Shown here: positions 1 to 64,000 of the stretch, piece after piece | How positions within the stretch are numbered: position 1 is the stretch's first letter | Layout: every line of letters begins with the position of its first letter | Origin: Candidatus Poribacteria bacterium | GTDB taxonomy: Bacteria > Poribacteria > WGA-4E > WGA-3G | Assembly (NCBI GenBank): GCA_964291315.2 | Contig: OZ219753.1 | Location: forward strand, 1,440,001-1,504,000 | Direction: 5' to 3' | Length of the DNA: 64,000 nt | Notes under the pieces: model-generated | Databases searched by the model: none | What the model saw: the letters and a program-made list of their open reading frames with translations, nothing else | Told to the model about the DNA's origin: nothing | Program-made: the position numbers and the translations under genes

Positions 1-126
1 CCGGCTGTCATCGTGAAAAACAGCCCGCAAAAACAGTTGGCGCGTAAATTTATTGCCTATCTCCAGTCTGCCGATAAAAGTGAAATTTTTGAAAAACATG
101 GATTCACCGTTTTGACCCTAGAATGA
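1..126 (+). CDS. modA: Molybdate ABC transporter substrate-binding protein, C-terminal end (5' truncated by window)
   Basis: Frame 1 reads PAVIVKNSPQKQLARKFIAYLQSADKSEIFEKHGF, a typical ModA C-terminus. Its TGA overlaps the modB ATG (ATGA at 123-126). Confidence 0.85.
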   Translation, partial: PAVIVKNSPQKQLARKFIAYLQSADKSEIFEKHGFTVLTLE

Positions 127-788
127 GGATAACGCACGCCGAAGTTGCCGCTCTCTCTTTATCTATAAAAGCCGCATTGCTCAGCCTTGTTATAATGTTT
201 CCGATAGGGTTATCTGTGGGTTGGCTACTAGCAAAACGGACATTTCCCGGGAAAACTTTTCTGAATACCGTCGTGATGTGTCCGCTGGTGCTGCCGCCCA
301 TCGTAAGCGGCTATTTGCTCCTCATTCTATTGGGGAAAAATGGACCGATTGGCGGGGTTCTCTATCAATTGTTCGGTATGGAGATTGTTTTCTCACAGAC
401 GGCTGTTGTTATCGCAGTCTCAATTATCTCATTTCCGCTGCTAGTACGCGGTATTATGACAGGGATGGAAGCCGTTCCAGTGGAGCTTGAAAACGCGGCA
501 CGTACGCTTGGTGCCTCACCGCTCAAAGTGTTCTTTACAATAACGCTCCCGCTCTCGTATCGTGGAGTAGTCGGTGGAACGATCCTCAGTTTCTCTAAAA
601 GTCTTGGTGAGTTTGGGGCTACAATTATGGTGGCCGGAAACATTCCCGGTAAAACTCAAACGATGGCATTAGCGATTTTCAGCGCTGTTCATCTCGGGGA
701 AGATGCTTCTGTCTATCGGTTGGTGTTTATCTCAACCGTTGTTGCCTTTGCAGCATTCTGGTTGACGGAGCGCTTTACCCTCCGATAG
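123..788 (+). CDS. modB: Molybdate ABC transporter permease
   Basis: PLVLPPIVSGY, EAA-like loop ELENAARTLGAS, and SLGEFGATIMVAGNIPGKTQT motifs. Confidence 0.95.
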   Translation: MRITHAEVAALSLSIKAALLSLVIMFPIGLSVGWLLAKRTFPGKTFLNTVVMCPLVLPPIVSGYLLLILLGKNGPIGGVLYQLFGMEIVFSQTAVVIAVSIISFPLLVRGIMTGMEAVPVELENAARTLGASPLKVFFTITLPLSYRGVVGGTILSFSKSLGEFGATIMVAGNIPGKTQTMALAIFSAVHLGEDASVYRLVFISTVVAFAAFWLTERFTLR

Positions 789-823
789 GAGGTTCTTAAT
801 TGCGCTGTAGAAGGAGGAGTGTG

Positions 824-1090
824 ATGGTTTGGGTTTTCAGCGGCATCACCGCATGTATATTGCTCGGTTGGTGTCTCTATCAGCTTTCAAAAAACAATAC
901 GGCCGGAGATTCCGATCAGGCTCCGGATGTTGAGAATAATACTGATAACTTTGAGAATCTACTCTGGATAGGCGGGCTGTTCAACGAAGCGTATAATGAC
1001 GAACACCATGAGCCATCTGACAATATGGAATCTGAGGACTATAATGCAGGTGATAGCGGATTCGACGATGGCGGCGGGTTTGAACAATAG
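824..1090 (+). CDS. Small hypothetical membrane protein (N-terminal TM helix, acidic tail)
   Basis: AGGAGG RBS before GTG/ATG at 821-824; hydrophobic N-terminus, then a D/E/N-rich tail ending DSGFDDGGGFEQ. Confidence 0.6.
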   Translation: MVWVFSGITACILLGWCLYQLSKNNTAGDSDQAPDVENNTDNFENLLWIGGLFNEAYNDEHHEPSDNMESEDYNAGDSGFDDGGGFEQ

Positions 1091-1098
1091 GTCACGTT

Positions 1099-2169
1099 AT
1101 GGCAGATAGTCCCGAAATCATCCTCAATTTTCGCAAAAACCTCGGGGGTTTTACCTTAGCAGTCAATTGCACATTGGAGCAGCAGGTCTCGGTATTTTTA
1201 GGCGTGTCTGGGAGCGGGAAAAGCACGCTACTCAATTGCATCAGCGGCACGCTAGCACCTGACGAAGGGGAGATCGTCTTCGGGGGTGAGATCCTTTACG
1301 CGTCCTCCTTAGGCATCAATCTGCCGCCTGAAAAACGACGCTTCGGATACGTTTTTCAAGAGGGCTATCTATTTCCGCATCTCACCGTTGCTCAGAACAT
1401 CCGATATGGACAATCCAACCCGCGAAAATCTACAACCGCTATAGATGTCTTTGAGATTTCCGGACTGCTCCAACGGTACCCGAAAGAACTTTCTGGTGGC
1501 CAACGCCAACGCGTCGCGATTGCCCGGGCACTCGCTATGGAACCCCGGATGCTCCTCATGGATGAACCGCTTGCTGCACTTGATAGCACACTGAAAGACC
1601 GAATTATTCCGTATCTGCACCATGTTAAAGATGCGTTCGACATACCAATTCTCTACGTAACCCATGCCTTTTCTGAGGCGATAGCACTCGCCGACGAAGC
1701 CTTCCTAATTGCAGATGGCGACATTGTGGCAAGCGGTGAACCCCACCGGTTGCTGGCTGACCCTTCTGCAACGCCTATCGCACAATTGGGCGTTGAAAAC
1801 ATTCTATTCCTTCCAGTTACGCTTTCAGACAAGACGCTCGGTGTAACTTCGTTGAAAATTGGGAACCAGGCTCTTGTAATTCCATACACTGAAGTAGAAG
1901 TCGGCGAGATCGTACCAGTTGCTATCCGCGCTGAAGATATTATGATCTCACTTGAGCCAGATCTCCCGATTAGTGCACGCAACATGTTACGTGGCACAAT
2001 TCAATACTTGGATGCCAAAAGCGAACGAACATGGTTATCCATTCTCGTTGAATCACATCATCTCGCTGTGAAGATCACGCACGAAGCGCGTGAACAGATG
2101 CAGTTGAGTGAGAATTTGAAGGTTTACTGCGTCATCAAAGCAAGCGCTATCAATCGCTTCTGGGATTAG
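1099..2169 (+). CDS. modC: Molybdate ABC transporter ATP-binding protein with C-terminal TOBE domains
   Basis: Walker A GVSGSGKST, LSGGQRQRVA signature, LLMDEP Walker B, ISARNML TOBE motif. Confidence 0.95.
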   Translation: MADSPEIILNFRKNLGGFTLAVNCTLEQQVSVFLGVSGSGKSTLLNCISGTLAPDEGEIVFGGEILYASSLGINLPPEKRRFGYVFQEGYLFPHLTVAQNIRYGQSNPRKSTTAIDVFEISGLLQRYPKELSGGQRQRVAIARALAMEPRMLLMDEPLAALDSTLKDRIIPYLHHVKDAFDIPILYVTHAFSEAIALADEAFLIADGDIVASGEPHRLLADPSATPIAQLGVENILFLPVTLSDKTLGVTSLKIGNQALVIPYTEVEVGEIVPVAIRAEDIMISLEPDLPISARNMLRGTIQYLDAKSERTWLSILVESHHLAVKITHEAREQMQLSENLKVYCVIKASAINRFWD

Positions 2170-2190
2170 GCGTTTTATCTACAAAACAAT

Positions 2191-2236
2191 AGCGGCGGTT
2201 GTAACGACACTTATTTTACTTTATCATCCGCCGCTG
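2191..2236. terminator. GC-rich inverted repeat downstream of modC; possible terminator (U-rich tail on minus strand)
   Basis: AGCGGCGG ... CCGCCGCT arms with an AT-rich loop; ATTGTTTT follows on the minus strand. Confidence 0.4.
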
Positions 2237-2497
2237 TCGTAAGTGCGCGGAATTCTGCTGAAAGGGCTTCAATGTTTAGATACAGAGGTCAAAAACGGAA
2301 AGGAGGCGTGGGAAGCAGCCGGGCCGGTCTTAGAGTGCACTTCGGAAACAATGGAGCAGTTGCTAAGCACATATAAATAGATTATACCAATTGCCCACAA
2401 TTGTCAAAATTGCTTACTTGACACTACCCGTTAAACGCTACTGCATCCCCGACACGGAGGAATGCAGCTTTTAGCGGAGGATTTGATACAGTGCGTT

Positions 2498-3145
2498 TTA
2501 CTCCACACACCGCTGCAGTTCCGCCCAAAGAGCATCCACCTGTTGATGAAGTTCGGCAAGCGTACCCTCATTTTCTATCACGACATCGGCATAGGTAACC
2601 TTCTCCGGGAGCGGCATCTGGGCATCAATCCGTGCTTGGGCCTCATTTTCGGTGAGCGATCTACCTAGGGCAACACTGCGTTCTAAAGTACGTTGCAGTT
2701 GCGTCTCCATTGATGCCGTCACAACGACTATCAGATCAACCGTGTCATATGCACCCGCTTCAATAAGAAGTGGGGCATCGAGCAACACAATACAATTCGG
2801 GTCTGCTGTAACAAGCTGACGCGCACGTGCACGTGAACGCTGGATAATGATCGGATGGAGGATGCTGTTGAGCTGTTCCCGGGCAGCTTTGTCTTTGAAA
2901 ACAATAGCTCCTAATTTTCTCCTGCTGACATCCCCTGTCTCTTTAAGGATCTCCTGTCCAAATGTATTGATCAGTACGTTAAGAACCGGGCTACCTGCTT
3001 TCAGGAGTTCGTGTCCGATTTCGTCAGCGTTGATCGGAATCGCCCCTTTTTCTGCAAGACGTTCGGAGACAGTCGTCTTTCCGCACGCAATTCCGCCTGT
3101 TATGCCAACTATGATACCACGTTCGCGGCGTGTTTCAGTCTTCAT
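2498..3145 (-). CDS. coaE: Dephospho-CoA kinase
   Basis: IVGITGGIACGKTTVS P-loop, DADEIGH-like motif (NADEIGH), LNSILHP, DAPLLIE, RIDAQMP. ATG 3145 preferred over the ORF-track start because of the promoter position. Confidence 0.93.
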   Translation of the reverse strand: MKTETRRERGIIVGITGGIACGKTTVSERLAEKGAIPINADEIGHELLKAGSPVLNVLINTFGQEILKETGDVSRRKLGAIVFKDKAAREQLNSILHPIIIQRSRARARQLVTADPNCIVLLDAPLLIEAGAYDTVDLIVVVTASMETQLQRTLERSVALGRSLTENEAQARIDAQMPLPEKVTYADVVIENEGTLAELHQQVDALWAELQRCVE

Positions 3146-3152
3146 ACCGGTG

Positions 3153-3181
3153 AGTCTATACCATCCGCTGAAATTTGTCAA
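3153..3181 (-). promoter_or_regulatory. Sigma70-type promoter for coaE (TTGACA-17-TAGACT), 7 nt before the ATG
   Basis: Minus strand reads TTGACAaatttcagcggatggtaTAGACTcaccggtATG. Confidence 0.65.
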
Positions 3182-3575
3182 TACTATTTCTGGAGGCGTG
3201 ATTTCAAGTGATTGCTCCAACTTTCTGTGAAACCTCTGGAGACAGTCGTCTTTCGCCGTTACCTTCTTATTGTCGCCTACTGGCCCCCTCGGTGGTAACG
3301 GGAGAGTCAGGCAATGGAAATGCTAAATTGGGAAAGGGGCGAAGTGATCTGACAGCAGTTGGGGCACGATGCCGTTGAGCTTAACAGGGCGAGTAGCGAT
3401 GTTGTCGATCAATCTAAGGGCCCGGAGACAACCCAGTTGATCGCCTGGACAGAACCCACATTAAGAAACGGTACCTATCCAGGCTAACAACATCTATTGA
3501 GAAAATCATAAAAATGTTCAACTAATTGTCCACTTTGCTTACTATAACGCAGGCTTGATAAATATGTGGCTCAGC

Positions 3576-3612
3576 AGCAGAGACTCACGATCTAAAATCG
3601 TGAGTCTCTGCT
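3576..3612. terminator. Perfect 16-bp hairpin just downstream of the lamin-tail gene
   Basis: AGCAGAGACTCACGAT-ctaaa-ATCGTGAGTCTCTGCT; no clear U-tract. Confidence 0.6.
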
Positions 3613-3629
3613 TCAGTGTTCGGTGTCTA

Positions 3630-6476
3630 CTATTTGCCAGACGATTTGAGCTCACCCCACCGCGTCGTGAGCTTACCATTCGCAGAGACATCCCCATGCA
3701 GATGCGTCGTCCGCAACGTCGTCCGCACCCCGTCCATAGAGACGTCTTCTATCTGATAATAATACACCACATTCGGCTTCGCAGTCGTATCTGTGTAGGT
3801 ATACACATGCTTCTCAGAGGTCGTGCCGTGTCCCGCAATCAGACCCTTCGTGTTGATAACCGCAAACTCGCCCGTCTTGCTCTCGCTGCGCAGGATGTTG
3901 AACCCTGCATTGTTGAGTTCGGACTGCGTTATCCAGCTAATCTCAACGTGGCCTGTCGAGGCGTTGCGCACAGGCCGGAAGCTGGAGAGCGAAACGGGTA
4001 GCGGACCACCGAGCCGATAGCCGGGCGTGCCGATATCGTCCCGGTGTCCGTAGTACGTCAATGAGGCATCCACGAGCTTCCGCCAAGAGGCTGCCATCAG
4101 CCCATCATCCGCATCGCGCGGTACCGAACCCTCTGCCATGTCGTTGAACACACCGCCATACTTGCGAACAATAGAGGTCCGCACATCCCCACGCTTCGGC
4201 AGCTCCCACGCCTTCGTGCGTGAAGCACCGTCTACCGTAAGGTTGCCGGCTGTGTCCATAACCATCGGATCGCCTCCGCTGACCTTTGCACGCAGCTCCA
4301 GATGGAAGCCCTCCGCACTCAGCAACCGCCGCCCGCGCGTTGTTAATCCGAGATCGCTACTGTGCTTCTCTTGCAAGTTATAGACGTAGTTCTCTGCCAC
4401 ATCGTTCGCACCGCTCTTCGACACCAGCAGCAACGTCTGATTCGGCGGAAGATACGTCCCCGCATCAAACGTGAACTCGGCATCTACATACGCCGCTAGG
4501 TTGTCTCTGTTCTCGTTGCGGATCTCAAACTCCCAGCCCTCAAGGCTCACTGTCTCGGTCTTGGAGCTGTTGTAGAGCTCTATCCACTGCACCAAGTTCG
4601 AGCGGGGCCCCACGTCATACATAATCTCACTGATCGTCACGGTTCCATGGAAGGTATAAGTACCGTTAGAGACCTCGTTAACTGCCATATTCGGATACCC
4701 GGGCGTGCCAGGGGAATCCACGGTGTCAACGATTTTATCGCGCCCGCGGTCGTAGCCGGCACCTGTGAACCCGAACGACTGCCAGTCGTCTTTGTGAACG
4801 CGGTTCACACGCGACTTCGCACCATACATGCCCTGCGAATTGATCTGAACGCCCCGACCGAAAGACATAGTCTGAGACGCGAAGGTGTTCATACCCCCGA
4901 AGTTGCTCTCATCAACGTCTCCCGGCTTCGTCCACCCTACAAATGGCCAGATGTCTGTGTTGAACTTCCTATCTTCCACACGCTTGAAGAACCCGTTGCC
5001 GGCGTAATCCTTGATATTTGTCGGCTTACCGACATCATCCGCACTATCCTGCGTGCGCAACAGGATCAGGAACTTCCCTTTCGCAGGCAGGTTCAGATCC
5101 TTAGCAACCACATACTTATGCATGGCACCCGTCTTGACATCCGTTTTATCCAAGAGGGCCCGAAGGTCCGTACCACCAGCGAGCTTACTACTACGCCCAG
5201 GCTCCCGGTTATAGACCACCAGATACTCGCCCGGCTTCATCCTATATTTCGGCAGCACCGCGAGACTTGTGTCCGTGAAGTTGGCATCGCCAGACTCGTG
5301 ATAGCCGCTCCCGTCGGTCTTCATCTTCCCCATGATGAGGCTCAGCTCATAGTTCTCTATATTCACAGCAGGATCCGATGCATTATCACTATTGTAGAAC
5401 AACTCTATCCAGTCCAAGTTCTCACTTGACGGATCGTTGCGCACCTCATTGATGATGATACCCATCGGAGAGAGAGCCGCAGGAGCCCTATCAAAACGCA
5501 CTGTACCCGGACCCCCGATAGGCACGTGAACGTGCCCCGGACTCCCTATGTAATTACCTGTCATGTTAATACGGCCAACCGACGCTGCCCACGCATCCGG
5601 ATCGTGTCCATCTTTGAGACCCTCCAGCTTGCCATCTTTGAGGACATACGCCTTCCCCGTGTCGTCCAGCTTGATATTCCGATACATGGAGACGAGAGGT
5701 GTCGGAGCCGCACCGGTATCCGCGTTGCCATCGGTGTCACCGCTGCTCCCTTTCAAGGCCCAAGTATCTCCAAAACGGGAGAATATGCTGACACTGTCAA
5801 CAATTAAATACGTGTATTCAAAATCACCAAGAATCCACGTTTGAATCTTTCCGACGTTGTTGACTCTTTTATTCCTATGAAAATTGAGCCTTACGTCATC
5901 GCTCGCCTTTAGCGCGGCACCGTTGTTGTAGATCTCAACCCACTGTTTTACCGCGTCTTGACCGTCAAGCCCCCACATAATCTCACTGATGATCAACCTG
6001 TGCCGAAACTTCTCACGGGCCGCCGCTGAAATGACTTGCGCGCTAGCAAGATGAACTTCATTAACAGCAGTGGTAGCAGGATCGTCAACATTGCCTGCCG
6101 GAGCGTCTCTATCTGATACGACGGTACCTGATGACCCTTTTCCATCGACCAGTATTGCCAGCTCAATAGTGCCACCATGTCGAAAGAAGTTTGCCAAATC
6201 CGGAAAATCGGCGTTACCGGTCGCGGCTGTGATGGTAATAACGCTATCATCAACTATTCCATTGGCAGCAGGATTCCCACTACCGTCGTTCTTCACGTGA
6301 ACAACGAAGCTGTTCTTAGCCATCACCCCCTTCTCACTACCACTACTATCTCGATCAGTATTGAGGCGTGGACTCTGCACATAACCATCCACGGCTTCTT
6401 GGGCGGCTACAAGGCCAGCAATGAGAATCCCACTTAGAACTAAAACAAGAAACACGGTCAATCTATGCAATAACAT
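3630..6476 (-). CDS. Secreted multi-lamin-tail-domain (LTD) protein with FN3-like C-terminal module and terminal KLTTRWGELK motif
   Basis: Signal peptide MLLHRLTVFLVLVLSGILIAGLVAA; three (S/N)E(I/V)...W(V/I)E(I/L)-N modules ending in G(S/T)PG; PLPVSLSSF...ISWITQSELNNAGFNILRS...YYYQIEDV module; GGAGG RBS before ATG 6476. Confidence 0.8.
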   Translation of the reverse strand: MLLHRLTVFLVLVLSGILIAGLVAAQEAVDGYVQSPRLNTDRDSSGSEKGVMAKNSFVVHVKNDGSGNPAANGIVDDSVITITAATGNADFPDLANFFRHGGTIELAILVDGKGSSGTVVSDRDAPAGNVDDPATTAVNEVHLASAQVISAAAREKFRHRLIISEIMWGLDGQDAVKQWVEIYNNGAALKASDDVRLNFHRNKRVNNVGKIQTWILGDFEYTYLIVDSVSIFSRFGDTWALKGSSGDTDGNADTGAAPTPLVSMYRNIKLDDTGKAYVLKDGKLEGLKDGHDPDAWAASVGRINMTGNYIGSPGHVHVPIGGPGTVRFDRAPAALSPMGIIINEVRNDPSSENLDWIELFYNSDNASDPAVNIENYELSLIMGKMKTDGSGYHESGDANFTDTSLAVLPKYRMKPGEYLVVYNREPGRSSKLAGGTDLRALLDKTDVKTGAMHKYVVAKDLNLPAKGKFLILLRTQDSADDVGKPTNIKDYAGNGFFKRVEDRKFNTDIWPFVGWTKPGDVDESNFGGMNTFASQTMSFGRGVQINSQGMYGAKSRVNRVHKDDWQSFGFTGAGYDRGRDKIVDTVDSPGTPGYPNMAVNEVSNGTYTFHGTVTISEIMYDVGPRSNLVQWIELYNSSKTETVSLEGWEFEIRNENRDNLAAYVDAEFTFDAGTYLPPNQTLLLVSKSGANDVAENYVYNLQEKHSSDLGLTTRGRRLLSAEGFHLELRAKVSGGDPMVMDTAGNLTVDGASRTKAWELPKRGDVRTSIVRKYGGVFNDMAEGSVPRDADDGLMAASWRKLVDASLTYYGHRDDIGTPGYRLGGPLPVSLSSFRPVRNASTGHVEISWITQSELNNAGFNILRSESKTGEFAVINTKGLIAGHGTTSEKHVYTYTDTTAKPNVVYYYQIEDVSMDGVRTTLRTTHLHGDVSANGKLTTRWGELKSSGK

Positions 6477-6930
6477 TCGTAATTTCCCTCCTGTCACCTA
6501 AGTTAATAGGTGTGTTGATAATACCTTCTCTGTAAACTGTAAGATACCTCGTGAAGTAGCGGCAATACCGCTCTCTTCCGAAAAATAGTAGGCTTGATGA
6601 CTGCACGTCACATATGCAGCGAGGGGCTGCAGATCGAACATGTTCCGCTGTGTTGGCGCAAGCAGACCTCCCCGCTCGCCAACCAAAAAATAGGGCTACG
6701 CCACAATTTTCTCCAAGTCTGTGTTGTGGTCTTAAAGGGGATCTATTTTGGAATAAGTTACTTACTGTATGTGAAGTGAGGGGGGGGTAATCGCTAAAAA
6801 GCACGACGAACAAACAGCATCGCAGATAGGAAGCGCGCTGCATAGGGCAGATATTGTCGCGGAAACTTGATGTTCCGAGTAGGGGCCTAACCCTTAAAGC
6901 TTTCATGCATTTCATGGGTAGATACATCAA
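6463..6930 (-). other. Putative Cys-rich leader ORF (155 codons) spanning a C8 tract and overlapping the LTD gene start
   Basis: Open frame through ATTACCCCCCCC (DYPPL); TAG stop lies within the first 14 nt of the LTD CDS; it follows a consensus promoter. Coding status unproven. Confidence 0.35.
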
Positions 6931-6996
6931 TACCGATAGGCTTAACAGAACCCATCAATTTTATATTTATAATCTTTTTCCACAATTCCTACTCTA

Positions 6997-7026
6997 ATTA
7001 TACATTAAACTATTGAGTTATGTCAA
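6997..7026 (-). promoter_or_regulatory. Consensus sigma70 promoter TTGACA-18-TATAAT driving the leader/LTD transcript
   Basis: Minus strand reads TTGACAtaactcaatagtttaatgTATAAT. Confidence 0.7.
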
Positions 7027-7177
7027 AAACTTTTTTCTCTAGCGAGCCCCGGTTAGCATTTGTCAGAATAGTTTTAAAGCCTACAATAATATTCGTAGGA
7101 AGCGTTTCTAAACGCTCTCTTCTTCTAATTGCAGGGTCGAGTTTCGCTCGTTCCCCTGCTACCCCTTAAGATATCTC

Positions 7178-7206
7178 TTGTCAATAAGCACGGATGCTGA
7201 TACAAT
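7178..7206 (+). promoter_or_regulatory. Sigma70-type promoter (TTGTCA-17-TACAAT with extended -10 TG)
   Basis: TTGTCAataagcacggatgcTGaTACAAT upstream of the AAGGAG RBS of the 7248 gene. Confidence 0.55.
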
Positions 7207-7247
7207 AACGAAACGGCAATTATCGATTAATTGGGAAAGGAGACAAA

Positions 7248-8300
7248 ATGGCAATAGGATTGGGGGTTATAGGAGTGAACCCTACGAATATGGGATCAAC
7301 GGCGACACTTTTGAAAGATGTACCAGACCTGAAATATGAACTCCGCGGAATGTGTGCAAAGCGGGCAGATGTTTTGGAAAACTATGCAAAACAGATCGGC
7401 GTAAATTTTTGGACAATAGATTACCGCGAACTCGTCGAACGTGAGGATATTTCTGTCATCGCAGTCTATTCCCCCGACCATTTGCACGCTGAACACTGTA
7501 TCGCAGCCATTGAAGCCGGTAAACATGTGGTCTGTACAAAACCGATGGTAACAACACTAGCCGATGCACAATATCTCGTAGATCTTGTCCGCAAACACAA
7601 CGTCAAATTTCTGGTTGGGCAGACGATGCGGTTCGACCTTCAGTTTTTGACAATGAAGCGGTTCTGTGACGATGGCGACTTGGGCGACATCATGGCAGCC
7701 GATGCTCATTATGTCCATGACATGCGCCCTGTCTACGATTTTACACCATGGAGACTTCACGAACCACAAGATTTGATGTTCGGCGGCGTTGTACATCCTG
7801 TTGACATCTTGCGGAGCTTCTTAGGAGATGTCGAAGAAGTCCACGCTTACGGCACAAAGGGGCTCCTCACACCAGAATATCCACTGCGGAATAACTTCTT
7901 TCTCAACCTAAAATTTAAAAGCGGGCAAATTGGAAGAGCAATGGGGCTTTATGACATCGTGCATCCACCCATCCCGATGATGCAAGTCTCAGCCTACGGA
8001 AGCAGAGGTACAATAATTGGCGATTTTACCGATAACAGGGGCGGACATGTGAAACTGATGCTCGACAAAATGCCCGCACGAGAACCTTTGGAGATGACAT
8101 ACCCGCCCGAAGTTGATACAAGCGTCTACGGACACGGGCAGGCAGTTATCCGATATATGCGACATTTTCAGCAGTGCCTTCAAGAAGACATAGAACCGGC
8201 CCCTAATGTGATTGATGGCGCAAAATCTGTCGCTGTCGGGGCCGCAGCATGGGAATCCATTGAGACAGGAAAACCTGTGAAGGTGTTCAACGAATTTTGA
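7248..8300 (+). CDS. Gfo/Idh/MocA family oxidoreductase
   Basis: GLGVIGV Rossmann start, SPDHLHAEH, GKHVVCTKPM, HPVDIL. Confidence 0.9.
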   Translation: MAIGLGVIGVNPTNMGSTATLLKDVPDLKYELRGMCAKRADVLENYAKQIGVNFWTIDYRELVEREDISVIAVYSPDHLHAEHCIAAIEAGKHVVCTKPMVTTLADAQYLVDLVRKHNVKFLVGQTMRFDLQFLTMKRFCDDGDLGDIMAADAHYVHDMRPVYDFTPWRLHEPQDLMFGGVVHPVDILRSFLGDVEEVHAYGTKGLLTPEYPLRNNFFLNLKFKSGQIGRAMGLYDIVHPPIPMMQVSAYGSRGTIIGDFTDNRGGHVKLMLDKMPAREPLEMTYPPEVDTSVYGHGQAVIRYMRHFQQCLQEDIEPAPNVIDGAKSVAVGAAAWESIETGKPVKVFNEF

Positions 8301-8406
8301 TTTTTCGACCTATCAAGTTATGATTAGACCTAGATTTCACCGCTCGCCTTTTCAGTACTGTTAAATTCTCAAATTTTTCTTGATTTATTTTTGCCTCTTC
8401 GTGTAT

Positions 8407-8426
8407 AATTTAGGTATGCTTAAATT
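8407..8426. promoter_or_regulatory. DtxR/MntR-type operator overlapping the -10 (TATAAT 8404-8409) of the metal operon promoter
   Basis: Imperfect palindrome AATTTAGGTA-TGCTTAAATT, similar to the TTAGGTTAGCCTAA DtxR box, upstream of the regulator gene. Confidence 0.65.
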
Positions 8427-8552
8427 AATTTCTTGTTATTTCTAATAATTCTGGCACATAGTGCCTAAAATTAGGTAGATCGTGAATCTACCACCGACCC
8501 CAAATGGAGGTTTTCACGCATTGCGTGTTTTCCCCACAGATTGGAAAGATCA

Positions 8553-9224
8553 ATGCTTACAAACGCGGCTGAGGACTACCTCAAGTCAATCTACAAGTTG
8601 CAAGAGAAGGACGGCAAGGTTTCAACGGGTATTTTGGCAGCATATCTCGATGTGAAACCCGCATCGGCTACAGGGATGATAAAAAAGTTGGAGACAATGA
8701 ACCTTGTCAGCTACGAGCGTTACCGTGGTGTCACACTGACAGATGCAGGGAAAGCGGTTGCCCTTGAGGTCATAAGGCACCACCGATTGTTGGAGCTTTA
8801 CTTGTTCAAAGCACTCGGTGTTCCGTGGGACGGTGTGCATGCAGAAGCCGAGAAACTAGAACACGTTATTTCCGAAGATATGGAGGCACGCATGGACGAA
8901 TTCCTCGGTTATCCCACTGCCGATCCGCACGGGGCACCGATCCCCGACAAAAACGGCGTTCTAGTACAAACAGAATACGTTCCGATGACCGCCTTAAAGA
9001 ACGGGCAATCTTGTGTGATTGCTGAAGTGAGTGACACCGATCCCGCCTTGCTCCGGCACTTGGGCAGTCTTAATCTTTATCCCGGCACAGCGTTTCAAGT
9101 GAAAGAAGTCGCTCCATTTGAAGGCCCTTTTACTATTAACATTGGCGGTCAACAGGCTGTTATTGGCCGTGAAGCCGCCAGGCATATTTTCGTTGATAAT
9201 GTGCAAGGTACAGATAATATGTAG
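8553..9224 (+). CDS. mntR: DtxR/MntR family metal-dependent transcriptional regulator with FeoA-like C-terminal domain
   Basis: AEDYLKSIYKL, RHHRLLELYL, HAEAEKLEH, DPHGAPIP motifs. Confidence 0.9.
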   Translation: MLTNAAEDYLKSIYKLQEKDGKVSTGILAAYLDVKPASATGMIKKLETMNLVSYERYRGVTLTDAGKAVALEVIRHHRLLELYLFKALGVPWDGVHAEAEKLEHVISEDMEARMDEFLGYPTADPHGAPIPDKNGVLVQTEYVPMTALKNGQSCVIAEVSDTDPALLRHLGSLNLYPGTAFQVKEVAPFEGPFTINIGGQQAVIGREAARHIFVDNVQGTDNM

Positions 9225-9269
9225 GCATGTTGTGAGAGCATGCTTATTCTCCATAATAGGACCCTAAAA

Positions 9270-10403
9270 ATGGAAAAAGAGACAAAACCTAATGCTCAAA
9301 CAGTCAAAGTATGGAAACAACATTTGCGAAGCGAGGTGGATGCACGTTTTCTTTACGAAGTTTTCTCCGATCTTGAACCCGACGCTGCCCGGAAAAAGAT
9401 ATTAATCGAACTTGCTGAGGTAGAAGCGCGACATGTGACGCGTTGGCGGGAATTGCTCACGAGGTATAATATAAAGATCAAAGTACAGCGACCCACGTTG
9501 AAGGCACGTTTGATGGCCTGGTATGCTCGCCGGTTTGGCAACACCTTTCCACTCTCGAGGATGCTCGGTGAAGAAGCCAACGAAGTCAAAGACTACCTAA
9601 CGCTTCATAGAAACAGCACATTGATGGACGCTAAGGAGACCGCGCTTGCCTTAGCCAAAGAATCTGCACAACACACAGAAAGTCTCCAAGAGCTTACCGG
9701 CACAAGCCACGAACCGTGGCATAGAACCGAATCCGGTGGCACACTGGGCAACATTGTTTACGGGTTTAACGACGGGTTAACAGCGAACTTCGGATTGGTT
9801 GCCGGTGTTATCGCTGCAACATCAGATATTTCCACTATTCTTGTGACAGGCCTTGTTGGAACCGTAGCAGATGCTTTGTCCATGGGGGCTTCCGGGTACC
9901 TTGCTGCCAAAAGTGAACAAGAAGTCTATGAACACGAAATTAATGTCGAAAAAGATGAGATACGTCTGATGCCGGATATTGAAGAGGACGAACTCGCACT
10001 CATTTACGAGGTACGCGGCTTACTAAAAGATCAAGCGAGACTCCTCGCGCAAGAAGTGATGAGTGACCCCGAGCGGGCATTAGAAGAGAAAATCCAATCC
10101 GAACTGAAGATAGGAGACATACACACAACGCCTTTCAAAGAAGGTTGGATTACTGGACTCGCAACTGCTATCGGCGCTTTTATCCCTGTCGTACCGTTCC
10201 TCGTTACACAAGGCATGAGTGCTATCTGGGTCTCCTTTGCACTTGCGATGGGATCTCACTTTGCTGTCGGGGCCGCGAGAAGCCTCTTCACGGGGCGCAC
10301 CTTAATTCGGAGTGGGTTTGACATGTTTGTTGTAGGACTCGGCGTTGCAGGAGTCGGCTACCTCGTTGGCGAATTTTTAGAACACTTTTTCTTCGGGAAC
10401 TAA
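9270..10403 (+). CDS. VIT1/CCC1 family metal transporter with N-terminal rubrerythrin/ferritin-like domain
   Basis: ELAEVEARH and ESAQH ExxH motifs, then IVYGFNDGLTANFGLVAGV and ALSMGASGYLAAKSE. Start 9240 or 9270. Confidence 0.85.
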   Translation: MEKETKPNAQTVKVWKQHLRSEVDARFLYEVFSDLEPDAARKKILIELAEVEARHVTRWRELLTRYNIKIKVQRPTLKARLMAWYARRFGNTFPLSRMLGEEANEVKDYLTLHRNSTLMDAKETALALAKESAQHTESLQELTGTSHEPWHRTESGGTLGNIVYGFNDGLTANFGLVAGVIAATSDISTILVTGLVGTVADALSMGASGYLAAKSEQEVYEHEINVEKDEIRLMPDIEEDELALIYEVRGLLKDQARLLAQEVMSDPERALEEKIQSELKIGDIHTTPFKEGWITGLATAIGAFIPVVPFLVTQGMSAIWVSFALAMGSHFAVGAARSLFTGRTLIRSGFDMFVVGLGVAGVGYLVGEFLEHFFFGN

Positions 10404-10407
10404 AATT

Positions 10408-11373
10408 ATGCACAAAATATACTTTGCATTCTGCCTACTGGTGCTTTTTATAGGAACAAGTTGTGACCCAAAAGGAAAACCGGATACACCGGCTGCTGGG
10501 AAATACCGCGTTGTCACAACTATAGGAATGATTACTGATATTGTTAAGAATGTTGGGGGAGATCGCATCGAAGTGATAGGGTTGATGGGGCCGGGCGTGG
10601 ATCCTCATCTCTACAAGGCAAGCGCAGGCGATGTTCAGAAACTCCATTCGGCAAGTCTCATTTTCTATAACGGGTTACACCTTGAGGGAAAAATGGGAGA
10701 CCTCCTTGCGAAAATGCCGGGAACTACCAGAACCGTTGCCGTAACAGATGCCGTTGATCGGAGCCTACTCCTAACACCCCCAGAATTTGAGGGCCAATAC
10801 GACCCCCACTTGTGGTTTGATGTAATGCTCTGGATGAAAGCAGTCGGAAAAGTTCGAGATGCTCTGAATGAACTAGATCCCGACGGGGCTTTAGCATACC
10901 GGAGTAATGCCGAACGCTACACTGCGAAGCTTGCGGAGCTCCATGAGTACGTAAAGAGACAGGCGGCACGCGTACCGTCCGAGCAACGGGTACTCGTCAC
11001 AGCACACGACGCTTTTAACTACTTCGGGAAAGCTTACGGATTCGAAGTGCGCGGCCTACAAGGAATTAGTACAGCGACAGAAGCAGGGATTGCTGATGTA
11101 CAGACGTTAGCGGCCTTCGTTGCCGAGAGACGCATCCCCGCAATCTTTGTGGAATCCTCGGTCTCTTCGAGGAGCCTTGAAGCCGTGAAAGCTGCTGTGA
11201 AATCAAAAGGGTTTGATGTGGAAATTGGCGGAGAACTTTTCTCCGATGCTATGGGAGATGAAGGAACACCTGCGGGCACCTATATTGGGATGGTACGCCA
11301 CAATATTGATACAATTGTACAGGCATTGATAGGAGAATCAAGCACACGCACTTCTTCCACAGTAGGGGATTAA
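10408..11373 (+). CDS. troA: Mn/Zn/Fe ABC transporter substrate-binding lipoprotein (TroA/MntA family)
   Basis: Lipobox IGTSC; [31 protein letters not shown]. Confidence 0.9.
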
Positions 11374-11374
11374 A

Positions 11375-12118
11375 TTGCAAGCACTTGAAACAAAGGCCAT
11401 TGAAGTAACAGATCTGACGATTGCCTATCAGGATAAACCTGTCTTATGGGATATCGATTTTGATGTCCCGCCAGGGGTCCTGTTAGCGATCGTTGGTCCG
11501 AACGGTGCAGGTAAAACGACCTTGATCAAAGCGATCTTAGGGCTGGTCCGCCCTGCATCAGGGAACGTCCTAATTTACAACAAACCTTATGAGATGCAGC
11601 GGAGAATAGTCGGTTACGTTCCACAACGCGGCACAGTTGACTGGGATTTCCCGACAAACGTCTTGGATATCGTGATGATGGGGCGCTATGGGGCCCTCGG
11701 ATGGATACGGCGCCCCGGAAAGCCGGAGCGCGAGCTCGCTAGACACGCCTTAGCGAAAGTAGGTATGGAGGCGTATACGACTCGGCAGATAAGTCAACTC
11801 TCCGGCGGCCAACAACAGCGTGTTTTCCTGGCTCGCGCACTCGTTCAAGATGCTACGGTGTACTTGATGGATGAACCTTTTCAAGGAGTGGATGCCACAA
11901 CGGAGCGCGCAATCATAACCTTGCTTCAGGAACTCCGAGCGAGTGGAAAAACCGTCGTTGTAGTGCATCACGACCTGCAGACTGTGGAAGACTATTTCGA
12001 TTGGGTGATGTTATTAAATATTCGACGCATTGCCAGCGGTCCCGTTCCGGAGACGTTCACGTCTGACAACCTGCGTGAAACTTACGGTGGGCGTGTCGCA
12101 TTTATAAAGAATGAGTAA
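11375..12118 (+). CDS. troB: Mn/Zn ABC transporter ATP-binding protein (TroB/MntB)
   Basis: [46 protein letters not shown]. Confidence 0.92.
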
Positions 12119-12192
12119 ATACAGCGGATAAATTTTGGGTAGGATCGGTTTTCAAACGAGATTCCCATACGCCTTGTCCGCTCTAATCGATT

Positions 12193-13131
12193 ATGGAAGC
12201 TTTGAACATTCTGAGCCGCTTTGATTATACACTCATGATCGTCGCCGTCGGCGCTGCACTGCTCGGGGCCGTGAGCGGCGCGCTCGGCACTTATGCGGTT
12301 CTACGCCGACAGAGTCTTCTCGGTGACGCTATCTCACACGCCGCACTGCCCGGTATCTCCCTGGCGTTTCTGCTCACAGGAAGCAAGACACCGCTGATTC
12401 TCGTACTCGGTGCAGCAATCGCAGGATGGTTGGGCACACTGCTCATTATGGCGGTTGTAAGCATGACACGTATTAAGTACGATAGCGCACTCGGTATTGT
12501 CCTTTCCACTTTTTTCGGATTTGGTCTTGTACTCCATACCCTGATTCAACGCACCGGCAATGCGAATCAAGCGGGCTTAGATACCTTTCTCTTTGGACAA
12601 GCCGCCACAATCTTAGAACGCGATGTGTTGACAATAGGGGGACTCGGTGGTGTCGCAATCACTGTTATGTTTATCTTTTGGAAAGAGTTGAAGTTGTTGG
12701 TTTTCGATGAAGGTTTCGCTGCATCGCTCGGTTTACCGACCCGCACCCTTGACGCCTTGCTCACGAGCCTCCTTGTCATAGCGATCGTTCTAGGGCTGCA
12801 AGCGGTCGGTGCAGTGTTGATGAGTGCGATGTTGGTCGCGCCTGCAGTTGCTGCACGCCAGTGGACAGACAGACTCAGTGTGATGATGCTTCTTGCTGCA
12901 TGTTTTGGCGCACTCGCTGGAGTCAGTGGAACTGTTATTAGCAGTCGAGCTGAGCGTATCCCGACCGGGCCAACCATTGTCCTATGTGCCACAGCTATCG
13001 TGGCGGTCTCAATCGCTTTTGCCTCAAACCGCGGACTTCTATGGGATTGGATACGTCAGCAACGGAATAAGCGAAACTTGAAAATGCCAACGGATGGACT
13101 ATTGAAACAACCGCAACCAGGGGACGATTAG
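12193..13131 (+). CDS. troC: Mn/Zn ABC transporter permease (TroC/MntC)
   Basis: LRRQSLLGDAISHAALPG, FLFGQAA, PTGPTIVL. Confidence 0.9.
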   Translation: MEALNILSRFDYTLMIVAVGAALLGAVSGALGTYAVLRRQSLLGDAISHAALPGISLAFLLTGSKTPLILVLGAAIAGWLGTLLIMAVVSMTRIKYDSALGIVLSTFFGFGLVLHTLIQRTGNANQAGLDTFLFGQAATILERDVLTIGGLGGVAITVMFIFWKELKLLVFDEGFAASLGLPTRTLDALLTSLLVIAIVLGLQAVGAVLMSAMLVAPAVAARQWTDRLSVMMLLAACFGALAGVSGTVISSRAERIPTGPTIVLCATAIVAVSIAFASNRGLLWDWIRQQRNKRNLKMPTDGLLKQPQPGDD

Positions 13132-13138
13132 GAAGCAG

Positions 13139-14248
13139 ATGCTACAAAGTCAACTCGAAATCCAACTCATTGCAATCGTCACTGCGGTGGCATGCGCTTT
13201 GCCCGGAGTCTACTTAGTCCTGCGACGGATGACCTTAATGAGCGATGCCATTAGTCACGCTATTCTCCCGGGGATTGTGCTTGCCTTCTTTCTCACTGAA
13301 AGCCTGTCCTCACCGCTTCTGATCCTCGCTGCTGCGGGTACTGGCGTACTGACAGTCATTTTCGTTGAATTGCTACAAGGTATAAAGCTTGTAAAAGAGG
13401 ACGCAGCAATTGGATTAACATTCCCCGCCCTTTTCAGTGTCGGGGTAATTCTGATTTCTCGCTTCGCCGGTAACGTTCATTTAGATATGGATGCCGTTCT
13501 CCTCGGGGAACTCGCTTATGCCCCGCTCAACCGATTGGAGATTTCAGGATACAATATGGGCCCCGTTTCTCTTTATGTAATGGCTGGAATCCTTGCGCTG
13601 AACCTCACCTTTATTCTGCTGTTCTACAAAGAATTGAAGCTCGCAACGTTTGACGCAAGCTTAGCGGCTACATTAGGATTTGCACCTGCCTTGATTCACT
13701 ACGGTTTGATGACTCTGGTGTCTGTTACGACCGTGGGGGCGTTTGATGCCGTCGGTTCGATATTAGTTGTCGCACTTATTGCTGGACCATCCGCTACTGC
13801 TTACCTGATGACAGACAAACTCTCACGCATGCTTATTCTCAGCGCCATCATCGGAAGTGTGAATGCTGTCAGTGGCTATTGGCTAGCGTATCTCTTTGAT
13901 GTCTCAATCGCAGGGGCGATTGCAACGATGACCCTTCTCATATTCGGATTGGTTTTTCTGATCGTTCCTAACCGCGGTCTTATTGCGATTGCGCGTAGAC
14001 ATGCACGCCAGAGATGGGAATTTGCCCAAACGATGCTGGTTATCCATCTCCTCAATCACGAAGGACTTCCCGAGGCAGAAGAGGAGTCCGCACTAGCAAA
14101 CCTTCATGAGCATCTCAGCTGGGATCCCGCATTCGCAAACCGAGTTGTGAAAATCGCTCTGCATAACCGATGTGTTACCCAGCAAGAGACACAGTTGGTT
14201 TTAACGGAACGCGGACGTTCTATAGCGAGGCAAACACTCGTGCAATAA
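13139..14248 (+). CDS. troD: Mn/Zn ABC transporter permease (TroD/MntD) with C-terminal winged-helix-like extension
   Basis: LRRMTLMSDAISHAILPG, VHLDMDAVLLGE, AFDAVGSILVV; soluble tail ending LTERGRSIA. Confidence 0.88.
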   Translation: MLQSQLEIQLIAIVTAVACALPGVYLVLRRMTLMSDAISHAILPGIVLAFFLTESLSSPLLILAAAGTGVLTVIFVELLQGIKLVKEDAAIGLTFPALFSVGVILISRFAGNVHLDMDAVLLGELAYAPLNRLEISGYNMGPVSLYVMAGILALNLTFILLFYKELKLATFDASLAATLGFAPALIHYGLMTLVSVTTVGAFDAVGSILVVALIAGPSATAYLMTDKLSRMLILSAIIGSVNAVSGYWLAYLFDVSIAGAIATMTLLIFGLVFLIVPNRGLIAIARRHARQRWEFAQTMLVIHLLNHEGLPEAEEESALANLHEHLSWDPAFANRVVKIALHNRCVTQQETQLVLTERGRSIARQTLVQ

Positions 14249-14304
14249 GTATCCGGTAAATCTTGTGTGGACAACGCAACAAGTGTACAAGAAAGGCATT
14301 TAAA

Positions 14305-16626
14305 ATGCATATAAAGAAACATAAAGTGAATCAGTATAGGTCTGTATGTTGTGCCCAGAAGGTATTTTTAGGGTGTGTTGCCCTTCTCTTTTTTGCAGGA
14401 GGGGCAAATGCCGATGAGGCAACACTCAAGAACCCAGACGGGTCATGGAAGTGGACGAATCGCCTCATCCATGAAACCAGCCCCTACCTGCTACTCCATG
14501 CCCATAATCCAGTAGATTGGTATCCATGGGGGGCTGAAGCATTCACGCGTGCGAAAAAAGATAACAAGCTAATTTTTCTTTCTGTCGGTTACTCCACTTG
14601 CTATTGGTGTCATGTCATGGAGCGTGAGGTGTTCTCGAACCCAGAAATCGCAGAAATGATGAATAGAGACTTCGTAAATATTAAAATTGATCGGGAAGAG
14701 CGTCCAGACCTCGACGAAATTTATATGACTGCAACACAATTGCTAACGCAGCGAGGCGGATGGCCCAATTCCGTTTTTCTCACGCCTGATCTGAAGCCGT
14801 TTTATGCCGGCACCTATTTCCCACCAACTGACATGCCCGGCAGACCAGGGTTTCCAACCATCCTTGAGGCTGTGCATGAAGCATGGATTACACGAAAGGC
14901 AGAAGTTATCGAATCCGCCAATCAGATTTCAGAAACCATTGAGATGGCAACGAACAAAGGCTTCATTTCACTGACCGCCAAACCGCCTAACAGATCCCTG
15001 ATTACTGGCGCATTAGATCACCTCCGAACGACTTATAGTCACCTCTACGGTGGATTTGGCAATGCGCCGAAATTTCCAAGCCCCGCGAACCTTGAACTTT
15101 TGCTGAATGAATATGAACGCAACCATGATCCGTTCTTGTTGGAAATGGCGATGCATACATTGGATATGATGGCTTACGGTGGAATGTATGACCAGATTGG
15201 AGGCGGGTTTCACCGGTATTCCGTTGACGCAAAATGGATCGTTCCGCATTTTGAGAAGATGCTTTACGACAACGCACAACTGGCAAAAGTATATCTCCGG
15301 GCTTATCGGTTAACCGAGGAAACACGCTATCGACGCATTGCTGAAGAGATTTTCGGTTTCGTTTTTCGAGAAATGACGGCACCCGAAGGTGGATTCTATT
15401 CAGCCTTGGACGCTGAGACAGATGCCGAGGAAGGGAAATATTACGTCTGGACCGCCGATGAGATTCAGAAGACTCTCACGAAAAAAGAGATGGAACGTTT
15501 CTCAAACGTTTACGGTGTAGATAAGGGCCCCAATTTTGAAGAGAAGAATGTTCTCTATGTCCCAGGAGGAGTCGCTGCTGAAGATGATCTGAGATCGGTT
15601 GCATCTGCACGGGAAAAACTCCTGACGACACGCGCACAGCGGGAATATCCGTTATTGGATACAAAGATCATTGTCAATTGGAACGGTCTGATGATAGACG
15701 CGCTCGCTTACGGGTACTATGTGCTTGGTGAGAAACGTTATCTCACCGCCGCCTCAAAAACCGCACAGTTTATTCTTAACACCTTGAGAAAACCTAACGG
15801 AGAATTGTGGCATACCTATACCGCCGGTATTGCAAAGCAGGATGCGTATCTTGATGACTACGCTTTTTTTGTCAAGGGCTTGCTAGGGCTGTATCATGCT
15901 GCAGGTGAGGAGAAATGGTTGCATTCAGCCAAGGCACTCACCGATACGATGATTCAACTTTTTTGGGATGCCAAAAATGGAGGCTTCTATTACACAAAGG
16001 CAGACGCGAAATACCTTATTGTCCGAACCAAAAAACCTTATGATTCAGCAATCCCCTCCGGCAATGCCGTCGCTGTCGAAAACCTTACGGAATTTGGAAA
16101 AGACTATCTCGATTATGCTGAAAAAACGTTGCACACCTTTGCCGAGTCTATGTCACAGGCCCCCTCGTCTTTCATGTATATGCTCTTTGCACTCAACCAA
16201 TACCTGACCTTAGAAGAAAGGGCCACCTCCGGGGCAGCACCGATCGTGGATGTGACTGCTCAAGTTAAATCGCTAAAAGGTGAAATACTAAATGTAGAAC
16301 TCCTTCTCAACATCGATGCCGGTTGGCATATTAACGCCAATCCAGCAGGTCAAGAGCACTTGATACCGACAACCCTGGCAGTGGATACAGATAGCCCCGT
16401 AGAAATTCTTGATATAACGTATCCTATAGGTAGGACTGCGCGTTTTGGATTTAACGATCAAGTCTTGAAGGTTTATGAAGGCATCCTGATGATTAGACTA
16501 AAACTGAAGCTGAATTCAAATTACAAGAAGAACACTCCACTTACTCTGCAACTCACCTACCAGCCTTGTAATGAGACGGAGTGTTTATTACCACAAACCT
16601 TAGACGTTCCATTGGACGTACCCTAA
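14305..16626 (+). CDS. YyaL/SSP411 family thioredoxin-domain protein with C-terminal DsbD-N-like domain
   Basis: [44 protein letters not shown]; C-terminal [11 protein letters not shown]...[12 protein letters not shown]. Start uncertain; signal-peptide-like stretch ending ANA. Confidence 0.88.
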
Positions 16627-16780
16627 TTTGCACGCGAATAGCCGTATCGGTTTTCTTAAGTAAATTGTTTTGACGATTAGCCGTTTGTCTAATGTACTGA
16701 AAGCTACACCAATCTTTGCAGCCCAGTGTGGCTGAAGCCATAGGTCTCTTTCCGAAAAAATCTGGTGTATTTTGTAATCT

Positions 16781-17692
16781 ATGCGATCAACGAATCAAAC
16801 TCTTACTGTGGTTGAAGACCTTAAGGTGGGACATGCTACCAATACAATTGCCCGGACCGGGTGTACTGTTATCCTCTGCCCAACGGGGGCAACAGCGGGG
16901 GTTGATGTGCGCGGGGGTGCCCCCGGCACACGCGAGACAGAAGCACTCCGCTCCGGGCGCTTGGTCACAAAAGCACATGCCGTGTTACTCACAGGTGGAA
17001 GCGCCTTCGGCCTAGACGCTGCAGGCGGGGTCGTTCAATATCTTGAAGAACGGCACATTGGGTTTTCTGCTGGCACTCTCCGTATTCCGATCGTTCCAGC
17101 AGCTGTTATCTTTGATTTAGGGGTCGGTGACGCAGCTATCCGTCCAGATCGAGAAATGGGCTATCAAGCGTGTCTGAATGCTACCGATGCCCCCGTCGAA
17201 ATGGGCCCCGTCGGTGCGGGAACAGGAGCCACAGTCGGTAAAGCTCCGGGGGTTATATCTTCTGTCGGCGGGGTCGGTTCAGCGTGCATTCGTTTCGATT
17301 CGGACCTGATCGTCGCTGCTCTTATGGTTGTGAATGCCCTTGGAAACGTTGTGTATCCCGGAAACGGTGAAATTGCCGCCGGCGGAAAAGAAGACGGCAA
17401 TTTCGTGGACATTACCGAACGGATTTTAGATGCCAATCTAGTCCCTGGAACAAACACAACTATCGGAGTCGTTGCAACCAACGCCACACTCGCACCTGCA
17501 GAAGTGAATCGGGTTGCAGAGATGGCACACGATGGCCTAGCGCGTGCGATTCGTCCAGCACATACTATGTTTGATGGCGATACGCTTTTTGCTCTTGCCA
17601 CAGGATCACATGCTGGAACCGGTGTGAATACCGTCGGTATGCTCGCTGCGGAAGTCGTAGCAACAGCAATCGTTAACGCAGTGACCGTCTAA
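16781..17692 (+). CDS. Peptidase S58 / DmpA (P1) family protein
   Basis: GVDVRGGAPGTRET, LTGGSAFGL, GAGTGATVGK, NTTIGVVATN, HTMFDGDTLF. Confidence 0.92.
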   Translation: MRSTNQTLTVVEDLKVGHATNTIARTGCTVILCPTGATAGVDVRGGAPGTRETEALRSGRLVTKAHAVLLTGGSAFGLDAAGGVVQYLEERHIGFSAGTLRIPIVPAAVIFDLGVGDAAIRPDREMGYQACLNATDAPVEMGPVGAGTGATVGKAPGVISSVGGVGSACIRFDSDLIVAALMVVNALGNVVYPGNGEIAAGGKEDGNFVDITERILDANLVPGTNTTIGVVATNATLAPAEVNRVAEMAHDGLARAIRPAHTMFDGDTLFALATGSHAGTGVNTVGMLAAEVVATAIVNAVTV

Positions 17693-18020
17693 ATGGATAT
17701 TCCTTGCACGGTTTCTACACTCTCAATACCGAATGCATTTGGAACTGCCGGGGGCAATGCTTTACAAACGCTATGAACCCGCCTATTTCCCCTCTCCGCA
17801 AGGTTACAAGCTTCGGGCCGGGGGCGTTCTTGTACAGATAGATGCCGCTATGTCCGACACCTCCAACTGGACGCGAAAAGAAATTACCGAAGTAGAGGAT
17901 GATATCCGGCGGAATATTTCACATTCCCGATAAACTGCTTCAGGTTTGAATACACGGGTGTTGATCTTATGTCCTGCTGCCTGATTTAATAAGGCCCGGT
18001 TTCTGCATCGGTAAAACGTC

Positions 18021-19379
18021 CTATGCCCAACGTGGATTTCTTCCACCAAACCGTTGTTCGCTAATATTCCACAGCTCTGATAAACCGAGGTGTCGAATAT
18101 GTTCTAAACCCGGGAGACACGGGTCGTTGATGCGGTTTAACCATTGCTGGAGTTCAGCCTCTAGGTCTGCCCGGAGGGCCCGTGAATCTTCGGCATCAAT
18201 GAGGTTGTTCAGTTGGTACGGGTCGTTGTCGTTATCGTAAAGGAGCCACCCCGTTCCGTCGTAATGACGTGCATAGGTGTAGCGGTGCGTTCGGACACCG
18301 CGCCACTCACGAATCCCGAAGTTAAAACCTTCGCTGCCATGCAACGGAACTCCCAACAGAACAGAGTCTGGTTCGTCAATTGTCCTGCCGAGCATCGCGT
18401 TCGAAAGATCAATACCTTCCACACCCTCTGGAATCGGCAGATTGCACAGAGACAAAATTGACGGCATAAAGTCAACGAGACTGAGCAAAGTGTCCCGGGT
18501 AACCCCCGCTGGGATTTTACGAGGCCAACGAATCATAAAAGGAATACGAACGGATTCGTCCCAGGGCCGTTCTTTTCTCACATGCCCCTGGCTGCCGAGC
18601 ATATCCCCATGGTCAGATGTGTAGATGAGAATTGTATCCTCAGCAATGCCGAGTTTATCCAAGGCACTCATCAGATGTCCAAGGTTTTCATCGAGCGCGG
18701 TGATGTGTGCATAGTAGCCTGAAATATCTTCGCGTGTTGCCGAGGTGTCTACCGCATTTGGACGCAAGTGAATATCTTCCGGGGGATACATCGCTTTGTA
18801 GCGATCCGGAACATGGGTATAAGGATTGTGTGGCGGGCCCCAACTCATATAGAGACAGAAGGGTTCATCAACGTGGTCTCGGCAGTATTCAATCGCTTTG
18901 TCTGTCTGGAAATCTGGTTCGTAGCCATCAATTTGCAGCCGATCTCCTTCAGAATTGTGGTACGAGGCGTTGAAGTAGTCGTGATGACAGTTCCAGCCCA
19001 TCCAATCGTTAAACCCGAACCGCTTTTCAGGCGCAATAAATTTATCCCTCGGCATACCACCAAGATGCCATTTACCGATATAGCCGGTGGCATAGCCTGC
19101 GTCTCTGAAGATCTCAGCGATGCCGGTCTCTGTCAAAGGAAGCGGTAGATCATTAGAGACAGCTTTGTGGCTCAAGGGGTGTTTGCCTGTCATCAGACAC
19201 CCTCGCGCTGGAACACACAACGGAATATTGGTGAACGTGTTAGGGAAGAACATGCCCTGACGTGCAAGTCTATTCATAGCAGGGGTCTGCACTTGCGGGT
19301 TTCCTGCACATCCCATATCGCATTGACGATGCTGGTCTCCAAAAACAAAAATTAAATTGGGCTTACGAGTCTTTTTCAT
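18021..19379 (-). CDS. Sulfatase (Cys-type formylglycine motif)
   Basis: PNLIFVFGDQHR, CVPARGCLMTG (CxPxR), GYIGKWHLG, YTSDHGDMLG. Confidence 0.92.
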   Translation of the reverse strand: MKKTRKPNLIFVFGDQHRQCDMGCAGNPQVQTPAMNRLARQGMFFPNTFTNIPLCVPARGCLMTGKHPLSHKAVSNDLPLPLTETGIAEIFRDAGYATGYIGKWHLGGMPRDKFIAPEKRFGFNDWMGWNCHHDYFNASYHNSEGDRLQIDGYEPDFQTDKAIEYCRDHVDEPFCLYMSWGPPHNPYTHVPDRYKAMYPPEDIHLRPNAVDTSATREDISGYYAHITALDENLGHLMSALDKLGIAEDTILIYTSDHGDMLGSQGHVRKERPWDESVRIPFMIRWPRKIPAGVTRDTLLSLVDFMPSILSLCNLPIPEGVEGIDLSNAMLGRTIDEPDSVLLGVPLHGSEGFNFGIREWRGVRTHRYTYARHYDGTGWLLYDNDNDPYQLNNLIDAEDSRALRADLEAELQQWLNRINDPCLPGLEHIRHLGLSELWNISEQRFGGRNPRWA

Positions 19380-19484
19380 ATTTTTAACTATTAAATTTGG
19401 TTCCCGTTCCACTACGTTTTGCGACGTATTCGCCGCTAAGTGAGATGCTTCACGGTGATTTTCAGTTGCCGCATGAGAACTGTC

Positions 19485-20507
19485 TTAGCGAACCTGCCTC
19501 TGCTGTATCCATGCGTAGATGTGCCGAAGCGCACCTTCACTCCGAGCCCACAATTCCTTTTTCAAGGGCGAAATTACCTTAGTATAACTGGAGAATTCTG
19601 TCCGAACAGCGCGATACTGCTCTTTATGCGCAATTAATCCGGAGTTTTCCGGGGGCGATGCACCGAAGTCCACCCACTCGTCCTTCGCCTGACACGCTTG
19701 TGTGATAATATGGTGGAAGATAGCATTGTTAGGGCGATATTTCAAGAAAGCTGCTAGAGACGCCTCACACCATAGGGTTACAGTTTTATTGAAATGCAGA
19801 GAAAGTAGTCCTGCGATGATCGTTCCACGATACGTGGCGATAGCGAGTTTGGCGATTTTTTGCCGGAGGAGTGTCTGCATAAGCGAGTGCGGCTTTGGCG
19901 TACCGCCTAACCGGCGGAGGGTCATGAGGTACATTTCGTAAAACGTGGACAGTGCCTCTTCACTAGTGGTGTCTGTGACTTCTACCCCGGATTTCGCTGC
20001 TTTTCGAACTGCGCCTCGGACTCGCTTATTGTATGTGCGCCAGAGGGTATCAATGTCTTCACTAGTTTTCAAGAGATGCGTAAAGTGATTGGTGCAAGCG
20101 TAGCCCATTTCGGGGAAAAAATCACCGTAGGCTGCGGTATGTTCCGGGGACAGGGTCCAGTGCACCTCACACCATCCGTTCTCGACCGCTGCAGCTTCAA
20201 CCGTCCTTACCAGCTTCTCAGGATTTACTCCTTCTAAGTTCATAAGATGAATACCGCCGAATAGATTCCACGGCATCGATTGCCATAGCCGAATACTTGG
20301 TATCGGTTGAAATACGAACGCTGGTAGCCCCCCTATTACTGAATCTTTCTGCTTGATGAGCAGATAAGTGGGGGTAAGCTGTCTGAAGGCATCCGCTAAT
20401 GCATCTCGCCACGCTAAGCTTTGAAAAACGGTCGTATTTGGACACTGCCGGATAATAGCGTCCCACTTATCCTGATTCCGAGGTGTAAGAGGTTCTATTG
20501 TGTACAC
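19485..20507 (-). CDS. GNAT/FemAB-like (peptidoglycan-bridge/BioF2-type) acyltransferase
   Basis: TVFQSLAW, YNKRVRGAVRKAAKSGV, YRPNNAIF, WVDFGAS motifs. Confidence 0.75.
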   Translation of the reverse strand: MYTIEPLTPRNQDKWDAIIRQCPNTTVFQSLAWRDALADAFRQLTPTYLLIKQKDSVIGGLPAFVFQPIPSIRLWQSMPWNLFGGIHLMNLEGVNPEKLVRTVEAAAVENGWCEVHWTLSPEHTAAYGDFFPEMGYACTNHFTHLLKTSEDIDTLWRTYNKRVRGAVRKAAKSGVEVTDTTSEEALSTFYEMYLMTLRRLGGTPKPHSLMQTLLRQKIAKLAIATYRGTIIAGLLSLHFNKTVTLWCEASLAAFLKYRPNNAIFHHIITQACQAKDEWVDFGASPPENSGLIAHKEQYRAVRTEFSSYTKVISPLKKELWARSEGALRHIYAWIQQRQVR

Positions 20508-20520
20508 AAGTAGAGCGAGC

Positions 20521-21459
20521 TTAGACAGCCAACGCTGCGAAAAGCGCTTTTATGTAACCGATGGAATAAGCTAAGCCAACATCCCCTTCTAATTTTGGGA
20601 TGTGATCGGCGTTGATACAACCTTCAAATTCGACCTTTTGTAGCTCTTGAATAATCTTGAAGACATTCATATCGCCGTCGTCAAGGAGTACTTCCTCGAA
20701 TGCCCCGGCTGTCGCAAGGCTCCCCCGCACGTTCCGCAAGTGGACCATGAAGATCCGTCCTTTACGTCCGTAGTTGTTAATTTCATCGAGGACAATAGTA
20801 CTACCGCCGGCTTCGGCACGGGTGCCACAACAGTAGAGATAACCGACATTTCTGCTTGGAAAAGCATCAATAACGCGGTGAAAACCGAGACCGCCCAACG
20901 GTGTGTCCGGATTCGGAACATCTGATGGATGGATAGCGAGTCTGATGTTACATTCATCGGCAATCGGAACGAGTGCCCCGTAGATTTCGCTGAACCGTTC
21001 CCACCACTCATCGAGTGCTTCTATTGACGGAGTAGACGGTGGGTTTTTGGTGGCTCCACGGCTCTCGCCGCGGGAGGTATAACCCCCTCTATGGACAGAG
21101 GAGTAGCGTGTCATTAGATAATCAAACGTATCTCCCCAGAACCGCTGGCGGGCGATAGGCACTCCTGCTTCAGCAAAGACCTTGAGAGCATCGCATGTAT
21201 TTTCTAGCTCTCTTTCGCCTCCGGGCAGGCCCCGCATAAACTTCTCGGTGATGTTTGGGAGTGTCACACGATTAATGTCCAGCCCCCAAGAACGGATCCG
21301 TTTTTTGATTTTCAGAACCTCGTCCAAGTCCGGGTAACCTTGTTCGTCAACCCCAGGAAAAGCGTTTCCACTTCCAAAGTCGATGCAGTCTGCCCCGAGC
21401 TGTGTAACCTGTTTGAGATAACTTTCTGAAAGTCCGCCATCCCAGACCGAAATTTTCAT
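20521..21459 (-). CDS. Mannonate dehydratase (UxuA)-like TIM-barrel protein
   Basis: LAIHPSDVP, YCCGT, FMVHLRNVRG, FEEVLLDDGDMN, ADHIP, AYSIGYIKAL; AGGAGG RBS before ATG 21459. Confidence 0.8.
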   Translation of the reverse strand: MKISVWDGGLSESYLKQVTQLGADCIDFGSGNAFPGVDEQGYPDLDEVLKIKKRIRSWGLDINRVTLPNITEKFMRGLPGGERELENTCDALKVFAEAGVPIARQRFWGDTFDYLMTRYSSVHRGGYTSRGESRGATKNPPSTPSIEALDEWWERFSEIYGALVPIADECNIRLAIHPSDVPNPDTPLGGLGFHRVIDAFPSRNVGYLYCCGTRAEAGGSTIVLDEINNYGRKGRIFMVHLRNVRGSLATAGAFEEVLLDDGDMNVFKIIQELQKVEFEGCINADHIPKLEGDVGLAYSIGYIKALFAALAV

Positions 21460-21579
21460 TTTTCCTCCTATAGTGTCAATTAGCAGCCGGCAGGTAGTTC
21501 GGGCAGTCACAAGCTGTCCACGCCCCCTCTTCTCTGACCGACATTCCTTTACCAGTCGCTGAAAGTCGAGAGTCGGCAA

Positions 21580-22587
21580 CTATAAAGGTAAAGAGACCCG
21601 TTGTCCGTTCTCAACAGATTGGTATACCGCCAATGCAATTTCGGCAGCAGCACGGCCGTCTAACCCTGTGATCGATGGCGGTGTGTCGTTGCGGATTGCG
21701 GCCGCGAAGACGCGAATCTCCTCTTCAACGGGCGGCGGCGTTTTAATACCTGCTATTTTAATCCGTTCACTTTCACCGTCGAAGGGCTTGATCTGTAGAG
21801 TTGCATCTGCCCCCCAAATTTGCGGAAAATAGATAGAGCCGCCTTCACAGTCAATGCGGCCGCCATATCCACCAACAGCGGAAACATGACTGGAGTGAAG
21901 TAGACCGATCGCCCCGCTTTTGAACTGCAACGAGGCAAGCACGACATCCGGGTAGTCGCTTTCGTGCTGTATGTATCGCCCGCCCGTGCCGTGAACCGCA
22001 TCGACCTCTCCGCAAGTCCAACGCATAAAATCGATTTCATGAGCGTTGATTTCCATGAGACTCCCGCCAGATTTTGCGCGCTCAAGTCGCCACGGGGTAT
22101 GGCTATAGCCGCTGCGCCACGGGCCGCCGATGCGGTGTACCATCATGCAGACAGGGGCACCCAGGGTGCCGCTCTGCACAATTTCGTGGACTGTGGCATG
22201 TGTTGCATGGTAACGACATACCAAGCCGATAGTGAGTTTGACACCGTTCTCTTCCGAAGCGCTAATCATCGCATCGCAGGCCTCCAGAGTCGGTGCCATC
22301 GGTTTCTCAGAAAAAACGTGTTTGCCCGCGTTTGCAGCATCAACTGCCATCTGTGAGTGTAGAAACGGTGGAGACGCTATTAGCACCGCATGGATACGCT
22401 CATCAGCAAGCAGTTCATGGTAATTCAGCGTGTAGGATGTGCCGAGATCCGAAGCAAGTTTCTCCGCCAAAGTCTGTTCTACATCACTAACGGAGATAAC
22501 TTCTAATCCCTTAACGGCCTGCGCGCTCGTAGCAAGACTCCTGCCCATACCGCCGCATCCGATAACCCCAACTCCAATTGTTTCCAT
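21580..22587 (-). CDS. Gfo/Idh/MocA family oxidoreductase
   Basis: GVIGCGGMG, ASPPFLH, GKHVFSEKPMA, GGSLMEINAHEID. Confidence 0.9.
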   Translation of the reverse strand: METIGVGVIGCGGMGRSLATSAQAVKGLEVISVSDVEQTLAEKLASDLGTSYTLNYHELLADERIHAVLIASPPFLHSQMAVDAANAGKHVFSEKPMAPTLEACDAMISASEENGVKLTIGLVCRYHATHATVHEIVQSGTLGAPVCMMVHRIGGPWRSGYSHTPWRLERAKSGGSLMEINAHEIDFMRWTCGEVDAVHGTGGRYIQHESDYPDVVLASLQFKSGAIGLLHSSHVSAVGGYGGRIDCEGGSIYFPQIWGADATLQIKPFDGESERIKIAGIKTPPPVEEEIRVFAAAIRNDTPPSITGLDGRAAAEIALAVYQSVENGQRVSLPL

Positions 22588-22798
22588 CAGTTTCTCTCCA
22601 TACACACTCGTACGGTTGGATAGTGTGAGTGAATAATGTGAGTTTGAAAAATGTCTCGGTTTTTCGAGCCCCCGCCGCAGTAGAAAGGATTTCCAAACCT
22701 CGACTATCTTATCGGTTGGATTTCCATAGCCTCGCGGAAGTCCAAACGTACATTCGGCGGGAATTCCGTACTAATATTGCTAATAGAGAACTCTGTGT

Positions 22799-23040
22799 CT
22801 ATCTGCGCCTTGCCTTCATGTGTCCCCAGGTGACGCTCAAATGACTTGCATTTGGACTCACATCAAGTCCGGTCGTTTTCATGTTATTCAGTACTTCTGC
22901 TGGCGTGAGAGCTCGGTCGTAGATGCGGAATTCGTCAATATACCCTTGGATTGTATCGCAATCGCAGTCATCATAATAGAGACTTGCGCTTGTTGTGTTA
23001 GACGGCATATCGTCCAGTGAAATGATTCGATTCCAACTGT
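22799..23040 (-). pseudogene. C-terminal remnant of a LamG-like jellyroll protein
   Basis: GYIDEFRIYDRALTPAEV (LamG terminal motif) followed by LDVSPNASHLSVTWGHMK; no N-terminal part or credible start. Confidence 0.7.
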
Positions 23041-23072
23041 CGTCTAAGGCGTTGATAAGGACATAGATACGC

Positions 23073-24464
23073 TTACAGATCGCGCATGGCGCGTTCTCTC
23101 CGATCAGCTCTCCGGCGCTCACGCTCCTCGTCAGAGATTTGACCGTGTTGTTCAGAAACGACGGGCCGGTATTCTGCGACCTCATGTCTCCGTTTGAATA
23201 CTCGGAAGAAGTCAAAACGGGTTAAGGTCGGTGGAATGTTGCCTGGACACAGTGCATGTAGTCCGACATGCACCGAACTGCCCATACCGACGTTAGTTTG
23301 TCCGCAGCTTTTCCACTGAATTCCGTCCCCGCTGGCGAAAGCAGAAAATTGGTTACCTCTCCGTTCTATGCGTAAGAAGAGCTCTCGGGCATTCCTGAGT
23401 CCGCTGCTCCGCCCACGTAGGTGGAGAACGCGGTTGACATGTCGTTCAAAGCGGACATCACCTCTGAAAGCATGGGGACCGGAGGTTTTCTCCAAACGGA
23501 GAAATCGGTTTGGGTTCTTCCAAACCAGCAAACCGCCGTGTTCTCTGAGTTGCGGGGTGATGCGCATACGAGTTTCTATTGCAAAATCTCCAGGTACTTC
23601 CATCAAGAGGCGCGGTGCGCTCATATCGCCGCTGTTACCGTCGCCACCGTGCCAGAGGTCTTGCCCGGGCTCTGTCCGCATTTCAAGATAACCTTGGCGC
23701 TCCGTCCAGGAGCCGCCGCCCTTCGGATCGTCCCATCGCCATTCTGGACGCATCCGGTTACCAATGAATTCGTCTTCGAACACCATCTCCGTGAATTCAC
23801 CAGAGGATGCCCATCCTTCAATTTTAACAGCGGAGATAGAATCTCCGAAGTTCTGAGGTAGTAAATGTAGATTTGGCAATTCTTTTTTATACTCTGAGGG
23901 TTCCATACGGATTGCAAGGGGCGCACCTTCAAAGTCGGGATGTTCATAAAAGACGACTTCCGCGCCGTCTGATGGAAAATCAGGGCCTTTAAAAATACGG
24001 ATCGACGAAATTCGGTCCTCAAACCAGCTCCTGCCTTGTGCGTCTCGTAGATTGGCGATATCGCGTAGGATCGTAATTTTCCTACCGCGGAAGTTGACAT
24101 GCTCATAGCAGTCTACAATCAGCGGAATCGTCCCCCACTCGGGTCCTACAACTTCCAAGCTAGAGCCGAAGTTAATAGATGAAATTCGGTCGGCAAAATT
24201 GTAAGCGACATCGTGCAAATTCGGATAAAATCCGGGGCCGAGTGCCAATTTCTGACCCTGGAAGTTACTATGCTGATAAAAAATAACCTTATAGTTCGGA
24301 TTTGACGAGAAGCTTGGACCCTTATAGACACGCACAGAGGATATATTATCTTGAAACCCGATGTGGCCCGTGAACGGAACAGGTTCTATAACATATCCCA
24401 TTCTACCCCGGAAATTTGTATGTTGGAACACCTCGACAACCAGGCGCGGTATAACAACTGGCAT
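23073..24464 (-). CDS. Beta/gamma-crystallin repeat protein fused to a ConA-like (DUF1349/GH43 C-terminal type) domain
   Basis: Four Greek-key motifs (F/Y)(Q/E)HxxFxG...F-x-D-x-ISS/A; then WRWDDP...DLW...APRLL...GDFAIETR...GGLLVW beta-sandwich. Confidence 0.8.
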   Translation of the reverse strand: MPVVIPRLVVEVFQHTNFRGRMGYVIEPVPFTGHIGFQDNISSVRVYKGPSFSSNPNYKVIFYQHSNFQGQKLALGPGFYPNLHDVAYNFADRISSINFGSSLEVVGPEWGTIPLIVDCYEHVNFRGRKITILRDIANLRDAQGRSWFEDRISSIRIFKGPDFPSDGAEVVFYEHPDFEGAPLAIRMEPSEYKKELPNLHLLPQNFGDSISAVKIEGWASSGEFTEMVFEDEFIGNRMRPEWRWDDPKGGGSWTERQGYLEMRTEPGQDLWHGGDGNSGDMSAPRLLMEVPGDFAIETRMRITPQLREHGGLLVWKNPNRFLRLEKTSGPHAFRGDVRFERHVNRVLHLRGRSSGLRNARELFLRIERRGNQFSAFASGDGIQWKSCGQTNVGMGSSVHVGLHALCPGNIPPTLTRFDFFRVFKRRHEVAEYRPVVSEQHGQISDEERERRRADRRERAMRDL

Positions 24465-24625
24465 TTTTGACTCCTTTTTTGATGTCTGTTAGTTATCGGG
24501 AAAAAAGAGTTTTCATTTCAGGGTGTCTGATTTCTGATACTAACAATTTATACTTACTTTCTGTCTTGTTATGTTTTTTATTCCCTCGGAAGAATGAACA
24601 ATGCTTTTCACTAGGGATCTCTATC

Positions 24626-24730
24626 TGTCAGTTGTCGGATTTCAGAATTTAAGGAAGATTTAGTTATCGGTTAAAGAGGCATCTGGTTAGCAAGAATGCC
24701 TGTTAACCGACAACTGATAACTGATAGCTA
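24626..24730. repeat. Palindromic element with CTGA(T/C)AA heptamer arms anchored at a stop codon (copy 1)
   Basis: AGTTATCGGTTAA..AGGCAT pairs with ATGCCT..TTAACCGACAACT; tail CCGACAACTGATAACTGATAGCTA. Confidence 0.6.
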
Positions 24731-25726
24731 TTCTTCGAATGCGGCATCAAATGCCACAGTCGACGGTTCAAAATCGTAGCCCTTGACAGCATTGCAAGAT
24801 TCCCGGGCTCCGTGTTCCCTGTCCATACCACTGTCTTCCCACTCAATGGAGAGCGGGCCCTCGTACGCCATGTTGTTTAGGGCCCGAATAATATCTTCAA
24901 AATTGATGTTTCCGCGGCCAATAGATCGGAAGTCCCAATTCCTTCTAGCATCACCAAAGTTCAGGTGTCCACCAAACACCCCGGACAACCTCGGTGTATT
25001 TGCCCACCAGACATCCTTCATGTGCACATGGTAAATCCGATGACTCAACCGTTCAAGGAAGGCGACATAGTCGACACCTTGGTATCCGAGATGGCTCGGG
25101 TCGTAGTTGAATCCGAACGTTTCTCTGCCGCTGACCGCCTCAACTGCACGTTCTGCAGTGACAATATCAAAAGCGATTTCAGTGGGATGCACTTCGAGCC
25201 CAAATTTGACACCGACTTCATCAAAAACATCGAAAATCGGGCTCCAACGGTTAGCAAAATCTTCAAACCCAGCATCAATTTGTGCAGGATCGTTCGGCGG
25301 GAAGGAGTACAACAGATGCCATATAGAACTCCCGGTGAAGCCGTTGACAACGTCTACACCGAGTTTCGCTGCTGCGCGCGCAGTGTTCTTCATTTCTTCG
25401 GCGGCACGTTCTTGAACGCCAATGGGATCACCATCCCCCCAAATTGCTTCTGACAAAATGCCCTGATGGCGGCTGTCAATATTATCACAGACGGCTTGTC
25501 CAACAAGGTGATTACTGATTGCCCAGACTTTCAGTCCGTATTTCTCGAGGAGATCGTGTCTGCCCTGACAGTAACTGTCGTCTGAGAGGGCTTTGTCGAC
25601 TTCGAAATGATCGCCCCAGCAAGCGAGCTCTAAGCCATCATAGCCCCATCCACCCGCTTTTTCTGCTAATTCTTCTAATGTTAGATCTGTCCATTGGCCT
25701 GTAAAGAGTGTTACAGGTCTTGCCAT
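24728..25726 (-). CDS. Sugar phosphate isomerase/epimerase family TIM-barrel protein
   Basis: [51 protein letters not shown]. Confidence 0.9.
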
Positions 25727-25838
25727 AATTGGTCTCCTTAATAGTAGTCTGTCGTAAATGTTAAAAATAGAGAGAGGTTTCAGCGGATAACAGTTCCGCC
25801 CTTTGGCCCCCGGCCATTAGCAAATAGTAGCGATAAAA

Positions 25839-26828
25839 TTAACTGCGTGCCTGCAAACGCGCGATCTCCTCTTGGAGTCGGGCAATTTCTAATTCTGCTT
25901 TCTGGCGTGCAACGACTTGCTGTTCGGCGTGTGTTTCGGCCTGCTGCGCCCGTGCGGCTTGTTGTTCGGCGTGTGTTTCGGCTTGCTGCGCCCGTGCGGC
26001 TTGTTGTTCGGCGTGTGTTTCGGCTTGCTGCGCCCGTGCGGTTTGCTGTTCGGCGTGTGTTTCGGCCTGCTGCGCCCGTGCGGTTTGCTGTTCGGCGTGT
26101 GTTTCGGCCTGCTGCGCCCGTGTTTCGGCTTGCTCAGCACGCTCAGTTGCTGACTCGGCAGGAGTTTGCAGCCACTTACCTGCAACCGGGTCATAAATCC
26201 CTAAACCCACTTCATTACCAGTTGCGAAGTTATCGTCCCCTTCAAAATATTCACTTGCATCTGGGTCATAAATTCCCACGCCTATAGCATCGACATGGAA
26301 ATCTAAACCGAGGGCAGTAGAATGGACACTTCCGTCTGTCCCTGGCGAGATAGCCACATACCAGCCATCAATCAAAGTAAATCCCATGAGAGACGATGGT
26401 AAGTATAGCCCCTCCACATCGTACAAGAAATAGTCTTGGATTCCCAATAAAGCATAGAGTTCCATCTTGCGACTCAAGTCGTTACGATAGGTGCTTTTGC
26501 TGGAGAACTCCATCGCGAAATCAGGCGCTTTTCCCTCCTTCCAGACGAGATACGTCCGCCGGGGTTTCTTACCTAAGCCGAAAGCAACTAGGGCATCTGG
26601 CGAGATCGACTTACGTGGATCGCCCTCGACATAATACATGAGGATATCCCCAGAAACATAAACTTCCGGCATATCTTTAAAATGTGCATCAAGGGCTGCT
26701 AAGGTCCGCGTGAGGATACGTCTGTGAAGGTCGCTAACCGCCATAGGTTTTCCATCCGAGTCGGGATAAAGTTCCGCCTCCTCTGTAGGGGCATAAGGGA
26801 TTTGGAGTCGGTGTCGATAGTTTTCCAT
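25839..26828 (-). CDS. Uma2 family (PD-(D/E)XK-like) protein with tandem-repeat coiled-coil tail
   Basis: YPDSDGKPMA, SPDALVAFG, APDFAMEFSS, YALLGIQDYFLYD. Confidence 0.88.
   Translation of the reverse strand: MENYRHRLQIPYAPTEEAELYPDSDGKPMAVSDLHRRILTRTLAALDAHFKDMPEVYVSGDILMYYVEGDPRKSISPDALVAFGLGKKPRRTYLVWKEGKAPDFAMEFSSKSTYRNDLSRKMELYALLGIQDYFLYDVEGLYLPSSLMGFTLIDGWYVAISPGTDGSVHSTALGLDFHVDAIGVGIYDPDASEYFEGDDNFATGNEVGLGIYDPVAGKWLQTPAESATERAEQAETRAQQAETHAEQQTARAQQAETHAEQQTARAQQAETHAEQQAARAQQAETHAEQQAARAQQAETHAEQQVVARQKAELEIARLQEEIARLQARS
25915..26132 (-). repeat. Coding 42-bp tandem repeat, about 5 copies (ARAQQAETHAEQQx)
   Basis: TGTTCGGCGTGTGTTTCGGC(C/T)TGCTGCGCCCGTGCGG(C/T)TTG(T/C) repeated head to tail without spacers. 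Confidence 0.95.
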
Positions 26829-26881
26829 GGAGATCCCTCCTTTTTTGTTTCATTCTATTTTCTGTGTAAACCGGTGTTCAA

Positions 26882-28054
26882 CTATTCAGGCGGTCTATAG
26901 CTGGCATCAATCCACCCACGTTGTTTACCGCTTTCAACAGCGGCATTGATGAAGTGGACACCGCGTGCCCCGTCTTGGACGGTCGGAAAATCTGTGTCAA
27001 ATTCGCCTGGTGCCTCGCCTGCAATTTTTGCTGACATTGTCCGCGCAGCGTTAACATAGATATTCGCGAACGCCTCAATAAACGCCTCAGGGTGTCCGAA
27101 GGGTATCCGTGTATTGTGCTGAACGACCTCTGCCAAATAGTCGTTACCGCGCTTGTAGACCTGTTCGGGGCGGTCCGGAAATCGGACGTAGAGATAGTTT
27201 GGGTTCTCCTGCTGCCATTCTAAGGAGGCATCGGTGCCGTAGACGCGGATACGGAGGTTGTTTTCCTCACCTACTGAGATTTGCGAGGCATAAAGCACGC
27301 CGCGCACCCCATTTTCATAATGTACCAATAGGTTGCCATCATCTTCTAACAGACGTCCCTCTACAAACGTGGTCATGTCGGCACATAGTTCTTCGATGTC
27401 GAGCCCAGTAATATAATGCGCCAAATTTTCTGCATGAGAACCAATATCTCCGATGCACGAAGAGGCACCGGCTTGCTTGGGATCAGTGCGCCAGACGGCT
27501 TGTTTCGCGCCTTCGTCTTCCAAAAATGTGGCGAGCCATCCCTGTGGATATTCTACAACGATCTTCCGAAGTGTTCCGAGTTTCCCTTCTTTCACAAGTT
27601 GGCGCGCCTGCTTCACCATGGGGTAGCCGGTATAATTGTGCGTGAGGGCGAAGACGACATCATGCTCTTCGACGAGACGGCAGAGGATCTCGGCATCGGC
27701 AACAGTGGTCGTCATAGGTTTATCACAAACGATGTGAAAACCCGCCTCAATAAAGGTTTTAGCGACATCGAAATGCACATGATTTGGGGTTACAATTGAG
27801 ACAAAGTCAATACGTTCGTCTTCGGAAAGTTGTCTCTCTTTTTCTGCCATTTCCTTATAGGAGCCATAAACCCTATTTGGATCTAAGAAGAGTTCAGCCC
27901 CTTGCTGGCGAGATTTTTCGGGAGAGGATGAGAATGCCCCGGCGACGAGGTCTATTTCCCCATCAAGCGCCGCGGCTTTTCGATGCACTGCACCGATGAA
28001 CGCATCAGGACCCCCACCCACCATGCCATAACGGATTTTTCTACCAAGTGGCAT
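26882..28054 (-). CDS. Gfo/Idh/MocA family oxidoreductase
   Basis: GMVGGGPDAFIGAVHR, IVTPNHVH, CDKPM, GDIGSHA, GHPEAFIEAFANIY. Confidence 0.92.
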   Translation of the reverse strand: MPLGRKIRYGMVGGGPDAFIGAVHRKAAALDGEIDLVAGAFSSSPEKSRQQGAELFLDPNRVYGSYKEMAEKERQLSEDERIDFVSIVTPNHVHFDVAKTFIEAGFHIVCDKPMTTTVADAEILCRLVEEHDVVFALTHNYTGYPMVKQARQLVKEGKLGTLRKIVVEYPQGWLATFLEDEGAKQAVWRTDPKQAGASSCIGDIGSHAENLAHYITGLDIEELCADMTTFVEGRLLEDDGNLLVHYENGVRGVLYASQISVGEENNLRIRVYGTDASLEWQQENPNYLYVRFPDRPEQVYKRGNDYLAEVVQHNTRIPFGHPEAFIEAFANIYVNAARTMSAKIAGEAPGEFDTDFPTVQDGARGVHFINAAVESGKQRGWIDASYRPPE

Positions 28055-28111
28055 CTTGTGTAATTTCTCCTTTGTTGTTTGAACAGATATTTTGATTCTA
28101 TCTATATTATC

Positions 28112-29860
28112 TCATATCTTATCCTTTTTTTCAAGATCTTTTGAGGCATTGGTCTGCTTTCCACGCCCCGATTTCGCGTTGTGATGAGGCTGTGATTGGT
28201 CTGTAATAACCGTCTCCTCGCCGAGCATGTCGATGATTTTTACGGCTACGCGGGCATCACGGCGCGGAAGCGTTACCCTATATTGCCCCTCAACAAAATC
28301 GGACTTTCTCTCTGGCACATCACTCTCAACAATTGTGAAATGCTCGCCACTATAGTCTGCGTCAATCAGAACACAATCAATCTGTGCACGAAAGTCACCC
28401 AGCTGTTCGTCAAAGATAGTGCGGTCTAGCTCCATCCGTGCCAAGATGCTCGGGCTTAGGTAATCTGACAACGTAATCTTGACGATGAGCCCCACTCTTT
28501 CAAAGCTAACCTCTGCTTCAGCAGGGGCATACGTCGTGATACCTTCGCGTTGAATATCACGAACAATGAGCTTGTTAATCGGACGATGCCGGTTGGCTCT
28601 ATCAAGTTCTGCTTGTATGCCGACTTCACTGCCGTTGCACAAGACTGTGATGTTGCGGGTCTCGTCTGGCGAGTTTCGGAGTTCGTCTTTGATGAGCTGG
28701 ATATCCAAGCGTGTGAGCGGTTTTCCGAGATCAGCGATTTTGACCAGCGTGCCATCGAGGGTGCCGTCAAAGAAGGCGGCTTTCCTGTCGGTTTGCACGC
28801 CGTATTTAGCGATGAGGATCTGTCTGAGTTCGTGCTGGGTCTGAAAATCGTAGTTATTGATGCGGTAGTGTGCGATGCCGCGGGTTTGGTGGCTGCTGTT
28901 TTGTATTCGTTTGAGAGTTGTCTGTATGGCACCTTTATTGAGGTCAGCGGCGATCCAGCGTCTGCCGAGTTTGTCGGCTACAGCGGGGGTTGTGCCGCTG
29001 CCGACAAAGCAGTCGAGAACAATGGAGTCTTCATTCGTTGATGCGTTAAGAATACGGTCAAGCAGGGCCTCAGGCTTTTGCGTAGGGTAGTCTTCTCTTT
29101 CTTTAGACACATTAATGATGGGTTTTATGTCGTCCCACGTGTCTCTGATATATACGTCTGCAAAATAGCGACCTTTTTCATCTACCTGTTCATTAAAGAA
29201 GGGTTTCTCATAAAAGATACGTTCTTGTAAAGTATGGTGTACATATTTGCTTGACTTAGCATAAAATAATAATACATCGTGTTTTCGAGGCCAGGAATTT
29301 TTTCCAACTCCGCCTGTACGATAAGACCATATTATTTCATTTTTAAAATTGTCTTCACCAAAAACTTCATCCAGCAGAAATCTCAAATGATGGGTTTTGC
29401 GCCAGTCACAATGTAGATAGAGACTCCCTTTTTCGCTGAGGAGTTCACGCATCAAGAGGAGTCTTTCATACATAAATTGGAGGTAGTTGTCATTTGCCCA
29501 GATGTCGGTGTATTGTGTCTGCTCAATAACAGTGTGGCCTTCACCTTCTAAGTTCCTCTGATCACCGCGTAATTTTACTTTTCGCACATAATCTGCCCCG
29601 CTAGCAAATGGGGGATCGATATAAATAAGGTCTATCTTCCCACGGAAACCCTGCACAAGAAGTGTGGAGAGGATCTCCTTGTTATCTCCGTGAAAAATCA
29701 GGTTGGGGCCTTCCAAAAATTTATTGTAAGTCGGCTCTCTCTCTGGATTTTCAACGTTATAGGTTTCTATGAGTTGTGCGGGATAGGCGTTGACTGTGTC
29801 GATAGGGCGTTTGCCGACCCAGTGCAGCATCGCTCTCCCTTTAATAGGTGTGATTTTCAT
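28112..29860 (-). CDS. mod: Type III-like R-M DNA methyltransferase (Mod), copy B; beta-class N6/N4 MTase
   Basis: LIYIDPPF (motif IV), YPTQKPEALL, LDCFVGSGTT (motif I); 28-aa C-terminal extension relative to copy A. Confidence 0.88.
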   Translation of the reverse strand: MKITPIKGRAMLHWVGKRPIDTVNAYPAQLIETYNVENPEREPTYNKFLEGPNLIFHGDNKEILSTLLVQGFRGKIDLIYIDPPFASGADYVRKVKLRGDQRNLEGEGHTVIEQTQYTDIWANDNYLQFMYERLLLMRELLSEKGSLYLHCDWRKTHHLRFLLDEVFGEDNFKNEIIWSYRTGGVGKNSWPRKHDVLLFYAKSSKYVHHTLQERIFYEKPFFNEQVDEKGRYFADVYIRDTWDDIKPIINVSKEREDYPTQKPEALLDRILNASTNEDSIVLDCFVGSGTTPAVADKLGRRWIAADLNKGAIQTTLKRIQNSSHQTRGIAHYRINNYDFQTQHELRQILIAKYGVQTDRKAAFFDGTLDGTLVKIADLGKPLTRLDIQLIKDELRNSPDETRNITVLCNGSEVGIQAELDRANRHRPINKLIVRDIQREGITTYAPAEAEVSFERVGLIVKITLSDYLSPSILARMELDRTIFDEQLGDFRAQIDCVLIDADYSGEHFTIVESDVPERKSDFVEGQYRVTLPRRDARVAVKIIDMLGEETVITDQSQPHHNAKSGRGKQTNASKDLEKKDKI

Positions 29861-29918
29861 AAAGGTTCTCTATAATTTGTGTATTCACTTCGGAGGTTTC
29901 CAAATACCCACCGCTGTT

Positions 29919-30140
29919 TTAAGTGCTGACTTCAGCGAGTTGTTCTACCAATTCGCTCGGGTGAATTGATAGATACTCTCTGACCTCCAAATTCATCCTG
30001 TCAATTTCGGCAAGAAAACCACCGACGGACAGGCGATAATTTCGCGGATTGGTTTCGACCTCTCGGAGTTTTTCGATCTGCCTTTGAAAGTGTCTAATGC
30101 GTGCTAACGTTGCCTCAAGTTCTTGAGTGTTCCGAATCAT
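29919..30140 (-). CDS. Small helical protein, probable partner of the adjacent nucleotidyltransferase
   Basis: 73 aa, MIRNTQELEATLARI..., overlapping the upstream ORF by 26 nt. Confidence 0.7.
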   Translation of the reverse strand: MIRNTQELEATLARIRHFQRQIEKLREVETNPRNYRLSVGGFLAEIDRMNLEVREYLSIHPSELVEQLAEVST

Positions 30141-30579
30141 TATGAATCACCTCAACTATGCCGCGTCTTGTGTTGTCGCGTCTCATCTGCCAATACTCAA
30201 CCGTTTCTTGTTCACTGCTGAACGCTGCCAGCTTGCGAATCCAGAAAACACTTGCCCCTAAAACATCTTGGGCATCTTGATGGTCGAAAATGAGGGCAGC
30301 TTCACCATGTACCTGATCTGCATCAAACGAATCCTCCATTAGTAGAAAGATATCTATATCACCAGGAGTAGGCTTAGCTGTCACGAAAGAGCCGAATACG
30401 ATAAACCTTGCTACTTTTCCGGTACTGTTTACTAACATGTAAATACGTTCCAATCGTCGTCCAAGGAGGATTCTTTGCACACTTTTGGTACCAAAATGCT
30501 GCAAAATTTCAGTCAACGTCGCTTGATAAATCCCTATTGGGAGATCGCCTTTGTTGTCAAATTCAGGCCATTTTTTCAT
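30115..30579 (-). CDS. Pol-beta-like nucleotidyltransferase (DUF6932-like)
   Basis: N-terminal PEFDNKGDLPIGIY; FGSFVTAKPTPGDIDI (GS...DxD); C-terminal RGIVEV. Confidence 0.75.
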   Translation of the reverse strand: MKKWPEFDNKGDLPIGIYQATLTEILQHFGTKSVQRILLGRRLERIYMLVNSTGKVARFIVFGSFVTAKPTPGDIDIFLLMEDSFDADQVHGEAALIFDHQDAQDVLGASVFWIRKLAAFSSEQETVEYWQMRRDNTRRGIVEVIHNDSEHSRT

Positions 30580-30717
30580 GTGGATTCGAGTTTAGTTTAC
30601 CGTTACGTTAGTGTCCTAACAATATTTTCTTATAAACTATACCACATCTACCCAGCAAAAACCAATTTCGATAACTGACTTTCCACACCCCGGTTTCGCG
30701 TTGCGATGAAGCGGTCA

Positions 30718-32403
30718 TTAGTCTGTAACAACCGTTTCCTCGCCGAGCATGTCGATGATTTTTACGGCTACGCGGGCATCAGGACGCGGAAGCGTTACCC
30801 TATATTGCCCCTCAACAAAATCAGACTTTCTCTCCGGCACATCACTCTCAACAATTGTGAAATGCTCGCCACTGTAGTCTGTGTCAATCAGAACGCAATC
30901 AATCTGTGCCCGAAAGTCGCCCAGCTGTTCGTCAAAGACAGTGCGGTCTAGCTCCATCCGTGCCAAGATGCTCGGACTTAGATAATCTGAAAGCGTAATC
31001 TTGACGATGAGCCCCACTCTTTCAAAGCTAACCTCTGCTTCAGCGGGGGCATACGTCGTGATACCTTCGCGTTGAATATCACGAACAATGAGCTTGTTAA
31101 TCGGACGATGCCGGTTGGCTCTATCAAGTTCTGCTTGTATGCCGACTTCACTGCCGTTGCACAAGACTGTGATGTTGCGGGTCTCGTCTGGCGAGTTTCG
31201 GAGTTCATCTTTGATGAGCTGGATATCCAAGCGTGTGAGCGGTTTTCCGAGATCAGCGATTTTGACGAGCGTGCCATCCAGGGTGCCATCAAAGAAGGCG
31301 GCTTTGCGGTCGGTTTGCACGCCGTATTTAGCGATGAGGATCTGTTTAAGTTCGTGCTGGGTCTGAAAATTGTAGTTATTGATGCGGTAGTGTGCGATGC
31401 CGCGGGTTTGGTGGCTGCTGTTTTGTATGCGCTTGAGAGTTGTCTGTATGGCGCCTTTATTGAGGTCAGCGGCGATCCAGCGTCTGCCGAGTTTGTCGGC
31501 TACAGCGGGGGTTGTGCCGCTGCCGACAAAGCAGTCGAGAACAATGGAATCTTGGTTACTCGATGCTTTGAGGATACGGAAAAGAAGGTTTTCGTTTTTC
31601 TGAGTGTCAAATCCAGTTTTTTCTGAACTGAAACTCATAATTTGAATAGAGTCCATTCGGTCTATATCACTGCAATTCCAGGTATCTTCTATCGGATATC
31701 CCGCACCCTTGGGTCTACTGCCATCTCGTCGAACATAATCATCTGCATAAGGGATATACTCCTTGTTGAAAATAAAGTTGTCCTTATTTTTTGTATAAAA
31801 GTAAATGGTATCATGGTTCCTAATCCAATTTTTGGCTTTTGTCTTATAACCTGAGATCCATCCGATACGCCAGATGATTTCGCGTTGAAAATTATCTGAG
31901 CCAAACACCTCATCAAGAGCAAGACGGAGGTGGTGACTTTTATGCCAGTCACAATGCAGATAGAGACTCCCTTTTTCGCTGAGGAGTTCACGCATCAAGA
32001 GGAGTCTTTCATACATAAATTGGAGGTAGTTGTCATTTGCCCAGATGTCGGTGTATTGTGTCTGCTCAATAACAGTGTGGCCTTCACCTTCTAAGTTCCT
32101 CTGTCCGCCGCGTAGTTTCACCCTTCGCACGTAATCCGCGCCACTGTCAAATGGAGGGTCGATATAAATAAGGTCTATCTTCCCACGGAAACCCTGCACA
32201 AGAAGTGTGGAGAGGATCTCCTTGTTATCTCCGTGAAAAATCAGGTTGGGGCCTTCCAAAAATTTATCGTAAGTCGGCTCTTTCTCTGGATTTTCAACGT
32301 TATAGGTTTCTATGAGTTGTGCGGGATAGGCGTTGACTGTGTCGATAGGGCGTTTGCCGACCCAGTGCAGCATCGCTCTCCCTTTAACAGGGTTAATTTT
32401 CAT
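30718..32403 (-). CDS. mod: Type III-like R-M DNA methyltransferase (Mod), copy A
   Basis: LIYIDPPF, FDTQKNENLL, LDCFVGSGTT; near-identical to copy B outside 31549-31943. Confidence 0.88.
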   Translation of the reverse strand: MKINPVKGRAMLHWVGKRPIDTVNAYPAQLIETYNVENPEKEPTYDKFLEGPNLIFHGDNKEILSTLLVQGFRGKIDLIYIDPPFDSGADYVRRVKLRGGQRNLEGEGHTVIEQTQYTDIWANDNYLQFMYERLLLMRELLSEKGSLYLHCDWHKSHHLRLALDEVFGSDNFQREIIWRIGWISGYKTKAKNWIRNHDTIYFYTKNKDNFIFNKEYIPYADDYVRRDGSRPKGAGYPIEDTWNCSDIDRMDSIQIMSFSSEKTGFDTQKNENLLFRILKASSNQDSIVLDCFVGSGTTPAVADKLGRRWIAADLNKGAIQTTLKRIQNSSHQTRGIAHYRINNYNFQTQHELKQILIAKYGVQTDRKAAFFDGTLDGTLVKIADLGKPLTRLDIQLIKDELRNSPDETRNITVLCNGSEVGIQAELDRANRHRPINKLIVRDIQREGITTYAPAEAEVSFERVGLIVKITLSDYLSPSILARMELDRTVFDEQLGDFRAQIDCVLIDTDYSGEHFTIVESDVPERKSDFVEGQYRVTLPRPDARVAVKIIDMLGEETVVTD

Positions 32404-32505
32404 GGCGAGTACTCCTTGAAACTACACCGACCCTGATAACCCGGACGCTTAATGCGATATAGTCTCTTAGAAATGAGACAGGAAATCTCGGTTAAGTGAG
32501 CATTC

Positions 32506-35169
32506 CTACGAGACTTTTACGTTCGTGTTATCATCACGAATCCATGCCAAGACTTTTTGGACGTCCGGGACATTCTCCTTCATGAATTCTGTATCCGTAT
32601 AGATGATATGGTATTTGAAACGCTCATTAGATTGCAGCTGCCCTAAGCGTTCTACTGCCTTCTTTTTTGCTTCTACGCTTGGGTTCATGCGGTCCCTCTC
32701 AGACTTTATTTCCACGATATAGAATTCGCCGGTGCTTTTGACAATCACAAAATCCGGAAAATAGCGATGATAATTACCGTCATCACCTTTGTATTCAAAG
32801 TGGAAATCGGTTTTTTTAGCGTCTGTCAAGCCCCCAGTAAATAGGAATATCTCTACATCTTCTATTGCGGTATTTAGTGATGCCAAGACAGTCTCAAAAA
32901 ACTCTCGCTCGGGTTTGGTATCGAAGTTGTAAGGTGTATAGTGAAAACTAAGATTGCGTTGATCAAGCAAGACATCCGGATTGAACAGCAGCCTGTCGGT
33001 TCTCATCCGTTCGAGGTTTCTCTTTTGGATACGTAATCGGTGGATGTAGTCCCCGCGGTCATTTTTTTCAAAAAGAGGGCTCCCCTCGTCATCGTGCGTA
33101 TGAATTAGCGCCAGCACTTCAGATACCTCCTCTTCAATCACGCTATAATTTTGTACCTGCCTTTCCACTTGTTGGAACAGTGGATAGAGATGTGTGTTCG
33201 GAACTTCGGCTTCAGGATAGAGCCCTTTGAGTTTTTTGAGGGTCTGCATAAAAGGTAGGTGGTAGTTTGCGCTGATGCGTCTTGCCAACGCGTAGCAATC
33301 CGTTGTCCGGTGGACCGTCTCAACCGTGTCTGACTCGCCGATGCCAGCGAGAGGAGAGGTACCGCCCGTTCGCGTGAAACTCGGGGTCAGTAAGTTGCGA
33401 ATAATCGGGGGCGGTTCTTGCACGTCGGTAGGAATGCTCAACTGGATCTCTGTGGAGGCATCTTCATTCCGTACAACACGAGACACAAACCGAGAAATTT
33501 CTAGTTTCGGCAATGCCGTTTTACGAATACAGACCTCTATTTCTTCAGTTGCGGCGGTATGCCTGCTCAGGCTACCGAGGGTTGTACCGAAGTTTTCTTC
33601 TAATTCTTTATCTAGAATGGATCTGTTCTTTGTGTCCAAAAAGATTTTAGCAGGGAGCTTGTTGCCTTCCACCTGACGCAGACACCGCGTTGAGGCTTGT
33701 AGAACAAAGTTACTACTTGTTGTCTGTTCTTTTATCAAGGCACAGGCAAAGAGACTCGGACAATTCCAGCCCTCCACGCCTTTACCGATAAGCAATAGCA
33801 CACGCTTTTGACTGTCAGGATTGTTAAGTAGGTTGAACTCGTCAATCTCCGATTGACTCGATTTTTGTGTATTGACAAGTATCTGCGCTGGGCTTTCCCC
33901 GATTTTTGCCAGAGCGTTTTCAATATGCAGTTGAGAAGTTTCTAAGTGTTCTTGAGTCTTGAAGTAGAACGCAATTTTTGCTTTTGCACCGTCGGAAAGT
34001 GTTACATCTCCGTAGTGCTCAAAAAATAGGTCTATCACGTTTTGAATAACTTCTTCCTCAGCACCACTTCCAATATGGTAGTGAACTATCCCATGGTGAA
34101 GACTTTTAAGGATATTGTCCTTTATCCCCTCCGCAAGACTATACCATGCAACGACTTCGCGGAGCATCTGCCGCTTATAGTATGGCGTGCCGGTGGTGTT
34201 GATAACAGCAATCACGCCTTTCTTCTCTTTGATGTAGTTAACCGTTTCACGTACCCGTTTGAGTTCCTTGTCCATCCTATTGCCGTAGGTATGGTGTGCC
34301 TCGTCCGAGAAAACCCCCAAATTCGGCAGGCTGGCGATTTTTTGGAGACGGAGGTTCGCCTCTAACGTTGCCTGTTTCTCTTTTTCGGCAAATTCCAATT
34401 CCGTTTGATTCGCGCGTCTCCTCACTTTCGACCGAAGAGCGATTTTCTCGGTGTTTGTGATAATAACGTTGTAGGTGCTACCGGTTTGAACTTGGATTTC
34501 TTTCGCACCTGATTGCGGATAGGTGATTTTAAGGTTGGCGAGAAAGGCACGATGCAGACTAGCAGGCAGAACCTGATCAAACGGGATCTCGCTAATTTCG
34601 CGTAGACTCTCAATAATGGTTGTCCCTGGAGCAAAGACGAGGGCATTCCTCATAAATTCTCCATCCGGATAGCGCAGACCCATCGCGAATTCGGTCGCAA
34701 TAATTGTGCCGATAAGCACTGTCTTGCCGGTGCCCATGGCGAGCGCAAAAATATAGCTTGGGTAAGGAAGCATTACTGCTTCGTGAACGGGATCAATCCG
34801 CTTTTGCCTGACGAATGCGGGGTCTTTTTTTATTTTTTCAATAACATCATCCACATTTTGGATCCATTGGAGCTCGTTTGGATCCAGTGGAATGCCGAGC
34901 GCTTCAAAGAAATCCCGTTTATCCTCGCCGTAATAGTGTTTGTAGAGATCAACAATGTGTGGCGTTTTTCTCACGAGTCTCAGGAACCAATAGAGTTCCA
35001 GCGATTCGAATTGGGGGTGCCGGAGGTATTTGGGAGAAATTCGCTCTTGCGGCTCGCCCTCAAATTGATAACGTAGTATCTCGCCGATGAGCGGGTAGTC
35101 TGGACAAGGGTATCCTTCGTCGCGCCAGCTTAGTCTGTTTTCGCGGAGTTTTTCAAAAAGGTATTGCAT
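32506..35169 (-). CDS. res: Type III-like restriction subunit (SF2 helicase plus C-terminal PD-(D/E)XK nuclease)
   Basis: LAMGTGKT Walker A, DEAHH, TGTP, EGWNCP, QASTRCLR; YFPDFVIVK...IVEIK nuclease motif. Confidence 0.88.
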   Translation of the reverse strand: MQYLFEKLRENRLSWRDEGYPCPDYPLIGEILRYQFEGEPQERISPKYLRHPQFESLELYWFLRLVRKTPHIVDLYKHYYGEDKRDFFEALGIPLDPNELQWIQNVDDVIEKIKKDPAFVRQKRIDPVHEAVMLPYPSYIFALAMGTGKTVLIGTIIATEFAMGLRYPDGEFMRNALVFAPGTTIIESLREISEIPFDQVLPASLHRAFLANLKITYPQSGAKEIQVQTGSTYNVIITNTEKIALRSKVRRRANQTELEFAEKEKQATLEANLRLQKIASLPNLGVFSDEAHHTYGNRMDKELKRVRETVNYIKEKKGVIAVINTTGTPYYKRQMLREVVAWYSLAEGIKDNILKSLHHGIVHYHIGSGAEEEVIQNVIDLFFEHYGDVTLSDGAKAKIAFYFKTQEHLETSQLHIENALAKIGESPAQILVNTQKSSQSEIDEFNLLNNPDSQKRVLLLIGKGVEGWNCPSLFACALIKEQTTSSNFVLQASTRCLRQVEGNKLPAKIFLDTKNRSILDKELEENFGTTLGSLSRHTAATEEIEVCIRKTALPKLEISRFVSRVVRNEDASTEIQLSIPTDVQEPPPIIRNLLTPSFTRTGGTSPLAGIGESDTVETVHRTTDCYALARRISANYHLPFMQTLKKLKGLYPEAEVPNTHLYPLFQQVERQVQNYSVIEEEVSEVLALIHTHDDEGSPLFEKNDRGDYIHRLRIQKRNLERMRTDRLLFNPDVLLDQRNLSFHYTPYNFDTKPEREFFETVLASLNTAIEDVEIFLFTGGLTDAKKTDFHFEYKGDDGNYHRYFPDFVIVKSTGEFYIVEIKSERDRMNPSVEAKKKAVERLGQLQSNERFKYHIIYTDTEFMKENVPDVQKVLAWIRDDNTNVKVS

Positions 35170-35564
35170 TAAGCCTGTTTCCTAGTGGCGAATAATTGTT
35201 AAGAACCTAAATCGAAAAGGGTTCGATAAGATTTCTGCGAAATTGTGCGAGATCTTCCGCGCCTCTAGTAGGCAGCATGTCCAAATCCCGACTATCTATA
35301 AGAATAATAGCACTCTTAAGCAAAAGATTCAATAGAAAAGCATCGGGGCACCGGAGCCATTCTGTTATGGTTTTAACGATCTCTCGGAAATTGTTCAGAA
35401 CAGTGAGGCGCGTGAAACCGAAAACTTGGGCGACACGGTCGGCGATGAATCGCACCGCTACAAGTACCCTGAGATTTTCTGCGTCCAATGTCTTATTTTG
35501 TGGTATACTATTTGCAGAGACGAAAAGCATTCGGCTGTTTGCGGTTTAATTTAGAGGAGGTTAT

Positions 35565-36539
35565 ATGAGCACACCCTCAGAAAGAAAGTGGGATGGATCA
35601 ATTGTCCGGTATCCTGATCCGGCCATAGAAGTATTAGATCCTCGTTTTAAAAAATATACAATCGGTAATTCCGTTGTCGAACGCTTGTGGACAGGATCGC
35701 GGTGGGCAGAGGGGCCTGCCTGGTTCGGCGATGGCGGCTATTTGCTCTGGAGCGACATTCCTAACAATCGGATTCTAAAATGGGAGGAGTCGACAGGCGA
35801 GGTGAGCATCTATCGCGAACCCTCTAACTATAGCAATGGACATACCCGAGATCGACAGGGAAGACTTATCAGTTGTGAACACGGGACCCGGCGCGTCACA
35901 CGCACTGAATATGACGGAACAATTACTGTGGTGATGGACAGCTTTGAAGGTAAACGACTTAATGCCCCTAACGATGTGGCCGTTCATCCGGACGGACATA
36001 TCTGGTTTACTGATCCAGGCTACGGCATTATGCTCAACTATGAAGGACAAGTTGCCGAATTTGAATTGCCCACCTGCGTTTATCGACTCAACCCAGATAC
36101 CGGGAAGGCAACCATCGTCACCGACGAACTCGAAAAACCGAACGGTATCTGCTTTTCGCCTGACTATGAGAAACTTTATCTCGTTGATACCGGCGCAACG
36201 CACAAAGACGGAACGCCGCGCCACCTCTTTGTCTACGACGTAATAGACGGTGAACGGTTAGGCAAACAAGAGGTTTTTTGTGATACCGCCCCCGGTATTG
36301 CTGATGGAATTCGATGCGATGTTGACGGGAACTTGTGGGCAAGCGCGGGGTGGGCTGGCGACGGCTACGATGGTGTACACGTCTTTGCACGCGATGGAAT
36401 ACGAATCGGGCAGATCCATCTTCCTGAAATTTGCGCGAATCTCTGCTTCGGCGGTGTGAAACGGAATAGACTGTTTATGATGGGGAGTCAGTCTCTCTAC
36501 TCGGTTTATGTAGAGGCACAAGGGGTTCCCTATTTTTAG
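35565..36539 (+). CDS. SMP-30/gluconolactonase/LRE family protein
   Basis: WAEGPAW, SNGHTRDRQGRL, LNAPND, PNGICFSPD, ADGIRCDVDG. Confidence 0.92.
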   Translation: MSTPSERKWDGSIVRYPDPAIEVLDPRFKKYTIGNSVVERLWTGSRWAEGPAWFGDGGYLLWSDIPNNRILKWEESTGEVSIYREPSNYSNGHTRDRQGRLISCEHGTRRVTRTEYDGTITVVMDSFEGKRLNAPNDVAVHPDGHIWFTDPGYGIMLNYEGQVAEFELPTCVYRLNPDTGKATIVTDELEKPNGICFSPDYEKLYLVDTGATHKDGTPRHLFVYDVIDGERLGKQEVFCDTAPGIADGIRCDVDGNLWASAGWAGDGYDGVHVFARDGIRIGQIHLPEICANLCFGGVKRNRLFMMGSQSLYSVYVEAQGVPYF

Positions 36540-36550
36540 CTACATAAATA

Positions 36551-37363
36551 ATGGATACCTTAGAACATATAAACTGCCCTATTTGTGAACAAGATAAGAC
36601 GGAGCCGCTTTTTGATAAAGATTCTCTGTCCGTGGTTACGTGCCAGAAGTGTCAGCTACGATATGTCAACCCGCGGGTCAAACAACGAGTGCTTGAGAAG
36701 AGTTACATTGAGACCTACTATCCGCCCGATAAAATGGAACGTATCCATACAGACAGCATGGAATGGTTGCAGATGATGGAGCGGCTCATGGAATTGGAGA
36801 AACGATGTAAAAACAACGGAAAATTGTTGGATGTCGGCTGCGGCATCGGCACCTTCCTCCACCTCGCACGCCGGCGCGGTTGGCAACCGTATGGCGTTGA
36901 CCCGTCTAAGAGTGGTGTCACTTTCGCGCAAAAGATACATAAATTGGATGTGAAATGTGGAGAGGTTTTTGACGCGAATTTTCCAACCGCACATTTCGAC
37001 GCAATTACGCTTTACCATGTGTTAGAACACATCTCGGACTTAAATCTGCTGCTTGACGAGTTACGCCGGGTTCTCAAGCCACAGACAGGCGTGCTTGTCA
37101 TTGAAGTACCGAACGGTGGAAGTCTCCAAAGTTATCTCCAGAAAGCAGATTGGCCCTACGTTCATCCGCGTGACCATCTCTACTATTTCTCAGCACGTTC
37201 CTTGCCGCAGTTGCTGCAAAAACACCGTTTTCACCGCATTAGATTAGGCATACCAAAGCGCGTGAGCCCAACCCCGGGTCTCCGTTTTAAGATCCGGCAA
37301 GCGGCGACATCCGCCTTAGTCCGACTCCATTTAGGAACAGTGATTCGCGTCTATGCAAGTTAG
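36551..37363 (+). CDS. Class I SAM-dependent methyltransferase with N-terminal CxxC...CxxC motif
   Basis: CPIC...CQKC; LLDVGCGIG; YHVLEHI; EVPN. Confidence 0.85.
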   Translation: MDTLEHINCPICEQDKTEPLFDKDSLSVVTCQKCQLRYVNPRVKQRVLEKSYIETYYPPDKMERIHTDSMEWLQMMERLMELEKRCKNNGKLLDVGCGIGTFLHLARRRGWQPYGVDPSKSGVTFAQKIHKLDVKCGEVFDANFPTAHFDAITLYHVLEHISDLNLLLDELRRVLKPQTGVLVIEVPNGGSLQSYLQKADWPYVHPRDHLYYFSARSLPQLLQKHRFHRIRLGIPKRVSPTPGLRFKIRQAATSALVRLHLGTVIRVYAS

Positions 37364-37366
37364 TAG

Positions 37367-37840
37367 CTATCCCTTAGTCTCTGGTTCTTGGTAAGAGAAC
37401 GTTTGGATGACATCGTTCATCAGAAGCCGGCGCGCAATCGTTTCAAGTAATTCAGCGTTCAGGTTACCCGTGAGCCAATACTTATGTCCAGTATGCACCC
37501 GTGTGACCCCGATAATGCCCAAGTCTGTGATGCCTTTGACGGCACTATCGCCCACGGCATCGGTGACACCGGGCTTGAATCGCACTTCAAGCGTCCAATC
37601 CGTTGTAGAGCCGTTTTGAGGTGTGATAGTATAATCTTGTGTAATCGGATCAGCGAGGAGTTCAGCACCAATTCGGTCGATCACTTGCGCATCCAGGGTG
37701 CCTTCAATCCAGTAAACTGTGGCTGTTTGCACAGAATCAACACTGCGAATACCGAGATCGGTTATAGCTTCAAGGATGCCTTGTCCGATGGCATCCGGAA
37801 CTTCAGGTTTGTAGTAGACTTCAACTTTCCAATTATTCAT
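37367..37840 (-). CDS. purS: Tandem PurS-like domain protein (FGAM synthase small/N-terminal module)
   Basis: Two repeats: KPEVPDAIG...LLADPITQ and KPGVTDAVG...LLMNDVIQ. Confidence 0.7.
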   Translation of the reverse strand: MNNWKVEVYYKPEVPDAIGQGILEAITDLGIRSVDSVQTATVYWIEGTLDAQVIDRIGAELLADPITQDYTITPQNGSTTDWTLEVRFKPGVTDAVGDSAVKGITDLGIIGVTRVHTGHKYWLTGNLNAELLETIARRLLMNDVIQTFSYQEPETKG

Positions 37841-37959
37841 AGGACGTGTTTTACCGGTATTGCTTCCATGCATCCGCGGGAAGCGAAATTTCCATATGCC
37901 GACTTCCATGCCACTCCGGTGGTTTAGAAACGCATGAACTGTTCGTAGGGAAACGTGAA

Positions 37960-38784
37960 ATGTCAAAAAAACAGATAAATGTTTTGGTTTTCGGGGCCCA
38001 TCCCGACGATTGTGATATTAAAGCTGGCGGTGTCGCTGCACTGTATATGCAACAAGGGCATCGTGTTAAATTTGTTTCAGTTACAAACGGCGATGCTGGA
38101 CACCACGAAATGGGCGGCGCTCCCTTAGCACAACGCCGACACGCGGAAGCACAAGCCGCAGCCGAAGTTGTCGGCATCGAATATGAGTTGTTGGACAATC
38201 ACGACGGCGAACTAATGCCAACGTTAGAAAACCGTTATAAAATTATCCGCACGATTCGTGAATTCGGCCCGGATCTAATTATGACACATCGACCGAACGA
38301 TTACCATCCGGATCACCGGTACACCTCAACGTTGGTGCAGGATGCAGCATATATGGTTACCGTTCCGAATGTCTGTGCACTTACACCGCATCTGGAGAAA
38401 AACCCTGTTATTGCCTATCTTAGCGACGGTTTCATGAAGCCATATCCATTCACACCGGATGTTGTTGTTGGTATTGATACTGTTATTGAGCAGAAAATTG
38501 ATATGCTTCACTGCCATGTATCGCAGTTCTACGAGTGGCTTCCATACAATAGTGGAACGCTGAACAGTGTTCCTGCTGCTGATTCGGCACGCCGAGCATG
38601 GCTCGCCGAAGGACGTTTAAGGCGTTTTCGCGACCTAGCCGACCAATACCGAGATTTGCTAATAGCACGTTATGGTGAAGAGTCAGGCTTGCAAATTGAA
38701 TATGCTGAGGCGTTTGAAGGGTCTGAATACGGCTCACCACTGACTGCAGAAAATACCCTTGCCCTCTTTCCATTTTTCCAATAA
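37960..38784 (+). CDS. PIG-L/LmbE family deacetylase
   Basis: GAHPDDCD, TNGDAG, HPDHR, CHVSQ, YAEAF. Confidence 0.9.
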   Translation: MSKKQINVLVFGAHPDDCDIKAGGVAALYMQQGHRVKFVSVTNGDAGHHEMGGAPLAQRRHAEAQAAAEVVGIEYELLDNHDGELMPTLENRYKIIRTIREFGPDLIMTHRPNDYHPDHRYTSTLVQDAAYMVTVPNVCALTPHLEKNPVIAYLSDGFMKPYPFTPDVVVGIDTVIEQKIDMLHCHVSQFYEWLPYNSGTLNSVPAADSARRAWLAEGRLRRFRDLADQYRDLLIARYGEESGLQIEYAEAFEGSEYGSPLTAENTLALFPFFQ

Positions 38785-38803
38785 GGAGTTTTGTTTTAGC
38801 CAC

Positions 38804-39064
38804 ATGCCAACAGAACAAGCCAGTGCAAGGACGCTTATGATTATCGTTAGCGTTATCGGTCTGATTTTTGCGATTGTAATGGTTATTCTCTTTTTCAATG
38901 CCGCACCCGCCCGTTCTAATATTGAGGTACATCGGACTTCGGCGGAAGACGCTGAATGTCTGAAGTGTCATCTCAGAGGCGATGAAACATCACCGACGAT
39001 GCCGCATCTAAATCTTGGCAAATGCGATCTGTGCCACGGACTCTCGAAAGAGGAGCCGCGTTAG
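38804..39064 (+). CDS. Small membrane-anchored diheme c-type cytochrome
   Basis: N-terminal TM helix; CLKCH and CDLCH heme motifs separated by PTMPH. Confidence 0.7.
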   Translation: MPTEQASARTLMIIVSVIGLIFAIVMVILFFNAAPARSNIEVHRTSAEDAECLKCHLRGDETSPTMPHLNLGKCDLCHGLSKEEPR

Positions 39065-39067
39065 ACA

Positions 39068-39976
39068 TTAGACGTGATGCCGATGTGCAGGCGCAGATTG
39101 CAGAACCGCTTTGATGCCTACCCAAGTGATACTGTTTTCTGTTTCCTGTACAACCTCAAGACATCGAAATTGATTCGCGTCCAAAATAGATTCAACTTTT
39201 GCAAGTTCTGTATCCAGTATCCCAGAGAAGATAACACATCCGGCGTGGTACAGCCGTGAAGCACAGGTTGGAATAATCGGGAGAATCACCTCGGTTAAAA
39301 TATTTCCGATAATGAGGTCGTATTTCCGCTCCACGCCCTTGAGCCCATCGCAGCGAAATAAGTGGACTCGCTGTGTAACACCGTTAGTTTCAAAATTCGC
39401 CGCTGCCACGGGAATAGCTGTTGGGTCGAGTTCAATCGCATCAACCTGTTTTGCTCCCAATTTCACAGCAGCAATGCTTAATATACCAGAGCCCGTTCCT
39501 ATGTCGGCGACAGAGGCGTGTGTTTCAATCGAGCCCTCTAATAGCTCGAGAGACAGGCGAGTAGTCGGATGCTGGCCGGTTCCAAATGCCATGCCGGGGT
39601 CAAGTTGAATTACAGCGTCCGTTTTGTTTTGAGGTACATTGCCCCACGTTGGTGTGATGAGGATCCGTTTTCCGACCCGCCGCGGTAAAAAAGATGCTCT
39701 CCATGCTTCTTCCCAATTCTCGGATTTGATGGTAGTTAAATCGACAATGGCGGGGGATGCCTGGATCCCCCAACCCGGAAGTTCCGAAAGGAGATCGTGG
39801 ATCCTTTCCATCCGTTTATCGGCCTGGTCATCTAACGGATAATAGGCGATGATTTTGACAGTAGAAGGGTCGCTCTCTTGGAGTTCAACGCCTGTCGCAT
39901 TCAATTCAAAGAGACAACTGGCCACTGCCTCAGATGCCTCTGTGGAGGTAGTTACCGTGATTTTTTCCCAATTCAT
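39068..39976 (-). CDS. prmA: Ribosomal protein L11 methyltransferase
   Basis: ENWEEAW, LDPGMAFGTGQHPTT, DIGTGSGILS; directly follows dnaJ. Confidence 0.92.
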   Translation of the reverse strand: MNWEKITVTTSTEASEAVASCLFELNATGVELQESDPSTVKIIAYYPLDDQADKRMERIHDLLSELPGWGIQASPAIVDLTTIKSENWEEAWRASFLPRRVGKRILITPTWGNVPQNKTDAVIQLDPGMAFGTGQHPTTRLSLELLEGSIETHASVADIGTGSGILSIAAVKLGAKQVDAIELDPTAIPVAAANFETNGVTQRVHLFRCDGLKGVERKYDLIIGNILTEVILPIIPTCASRLYHAGCVIFSGILDTELAKVESILDANQFRCLEVVQETENSITWVGIKAVLQSAPAHRHHV

Positions 39977-40030
39977 TTCACTGCTCGTAAACATCTCGTA
40001 CACTGTCCGAGAACGGATTATTTATGCGAC

Positions 40031-41146
40031 TTATTCGTCAGTATCGTGGCGGCCGAGCAACTTGTCAAAAAAACCACCATTTTTGCTGTGATGAGGTTCC
40101 CCACGCAGTTTTGCGAATTCTTCTAACTTTTCACGTTCAGCTGCATTTAGGTTCTTTGGTGTTTCGATTTCTATGGAGACAATCAGATCCCCCCTATGGG
40201 TACGTCTGTAATGCGGAACGCCTTTGTTGGGAATCCGGAGTTGGGCACCGTACTGCGTGCCGGGGGGGATTTCTAACACTTCGGACCCATCAATCGCATC
40301 GACTTTGATCTTCCCTCCGAGTGCTGCTTGAATAAACGAAATTCTGGCGGATGTAAAGAGGTCGTCTTGATCGCGTTGGAAACGTTTATGCGGCGTAACA
40401 TTAATCACGACAAACAGGTCCCCGGGGGGCGCACCGTTCGCCCCAGCTTCACCTTCGCTATGCAACTGGTACTTGAAACCGGTATCTACGCCTTTTTCAA
40501 TATTGAGTTTGATATCGGTTGTATTTTGGACAAGACCTCTTCCGTTACAAGGTGGGCATGGATCTTGTACGACTTCTCCTTTGCCTTGACAATTAGGGCA
40601 GGTTCGAGATATTGAAAACAGGCCTTGGGATTGGCTGATCTGGCCTCTGCCATAGCATTGCGGGCATGTTACAGGGCTTGTTCCCTCTTTAGCACCACTA
40701 CCGGTGCACGACGGGCAAGATTCGATGCGCGGTACCTGAATTGTGACCTGCTTGCCGTGGATAACGTCCTCAAGTGAGACCTTAAGATCGTATTGTAAGT
40801 CTCGCCCGCGTTTAGGCGTTCGCCGGGTCGCCCCGAATCCACCGAGCAGGTCTCCAAAAATGTCTCCAAAAACTTCGTCAAAGTTCACCCCAAAGCCTCC
40901 GAGATCGCTGCCTCTGCCTTCCAATCCGGCGTGTCCAAATCTATCATAAAGTTGCCGTTTTTCAGGCGTACAGAGAACCTCGTAAGCTTCTGTCGCTTCT
41001 TTGAATTTGTTTTCGGCTTCCATATCTCCAGGATTTTTATCTGGATGAAATTTAATGGCGAGTTTGCGATAAGCCTTCTTTATCTCATCTTCATCAGCTT
41101 CACGTGTCACGTTCAGTATCTCATAATAATCGCGTTTTTGAGTCAT
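40031..41146 (-). CDS. dnaJ: Chaperone DnaJ
   Basis: J-domain HPD motif, G/F-rich linker, four CxxCxGxG repeats. Confidence 0.97.
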
Positions 41147-41166
41147 CGGTCCTACCTTCCTATTGA

Positions 41167-42003
41167 CTACTCACCGGCATCAGCGTCACTGTTGTTTGTG
41201 CGTTCATCGACTTTTTCTGGGTCTGGCGGTCCCTGCGAAACGACTACTTGTGAGGCACGTAGAATGCGGGTGTGCAACATATACCCGCGTCGGAACTCTT
41301 CAATTACTTTACCCTCTGCGACGGCATCTGAGGGAACAGCCATCAGTGCCTCATGCCGATACGGATCAAACGATTTACCAGCAGCCTCAATCGGGGTGAG
41401 TCCGTGGTTTTTGAGCGAATCGAGCAGCTGCTTGTGAACCAATTGTACACCTTCCTTGAAGGTAGCAAGCTCCGATTGAGTATCGCTGCTTTCTACTTTT
41501 CCGTTGATACTTTGCATTGCGGCTTCGAGACTATCAAGCACCGGCACCATTCCTTCCAAAATTTCTTCGTTAGCGAATTTAAGCTTTCGCTGATAATCAG
41601 TTTCCATGCGTTTTTTGGTGTTTTCAGCCTCAGCAGCTGTCCGGAGCAGAAGGTCACGTTCAGCTTTATATTCGTCGTGAACGTGTTGCACAGCGGTCTC
41701 CACCTCTTTTTCTAGCTCTATACGAAACAGTTCCTCCCGTTCAACTTCATATTGATTGTGCACATGTTCAACGATCTCCACCACTTCTTCCGTGACTTTT
41801 GAGTTGAGATTAGTGGACATTTCTTCAACAGGCTTGATGTGTGACTCTATCTCCTTTTTTACCTCCGATTTGATCGTGTCAAGTGCTGTCTCTGCGATTT
41901 CACGTAGACGTATGATGAATGTTTTTTCTTCACACTCGTCAGAATCGTTGTCTGGAGTGGATTCTATTTCTGCCTGTATTTGTACCTCTTTAGTGTCAGC
42001 CAT
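41167..42003 (-). CDS. grpE: Nucleotide exchange factor GrpE with extended N-terminal coiled coil
   Basis: [39 protein letters not shown]. Confidence 0.9.
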
Positions 42004-42073
42004 AATCAAGTCCTTTTTATTTTAGTCTGTTTGTTTCTGTCGATTACAAATCCAATTTCTAGCGATATTTCGC

Positions 42074-42802
42074 TTAACCGTGAACGGCATCAGCGAACGC
42101 TTTCATCAATTCAAAAGAGCCATTTTCTTCAAGAATGTTGCCTGTTACGACAAAATCGGTGCCTGCTGCCACCTTTTTCGCAGCAATTTCGGGGGTGCGG
42201 ATGCCACCGCCAACAATTAACGGGATACTGATTTGCGCTTTCACTGTAGAGATCATCTCGTTTGGAACCGGATGGGTTGCACCGCTGCCTGCCTCTAAGT
42301 ACACCATCTGCATACCGAGATATTCTGCAGCTAAGGCGTGCGGGCCTGCTATGTCGGGTTTATTGCGCGGAATAGGTATTGTCCCACTCATAAATTCAAC
42401 TGCAGTTCTGTTTCCGCCCTCGATTAACATGTAACCCGTGGAGATGGGTTCGAGTCCGTGGTGCTGTATCCACGGGGCAGCTTTAACTTGTTCACCGATG
42501 AGATAGTTTGGGTTGCGTCCACTGATAAGACTCGTGTAGAGGATAGCATCCGCGTGGGGTGTCAAGTGCATCGAGTCACCAGGGAAGAGCACAACCGGAA
42601 GTCCTGTCTCTTGCTTGATGGCTTCTGCAATCGGATCTAAATCGTTCGTTAGAAAACTACCGCCCAATAAAATCGCATCTGCCCCTGCTTCTTCAATCTC
42701 ATGTGCAAGTTTCGCGCATTTTGCGACCTTGCACTGCTCCGGATCGAGCAAGACAAAATAGCCGGCCTTATGCCTTTTCAGAGCCTCGTTGAAGTGGTTC
42801 AT
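42074..42802 (-). CDS. Geranylgeranylglyceryl-phosphate synthase (GGGPS/PcrB family, group II-like)
   Basis: VLLDP, ILLGGS, PVVLFPG, SLISGRNPNYLIG, YLEAGSGA, LIVGGGIR. Start uncertain (42802 or 42820). Confidence 0.88.
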   Translation of the reverse strand: MNHFNEALKRHKAGYFVLLDPEQCKVAKCAKLAHEIEEAGADAILLGGSFLTNDLDPIAEAIKQETGLPVVLFPGDSMHLTPHADAILYTSLISGRNPNYLIGEQVKAAPWIQHHGLEPISTGYMLIEGGNRTAVEFMSGTIPIPRNKPDIAGPHALAAEYLGMQMVYLEAGSGATHPVPNEMISTVKAQISIPLIVGGGIRTPEIAAKKVAAGTDFVVTGNILEENGSFELMKAFADAVHG

Positions 42803-42912
42803 TACCCAATTTGATCTCAAATGCGGTCATCCCTTTTAACCGTGCTAAGTCCACACTCACATATTGCCCTTTCCGGAAGGATTTGCACGCTCTCTACTTC
42901 CCTCATAACAAA

Positions 42913-42941
42913 ATTTTACCATATTTACGCTGATTTGTCAA
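42913..42941 (-). promoter_or_regulatory. Sigma70-type promoter upstream of the GGGPS-grpE-dnaJ-prmA run
   Basis: TTGACAaatcagcgtaaataTGgTAAAAT (17-nt spacer, extended -10). Confidence 0.6.
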
Positions 42942-43089
42942 ATTCTATTACCCCGGAGGAATACAAAATAAGCTTCTTCTTATCGGGGTCCCCTCTTATC
43001 CGTTCGCGTCGATTTCTCTTCTTGTAGGATTTCCGGGCAGAGACCTCTTCTTTCTCTATCCAAGAAACCGAAAACTGCATTGGCGTTTG

Positions 43090-43938
43090 TCATAGCAGTA
43101 TCCCGATGTAGATTGCACCAAGACCCACAAATATGTCCCATTTCATCCAACGTTGAATGGATGCACAGCTTTCGCTTGAAGCATCACGCAGCAACCGAAT
43201 TGCTAATCCAATAAGTACTAAATCAACACCGATAACTACCCCAAACAGATAGTGCCACGAGTACCATCCGAATAGGTATGGAACAGGACTAAATACGATA
43301 ACAAGTGCCATGAAACCGAGGGCTGCTCCCACAGCAAGCCGTGGATTAAGAATAGCAAGCGTTTTGACACTGTTTTTCAAATCGCCCTCTATATCCTCAA
43401 TATCTTTGATAATTTCCCTCGCCGCTGTGAATAGGAACGCAAAGATCGCCGGAACAAGTGTGCCGTGCACCGAATCTATCGCTACACCACTGCCAATGAA
43501 GGTTAAACCTGCCAAACTGCCGACGACTAAATTTCCCACAAAAGGAACACGTTTCAGCCAGAAAGCGTAACAGATAAGCGCAAGAGATACGAGAATGGCA
43601 ATACTTGCAGCGTTGCTGTTAATAAGTGTTCCGAACCAAATACCGACTGCAATGAGAATTAGTGCGAAAATCAGGGCGTGTGACCTCTGAATTCGCCCGG
43701 AAGGCAGGGGTCTCCGCGGACGATTAATCCTGTCTATGTTGTAATCACAGTAATCGTTTATAGCGTTTCCTGCGGATAGAAGACATAGCGCTGAAACAGA
43801 AACTAGCAGGATCCGAACATCCAAAAGATCCTCCGTGCGCCCTTGACTCGCAAATACCCCGCCCAGCCATGCGGAGACAAAAGCGATGAGTCCGTTGAGC
43901 GGTCGTGCTAGTTCAAGATAAGCGATCCCTGTTTTCAC
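43090..43938 (-). CDS. UbiA-family prenyltransferase, digeranylgeranylglyceryl-phosphate synthase (DGGGPS)-like
   Basis: ELARPLN, AGNAINDYCDYNIDRINRPRRPLPSGRI, YAFWLKRVPFVGN, AREIIKDIEDIEGD. Confidence 0.82.
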   Translation of the reverse strand: MKTGIAYLELARPLNGLIAFVSAWLGGVFASQGRTEDLLDVRILLVSVSALCLLSAGNAINDYCDYNIDRINRPRRPLPSGRIQRSHALIFALILIAVGIWFGTLINSNAASIAILVSLALICYAFWLKRVPFVGNLVVGSLAGLTFIGSGVAIDSVHGTLVPAIFAFLFTAAREIIKDIEDIEGDLKNSVKTLAILNPRLAVGAALGFMALVIVFSPVPYLFGWYSWHYLFGVVIGVDLVLIGLAIRLLRDASSESCASIQRWMKWDIFVGLGAIYIGILL

Positions 43939-44024
43939 TGTCTGAAGCCCATCAGTTGCTTGAGTCGTTCAGCCCGTTAAGGATAACAAAAGCCGAATCC
44001 TTTTTTATAGCATTCTATAAATAG

Positions 44025-44405
44025 GACGAGTGTTCCGAACCAGTAAAGGTGACGCGGTAACAGAATGGCCGAACGAAAAGTTAATATGAGAATACCGATT
44101 CGTGTTGTCCAAGTGGCGATGTTTTGTTTGGGTCGGATGTTCATAGCGGGGCAAGAGCTGCAATGAGATCGGCCAATCTCCAATAGCATGACCACCTTTT
44201 AGGTCAGGAAATATTGTAGTGAGGTTGTAAATCAGTATTAATGCATGTATGGGGAAAGTGACACAGGCATAATTACAGTTAGTGCTTGTGAAGATATACT
44301 GCTATGATGGAATGGTAAAAGGAGGCACAGCCGAACCGAAAGAGACGGGTCCAAAATTGCTAAGGTATTTACACTTCGTGGTGTTTTGTCTCCAGTGGTG
44401 TCCCT
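44025..44405 (-). pseudogene. Degraded fragments resembling the adjacent DGGGPS gene
   Basis: DTTGDKTPRSVNTLAILDPSLSV versus DIEGDLKNSVKTLAILNPRLAV; TGGTTCGGAACACT (WFGTL) present in both. Confidence 0.5.
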
Positions 44406-45453
44406 ACGAGGCATCCTCCGATTCTTGAATTTTTGCTTCAAGTTCAGCGACCCGTTTTTGAAGTTTAGTGAGTGCTCGGATCAGTTCTGGCAACTTACGA
44501 GTAGCAGCGTGAATTCGCAATTCCTGTTTATGAGGGCGCGCGGGGAATCCGGAAAGATGGCTTCCAGCCGGCATATCCTTGGTGACCGCGGACTTGGCGT
44601 AAACTATACTGTCGTCACCGAGTGTTAAATGTCCTGCAGCACCTGCATGTCCGGCGATATTTACGCGGTCACCGAGTATAGTGCTCCCGGCGATACCGGC
44701 TTGGGCTGCAAGACAGCAGTCTTCTCCAATGACGACGTTGTGCGCGATCTGAACGAGGTTATCCAGTTTAGTACCTCGTTTGATAAGGGTTTCAGAAAGT
44801 GTTGCTCTATCGATGGTAGTATTCGCGCCGATCTCGACATCATCCTCAATCACGACGGTGCCGATCTGCGGGATCTTATGATGTCGGTTGCTAACCGGCG
44901 CGAATCCGAAACCGTCGCTGCCGATAACAGCACCACAGTGGATGATGACCCGATCACCGATAGTTACCTCTTCACGGATACTAACGTGTGGATAGATAAG
45001 CCCATCAGCCCCTATTTTACTACCTTCACCGATGTAGGCGAACGGCTGAATGACGGTATTATCTCCGATTTCAACGCTATCGGCTATATAGGCGAACGCT
45101 TGAATCGAGACATCCACGCCAAGTTTAACGTTCTTTCCGATAATAGCAGTTTCATGGATGCCCGGGAGCGCGCGATGGTCTTTGTCCCATGAGAACATTT
45201 CCAAAACTCTGACAAAGGCCCAATATGGATTTTCAACACGAATCGTCGGCTTTCCGTTGTTACCACTGACGCCCTGACCAATGATAATCGCACCGGCTTG
45301 TGTGGTTGCTATAGCAGCGAGATACTTCGGGTGAGCAACAAAAGTAATTTGAGTCGGAAGTGCTTCTTTAATTCCAGAGACTCCCGTAATTTCAATATCG
45401 CCGTCCCCAGAGAGGTCGCCATCTAGGTGTTCACAAATTTCCTTGAGTTTCAT
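44404..45453 (-). CDS. lpxD: UDP-3-O-acyl-glucosamine N-acyltransferase
   Basis: Hexapeptide repeats; IGSDGFGF, KIPQIGTVVIEDDVEIGANTTIDR, KLDNLVQIAHNV. Confidence 0.95.
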   Translation of the reverse strand: MKLKEICEHLDGDLSGDGDIEITGVSGIKEALPTQITFVAHPKYLAAIATTQAGAIIIGQGVSGNNGKPTIRVENPYWAFVRVLEMFSWDKDHRALPGIHETAIIGKNVKLGVDVSIQAFAYIADSVEIGDNTVIQPFAYIGEGSKIGADGLIYPHVSIREEVTIGDRVIIHCGAVIGSDGFGFAPVSNRHHKIPQIGTVVIEDDVEIGANTTIDRATLSETLIKRGTKLDNLVQIAHNVVIGEDCCLAAQAGIAGSTILGDRVNIAGHAGAAGHLTLGDDSIVYAKSAVTKDMPAGSHLSGFPARPHKQELRIHAATRKLPELIRALTKLQKRVAELEAKIQESEDAS

Positions 45454-45527
45454 ACCTTTTAGCCGTAATCCTTTCTCCATAGACTTGACTGATTTCAGCC
45501 ATGTTACGGAGTTGAGGCGGTGGAGCG

Positions 45528-46088
45528 TTATTCAGCGCTTTCAGCAGTTTCTTCGTTCATCAAGCCGATTAACCGCTGTGTCAAATCAAATTTTTCTTTC
45601 ACATAGAGTGTAATAAGACGTTTTTCGAGAATGATGTCAAAATTTTCAGCTTCACCGACTTTGATGATGAGTTCTTGGAGGCTACTGTAAATGGGCTCCA
45701 TCAACTTTTGTTCTTCTTCAAGCAGGCCTTGTTGTCCTATTTCGACTGCCCGTTGGTATTCCTGCTGTTTGAGGCGAATCTCGTTATCTAAACCCGCTGT
45801 CTGCGCCTTTTCGACAAAGAGCTCGGTTTTTATCTTTTTTTCTTGCAAGGTTTGTATGTCGTTAGCAAGTTTGCCCAAGTTCGCCTTTAATTGTTCACTT
45901 GCCGCTTTGAGGATCCCTGTGGCATCTGTCGCTTGTTTAGAGCCCTCTAAAACTAATTGGGTGTTCACTACGCCGATTTTAAAGGATTCTTGCCCGATGC
46001 TTCCCGAGCTCAAACAAAAAGCAGCGAGAAAAACTGCGAATAATAGAGTTAAACGTGCTTGGCAAGCACGCAGCCGAATTGATTTCAT
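45528..46088 (-). CDS. skp: OmpH/Skp outer-membrane chaperone
   Basis: Signal peptide, KIGVVNTQ, coiled coil, FDIIL...DLTQRLI; lies between bamA and lpxD. Confidence 0.85.
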   Translation of the reverse strand: MKSIRLRACQARLTLLFAVFLAAFCLSSGSIGQESFKIGVVNTQLVLEGSKQATDATGILKAASEQLKANLGKLANDIQTLQEKKIKTELFVEKAQTAGLDNEIRLKQQEYQRAVEIGQQGLLEEEQKLMEPIYSSLQELIIKVGEAENFDIILEKRLITLYVKEKFDLTQRLIGLMNEETAESAE

Positions 46089-46177
46089 AATTAAGTCCTC
46101 TGTTTTGAAAATGATATTGATAACTTCGTCTCCTGAAATTGGCGAAGACACCTACAAAACAGGTGTCTATCGTCCGG

Positions 46178-48634
46178 TTAGAAGCCGGGGCCAACGGTGA
46201 AGTGGAACTTACCGGCTGGTTCGCCTGTAATCCGATCTAAACCGTAACCCCAGCCGAGGCGAACTAGCATGCCTAGCGCAGTGAGACGTGCTTCAACACC
46301 GAGTCCGCGTTTCATGTTGATCTGCCTGAAAATGTTGCTTGTGTTTTCATCCCAGACTTGTCCTATATCGAAAAACAGGGCAGCAGTGAGTTGCTGAGAA
46401 ATAGGAACGCGGTATTCAAGGTTAGCAAAGAATAGTTTATCGCCGCCATAGGGATTAACAACGCCATCCTTATTTGGATCGGGGTAAATTTCCCAGTCTT
46501 CGTAACCCCGGATAGAGTCCACGCCGCCGAGGAAGAAACGTTCGTAAAATAGAAAATAGGAATCGCTGCTTTTACTCCGCATGAGACCAGCCCGTCCGTG
46601 CAGGGCGACAACATGATTCCACCAAGGGTTGTAGAACCAGCTCGTATCCGCGTAGTATTTCTGAAATTGATTGTCCGCCCCTAAAATACCCCCTGAGTAC
46701 TCGTAAGAGACTGTATTGAGCGATCCCCCAGCTGGATCGAATAGCGAAGTTCGGTAGTCCCGGGTGTCCCTTCCTAAAGTGAAGCGGATACTTCGCGTGG
46801 AGCGACTATATTGTTCAAACTCTTCGTTATTTAGTTTCTGGGTGCTTGTTTCAACGTATTCGTTACGGAAGCTCACTGAAGCGTCAATATCTTGTCCAAT
46901 CGGATGTCCGAGCGTCAAAGAAGCACCTCGCCGGCTCCACATATAGCGATCGTAGTTGTAAGGACCATAGAGACTGCTACTGCGAAGCGCGGAACCTACC
47001 GTTCCATAGTAGCGGCGGAAACGGCGGTTGTCATAAAGGCGGGCGTTCAAGCGAGTGGGGGTACCCAAAATCCATGGCGTCCCGAAACTCACCTCGGCGG
47101 TATGATGATCCCGTGTCCCTAATTCGCCCTTCAGATGGACACGATAGGCACGCCCGCGGAAGTTATTTTGCCCTACTTCTGCAACACCGAAGATGCCGCC
47201 TTCACTCCCGTAGCCACCACCAAGGGTTACCATTCCTGTCCGGGGGGATTCAGCGATGTTTACTCTTAATTCTTGTCGGTTCTCATCCTCAGTGGGGCTT
47301 GGCACAAAATCGACAGCGCGGATGAAGGAACCCATCTGGAATAAGCGTTGCCGCGCTTTACGCAGCGATTTGACATCTAATAATTCATCGGATTTAATGC
47401 CCAACCAATCCAATTCGCGTCTGACAACGTACTCCTTCGTTTTTTCTAGACCTGTAATGACGACGTTACCAATGATTGTGACATCACCCTCGTTGATTTT
47501 CAAGGTGATGTTAACCACCCCGTTTGATTCATCAAAGAAAGGTGTAGGCAGGATTTCTGAGAGGAGGTAACCCTTATCAAAATAAGCCTGCTGTAATTTT
47601 CCGATCGACTCGTCAAACGTGGCTCGATTAAAAATTTCACCTTCTGCAGGATCGAGCATGCCGCGTATTTTCTTTTTCGAGAAGAGCGTTTTTGCACCTG
47701 CCTCCAATTCAAGTGTGTACGTTCCAACAATAAATTCGGGGCCTTCGTCAACACTAATATCAAGCATCAACCCTGTTTTGTCTTCAGTAAATCGCTTTTC
47801 ATAACCGAGGATTTTTACCTGCGCAAAGCCTAGGTCTTGGTAGTAATTGCGAAGGTTCAGCGGTAAGTCTTCTTCTTCAAATAGCATCTGATCGAACGGT
47901 TTACCAATCCGAGTTCTGAGTTTCTTTTGGAGCTTATTACCGGCGACCCGTTCATTTCCGACAAAGTTGATCTCCTGGATTCGGACTCTTGGGCCCTCGT
48001 TTATTTCAAACGTCACTTGAACGGTATTTTCATCAGGATCTAGGTCCCCCAGATGTGTTTGGATACCCACGAGGTAATACCCTTTTTCATGATAAAACTT
48101 CTGTAATGCGCGCTCGCTTCCCCATCGATGCCGATCGCTATAAATCTCGGAGGGACGCAGTGTCACTTCATCTTTGAGTTTGCCGACGCTCACGTTTTCA
48201 TTTCCGATGATGTTGATTCCTGATATCTTTGGATTCTCAACGACTTTATAAACGATTTCGAGCCCGCCTGCTCCAGAAGGTCTAACATCTATGTCAACTT
48301 CAGAGAAGAAGCCTGTATCTTTGTAAAGACTCTTTAGGTCCTCAGTGAGCAGTTCTTCGGAGACTTCATAACCGATCTGGGTCTGAATGAGGGTGCGGAG
48401 CATATCTTCAGAAGTCGTTTTCACGCCCTCAAACGAGATTTTCTGCACAAGAAGCATGGAATCGACAAGTGGCTTGGTTACGGCTGCTGGCGCGGCGGAT
48501 TCTGTAGATTGTTTTACAGTGGCGGCAGATTCGGGACCAAGCACTGAGGTTCCCTGTTCTTCTGCAACTACGGAGAGTGCTGCTATGCCGATGATTATAT
48601 TTATCAGAACAAGAGTGTTTTTTAGCGCATCCAT
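46178..48634 (-). CDS. bamA: Outer membrane protein assembly factor BamA
   Basis: Five POTRA-like repeats, ERFFLGGVDSIRGY loop-6 motif, C-terminal FHFTVGPGF. Confidence 0.93.
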   Translation of the reverse strand: MDALKNTLVLINIIIGIAALSVVAEEQGTSVLGPESAATVKQSTESAAPAAVTKPLVDSMLLVQKISFEGVKTTSEDMLRTLIQTQIGYEVSEELLTEDLKSLYKDTGFFSEVDIDVRPSGAGGLEIVYKVVENPKISGINIIGNENVSVGKLKDEVTLRPSEIYSDRHRWGSERALQKFYHEKGYYLVGIQTHLGDLDPDENTVQVTFEINEGPRVRIQEINFVGNERVAGNKLQKKLRTRIGKPFDQMLFEEEDLPLNLRNYYQDLGFAQVKILGYEKRFTEDKTGLMLDISVDEGPEFIVGTYTLELEAGAKTLFSKKKIRGMLDPAEGEIFNRATFDESIGKLQQAYFDKGYLLSEILPTPFFDESNGVVNITLKINEGDVTIIGNVVITGLEKTKEYVVRRELDWLGIKSDELLDVKSLRKARQRLFQMGSFIRAVDFVPSPTEDENRQELRVNIAESPRTGMVTLGGGYGSEGGIFGVAEVGQNNFRGRAYRVHLKGELGTRDHHTAEVSFGTPWILGTPTRLNARLYDNRRFRRYYGTVGSALRSSSLYGPYNYDRYMWSRRGASLTLGHPIGQDIDASVSFRNEYVETSTQKLNNEEFEQYSRSTRSIRFTLGRDTRDYRTSLFDPAGGSLNTVSYEYSGGILGADNQFQKYYADTSWFYNPWWNHVVALHGRAGLMRSKSSDSYFLFYERFFLGGVDSIRGYEDWEIYPDPNKDGVVNPYGGDKLFFANLEYRVPISQQLTAALFFDIGQVWDENTSNIFRQINMKRGLGVEARLTALGMLVRLGWGYGLDRITGEPAGKFHFTVGPGF

Positions 48635-48730
48635 AAAATTAAATGTCCTCCTGTATTGCTGTGGTTTCTAGGGTACCTATAGAATTTTGAAGTTGAGTGG
48701 GTGTTGTAAAATTTCTTCAAAAGGCCGGCC

Positions 48731-49612
48731 TCATCCCTCAGTAGGGTAGATCAGAGTTCCGTAGTTATTCGCGAATTGTCTGAAAGCATCTGTGAGTTTC
48801 CGCGTTATTTTTCCGGGATGTCCGTCTCCGATAGAACGTTGGTCTATTTTCACAACAGGTATCACCTCAGCAGCGGTGCCGGTCAGAAAGCATTCGTCAG
48901 CAATATAGAGATCGTGTCGTGTAAAGACCCGCTCTTCTACTTGCATCCCGGCTTCACGTGCAAGATCAATGACGCTGTTGCGGGTAACGCCCTCCAAAAT
49001 GCCCATATGGACCGGCGGAGTGACCAATATTTCATTCTTTATCCAGAAGATATTATCCCCGCTACATTCTACAACGTAGCCTTCAGCATTCAACATCAAT
49101 ACCTCTTCTGCTCCTGCTTGTTTCCCTTCAATTTTCGCCAAGATATTATTCAGATAATTCAAGGACTTAATACGCGGATTGATAGCTTCTGCATAATTTC
49201 GGCGCACCGAGGCCGTTACGATCTCCAAGCCTTCTTCATAGAACTTTGGCGGATATAGCGAGATTTTATCTGCAATAATAATAATAGTCGGCTTTGGGCA
49301 TTTATCTGGATCCAGACCCAGGTCTCCTACGCCGCGGGTCACTACTAGCCGAATGTAAGCTTCCCTCAGTTGGTTTAGACGGAGCGTCTCGAGTACCTTT
49401 TCCTTCATAGTTTCAATCGGAATAGGGATTTGTAGCATAATCGCCTTAGCAGAATCGTAAAGTCGCTCAAGATGTTCGTCAAGTTTAAACACTCTACCAC
49501 TATAGGAACGGATACCTTCAAAAACGCCATCGCCGTAGAGCAAACCGTGGTCAAAGACCGAGACCTTCGCTTCTGTTTGTGATAGAAATTCTCCGTCGAT
49601 ATAAATCAACAT
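48731..49612 (-). CDS. ilvE: Branched-chain amino acid aminotransferase
   Basis: SVFDHGLLYGDGVFEGIRSY, KSLNYLNNIL, LEGVTRN, FLTGTAAEV. Confidence 0.95.
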   Translation of the reverse strand: MLIYIDGEFLSQTEAKVSVFDHGLLYGDGVFEGIRSYSGRVFKLDEHLERLYDSAKAIMLQIPIPIETMKEKVLETLRLNQLREAYIRLVVTRGVGDLGLDPDKCPKPTIIIIADKISLYPPKFYEEGLEIVTASVRRNYAEAINPRIKSLNYLNNILAKIEGKQAGAEEVLMLNAEGYVVECSGDNIFWIKNEILVTPPVHMGILEGVTRNSVIDLAREAGMQVEERVFTRHDLYIADECFLTGTAAEVIPVVKIDQRSIGDGHPGKITRKLTDAFRQFANNYGTLIYPTEG

Positions 49613-49628
49613 ATACGCTTCCTTTTCG

Positions 49629-49787
49629 TAGTTGTCAGTTGTCGGTTGCCGATCCAGAAATTTCTCTGAACGATTCACCTTTTTTTAGGATTATAGACAG
49701 AACACGTACTCTGAAATCCTTGCTTAACTGACAATTAATAACTGAAAACCGTTCTTCTGACAACTAAAACCTAATAGCTACTAACTA
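49629..49787. repeat. Palindromic element with CTGA(C/A)AA heptamer arms anchored at a stop codon (copy 2)
   Basis: TAGTTGTCAGTTGTCGG ... AACTGACAATTAATAACTGAAAACCG ... CTGACAACTAAAACCTAATAGCTA. Confidence 0.55.
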
Positions 49788-50486
49788 TAAAACGACCTTT
49801 CCATCAACGAGTTGGACAACCCTGTCCACTTGCTGGGCAAGCGCATGATTGTGCGTTACGATAACAAATGCCTGCCCAGATTTGGCGTTCAAATCCCACA
49901 GAAGTTCGAGAACTGTCTCGCTGCTCTGCCGATCAAGGTTGCCTGTCGGTTCATCAGCGAGTACAATGCTCGGTTGATTAATCAGGGCGCGCGCAATGGC
50001 GACACGTTGTCTTTCTCCACCCGATAATTGGCTTGGATAGTGCGATCGTCTTTCAGCAAGCCCGACGAATTCTAGCAACGCCTCGGCTTCTTTATAAACC
50101 GTTTTATGATTCGGTGTTGTGATTAGGGCACCCATCGCAACGTTTTCAACTGCTGTAAATTCTGGCAATAGATGATGAAATTGAAACACAAAACCGATTT
50201 CTTTGTTCCGAAACCCGGCAAGCTCCTTATCAGGCAAGGCGAAAACATCGGTTTCTCGATATAAAACACTGCCCTCCGTTGGTCGGTCAAGTGTCCCAAT
50301 GATGTGGAGTAAGGTGCTTTTGCCAACGCCAGATGCCCCTACAACTGCAAGTAACTCTGATTTGTATATATCAAGATCTATGCCTTGAAGAACTCTAAGT
50401 TCTACCTGACCATCGTAATACGACTTGTGTAAGTCTACAAGACTGATGAGGGTTTCCGCCGAATTCTTCAAATTTTCTTTTTTCAA
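49785..50486 (-). CDS. lolD: Lipoprotein-releasing ABC transporter ATP-binding protein
   Basis: GASGVGKST, GFVFQFHHLLPEFTA, LSGGERQRVA, LADEPTGNLD. Confidence 0.92.
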   Translation of the reverse strand: MKKENLKNSAETLISLVDLHKSYYDGQVELRVLQGIDLDIYKSELLAVVGASGVGKSTLLHIIGTLDRPTEGSVLYRETDVFALPDKELAGFRNKEIGFVFQFHHLLPEFTAVENVAMGALITTPNHKTVYKEAEALLEFVGLAERRSHYPSQLSGGERQRVAIARALINQPSIVLADEPTGNLDRQSSETVLELLWDLNAKSGQAFVIVTHNHALAQQVDRVVQLVDGKVVL

Positions 50487-51947
50487 TTATTCATGTTGTA
50501 ATGCTTCTATGGGCTTCAGATTTGCTGCTTGCCATGCAGGATAGAGCGTTGCAAGCCAGCAAATTAAGAGCGAAAGCACATTGATAAAGATAACAAAGAA
50601 CCAATTCACCTTTACCGGCATTTGATTCATCTGGTAGATATGACTGAGACCGAGTTCTTCGAACGAAATCGGCCTAACGGTGGAGTAGAGGGCAAAACCT
50701 ATTCCGATCACCCATAAAACCCCCGCCGCGAGCTTCCACCCACTTCTACTCGGCAGAGCGCGCCACACTGCGATAACTACTTGTAAAGCGATCGGCACAC
50801 CAAGAACGAGGACGTACCAGTAAGAGGGGCGCCCTCCGCTAGAGCTCAGCAGCCAACAGAAAATCAGTCCCAAGGCGGTTCCCAGCATCGTGCCAAGTGT
50901 CCCAATTATGCCCCCTTGAATCATGAAAATTCTCATGATATTGCCACGAGAGGTCCCAAGCGTTCGCAGAGTACCGATGTCCTTCGTCTTTTCCATCACA
51001 GTCATAATCAGTGTGCTTGCGATATTGAAGGAAGCCACTAAAATGATTAGCGCCTCGATGATAACAGTTGCCATTTTTTCCAATCGAAGCGCTGAGAAAA
51101 GTGGGGCTTGTAATTCCATCCATGTTCTTGCGTCCGGCATACCTTCCAAGACTGTAAATCGAACACTATCTTCAATCTTTCTAGCGACCTGGGGTGCTAA
51201 TTCCGCATCACGCAATCGGACAAAGATCGTATTGATCAGGTCCGCTTTATTGTACAGCTTTTGGGCATCGTTTATATGAATAAATCCAAAATTGTTATCA
51301 TAAACTGCCATTTCTGACTCATAGAACCCGATCACAACAAAATTTGCTAAGTCCGGCACCAGCATTGATTCGTTCACAGGGTGCTTCACAAGCTTAACCA
51401 CAAGTCGGAGGACATCGCCTTTAATAATACCGAGGCGGGCTGCCAAACGCCCACCGAGAATAATACCGCCGGTGATTGTTTCGTCTCTGATGAACTGAGC
51501 TTTTTCAATAAACTCCGAATTTTGGAAATCAGTGGATCCGGACACCAACTTTGAGAAACCTGTAACTCTGTTTTCCTGAACTGGATCAATACCTTTAATG
51601 TAGATGACATCTTGGATCGTATCGCTATGTTCCGGAAAAACACCGATTTGTGACAAGATAACCGGGGCCGTGGCTACGACTTCGTCAATTGCCTGAATTT
51701 GCGTTATCCGTTTCTGATAATCGCCGAAGAAACTCTGATCGTGTAAACGAAAAACGACATGCGCCTCATTTGCGAGAAATCGGTCTCTCAACCCGTGTTC
51801 AACGCCGTCTAATACAGCGATGACGAGAATCACCGTTGCGACACCGAGGGCAACACCTCCAATAGATATGATGCTGATGATTGAGATAAAGGACTGTTTT
51901 CGACGCGAGCGCAGATAGCGGGCAGCTACGAACCATTCAAATCTCAT
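50487..51947 (-). CDS. lolE: Lipoprotein-releasing ABC transporter permease (LolC/E family)
   Basis: MRFEWFVAARYLR, VASFNIASTLIMTVMEKTKDIG, ATLYPAWQAANLKPIEAL. Confidence 0.88.
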   Translation of the reverse strand: MRFEWFVAARYLRSRRKQSFISIISIISIGGVALGVATVILVIAVLDGVEHGLRDRFLANEAHVVFRLHDQSFFGDYQKRITQIQAIDEVVATAPVILSQIGVFPEHSDTIQDVIYIKGIDPVQENRVTGFSKLVSGSTDFQNSEFIEKAQFIRDETITGGIILGGRLAARLGIIKGDVLRLVVKLVKHPVNESMLVPDLANFVVIGFYESEMAVYDNNFGFIHINDAQKLYNKADLINTIFVRLRDAELAPQVARKIEDSVRFTVLEGMPDARTWMELQAPLFSALRLEKMATVIIEALIILVASFNIASTLIMTVMEKTKDIGTLRTLGTSRGNIMRIFMIQGGIIGTLGTMLGTALGLIFCWLLSSSGGRPSYWYVLVLGVPIALQVVIAVWRALPSRSGWKLAAGVLWVIGIGFALYSTVRPISFEELGLSHIYQMNQMPVKVNWFFVIFINVLSLLICWLATLYPAWQAANLKPIEALQHE

Positions 51948-52024
51948 GCTTTAAACTATTGCTCCTGATCTGCGGGATCCTAGGGCCTTGCGCTTTCGCA
52001 ATTTTTCAGAAATCGTTGATAACC

Positions 52025-52591
52025 TCACAATCTTTTCACAACTTCAGCCTCAAAGTCTGCTTTTAAGATTCCATATCCTATTAAGTCCTCAAAGTTATCC
52101 CATTTTTTAAGGTGTTGTCGACGACACCCTTCATAGTGCATTCCAATCTTCTCAAGCACTCGCCCCGATGCAGGATTTCGTTTGAAGTAGTCAGCATAAA
52201 TTCGATTCAATTTCAGCGATTCAAAGCCATACGCAATGACTGCGCGGGCTGCTTCAGTGGCGTAACCACAGTTCCAGTACGGTTTCCCTATCCAATAGCC
52301 GATTTCACCTCTTTCATTCTGTAGGTCGAGCCTGATCCCTATAGCGCCAATTAAATTTCTATCTGTATTAATAAGTGTGATTGCAAAGTTTAGTGCTTCG
52401 TCTTTTTCATAATCGTTGTAACAGGAACGAATCCACTCCTCTGCCATACCGTCTTCGTATGGGTGTGGTATAGCACATACTGTTGATGCTACGTCGTATT
52501 CACCCACAAGGCGTTGCACGACGGCTGCATCTTCAAGTGTAAACGATCGGAGTAGCAATCTTTCTGTGAGAAGGGGCGGTGCAGTCCTCAT
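52025..52591 (-). CDS. RimJ/RimL family GNAT N-acetyltransferase
   Basis: LTERLLLR, EIGYWIGKPYWNCGYATEA, NPASGRVLEKIGM. Confidence 0.9.
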   Translation of the reverse strand: MRTAPPLLTERLLLRSFTLEDAAVVQRLVGEYDVASTVCAIPHPYEDGMAEEWIRSCYNDYEKDEALNFAITLINTDRNLIGAIGIRLDLQNERGEIGYWIGKPYWNCGYATEAARAVIAYGFESLKLNRIYADYFKRNPASGRVLEKIGMHYEGCRRQHLKKWDNFEDLIGYGILKADFEAEVVKRL

Positions 52592-52720
52592 TTGTCTGTG
52601 AACTCCCAATTTAACAGACCGGCCGGGCGAATCAAAAATTCCGTTCATTCCCAGCACGATGCCAAAATTGTCCTGTCTTTCTTCTACAAACGCCTCCGTA
52701 TAGAGCCGGCGGTTGACATC

Positions 52721-54211
52721 TTAGCTCTCCGGACGCATTTGTGGAAACAGGATAACATCTCTAATAGCGTATTGGTTCGTTAGTAGCATAGTCAATCGGT
52801 CGATGCCGATACCGAGGCCTCCTGTTGGGGGCATCCCATATTCCAGGGCGCGTAGATAATCCTCGTCTACCATGAAGGCTTCACTATCCCCCGCCTCTAG
52901 ATTATCCGCCTGTTCAAGAAAACGTTGACGTTGATCGATCGGATCGTTGAGTTCGCTAAAAGCGTTGCCAATCTCCATTCCACAGACAAAGATTTCAAAA
53001 CGTTCAACAAAATCGGGGGCTTCAGGTCTCTTTTTTGCAAAGGGGGATATCTCGATAGGGTGATCTGTTATAAATGTTGGCTGAATCAGTTTTGATTCGA
53101 CAAATGTATCAAAGAGTTCAGCAATAATCTTGCCCTTTGTTTCGTCGCCTGCCAATCCAACCCCGGCGTTGACTGCTTCTTTGTACAATTCATCTCCTGA
53201 CAGTGGCATTGGGTCAATACCGCTGTGCTCTCGAACAGAATCCACCATACTCACGCGCCGCCAAGGCGGTGTGAAATCCAGATCCTGTTTTTGATAGTGA
53301 ATTTTGGTGGTGCCGTGAATTGCTTTTACTGTTTCCGCGATCAGTGTTTCTGTTAGTTCCATTATCTGGTGATAGTCAGCATACGCTTGATAAAGTTCAA
53401 GCATCGTAAATTCAGGATTATGGTCCCGATCCATGCCTTCGTTTCGGAAATCGCGCGAAAATTCATAAACACGTTCAAACCCTCCGACGATCAGACGCTT
53501 AAGATACAACTCATTTGCGATCCGTAAGTAAAGCGATTGTTCTAGGGTATTATGATATGTTGTGAACGGACGCGCATTTGCCCCACCGTAGATTGGTTGG
53601 AGCACAGGCGTTTCTACTTCGATAAAGTCTTGGGTATTGAGCATGTCCCGAAGGGCTTGGACGATTCGCGTTCTTTTTAGAAAAACGTCTTTTACCTCAG
53701 GATTCATGATGAGATCTGCATAACGTTGTCTGTAGCGTGTCTGTTTATCTTGTAGGCCGTGCCATTTTTCTGGGAGCGGCCGAATAGATTTAGAGAGAAG
53801 TTTTATGCAGTCAACAAGAATAGTGAGTTCACCAGTCCGCGTTCGAAAAACTGTTCCCTCAGCACCAATAATGTCACCACTATCAAAGCGCCGGTAAATT
53901 TTGTATGATTCCGAACCAACTTTGTCGCGGCGAATGTAAATCTGGATCCTGCCTGCACCATCTTGAACATGAGCGAAACTGCTTTTTCCGTGATCCCGTT
54001 TTGTCATAATCCTGCCTGCCACTCGGACTTTCTGTGTCTCATCCGGTGCCTCTTGGACATCCGCAAAATCTCTCTGAATTGTGACAGTTGTGTGTGTGGG
54101 TTCGTACCTATGTGGATACGGGTCTACTCCGAATTCTCGAATCTCGTTGAGTTTCTCACGACGTTGCTGCATTAAGCCCTTTGTGTCTTCCACGATTTCC
54201 CTTCTTTTCAT
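52721..54211 (-). CDS. lysS: Lysine--tRNA ligase (class II)
   Basis: LPEKWHGL, RQRYADL, YLRIANELYLKRLIVGG, FRNEG, YGMPPTGGLGIGIDRL. Confidence 0.97.
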   Translation of the reverse strand: MKRREIVEDTKGLMQQRREKLNEIREFGVDPYPHRYEPTHTTVTIQRDFADVQEAPDETQKVRVAGRIMTKRDHGKSSFAHVQDGAGRIQIYIRRDKVGSESYKIYRRFDSGDIIGAEGTVFRTRTGELTILVDCIKLLSKSIRPLPEKWHGLQDKQTRYRQRYADLIMNPEVKDVFLKRTRIVQALRDMLNTQDFIEVETPVLQPIYGGANARPFTTYHNTLEQSLYLRIANELYLKRLIVGGFERVYEFSRDFRNEGMDRDHNPEFTMLELYQAYADYHQIMELTETLIAETVKAIHGTTKIHYQKQDLDFTPPWRRVSMVDSVREHSGIDPMPLSGDELYKEAVNAGVGLAGDETKGKIIAELFDTFVESKLIQPTFITDHPIEISPFAKKRPEAPDFVERFEIFVCGMEIGNAFSELNDPIDQRQRFLEQADNLEAGDSEAFMVDEDYLRALEYGMPPTGGLGIGIDRLTMLLTNQYAIRDVILFPQMRPES

Positions 54212-54250
54212 AGTTTATTAGACGCAGTTGCCCAAATAACGTTTTTAATA

Positions 54251-54279
54251 ATTATACCGAAGTTTTATCCGTAAAGCAA
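54251..54279 (-). promoter_or_regulatory. Sigma70-type promoter for lysS
   Basis: TTGCTT-17-TATAAT on the minus strand. Confidence 0.55.
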
Positions 54280-54378
54280 CCTAAAATAGTAGGAGTTTAG
54301 TTCTTCAGCAGGAAAACTCTGCCCCCGCGCCTTTCCATTTAAAGCCGCATAGAAAGCTTGATGAACCCCTTTCATATG

Positions 54379-55483
54379 TTATTTCGGTTGTGCTTTCATT
54401 TTCAAATAGGCTTCAATGAATGGATCTAACGCTCCATCTAATACCGCATTAACATTCCCGGTTTCGACGTTTGTGCGCAGGTCTTTGACACGCTGATAAG
54501 GATGGAGTACGTAAGAGCGGATCTGACTCCCGAAGTCGATGTCGAGGCGTTCGCTTCGCTGTTTTGAAATTTCTGCTTCGAGTTCTGTCCGATATTTCTC
54601 ATGGAGACGGGAACGGAGGAGTTTCATTGCGATTTCCCGATTCTTGTGCTGCGAACGTTCGTTCTGGCACTGCACAATAATTCCCGTGGGCTTGTGTGTA
54701 ATCCGAACGGCTGAATCTGTGACATTGACATGTTGACCCCCGGCACCACTTGCCCGATAAAAGTCTATCCGCAGATCCTCTGCTTGGATATCGACCTCAA
54801 CGGAGTCGTCTATTTCGGGGGTGACATCAATGGCAGCAAAGGAGGTGTGTCGGCGTTTGTTAAAGTCGTAAGGAGACAACCGCACAAGCCTATGCACTCC
54901 TGCCTCAGCTTGTAGGTAACCATAAGCCCAAGCACCTTTGACGAGGATAGTCGCCCCCTTAATGCCGGCCTCATCCCCGGGCGTGATATGGACGATTTCA
55001 GTCTGATAACCGCGTTGGTCACACCAGCGGAAATACATCCGCATTAGCATCCCCGCCCAGTCTTGCGCATCGATCCCTCCTGCGCCAGAGTGGACATTGA
55101 GAATTGCGTTATTTTTATCAAAATCGCCGTTTAGCATTAACTGGAGCTCTATCTGGTCGAGATACTTTGAAATGCTCGCCAAACCTTCCACAATTTCAGT
55201 CTGTAAACTTGTGTCGTTTTCTTCGATGGCGAGTGCAAGCAAGGTCTGCACATCTTCAATTTTGAGAGCGAGTGCTTCGTAGGAAGTGATTTCGTCTCGT
55301 AACACAGAAATGCGTTGGTTGACTTTTCGGACCCGTTGGGTATCGCTCCAAAAATCTGGAGTAGTGGTTGTTTCTTCGAGTTCAGCTAATTCTTTACGTT
55401 TTCTAGCGAGGTCAAAGATAGTCTCCGAGTTTCAAGAGCCGGGCATGTATTTCTTCAACCTGTATTTTTAAATCTACAAGCAT
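54379..55483 (-). CDS. prfB: Peptide chain release factor 2, translated via programmed +1 frameshift at CTT-TGA-C (55417-55411)
   Basis: ORF1 MLVDLKIQVEEIHARLLKLGDYL-stop, then +1 frame DLARKRKEL...PDFW; SPY tripeptide, GGQ motif; SD-like GGAG just before the slippery site. Confidence 0.95.
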
Positions 55484-55500
55484 GTATTACCTCATGAGGG

Positions 55501-57174
55501 TTAGGAATCACTGCGACGGGATCGGAAAACGATTTGGCTGCCGAACCATCCGATACAGATGAGTAGGCAGAGAATCGGAAACCAATCGCCGTAGCGAGTA
55601 TAGAGTGTATGTTTGCGCGCCGACGAAGAAAGAATCGACACCGGCGCAGTAAGCACCTGTTGCGTAGTGTCCGGTGTTATTAAGGGAGTCGTTATCCGAC
55701 CGAACTGGTCAACGACGCAGGTAAATCCCCCGTTTGCACAACGGAATACTGCGATTCGGTTCTCAACTGCGCGAAACGGGGTCATCGACAAGTGCAGTTC
55801 AGGGAAGGCTGTCCCTTTGAACCAAGCATCGTTCGTAAAGATCCCCATTACCTGGGCACCTTTTTGAACGGGACGGCGAAATTCGTCAGGAAATACCGAC
55901 TCAAAACAGATCGAAGCCCCCACCTCTACTTTCCGGTGTTCTGTTCTATTTTTAACGTTAAACACGGGTAAAAGGTTTACTGATTTTCCATGGGCAAAGG
56001 GTCTGAATTGGATAAAGTTGGGAATGAAATCCGGGAGAAGATGTGTCAAAGGCACATATTCACCGAATGGAACGAGGTGCATCTTGGCGTACCCACTATT
56101 TATCTTTCCATCTGGAGATATTGACAAAATTCGATTGTATATATTGGTATTTCTTTCTGCCCCTACAGCCCGCTCGGAAAATTTGCCTATTGTCCGAGCT
56201 ATTTCCTCTCCTTCAATAGCTGTGCCGATGAGCATAGGAGTTGCAATCTTGAAAAGCATTGCGGAGAACCTGTTATAATAGGTCGGCCATTCGCCTGTTA
56301 ATGCTTCGCTTCTCGTCGCCGTCTCTGGCCAGGCAATAAGGTCCGGATTTTCTCGATTCGCTTCGTAGGTCAAGTTGATATAACGTTGGAGAATTTGCGG
56401 AAATCGACGTAAGTCCCATTTTTCAAGTTGCGAGATATTCCCCGGGACAAGTGCAACGCTCAAGGTTTCGGGGTTTTCAGCCGCTGCAGTATCGCCTAGA
56501 GGAGCTGCATCTCGGAGTTGGAAGGCTCCGTAGCCAAAGCAGCATAGGCTCAAGATCAGTGGGAAAACAAAGGCCAGTATCTCTTGTCGCCACCGATGGC
56601 GGTTACAAAGTAGGGTCGCAATACCAGCGTTGAAGAAGACAATGACAAAACTGATACCGTGGACCCCAACAAGCGAAGCCATCTGTATTCCAAGCAAATT
56701 GTTCCATTGTGAGTAGCCGATGCTTCCCCACGGAAACCCTGTTATCATCCAACTTCGCACCCATTCGAGCGCTGTCCATATACAGGCAGCTGCGATGGGA
56801 AAGAGGACACCGGAACGCCACGGGACGATCCTCATCAGAACTGGAAAGATGGCGAAATAGAGGGCTGTGTAGCCCACAAGTAGTAGGTAACCTGCTACCG
56901 TGGCGAAAATATTTGCATACGGATAAAGAAGAGCAATAGCCGGAAGTAGACCTGCAAAAAATAGAAACCCTGTTAGATAACCGGTCCAGAAAGCCGATTT
57001 CCGGGTCGTTGTGCGCCTGAGAGCAATGAAAAATGGCACCATTGCAACCCAAGCGAACGGAAAAAGGTTGACAGTGGGGAAGCTGAGAAACAACAAGAGT
57101 GATGAAAGCGCCGCAAGGATCCAATGGTGGTAACGTTTCTGCGAACTTTCTGTTTTCTCGTCTTTGGCGTTCAT
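55501..57174 (-). CDS. lnt: Apolipoprotein N-acyltransferase
   Basis: GFPWGSIGYSQ, WPETA, KMHLVPFGEYVP, ICFES, TNDAWF, RAVENR. Confidence 0.95.
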   Translation of the reverse strand: MNAKDEKTESSQKRYHHWILAALSSLLLFLSFPTVNLFPFAWVAMVPFFIALRRTTTRKSAFWTGYLTGFLFFAGLLPAIALLYPYANIFATVAGYLLLVGYTALYFAIFPVLMRIVPWRSGVLFPIAAACIWTALEWVRSWMITGFPWGSIGYSQWNNLLGIQMASLVGVHGISFVIVFFNAGIATLLCNRHRWRQEILAFVFPLILSLCCFGYGAFQLRDAAPLGDTAAAENPETLSVALVPGNISQLEKWDLRRFPQILQRYINLTYEANRENPDLIAWPETATRSEALTGEWPTYYNRFSAMLFKIATPMLIGTAIEGEEIARTIGKFSERAVGAERNTNIYNRILSISPDGKINSGYAKMHLVPFGEYVPLTHLLPDFIPNFIQFRPFAHGKSVNLLPVFNVKNRTEHRKVEVGASICFESVFPDEFRRPVQKGAQVMGIFTNDAWFKGTAFPELHLSMTPFRAVENRIAVFRCANGGFTCVVDQFGRITTPLITPDTTQQVLTAPVSILSSSARKHTLYTRYGDWFPILCLLICIGWFGSQIVFRSRRSDS

Positions 57175-57227
57175 TTTGGGGTTTAAGTCTTCAGATTCTC
57201 CTTCTGCTAGCGGTCTCTTCTTTTATA

Positions 57228-57256
57228 ATTTTAGCAGAGATGCCTTTTTCTGTCAA
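57228..57256 (-). promoter_or_regulatory. Sigma70-type promoter for lnt-prfB
   Basis: TTGACAgaaaaaggcatctcTGcTAAAAT (17-nt spacer). Confidence 0.6.
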
Positions 57257-57432
57257 CATGAAAACGAACCGCATTCGGAGGCATTTACAGTAAAACCCAA
57301 ACCTCCATACAAAGTGACCACTTTCCAACTGCCAACGCTGCTTTTTTTATAGACAATTTTCGCTGTTGCTGATAGGCTTTACTTCACTCTAAGTATCTCT
57401 AATTTAAGGTAACAGCTCCATTGGAGAAATTT

Positions 57433-58188
57433 ATGCAAATAAGACCGAATCGAGTTAAACAGAAGTTAGCAGCTGGCGATCTCGCCCATGTTATTTCAGG
57501 ATTAACAAGCGCCGATGACATAGATACCTTCGGGCCGAGCGGCTTCGACGGTGTCTGGTTGGAAGGCGAACACGGGCCGGTTGATGCGGGACTACTTGGT
57601 GATCTGACACGTGCATGCGACCTCTGGGGGATCACCCCCATCACACGGGTTAACCGCAACGACCAAGGACTTATCTATCGGACATTAGATTGCGGATCAA
57701 TGGGAATCTGTGTCCCCCACGTCAATACGAAAGCGGACGCACAAAACGTTGTGGACGGCGCGAAGTTCGCACCTATCGGACACCGCGGCATGTTCACCAG
57801 TCGTCAAGGCTACGGTGTAAACAACTATTTTGATGTCGCTAATTCGCAAACGCTTGTCATTGTTTTGATTGAGGATATCCTCGCTGTCAGCAACCTTGAC
57901 GAGATTCTTGCTGTCGATCATATTGACGTGTTTTTTGTTGCACCATCAGATTTGGCGACTTCTATGGGATATATCGGGAATCTTACACATCCAGAGGTCC
58001 AGCGTACAATTGACGCTGCCCTTGCTCGCATCCAAGAAGAAGGACGAGTCGCTGGGACTTTGACAACCAACGCCACTGTCGAAAAATATGTGAAGGCCGG
58101 GGTACAGTTTCTGATGACCAGTGTGAACGGATGGATTACGTCCGGGGCAGCAGCATTTAAAGCAGCTGCGGAAAATGCAAAACCCTGA
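57433..58188 (+). CDS. HpcH/HpaI aldolase family protein
   Basis: GFDGVWLEGEHG, LDCGSMGICVPHV, KFAPIGHRG, IEDILAV, FVAPSDL. Confidence 0.9.
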   Translation: MQIRPNRVKQKLAAGDLAHVISGLTSADDIDTFGPSGFDGVWLEGEHGPVDAGLLGDLTRACDLWGITPITRVNRNDQGLIYRTLDCGSMGICVPHVNTKADAQNVVDGAKFAPIGHRGMFTSRQGYGVNNYFDVANSQTLVIVLIEDILAVSNLDEILAVDHIDVFFVAPSDLATSMGYIGNLTHPEVQRTIDAALARIQEEGRVAGTLTTNATVEKYVKAGVQFLMTSVNGWITSGAAAFKAAAENAKP

Positions 58189-58349
58189 GTTGTTTTAAAG
58201 CGGCAATGTGATGCATTTCTTAGGTAAAACTGACCGATGAAGCCGGGCTTGAAAGAGAATATCTACCACGGCATTTTCCGGCCTGTGTGTCAATCTAAGC
58301 TGCTTACATTGTTACACCACAAATATTGATAAATTTTAGATAAACGGAT

Positions 58350-58907
58350 ATGAAAATCTATACAAAATTCGGTGACGCTGGTGAGAGTGCACTGTATGGC
58401 GGAAACAAGTTAAGGAAAGATGCACTACACTTTGAAGCGATTGGCACTGTTGACGAACTCAACGCCCATATCGGCTATGCTCAAACGTTGATTGGCGATC
58501 CCAATCTTTCTGAATTGTTGTCACGTGTCCAACATCATCTCTTTGCAGTTGGGGCAGATTTAGCAACGCCCACAACACATACAAAATCTGCTGATATGCG
58601 AATATCAGAAGACTTCACGACAGAGATGGAGGCTGCGATAGACACACTTTCTGCAGAAATACCACCGCTGAAAAATTTTATTCTCCCCGGCGGAGGTGCA
58701 GCCGGTGCTATTTTACATATTGCGCGCGTCGTGTGCCGTCGAAGTGAACGGTGCGTCGTCCGGCTGGCGCATGAAACAGAGGTCAATGCCGAAATACTCC
58801 GAAGTTTAAATAGACTTTCAGACCTCCTATTTGTTCTCGCCCGCACGGTGAACTTCAGAGCGAACACTTCGGAACCGATCTGGGAAGGGCACACAAATTC
58901 CGAATAA
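58350..58907 (+). CDS. ATP:cob(I)alamin adenosyltransferase (PduO type)
   Basis: MKIYTKFGDAG, GTVDELN, FILPGG, ARVVCRRSER, LNRLSDLLF. Confidence 0.93.
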   Translation: MKIYTKFGDAGESALYGGNKLRKDALHFEAIGTVDELNAHIGYAQTLIGDPNLSELLSRVQHHLFAVGADLATPTTHTKSADMRISEDFTTEMEAAIDTLSAEIPPLKNFILPGGGAAGAILHIARVVCRRSERCVVRLAHETEVNAEILRSLNRLSDLLFVLARTVNFRANTSEPIWEGHTNSE

Positions 58908-59027
58908 TTGCTCCGATACCTAACTAACAGATAGCACGGAAAACGGAGTCACGTCCATAAGCCCTGATTATTTTACAATTTTATAAACGTCTTTTGGATG
59001 TCCTTTCGAGTCGAGAGTTTACGCGGT

Positions 59028-60485
59028 CTAAACCGCATCAAACAGAGACGCTTGCATCGGCTTGCCTGTCCAAGGATTCGTCAACGGCGGCAACCTTAGC
59101 AGGACGTCCCAACGCTTCCCACAACTATAGTATTCCTCTATAGAAAAACACTGGATCGGAGCGTAAGTAGAAATACCCATTTCAATCGGAGGCAACTGGT
59201 GCTGCCAACGCTTCTGAGCCGTCTGCGCATCGCGGGTGATAAGGATGCCCATCGCAGCGTTATGATTGCGAATGGTTGTCTGCAGACGTTCATACTTCGA
59301 CTTTTGCTGTCCCTTTGCCCCGGTGACCTGCACTAATATCGCTCTCTGCTCCATATTGTCAGGTTTATCGCGCATCATGCCGAAGCCGTCGATGCCGTCG
59401 TCGGCTGTCTTCTTTGGATTTGCAGCGAACCCATCTATTAGGGATACTGCCCAGTCTTGAAATTTCAGGGGTGCTGTATCCGCCAATTGATATGCTGTTG
59501 GGGCATCGACGGGGACACCTAAGATGGGCATTGTAGGGAATCCGTTAGGTTTTAGGCGATAGTTATTGACGAGTTCTAAGGCGAAGGGTAGTATGTCTAT
59601 GCCTATAGCGTATCTGTTGTGCTTTTTTGCTGCTTCTATGGTTGTGCCGCATCCACAAAAGGGGTCTAAGACGATGTGGTTAGGATTGGAGGAGGCTTTG
59701 ATAATCCGTTCGTAGAGAGCCAGCGGCTTTTGCGTTGGATAACCAAGACGTTCTTTGGCTTGTGAATGTATAAGTGAAACTTCCCACACATTCCCCATGG
59801 CAACACCGTCGTGTTTTCTAATGTCCTTCATAAGCGTATTTTTATCCTGAGTCCACTTCCCATCCACTAAAACTCGCTTGTATTTATCTTTATGTGTTTT
59901 GGGCGAAAATTTTTCGTAGAGCTGATTGAAAACACATTGGTCGCCTCCATAATAGAGCAGAACATCATGGTTACTTTTGAAATTTTTACCCCCTTGACCG
60001 AATTTTCGGTAGAACCAAATGATCTCATTTCGGAAGTTTTTTATACCAAATATAGCATCCATTACGAGTTTTAGGTAATGACTGGCATACGGGTCGCAGT
60101 GTAGATAAATGCTTCCTGTGCTTTTTAGTATCCGATGCATTTCAAATAACCTTTCCGCCATATAAGAGGTATAGGAAAGCATCTTAGACTTCGGAATACA
60201 GAGATCAAACGCTTGTATCACCTTTGACGCAGGATTCGCAATCGCAGACTTTACACGCTCAACGCGTTCGGCTGACGCATCGTCCCAATCCCAGATATCA
60301 TCAAACGCTTTTATCTGTGGATCAATGTTCCGTAATCCGCTGCCTTTGAAGATGGTATTGTAGGTGCGGTTGGAATTGAAAGGCGGGTCGAGGCAGATCA
60401 GGTCTACAGCGTCCTCGGGAAAGTTGCTCATGATGTCGAGGCAGTCTCCATAGTATAATGTATTTGGGTCGAAACGTAGGTTCAT
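59028..60485 (-). CDS. Beta-class DNA methyltransferase fused to a C-terminal Mrr-like endonuclease-fold domain
   Basis: LDPPFNS, YPTQKPLAL, LDPFCGCGTT; C-terminal FQDWAV...DDGIDG...LVQVTG. Confidence 0.85.
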   Translation of the reverse strand: MNLRFDPNTLYYGDCLDIMSNFPEDAVDLICLDPPFNSNRTYNTIFKGSGLRNIDPQIKAFDDIWDWDDASAERVERVKSAIANPASKVIQAFDLCIPKSKMLSYTSYMAERLFEMHRILKSTGSIYLHCDPYASHYLKLVMDAIFGIKNFRNEIIWFYRKFGQGGKNFKSNHDVLLYYGGDQCVFNQLYEKFSPKTHKDKYKRVLVDGKWTQDKNTLMKDIRKHDGVAMGNVWEVSLIHSQAKERLGYPTQKPLALYERIIKASSNPNHIVLDPFCGCGTTIEAAKKHNRYAIGIDILPFALELVNNYRLKPNGFPTMPILGVPVDAPTAYQLADTAPLKFQDWAVSLIDGFAANPKKTADDGIDGFGMMRDKPDNMEQRAILVQVTGAKGQQKSKYERLQTTIRNHNAAMGILITRDAQTAQKRWQHQLPPIEMGISTYAPIQCFSIEEYYSCGKRWDVLLRLPPLTNPWTGKPMQASLFDAV

Positions 60486-61100
60486 ACAGCAAATCTCCTG
60501 TGTATAACATCTATTGTCGGGTTTAGGTTTCGGGGATGCCCGCGGCTCTCTATGGGGGTCGTCTTTTCCACGTCGCCTGCCATTTCTGATACGCGAAAAA
60601 AGTTGTCCATTTTGCAGAAAAGTGTTATCATAAACATTGGAAATTCCTTATCGATTTGATTTGGATTAATGATCAAAGCGTTTGCGTCTATAGGACGTGG
60701 CATGCCAGAGCAGATAGCAGCTCCGCCACGGCAGAGAGAGAACCTTCTAAAACGTTCCTCGGTTGGGAACGCTAAAGTGTTAAGTCGGACGCGGAGGCTT
60801 AGGTGGGATTTACGCAAAGACAACGGAATAGCAAAAACAAGCAAAACAGGAGCAAATAGATGCCCGCGCGAAGGCACCTGATAATGTGTATTCGCGTAAG
60901 TTTTGTTAGAAATAGTGAGGGAACAATCGAGATGTGTTAACTTTAAGTTAAATTTAGCGGGGGGGGTAATAACCGATTGTTAAAGCCGATGCATTGACGA
61001 AACAGCAGAAGGCGTTAACTTTCCACAAGGCGCAGCAGCTGCCTCGGAGAGTCTTTCGCTTTACTTTCTTATCTGTAAAATTAACAACACGGTTATTCAT
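60482..61100 (-). other. Putative leader ORF split at a C8 tract (61100-60954 plus a frame open 60979-60482), ending in an ATGA overlap with the methyltransferase
   Basis: MNNRVV...FCCF...GYYPPR-stop; removing one C joins it to the frame ending ...RRFAV-TGA at the MTase ATG. Coding status unproven. Confidence 0.35.
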
Positions 61101-61222
61101 TGTTGTTCGTTACCATCTTCAATGTAGGACGCTTAGTTGGTTTCGACCAACTTTCAGGTTAGCATAAATTAAACATTGTCTGAAACGTGAATATTAACAT
61201 TAGACGATTATCAAGTTTTTCA

Positions 61223-61251
61223 ATTGTATCACAGATTGACCTATATTGCAA
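61223..61251 (-). promoter_or_regulatory. Sigma70-type promoter upstream of the leader/methyltransferase unit
   Basis: TTGCAAtataggtcaatctgTGaTACAAT (17-nt spacer, extended -10). Confidence 0.55.
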
Positions 61252-61304
61252 AGTTTTTCTTCTTGTTTTTATGTTCAAAGCGACCTTTACAAAAGGAGTG
61301 TAAA

Positions 61305-62075
61305 ATGATGACTTTAAGATTAGCAAACCTATTTTTGATAATTTTTATCTTGCTTATTGCTGTTGCCGGGTGTGAGAAGGCACAAAAAGTGGCGATAGAC
61401 ATTATGCCAACAGATCCCGCTATGGATCAGAGTATGAGCGACACAGAAGCGATTCCGGTGAAGTTACTCTGGCTCATCGACTATCCGGAGGGTGGGAAAG
61501 ACGCTTATATCGCTTGGGTGGCATCTATCGCAGCAATATTGCAAGCCCCGGAAGAGGTCGTTCGGATCAGATCGTACGACAATAGCGATGTAGGGGTGAG
61601 TCCGAATCGGCTTGTTGAGTTTGAATTTAAGAGTTTCCTTGACGCGGCAACCTACCTGAACCGTCCAGAGATTGCCGCTATTCTTGAAGACCTTCCGAAT
61701 CGCTCAAGTGATACCACTGTACATACATACATTTTGCGTTCAGACTATTCAAAAGATACGGAAGGCGAGTGGATGGTAAAAACCATTAATCTTGTTGACT
61801 ATCCGCTTGGTGGGAAAGAAGCGTATCTGGAATGGGTTGCCTCCATTTCTTCGACACTTATCGAACCTGCTCAATTGAAAGCGATAGCCTCTTATGACAA
61901 CTATTACGGGCAATCTCCACACCGACTCGTCGAATTCGAGTTTTCAAGTCGCGCGGACTTTGATACGTATGAACAGTTGGAAGAGATTCAGGCCATTCAA
62001 AATGAGCTCGACAACCAAACTGGCGGCTGGACCCTGCATACATTTGAGTTGCGATCAGATTATGTTAAGCAGTAG
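61305..62075 (+). CDS. Putative lipoprotein with two tandem EthD/Dabb-like domains
   Basis: AAGGAG RBS; lipobox IAVAG-C; internal repeat DYPxGGKxAYxxWVASI...SYDN...SPxRLVEFEF...LRSDYxK twice. Confidence 0.7.
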   Translation: MMTLRLANLFLIIFILLIAVAGCEKAQKVAIDIMPTDPAMDQSMSDTEAIPVKLLWLIDYPEGGKDAYIAWVASIAAILQAPEEVVRIRSYDNSDVGVSPNRLVEFEFKSFLDAATYLNRPEIAAILEDLPNRSSDTTVHTYILRSDYSKDTEGEWMVKTINLVDYPLGGKEAYLEWVASISSTLIEPAQLKAIASYDNYYGQSPHRLVEFEFSSRADFDTYEQLEEIQAIQNELDNQTGGWTLHTFELRSDYVKQ

Positions 62076-62129
62076 GGCATCTCAGCTTATTTACCTAAGT
62101 GAATATCTCTAACCCGCACGAAAATTTGT

Positions 62130-62158
62130 TTGACACCAAATAGCAAGTGTGCTAAATT
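62130..62158 (+). promoter_or_regulatory. Sigma70-type promoter for the PhyH gene
   Basis: TTGACA-17-TAAATT with upstream TG. Confidence 0.5.
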
Positions 62159-62217
62159 GATGACTAACTTTTATTCAATAATCTTCGGACTCTTGTAGAT
62201 AATAGGAGGATAGGCGT

Positions 62218-63006
62218 ATGAGCGACCTGCAGTTGCAACAGTACCTCTTCGACGTGCAAGGCTACCTCGTCATTGAGGATGTCCTAAGTCCAGCAGCGGT
62301 TGCAACGCTCAACCAGCACATTGACGATCAACAGCTCCCGGTGCCTGGAAAAGCTCAAAGATTTGGAAGCGCGCCGGACGGTCCGGGGTTTCTACAATGG
62401 GGCACAGGATTTTGCGATCTGCTCGACCATCCTAAGCTGATGCCGATACTTCGATTCCGCTTAGGCGACTGCTTCCGCCTCGATCGGATTTACGGTATGT
62501 ACATGCGCGAAGGAATGCCGCGCGGGCAGCTCCATGCCGACTACGGGGCAACCTCTCCAACAGCCAAGGTAAAACCAGGGGAATACTACCCTTTCCGGGA
62601 TAACCAAATTCTTAATGGATTTGTGGTTGTGACCTATAATCTCGCAGACACCGGGCCAGAACACGGGGGGTTTTGCTGTATTCCCGGCAGCCATAAGAGC
62701 AATTTTAAGCTGCCACAGCAGATAGCCGATGCGCCTGAAGATTCCCCAGCTGTTATTGTTCCGAACGCCCCTGCCGGCTCTGCAATTCTGTTCACCGAGG
62801 CACTGACACACGGCACAGCAGCGTGGCGTGGGAAACACCAACGTCGGTCTCTGCTATATAAGTATTGCGTCTCACATATCGCCTGGAAGGGGCAGCGGGT
62901 TGCACAACCGGAGGGCATCGCGTTAACAGAACGTCAAAAGATTCTCTTCCGTGAACCTGCCGATCCGTATCGGCACTTCCCAGCCTTGTTTGATACAACG
63001 CAATAG
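62218..63006 (+). CDS. Phytanoyl-CoA dioxygenase (PhyH) family Fe(II)/2OG oxygenase
   Basis: FDVQGYLVIEDVLS, HAD (HxD), GGFCCIPGSHK, FTEALTHG. Confidence 0.88.
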   Translation: MSDLQLQQYLFDVQGYLVIEDVLSPAAVATLNQHIDDQQLPVPGKAQRFGSAPDGPGFLQWGTGFCDLLDHPKLMPILRFRLGDCFRLDRIYGMYMREGMPRGQLHADYGATSPTAKVKPGEYYPFRDNQILNGFVVVTYNLADTGPEHGGFCCIPGSHKSNFKLPQQIADAPEDSPAVIVPNAPAGSAILFTEALTHGTAAWRGKHQRRSLLYKYCVSHIAWKGQRVAQPEGIALTERQKILFREPADPYRHFPALFDTTQ

Positions 63007-63150
63007 ACGGGAGCAGAACAACTTCGTATCTATTGTCTGGGAAAGCAGAACGTATATGCCAAATTTCAGGCAGAACCAATTACAGAGAATAGTAACTGAA
63101 TGCCGGATCCTGAACGACTAAATTTAAAACCCAAACGTTTGTCTGAGAAT

Positions 63151-64000
63151 ATGCAACATCAGGAGCAACTTTTTTTACAACTGCTGGAGAAAGCGGACGA
63201 TTTGCTAACTCGCTTTGGATCCCTCCGGCCACATCCATCGAATGCAAGGCTTGATGACTATATCGCCTTTCGATGGCGAGCACAGAACGGATCAGGCCAC
63301 CTCATTCCGGTCAAGCACCCGAACCTCGTGGGTGTGTCCGATCTGATTGGAATAGAAACGCAGTCCTCCGAGCTCGATAGGAACACGCGTCAGTTTCTAC
63401 AAGGCTTGCCCGCTAACCATGTCTTGTTATGGGGCGATCGTGGCACCGGAAAATCTTCACTTGTAAAGGGGATGCTGGCGCGCTATGCCGATAACGGACT
63501 TCGGTTAATTGGTGCCACTAAAGAGGGGCTTGCCCACCTTCAAGAAATTGCCGAAATGGTGTGGGAGCGCCCTGAACGTTACATCCTTTTCTGTGACGAC
63601 CTCGCCTTCAACGAAGACGAACCGGAGTATCGAGAGCTCAAAGCGATGTTAGAAGGCGGTATTTCTGCCTGTCCAGATAACATGCTCATCTATGCCACCT
63701 CAAACCGACGGCATCTAATGCCTCGACAGGTCGGAGACAATCGCTTCCCTCAAAATGACGAAGATGAATTGTATCCGCGTGAGGCGACAGAGGAAAAGGT
63801 CTCTTTAAGCGATCGATTCGGATTGCGTCTCGCTTTCCAACGAATCTCGCAGGATACGTACTTGCAGATTGTCTCACACTATGCCGGAAAACGCGGGCTT
63901 TCTGTGTCGACAGCGACGCTACACCGCGCAGCCCTTGAGTGGGAAGCCTCCTCAAGTGGGCGTTCAGGACGCGTCGCCTATCAATTTGTTGCAGACCTCA
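63151..64000 (+). CDS. DUF815 family AAA+ ATPase (3' truncated by window)
   Basis: Not in the ORF track because it has no stop in the window. Reads AFRWR...NTRQFLQGLPANHVLLWGDRGTGKSSLVK...FCDDLAF...YATSNRRHL...EEKVSLSDRFGL. Alternative in-frame ATG at 63100. Confidence 0.88.
   Translation, partial: MQHQEQLFLQLLEKADDLLTRFGSLRPHPSNARLDDYIAFRWRAQNGSGHLIPVKHPNLVGVSDLIGIETQSSELDRNTRQFLQGLPANHVLLWGDRGTGKSSLVKGMLARYADNGLRLIGATKEGLAHLQEIAEMVWERPERYILFCDDLAFNEDEPEYRELKAMLEGGISACPDNMLIYATSNRRHLMPRQVGDNRFPQNDEDELYPREATEEKVSLSDRFGLRLAFQRISQDTYLQIVSHYAGKRGLSVSTATLHRAALEWEASSSGRSGRVAYQFVADL

Follow-up and report, generated by a model that had tools for sequence, protein, structure and literature searches.

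The locus at positions 28112-35169 of the analysed window, a 64,000-nt stretch of DNA from Candidatus Poribacteria bacterium (GCA_964291315.2, OZ219753.1:1,440,001-1,504,000, forward strand), is best explained as a type III-like restriction-modification operon on the chromosome of a Poribacteria-like, sponge-symbiont-type bacterium. It contains one nuclease gene, res, and two methyltransferase genes, modA and modB. The overall reading that we consider probable is that the two Mods have two different specificities, share the use of a single Res, and can form heterodimers. If this is the case, the operon would provide protection and restriction at two motifs with a single nuclease.

In the proposed mechanism, the Mod scaffold, consisting of the N-terminal domain, the methyltransferase core, and the C-terminal domain, would be specific to the locus and common to both Mods and, by analogy with EcoP15I, would carry the dimerisation and Res-binding surfaces. 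Different central cassettes, comprising the target-recognition domain (TRD) and neighbouring motifs, would have entered the scaffold via homologous recombination at the conserved motif-coding DNA. One transcript most likely yields both Mods, ModA and ModB most likely methylate separate asymmetric adenine motifs, and Res would be able to assemble with ModA2, ModB2, or ModA-ModB. The gene pair located between the mod copies would be unrelated cargo, of a kind common in the res-mod gap of this family.

Organization of the locus

The five genes are arranged in the order res, modA, DUF6932 minimal nucleotidyltransferase (NTase), small ORF, and modB, all on the minus strand, exactly as a sequence-only reading had described. 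The res gene (35169..32506) encodes an 887-aa protein with a predicted SF2 (DEAH) helicase and a putative C-terminal PD-(D/E)xK/TnsA-like nuclease region, and is followed by modA (32403..30718; 561 aa), which encodes a beta-class N6-adenine methyltransferase with an A-type cassette. The NTase (30579..30115; 154 aa) is paired with the small ORF (30140..29919; 73 aa), which overlaps its end by 26 nt. The last gene, modB (29860..28112), encodes a 582-aa Mod paralogue that has a B-type cassette and ends in a stop-loss tail of 28 aa. No terminator-like sites were found on the coding strand between the genes of the locus.

The two Mod paralogues

Pairwise DNA alignment of the two mod genes gives two near-identical blocks around unrelated centres, as the sequence-only reading had claimed. 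The 5' block of modA (31944..32403; 460 nt) is 95.2% identical to that of modB (29401..29860), and the 3' block (30679..31548; 870 nt) is 95.9% identical to its partner (28157..29026), according to the block counts of the alignment. The 5' block begins at the ATG, slightly further 5' than the previously claimed positions 32386 and 29843, while the 3' block extends ~40 nt beyond the modA stop codon. A repeat search placed these direct repeats 2522 and 2543 nt apart; blocks of 460 and 870 nt with 95% identity far exceed what chance would produce. The central cassettes, located at 31549..31943 in modA (395 nt, GC 0.385) and 29027..29400 in modB (374 nt, GC 0.374), are essentially unalignable as DNA and more AT-rich than the flanks (GC 0.45-0.52), in agreement with the highly divergent, AT-rich centres noted before. 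At the protein level, ModA and ModB are 93% identical in the N-terminal part, 33% in the central part, and 98% in the C-terminal part.

The DPPF motif is formed by residues 82-85 in both proteins, and FVGSG by residues 292-296 in ModA and 285-289 in ModB. Motif IV and motif I thus enclose the divergent part (codons ~154-285 in modA), as proposed from the sequence, and both Mods have the beta-class order with motif IV before the TRD and motif I after it. The TRD of beta-class and type III Mods has the same location according to the available part of PMC4490356, so the earlier placement of the variable segment at the usual TRD site agrees with this source.

Kinship of the Mods with type III enzymes has been found at several levels. 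Pfam N6_N4_Mtase matches modA (2.4e-42) and modB (5.1e-44), the best PADLOC model for Mod is MTase_III (6.2e-64 for modA), and the best PDB sequence match is the EcoP15I Mod (4zcf_A, 1.4e-18). The predicted Mod structure, with a pLDDT of only 63, has its best fold match over the full length in 4zcf_B (2.6e-17), and the alignment to 4zcf_B/A covers ~616 columns with a TM of 0.37. The next fold matches are the type III Mods 6k0w and 7dsu.

All columns that are invariant across 120 aligned family members, including the catalytic ones, are retained in ModA and ModB, and both proteins are intact. The codon differences between the copies are 11 synonymous and seven non-synonymous in the 5' block, and 21 synonymous and six non-synonymous in the 3' block. 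Because the blocks have diverged by 4-5% and the changes are mostly synonymous, both copies have persisted under constraint. The TAA stop codon of modA is CAA in modB, which reads on for 28 extra residues in a tail found in no relative, and the Shine-Dalgarno-like sequence of modB is weaker than that of modA.

The Res protein

The Res translation contains a DEAH motif and a PDFV...EIK segment. Pfam ResIII matches Res with 24.4 bits, just over the cut-off of 22.5, and Tn7_TnsA-like_N with 19.6 bits, under the cut-off of 26.5. The NCBIfam BPTD_3080 restriction endonuclease model gives a partial match only, PADLOC gives no match to Res with any model including REase, and a PDB sequence search with Res gives no match. 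With hhalign, Res shows a weak similarity to EcoPI Res (probability 17.7%) over helicase motifs V/VI. The nearest Atlas clusters carry ResIII and TnsA-like_N and are named 'type III res subunit', a name that serves as a lead only. The predicted Res structure has a pLDDT of 56.6 and is too poor for use. The type III label of the sequence-only reading holds for the EcoP15I-like Mod but applies only loosely to Res, the match of which to type III enzymes is weak, and to the gene order, which is reversed.

Tandem Mods in related loci

Related genomes have been surveyed for other cassettes in the same scaffold, as had been suggested for this locus, with 80 related loci coming mostly from sponge-symbiont MAGs. 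A Mod lies downstream of res on the same strand in 71 of these loci, mod comes first in one (L076), and the DNA examined contains no Mod in eight; the order res-mod is found in 71 of the 72 loci showing both genes. Two or three tandem Mods behind a single res are present in four of the 71 loci, with three intact Mods in L007, two intact Mods in L068, two intact and one broken in L016, and two Mods, both frameshifted, in L014. Another locus, L022, has only an N-terminal Mod fragment. Paralogues within multi-Mod loci share 90-98% identity in the N-terminal part and 94-99% in the C-terminal part (79% and 83% in L016), and only 15-44% in the centre.

The low number of multi-Mod loci and the broken copies in L014, L016, and L022 can be taken in favour of a transient recombination intermediate, in which cassette exchange leaves a second Mod behind as a by-product without a selected dual function and one copy is to decay or be deleted. 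The direct repeats of the window are deletion substrates, and the stop-loss tail of modB is aberrant. On the other hand, the block differences described above are already mostly synonymous (21 against six in the 3' block), and L007 and L068 retain three and two intact copies, respectively. This explanation is considered unlikely, and the presence of two working Mods is preferred; multi-Mod arrays are a minority, several of their copies are broken, and the arrays may be short-lived.

Exchange of cassettes

The 188 Mods form 39 cassette clusters, with 18 members in the A-type cluster and 16 in the B-type cluster. Over 58 loci (1653 non-independent pairs), the identity of the N- and C-terminal parts of Mod follows that of Res with Spearman coefficients of 0.82 and 0.83, respectively, while the coefficient for the central cassette is 0.12. 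Comparing the window ModB with the second Mod of L007 gives identities of 75 in the N-terminal part, 80 in the centre, and 70 in the C-terminal part, that is, the same cassette in a diverged scaffold. At the nucleotide level, the modA cassette is 85% identical to that of L009 across all 395 nt, and the modB cassette is 79% identical to the second Mod of L007 and 75% to L037. L009 contains the only A-type Mod among the fetched loci, adjoining a Res truncated to 716 aa. L037 has a B-type Mod as its sole Mod, next to a Res of full length (920 aa).

Both cassette types also recur in unrelated methylase architectures. The modA cassette has been found in 298 representatives of varied architecture; the unusual TQKN signature of ModA is present in 18 of 18 A-type family members and in 98 of 144 modA-cassette relatives elsewhere. 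The modB cassette shares 66-75% amino acid identity with HNH- and Mrr-fused methylases, the flanks of which are only ~31-33% identical, and 83% with one TIR-fused methylase. This mosaicism inside and beyond the family strongly supports the import of new cassettes, which the sequence-only reading had put forward.

Proposed dual specificity and heterodimer formation

Intact Mods, the recurrence of tandem Mods, and cassettes uncoupled from the history of Res make dual specificity plausible. The earlier suggestion of two specificities for one nuclease therefore stands in part: both Mods are intact, their cassettes recur, and a B-type Mod can be the sole Mod of a locus, while the two specificities themselves are predicted from cassette divergence.

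In EcoP15I, the Mod dimerises via the N-terminal and methyltransferase domains and contacts Res via the methyltransferase and C-terminal domains, and the TRD of one protomer reads the DNA while the other protomer methylates, as described in the available part of PMC4490356. A ModA-ModB heterodimer model has a score of 0.78, against 0.00 for the best control; the mark used for this score is attained by 116 out of 157 solved complexes and by two out of 215 mismatched pairs. The runs show at least 80% contact agreement, with a pLDDT of at least 75 for the partner. Since the EcoP15I Mod2 structure has been solved, this pass may reflect likeness to EcoP15I and not the ModA-ModB pair itself. The predicted interface lies partly in the variable region (ModA 179-254, ModB 181-243), and scaffold identity alone is therefore no guarantee of heterodimers. 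The heterodimers suggested by the sequence-only reading are thus consistent with the model, which is the one line of support for them.

Alternatively, only one Mod serves Res, and the other is a solitary methyltransferase, acting as an epigenetic regulator or in protection against another nuclease, or a silent cassette reservoir. Methylases of quite different architecture that carry one or the other cassette type and have no need of the window Res fit this view, as do two Mycoplasma cases in the available parts of their sources: in M. agalactiae 5632 a methylated motif was attributable to only one of two tandem Mods (PMC9465063), and in M. hyorhinis only Mod1 keeps both catalytic motifs (PMC13736764). 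However, ModA and ModB both retain DPPF, FVGSG, and all family-invariant residues, and their 230-aa C-terminal domains, part of the Res-contacting region by analogy with EcoP15I (PMC4490356, seen in part), are 98% identical. Homogeneity of the scaffold within a locus is also what retained compatibility with Res predicts. A single serving Mod is thus regarded as quite unlikely, and the sharing of Res by both Mods is preferred.

Possible switching or misassembly

The sequence-only reading had described the locus as possibly switchable. A locus alternating between specificities by recombination or phase variation, in the manner of phasevarions or type I hsdS shufflons, could use the long direct repeats, and poly-G or (GGCAAT)4 tracts have been found in one Mod loop, at gene nt ~294-355, of the relatives L013, L014 (in both copies), L034, and L080, so that part of the family may be phase-variable. 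In the window, however, there are no inverted repeats of at least 30 nt between 26000 and 37000, no recombinase genes among the 15 flanking ORFs scanned, and no homopolymers of at least 8 nt or long repeat tracts in modA or modB, where (AG)5 in the modB 5' block is the sole simple repeat. Deletion between direct repeats is irreversible and so not a switch. A dedicated specificity switch is not supported, and we regard it as very improbable. Collapse of the locus via the direct repeats, which had also been suggested, is possible in principle, but nothing at the locus shows deletion.

That the assembler joined two strain alleles of one mod into a tandem is conceivable for what is evidently a metagenome-type assembly but extremely improbable, given the unique coding DNA (0.8 kb, NTase and small ORF) between the copies, their differing upstream spacers, the 4-5% difference between the repeats, and the same architecture in independent assemblies that include complete chromosomes (L007, L016, and L068).

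Comparison with known systems

Loci with several mod alleles in tandem and one res have already been described in Mycoplasma, so the novelty of the arrangement had been overstated; here it occurs in a different, little-studied enzyme family. M1-M3.Mbo45ORF167P of M. bovis PG45, MAGa1570/1580 of M. agalactiae 5632, and mod1-mod3 of M. hyorhinis SK76 are tandem mods with conserved 5' and 3' parts, different central TRDs, and a single res, as far as the available parts of the sources describe them (PMC5909438, PMC9465063, PMC13736764). Atack et al. proposed that mod duplication was followed by the acquisition of new TRDs (PMC5909438, in part). The Mycoplasma loci of these excerpts are mod-first and phase-variable via (GA)n tracts, whereas the window locus is res-first with only (AG)5 in modB. 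The paralogues of M. agalactiae are ~65% identical, compared with 93-98% for the window scaffolds, and the window also differs in its Res family and in the toxin-antitoxin-like gene pair between the mod copies.

The textbook type III order is mod-res, which is reversed in the window. Type III systems are further characterised by short asymmetric targets, by hemimethylation on a single strand, and by ATP-dependent cleavage that requires two sites in inverse orientation. Like EcoP15I and EcoPI (Mod2Res1), the window system has a beta-class m6A Mod with N-terminal, methyltransferase, TRD, and C-terminal domains, and a Res that probably combines an SF2 helicase with a C-terminal nuclease. In contrast, its Res is a barely detectable homologue, the nuclease region looks TnsA-like (below the cut-off), and the variable TRD segment of ~80-90 aa is much shorter than the 122 aa of EcoP15I.

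Movement of TRDs between mod genes has been described in Helicobacter pylori by Furuta and Kobayashi (2012) (PMC3467074, in part). As in H. pylori and the modA/modB/modH phasevarions, the central TRD is swapped by recombination at conserved-motif DNA, and TRD and scaffold have incongruent histories (excerpts of PMC3467074 and PMC5909438). In these excerpts each locus usually has a single gene, the alleles of which are spread over different strains, whereas the window has two alleles in tandem, and its cassettes, unlike theirs, are common to methylases fused to HNH, Mrr, or TIR.

Cargo genes between res and mod

The NTase matches Pfam DUF6932 (1.5e-25) and the PADLOC candidate PDC-M63A (8.5e-8). 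The small ORF belongs to no known family: it has no NCBIfam or PADLOC match, its only Pfam match, RPW8 (E = 0.0091), is not significant at 16.1 bits against a cut-off of 30.4, and an Atlas search with it returned only unnamed clusters of ~70 aa. The small ORF is kept beside the NTase in L017 (86%), L030, and L063, and in L017 the pair also lies between res and mod. The res-mod gap holds co-directional defence or toxin-antitoxin cargo in 45 of the 71 loci, and this cargo slot is a more unexpected result than the tandem Mods. An accessory effector inside a restriction-modification operon, similar in this respect to the cargo genes, is also known from PrrC in the type IC EcoprrI locus, according to the available part of PMC12707154, but the restriction-modification type and the effectors differ.

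Organization of the two-Mod locus

The restriction-modification (R-M) locus lies entirely on the minus strand, and all five of the genes named by the sequence-only reading are present. These are res (35169..32506, 887 aa), modA (32403..30718, 561 aa), a DUF6932 nucleotidyltransferase gene (NTase, 30579..30115, 154 aa), a small ORF (30140..29919, 73 aa), and modB (29860..28112, 582 aa). Pairwise DNA alignment of the two mod regions with counts per block shows that the repeat blocks and motifs had been placed accurately. The 5' block begins at the start codon and covers 460 nt with 95.2% identity. The central stretches of 395 nt in modA and 374 nt in modB cannot be aligned. The 3' block covers 870 nt with 95.9% identity and extends ~40 nt beyond the modA stop codon. 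At the protein level the two Mods are 93% identical in the N part, 33% in the centre, and 98% in the C part. The divergent part is bracketed by the DPPF motif (residues 82–85) and the FVGSG motif (residues 292–296 in ModA and 285–289 in ModB), and the GC content of the central segments is 0.385 in modA and 0.374 in modB, compared with 0.45–0.52 in the flanks. The DNA alignment also shows that modB has lost its stop codon (TAA in modA, CAA in modB; window 28112–28198), which adds a 28-aa lysine-rich tail that is absent from all relatives.

A promoter/terminator scan finds no terminator-like site between the operon genes on the coding strand, and it is otherwise uninformative since its counts are at the level of shuffled sequence (promoters 10 vs. 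10.4, terminators 11 vs. 8.5). A tRNA scan found none, so it offers no integration-site clue. The 107-aa ORF directly upstream of res (35207–35530) has been rejected as a member of the system, having no Pfam match and no relative in the 80 related loci surveyed.

Classification of Mod and Res

Both ModA and ModB are PF01555 methyltransferases in Pfam, the top PADLOC model for both is the type III MTase, and their best solved sequence relative is the EcoP15I Mod (4zcf_A, 1.4e-18). A structural model of ModB (pLDDT 63) has the EcoP15I Mod as its top fold match (4zcf_B, 2.6e-17, ~616 aligned columns), followed by two other type III Mods, 6k0w and 7dsu. Res is barely above the Pfam ResIII cut-off, its match to a TnsA-like nuclease falls under the cut-off, it has no PADLOC match, and a profile search against solved structures in the PDB returns no hits. 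The hhalign alignment with the phage P1 (EcoPI) Res covers helicase motifs V/VI only, and its probability of 17.7% is too low to infer homology other than that of the shared helicase motifs. Nothing has been drawn from the AlphaFold model of Res, built from a 34-sequence alignment, because its pLDDT is 56.6 and a PDB fold search gives no match at E ≤ 0.001. As a lead only, the language-model neighbours of Res fall in clusters with ResIII and TnsA-like domains, some of which are named type III res subunit. For both proteins, the relatives with a named source belong to Candidatus Poribacteria. We call the system type III-like, since Mod qualifies for that class, the matches of Res are weak, and the gene order is reversed.

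Related res-mod loci

The family was surveyed by scanning the Res alignment against one genome per species and keeping the best 80 of 520 relatives. These 80 loci, referred to by L numbers, come mostly from sponge-associated MAGs of Poribacteria, Latescibacterota, Nitrospirales, Spongiihabitans, Poriferihabitaceae, and others. More than one locus is present in some genomes. The Poribacteria chromosome OZ242325.1 carries four separate res-mod loci, L031, L037, L038, and L056, whose Res proteins are 60–79% identical to that of the window. Among the best 80, a family Mod lies downstream of res on the same strand in 71, a single locus (L076) is mod-first, and eight, mostly at contig ends, have no Mod in the locus DNA. 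The family is widespread in sponge symbionts, and standard defence finders recognize it only in part. The survey shows for this family a res-first order, cassettes common to unrelated methylases, and defence genes often nested between res and mod, all of which is relevant to annotating the defence repertoire and epigenomes of uncultivated symbionts.

More than one Mod is found in four of the 71 loci from the best 80. L007 has three Mods, all intact; L068 has two, both intact; L016 has three, two intact and one broken; and L014 has two, both frameshifted. L022 has an additional N-terminal Mod fragment. The two-block pattern of DNA repeats found in the window is present again in L007, L016, and L068, so the architecture recurs in independent assemblies, which argues against the duplication being an assembly artefact, one of the outcomes that the sequence-only reading had named as refuting its interpretation. 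In L068 the duplicated unit takes in the res 3' end (14523–14780); therefore, a res-tail fragment precedes the second Mod, unlike in the window.

Mosaic evolution of the Mod cassettes

Within each multi-Mod locus the paralogues are 90–98% identical in N and 94–99% in C (79% and 83% in L016), while their centres are only 15–44% identical. The 188 Mods compared are 120 database proteins, ModA and ModB of the window among them, plus the 68 locus genes, out of 77, that are intact; some may be duplicates. Their centres form 39 clusters, with 18 members in the ModA type and 16 in the ModB type. One cassette type occurs in diverged scaffolds at different loci, as in window ModB and the second Mod of L007 (N 75%, centre 80%, C 70% identity). 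Across 58 loci the Spearman correlation with Res identity is 0.82 for Mod N, 0.83 for C, and 0.12 for the centre, although the 1653 pairs are non-independent and operon co-inheritance would yield the same pattern. The GC content of the centre is below that of both flanks in 71 of 76 Mods.

Both cassettes also occur beyond the family. The ModB cassette is 66–75% identical in PF01555 methylases fused to HNH or Mrr, in which the flanking methyltransferase parts are only ~31–33% (N) and 37–56% (C) identical to those of ModB, and its identity reaches 83% in a single methylase fused to TIR (P0256). For the A cassette, 298 representatives pass E ≤ 1e-3; the proteins that hold it are 120–930 aa long, its position in them varies, and the flanks are 26–58% identical in alignments of at least 100 aa. 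The import of cassettes proposed in the sequence-only reading is therefore well supported by the mosaic centres within the family and the cassettes outside it, and the survey of related genomes it suggested finds different cassettes in the same scaffold at L007, L016, and L068. The mosaicism follows the pattern that Furuta and Kobayashi describe for Helicobacter type III mod genes, in which TRDs move by recombination at conserved motif-coding DNA (PMC3467074). The proteins that share the B-type cassette (P0256, P0266, P0275, and similar ones) are single chains in which a methylase is joined to an HNH, Mrr_cat, or TIR domain, and one recognition module appears from these sequences to be used by restriction or defence enzymes of several kinds.

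Origin and stability of the arrangement

Two routes to the two-Mod arrangement are suggested by L017, because its gene order is res, NTase, small ORF, mod. An NTase-ORF-mod unit may have been joined to a res-adjacent mod, with homogenization of the coding flanks afterwards, or a cassette may have been imported into a duplicate. A simple tandem duplication is unlikely and has been rejected, because modA and modB are homologous only from the ATG onward and their upstream spacers are unrelated to each other; in L007 and L068, unlike the window, the duplication also takes in spacers or the 3' end of res.

The sequence-only reading also described the locus as possibly switchable. This part is not supported, as there are no inverted repeats of at least 30 nt around the locus, no recombinase among the 15 flanking ORFs scanned, and no homopolymer of at least 8 nt in modA or modB, the sole simple repeat in the window mods being an (AG)5 run in the modB 5' block. 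The direct repeats could permit deletion of the intervening 2.5 kb, leaving either specificity, but the proposed collapse by recombination would be one-way and is unobserved. Homopolymer and simple-repeat tracts do occur in relatives. Poly-G tracts of 8–9 nt lie in the same Mod loop (gene nt ~294–355) in L013, L034, and both copies of L014 (13020–13040 and 14825–14845), each of which is frameshifted at that point. L080 carries a (GGCAAT)4 repeat at nt 330, and L008 a C13 run at nt 1035. Either these tracts serve phase variation or they are homopolymer errors of long-read sequencing.

Tandem mods beside one res are already known from mycoplasmas, and the window is a variant of this arrangement. 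In M. bovis PG45, tandem mods with conserved ends and different TRDs accompany one res, and duplication followed by TRD acquisition has been suggested (PMC5909438); the same arrangement of mods with conserved ends and different TRDs beside one res is also described in M. agalactiae 5632 (PMC9465063) and M. hyorhinis SK76 (PMC13736764). The window differs in its res-first order, a Res from a different family, the lack of a long repeat tract, far more similar scaffolds, and the cargo genes between the copies. Literature searches on Mod/R-M, Poribacteria, DUF6932, and embedded defence found no printed account of tandem Mods or a cargo slot in the res-first family. The DUF6932 search found no papers, that on defence genes embedded in R-M operons found nothing for type III-like loci, and the listings for Poribacteria with restriction-modification do not describe this locus type.

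Possible dual specificity

ModA and ModB keep every column that is invariant among 120 family members. The changes in the shared blocks since divergence are mostly synonymous, with 21 synonymous and 6 non-synonymous changes in the 3' block and 11 and 7 in the 5' block. Degeneration of ModA owing to TQKN in place of TQKP has been ruled out, as TQKN occurs in each of the 18 A-type members of the family and, in other scaffolds, in 98 of 144 relatives of the cassette. A B-type protein is the only Mod adjoining the full-length Res of L037. Among the fetched loci an A-type Mod occurs only in L009 (9932–13848), where a 62-nt gap separates it from a preceding 716-aa Res ORF without the C-terminal nuclease region, which counts against both copies being functional.

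In EcoP15I, the TRD of one protomer reads the sequence and the other protomer methylates (PMC4490356). The N and C blocks of the window Mods are near-identical and correspond to the EcoP15I parts used for dimerization and Res binding, so by analogy one Res should accept either ModA or ModB. A complex model of ModA(1–345) with ModB(1–338) scores 0.78 (best control 0.00). Of 157 solved complexes, 116 attain that mark, as do 2 of 215 mismatched pairs. Because the EcoP15I Mod2 is solved, the pass may reflect likeness rather than ModA-ModB specifically. The runs agree in at least 80% of contacts with a partner pLDDT of at least 75, and the predicted interface lies partly inside the variable region. 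The sequence observation is confirmed, and the original interpretation is supported in part: cassette import is well supported, dual specificity of the locus is plausible, and a switch is not supported.

Should both Mods serve the single Res, incoming DNA would present twice as many restriction targets at the price of one additional gene. The EcoP15I ‘division of labour’ model could then be tested in a natural system, since near-identical scaffolds allow mixed Mod dimers with two different TRDs. EcoPI and EcoP15I are able to cooperate in cleavage, and if this system behaves likewise, the number of site pairs open to a Res with two specificities would multiply.

Cargo between res and mod

Among the 71 res-first loci from the best 80 of 520, the res-mod gap is at most 300 nt in 23 and exceeds 600 nt in 45. 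The gaps over 600 nt contain 141 predicted ORFs, of which 126 were scanned and 15 on the opposite strand were left out. TIR-domain proteins, counted from the scan matches, occur in 18 of the 45 long-gap loci: TIR-TPR proteins in six, ThsB-like TIR proteins in ten, each with an 8xMP membrane protein, and other TIR proteins in two. Among the other matched ORFs are those for FRG-TPR, DUF6978 with DUF1828, DUF5343 with Hypoth_Ymh, SDH-type proteases, ParE-like, Gp49-like, PIN, and MazE-like proteins, bacterial HORMA with Fic, an AAA_15/OLD-like ATPase, and DUF6932. The NTase/small-ORF pair of the window (29919–30579) belongs to this cargo. In loci between L003 and L077 (res end ~12600) the gap holds co-directional defence or toxin-antitoxin-type genes, and from gene content this looks like a cargo slot within the R-M operon.

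PrrC, inside the EcoprrI locus, is a known analogue (PMC12707154); the likeness is one of position inside an R-M locus. It is conceivable, if rather doubtful, that the res-mod pair is a conserved frame whose internal slot takes interchangeable modules of two sorts: additional Mod specificities, the window being an example, and second-line effectors that are possibly guarded by the R-M system. The effectors (TIR, PIN, ParE, the NTase pair, and others) would be co-transcribed with the R-M complex and, like PrrC for EcoprrI, would be triggered when a phage inhibits Res or Mod. The NTase/small-ORF pair and the second Mod would then be two uses of one slot, and pairing of ModA with ModB in a heterodimer would enable one Res to cooperate across sites that differ.

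Genomic neighbourhood

The locus is flanked by ordinary chromosomal genes encoding GFO/IDH/MocA oxidoreductases, a sulfatase, xylose-isomerase-like barrels, SGL, PurS, PrmA, and DnaJ. L026 (6441–9730) shares the left flank of the window (35565–38784), with amino acid identities of 90% for SGL, 74% for a methyltransferase, 77% for PurS, and 85% for PIG-L. This flank sits directly upstream of the L026 res, but its Res is only 67% identical to that of the window, and its single Mod has a cassette type different from the window's. L034 (6483–8837) has genes of the right flank of the window (24728–28054; 90% and 88% identity), but upstream of its res. Judging from these gene orders, the R-M locus has probably been replaced or moved inside a conserved neighbourhood. 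In L034, the GFO and xylose-isomerase-like genes adjoin each other without the Uma2-domain gene found in the window, a minus-strand ORF (25839–26828) with an N-terminal Uma2 ‘putative restriction endonuclease’ domain that contains a 42-nt tandem repeat (25916–26122, 4.9 copies, 96% matches).
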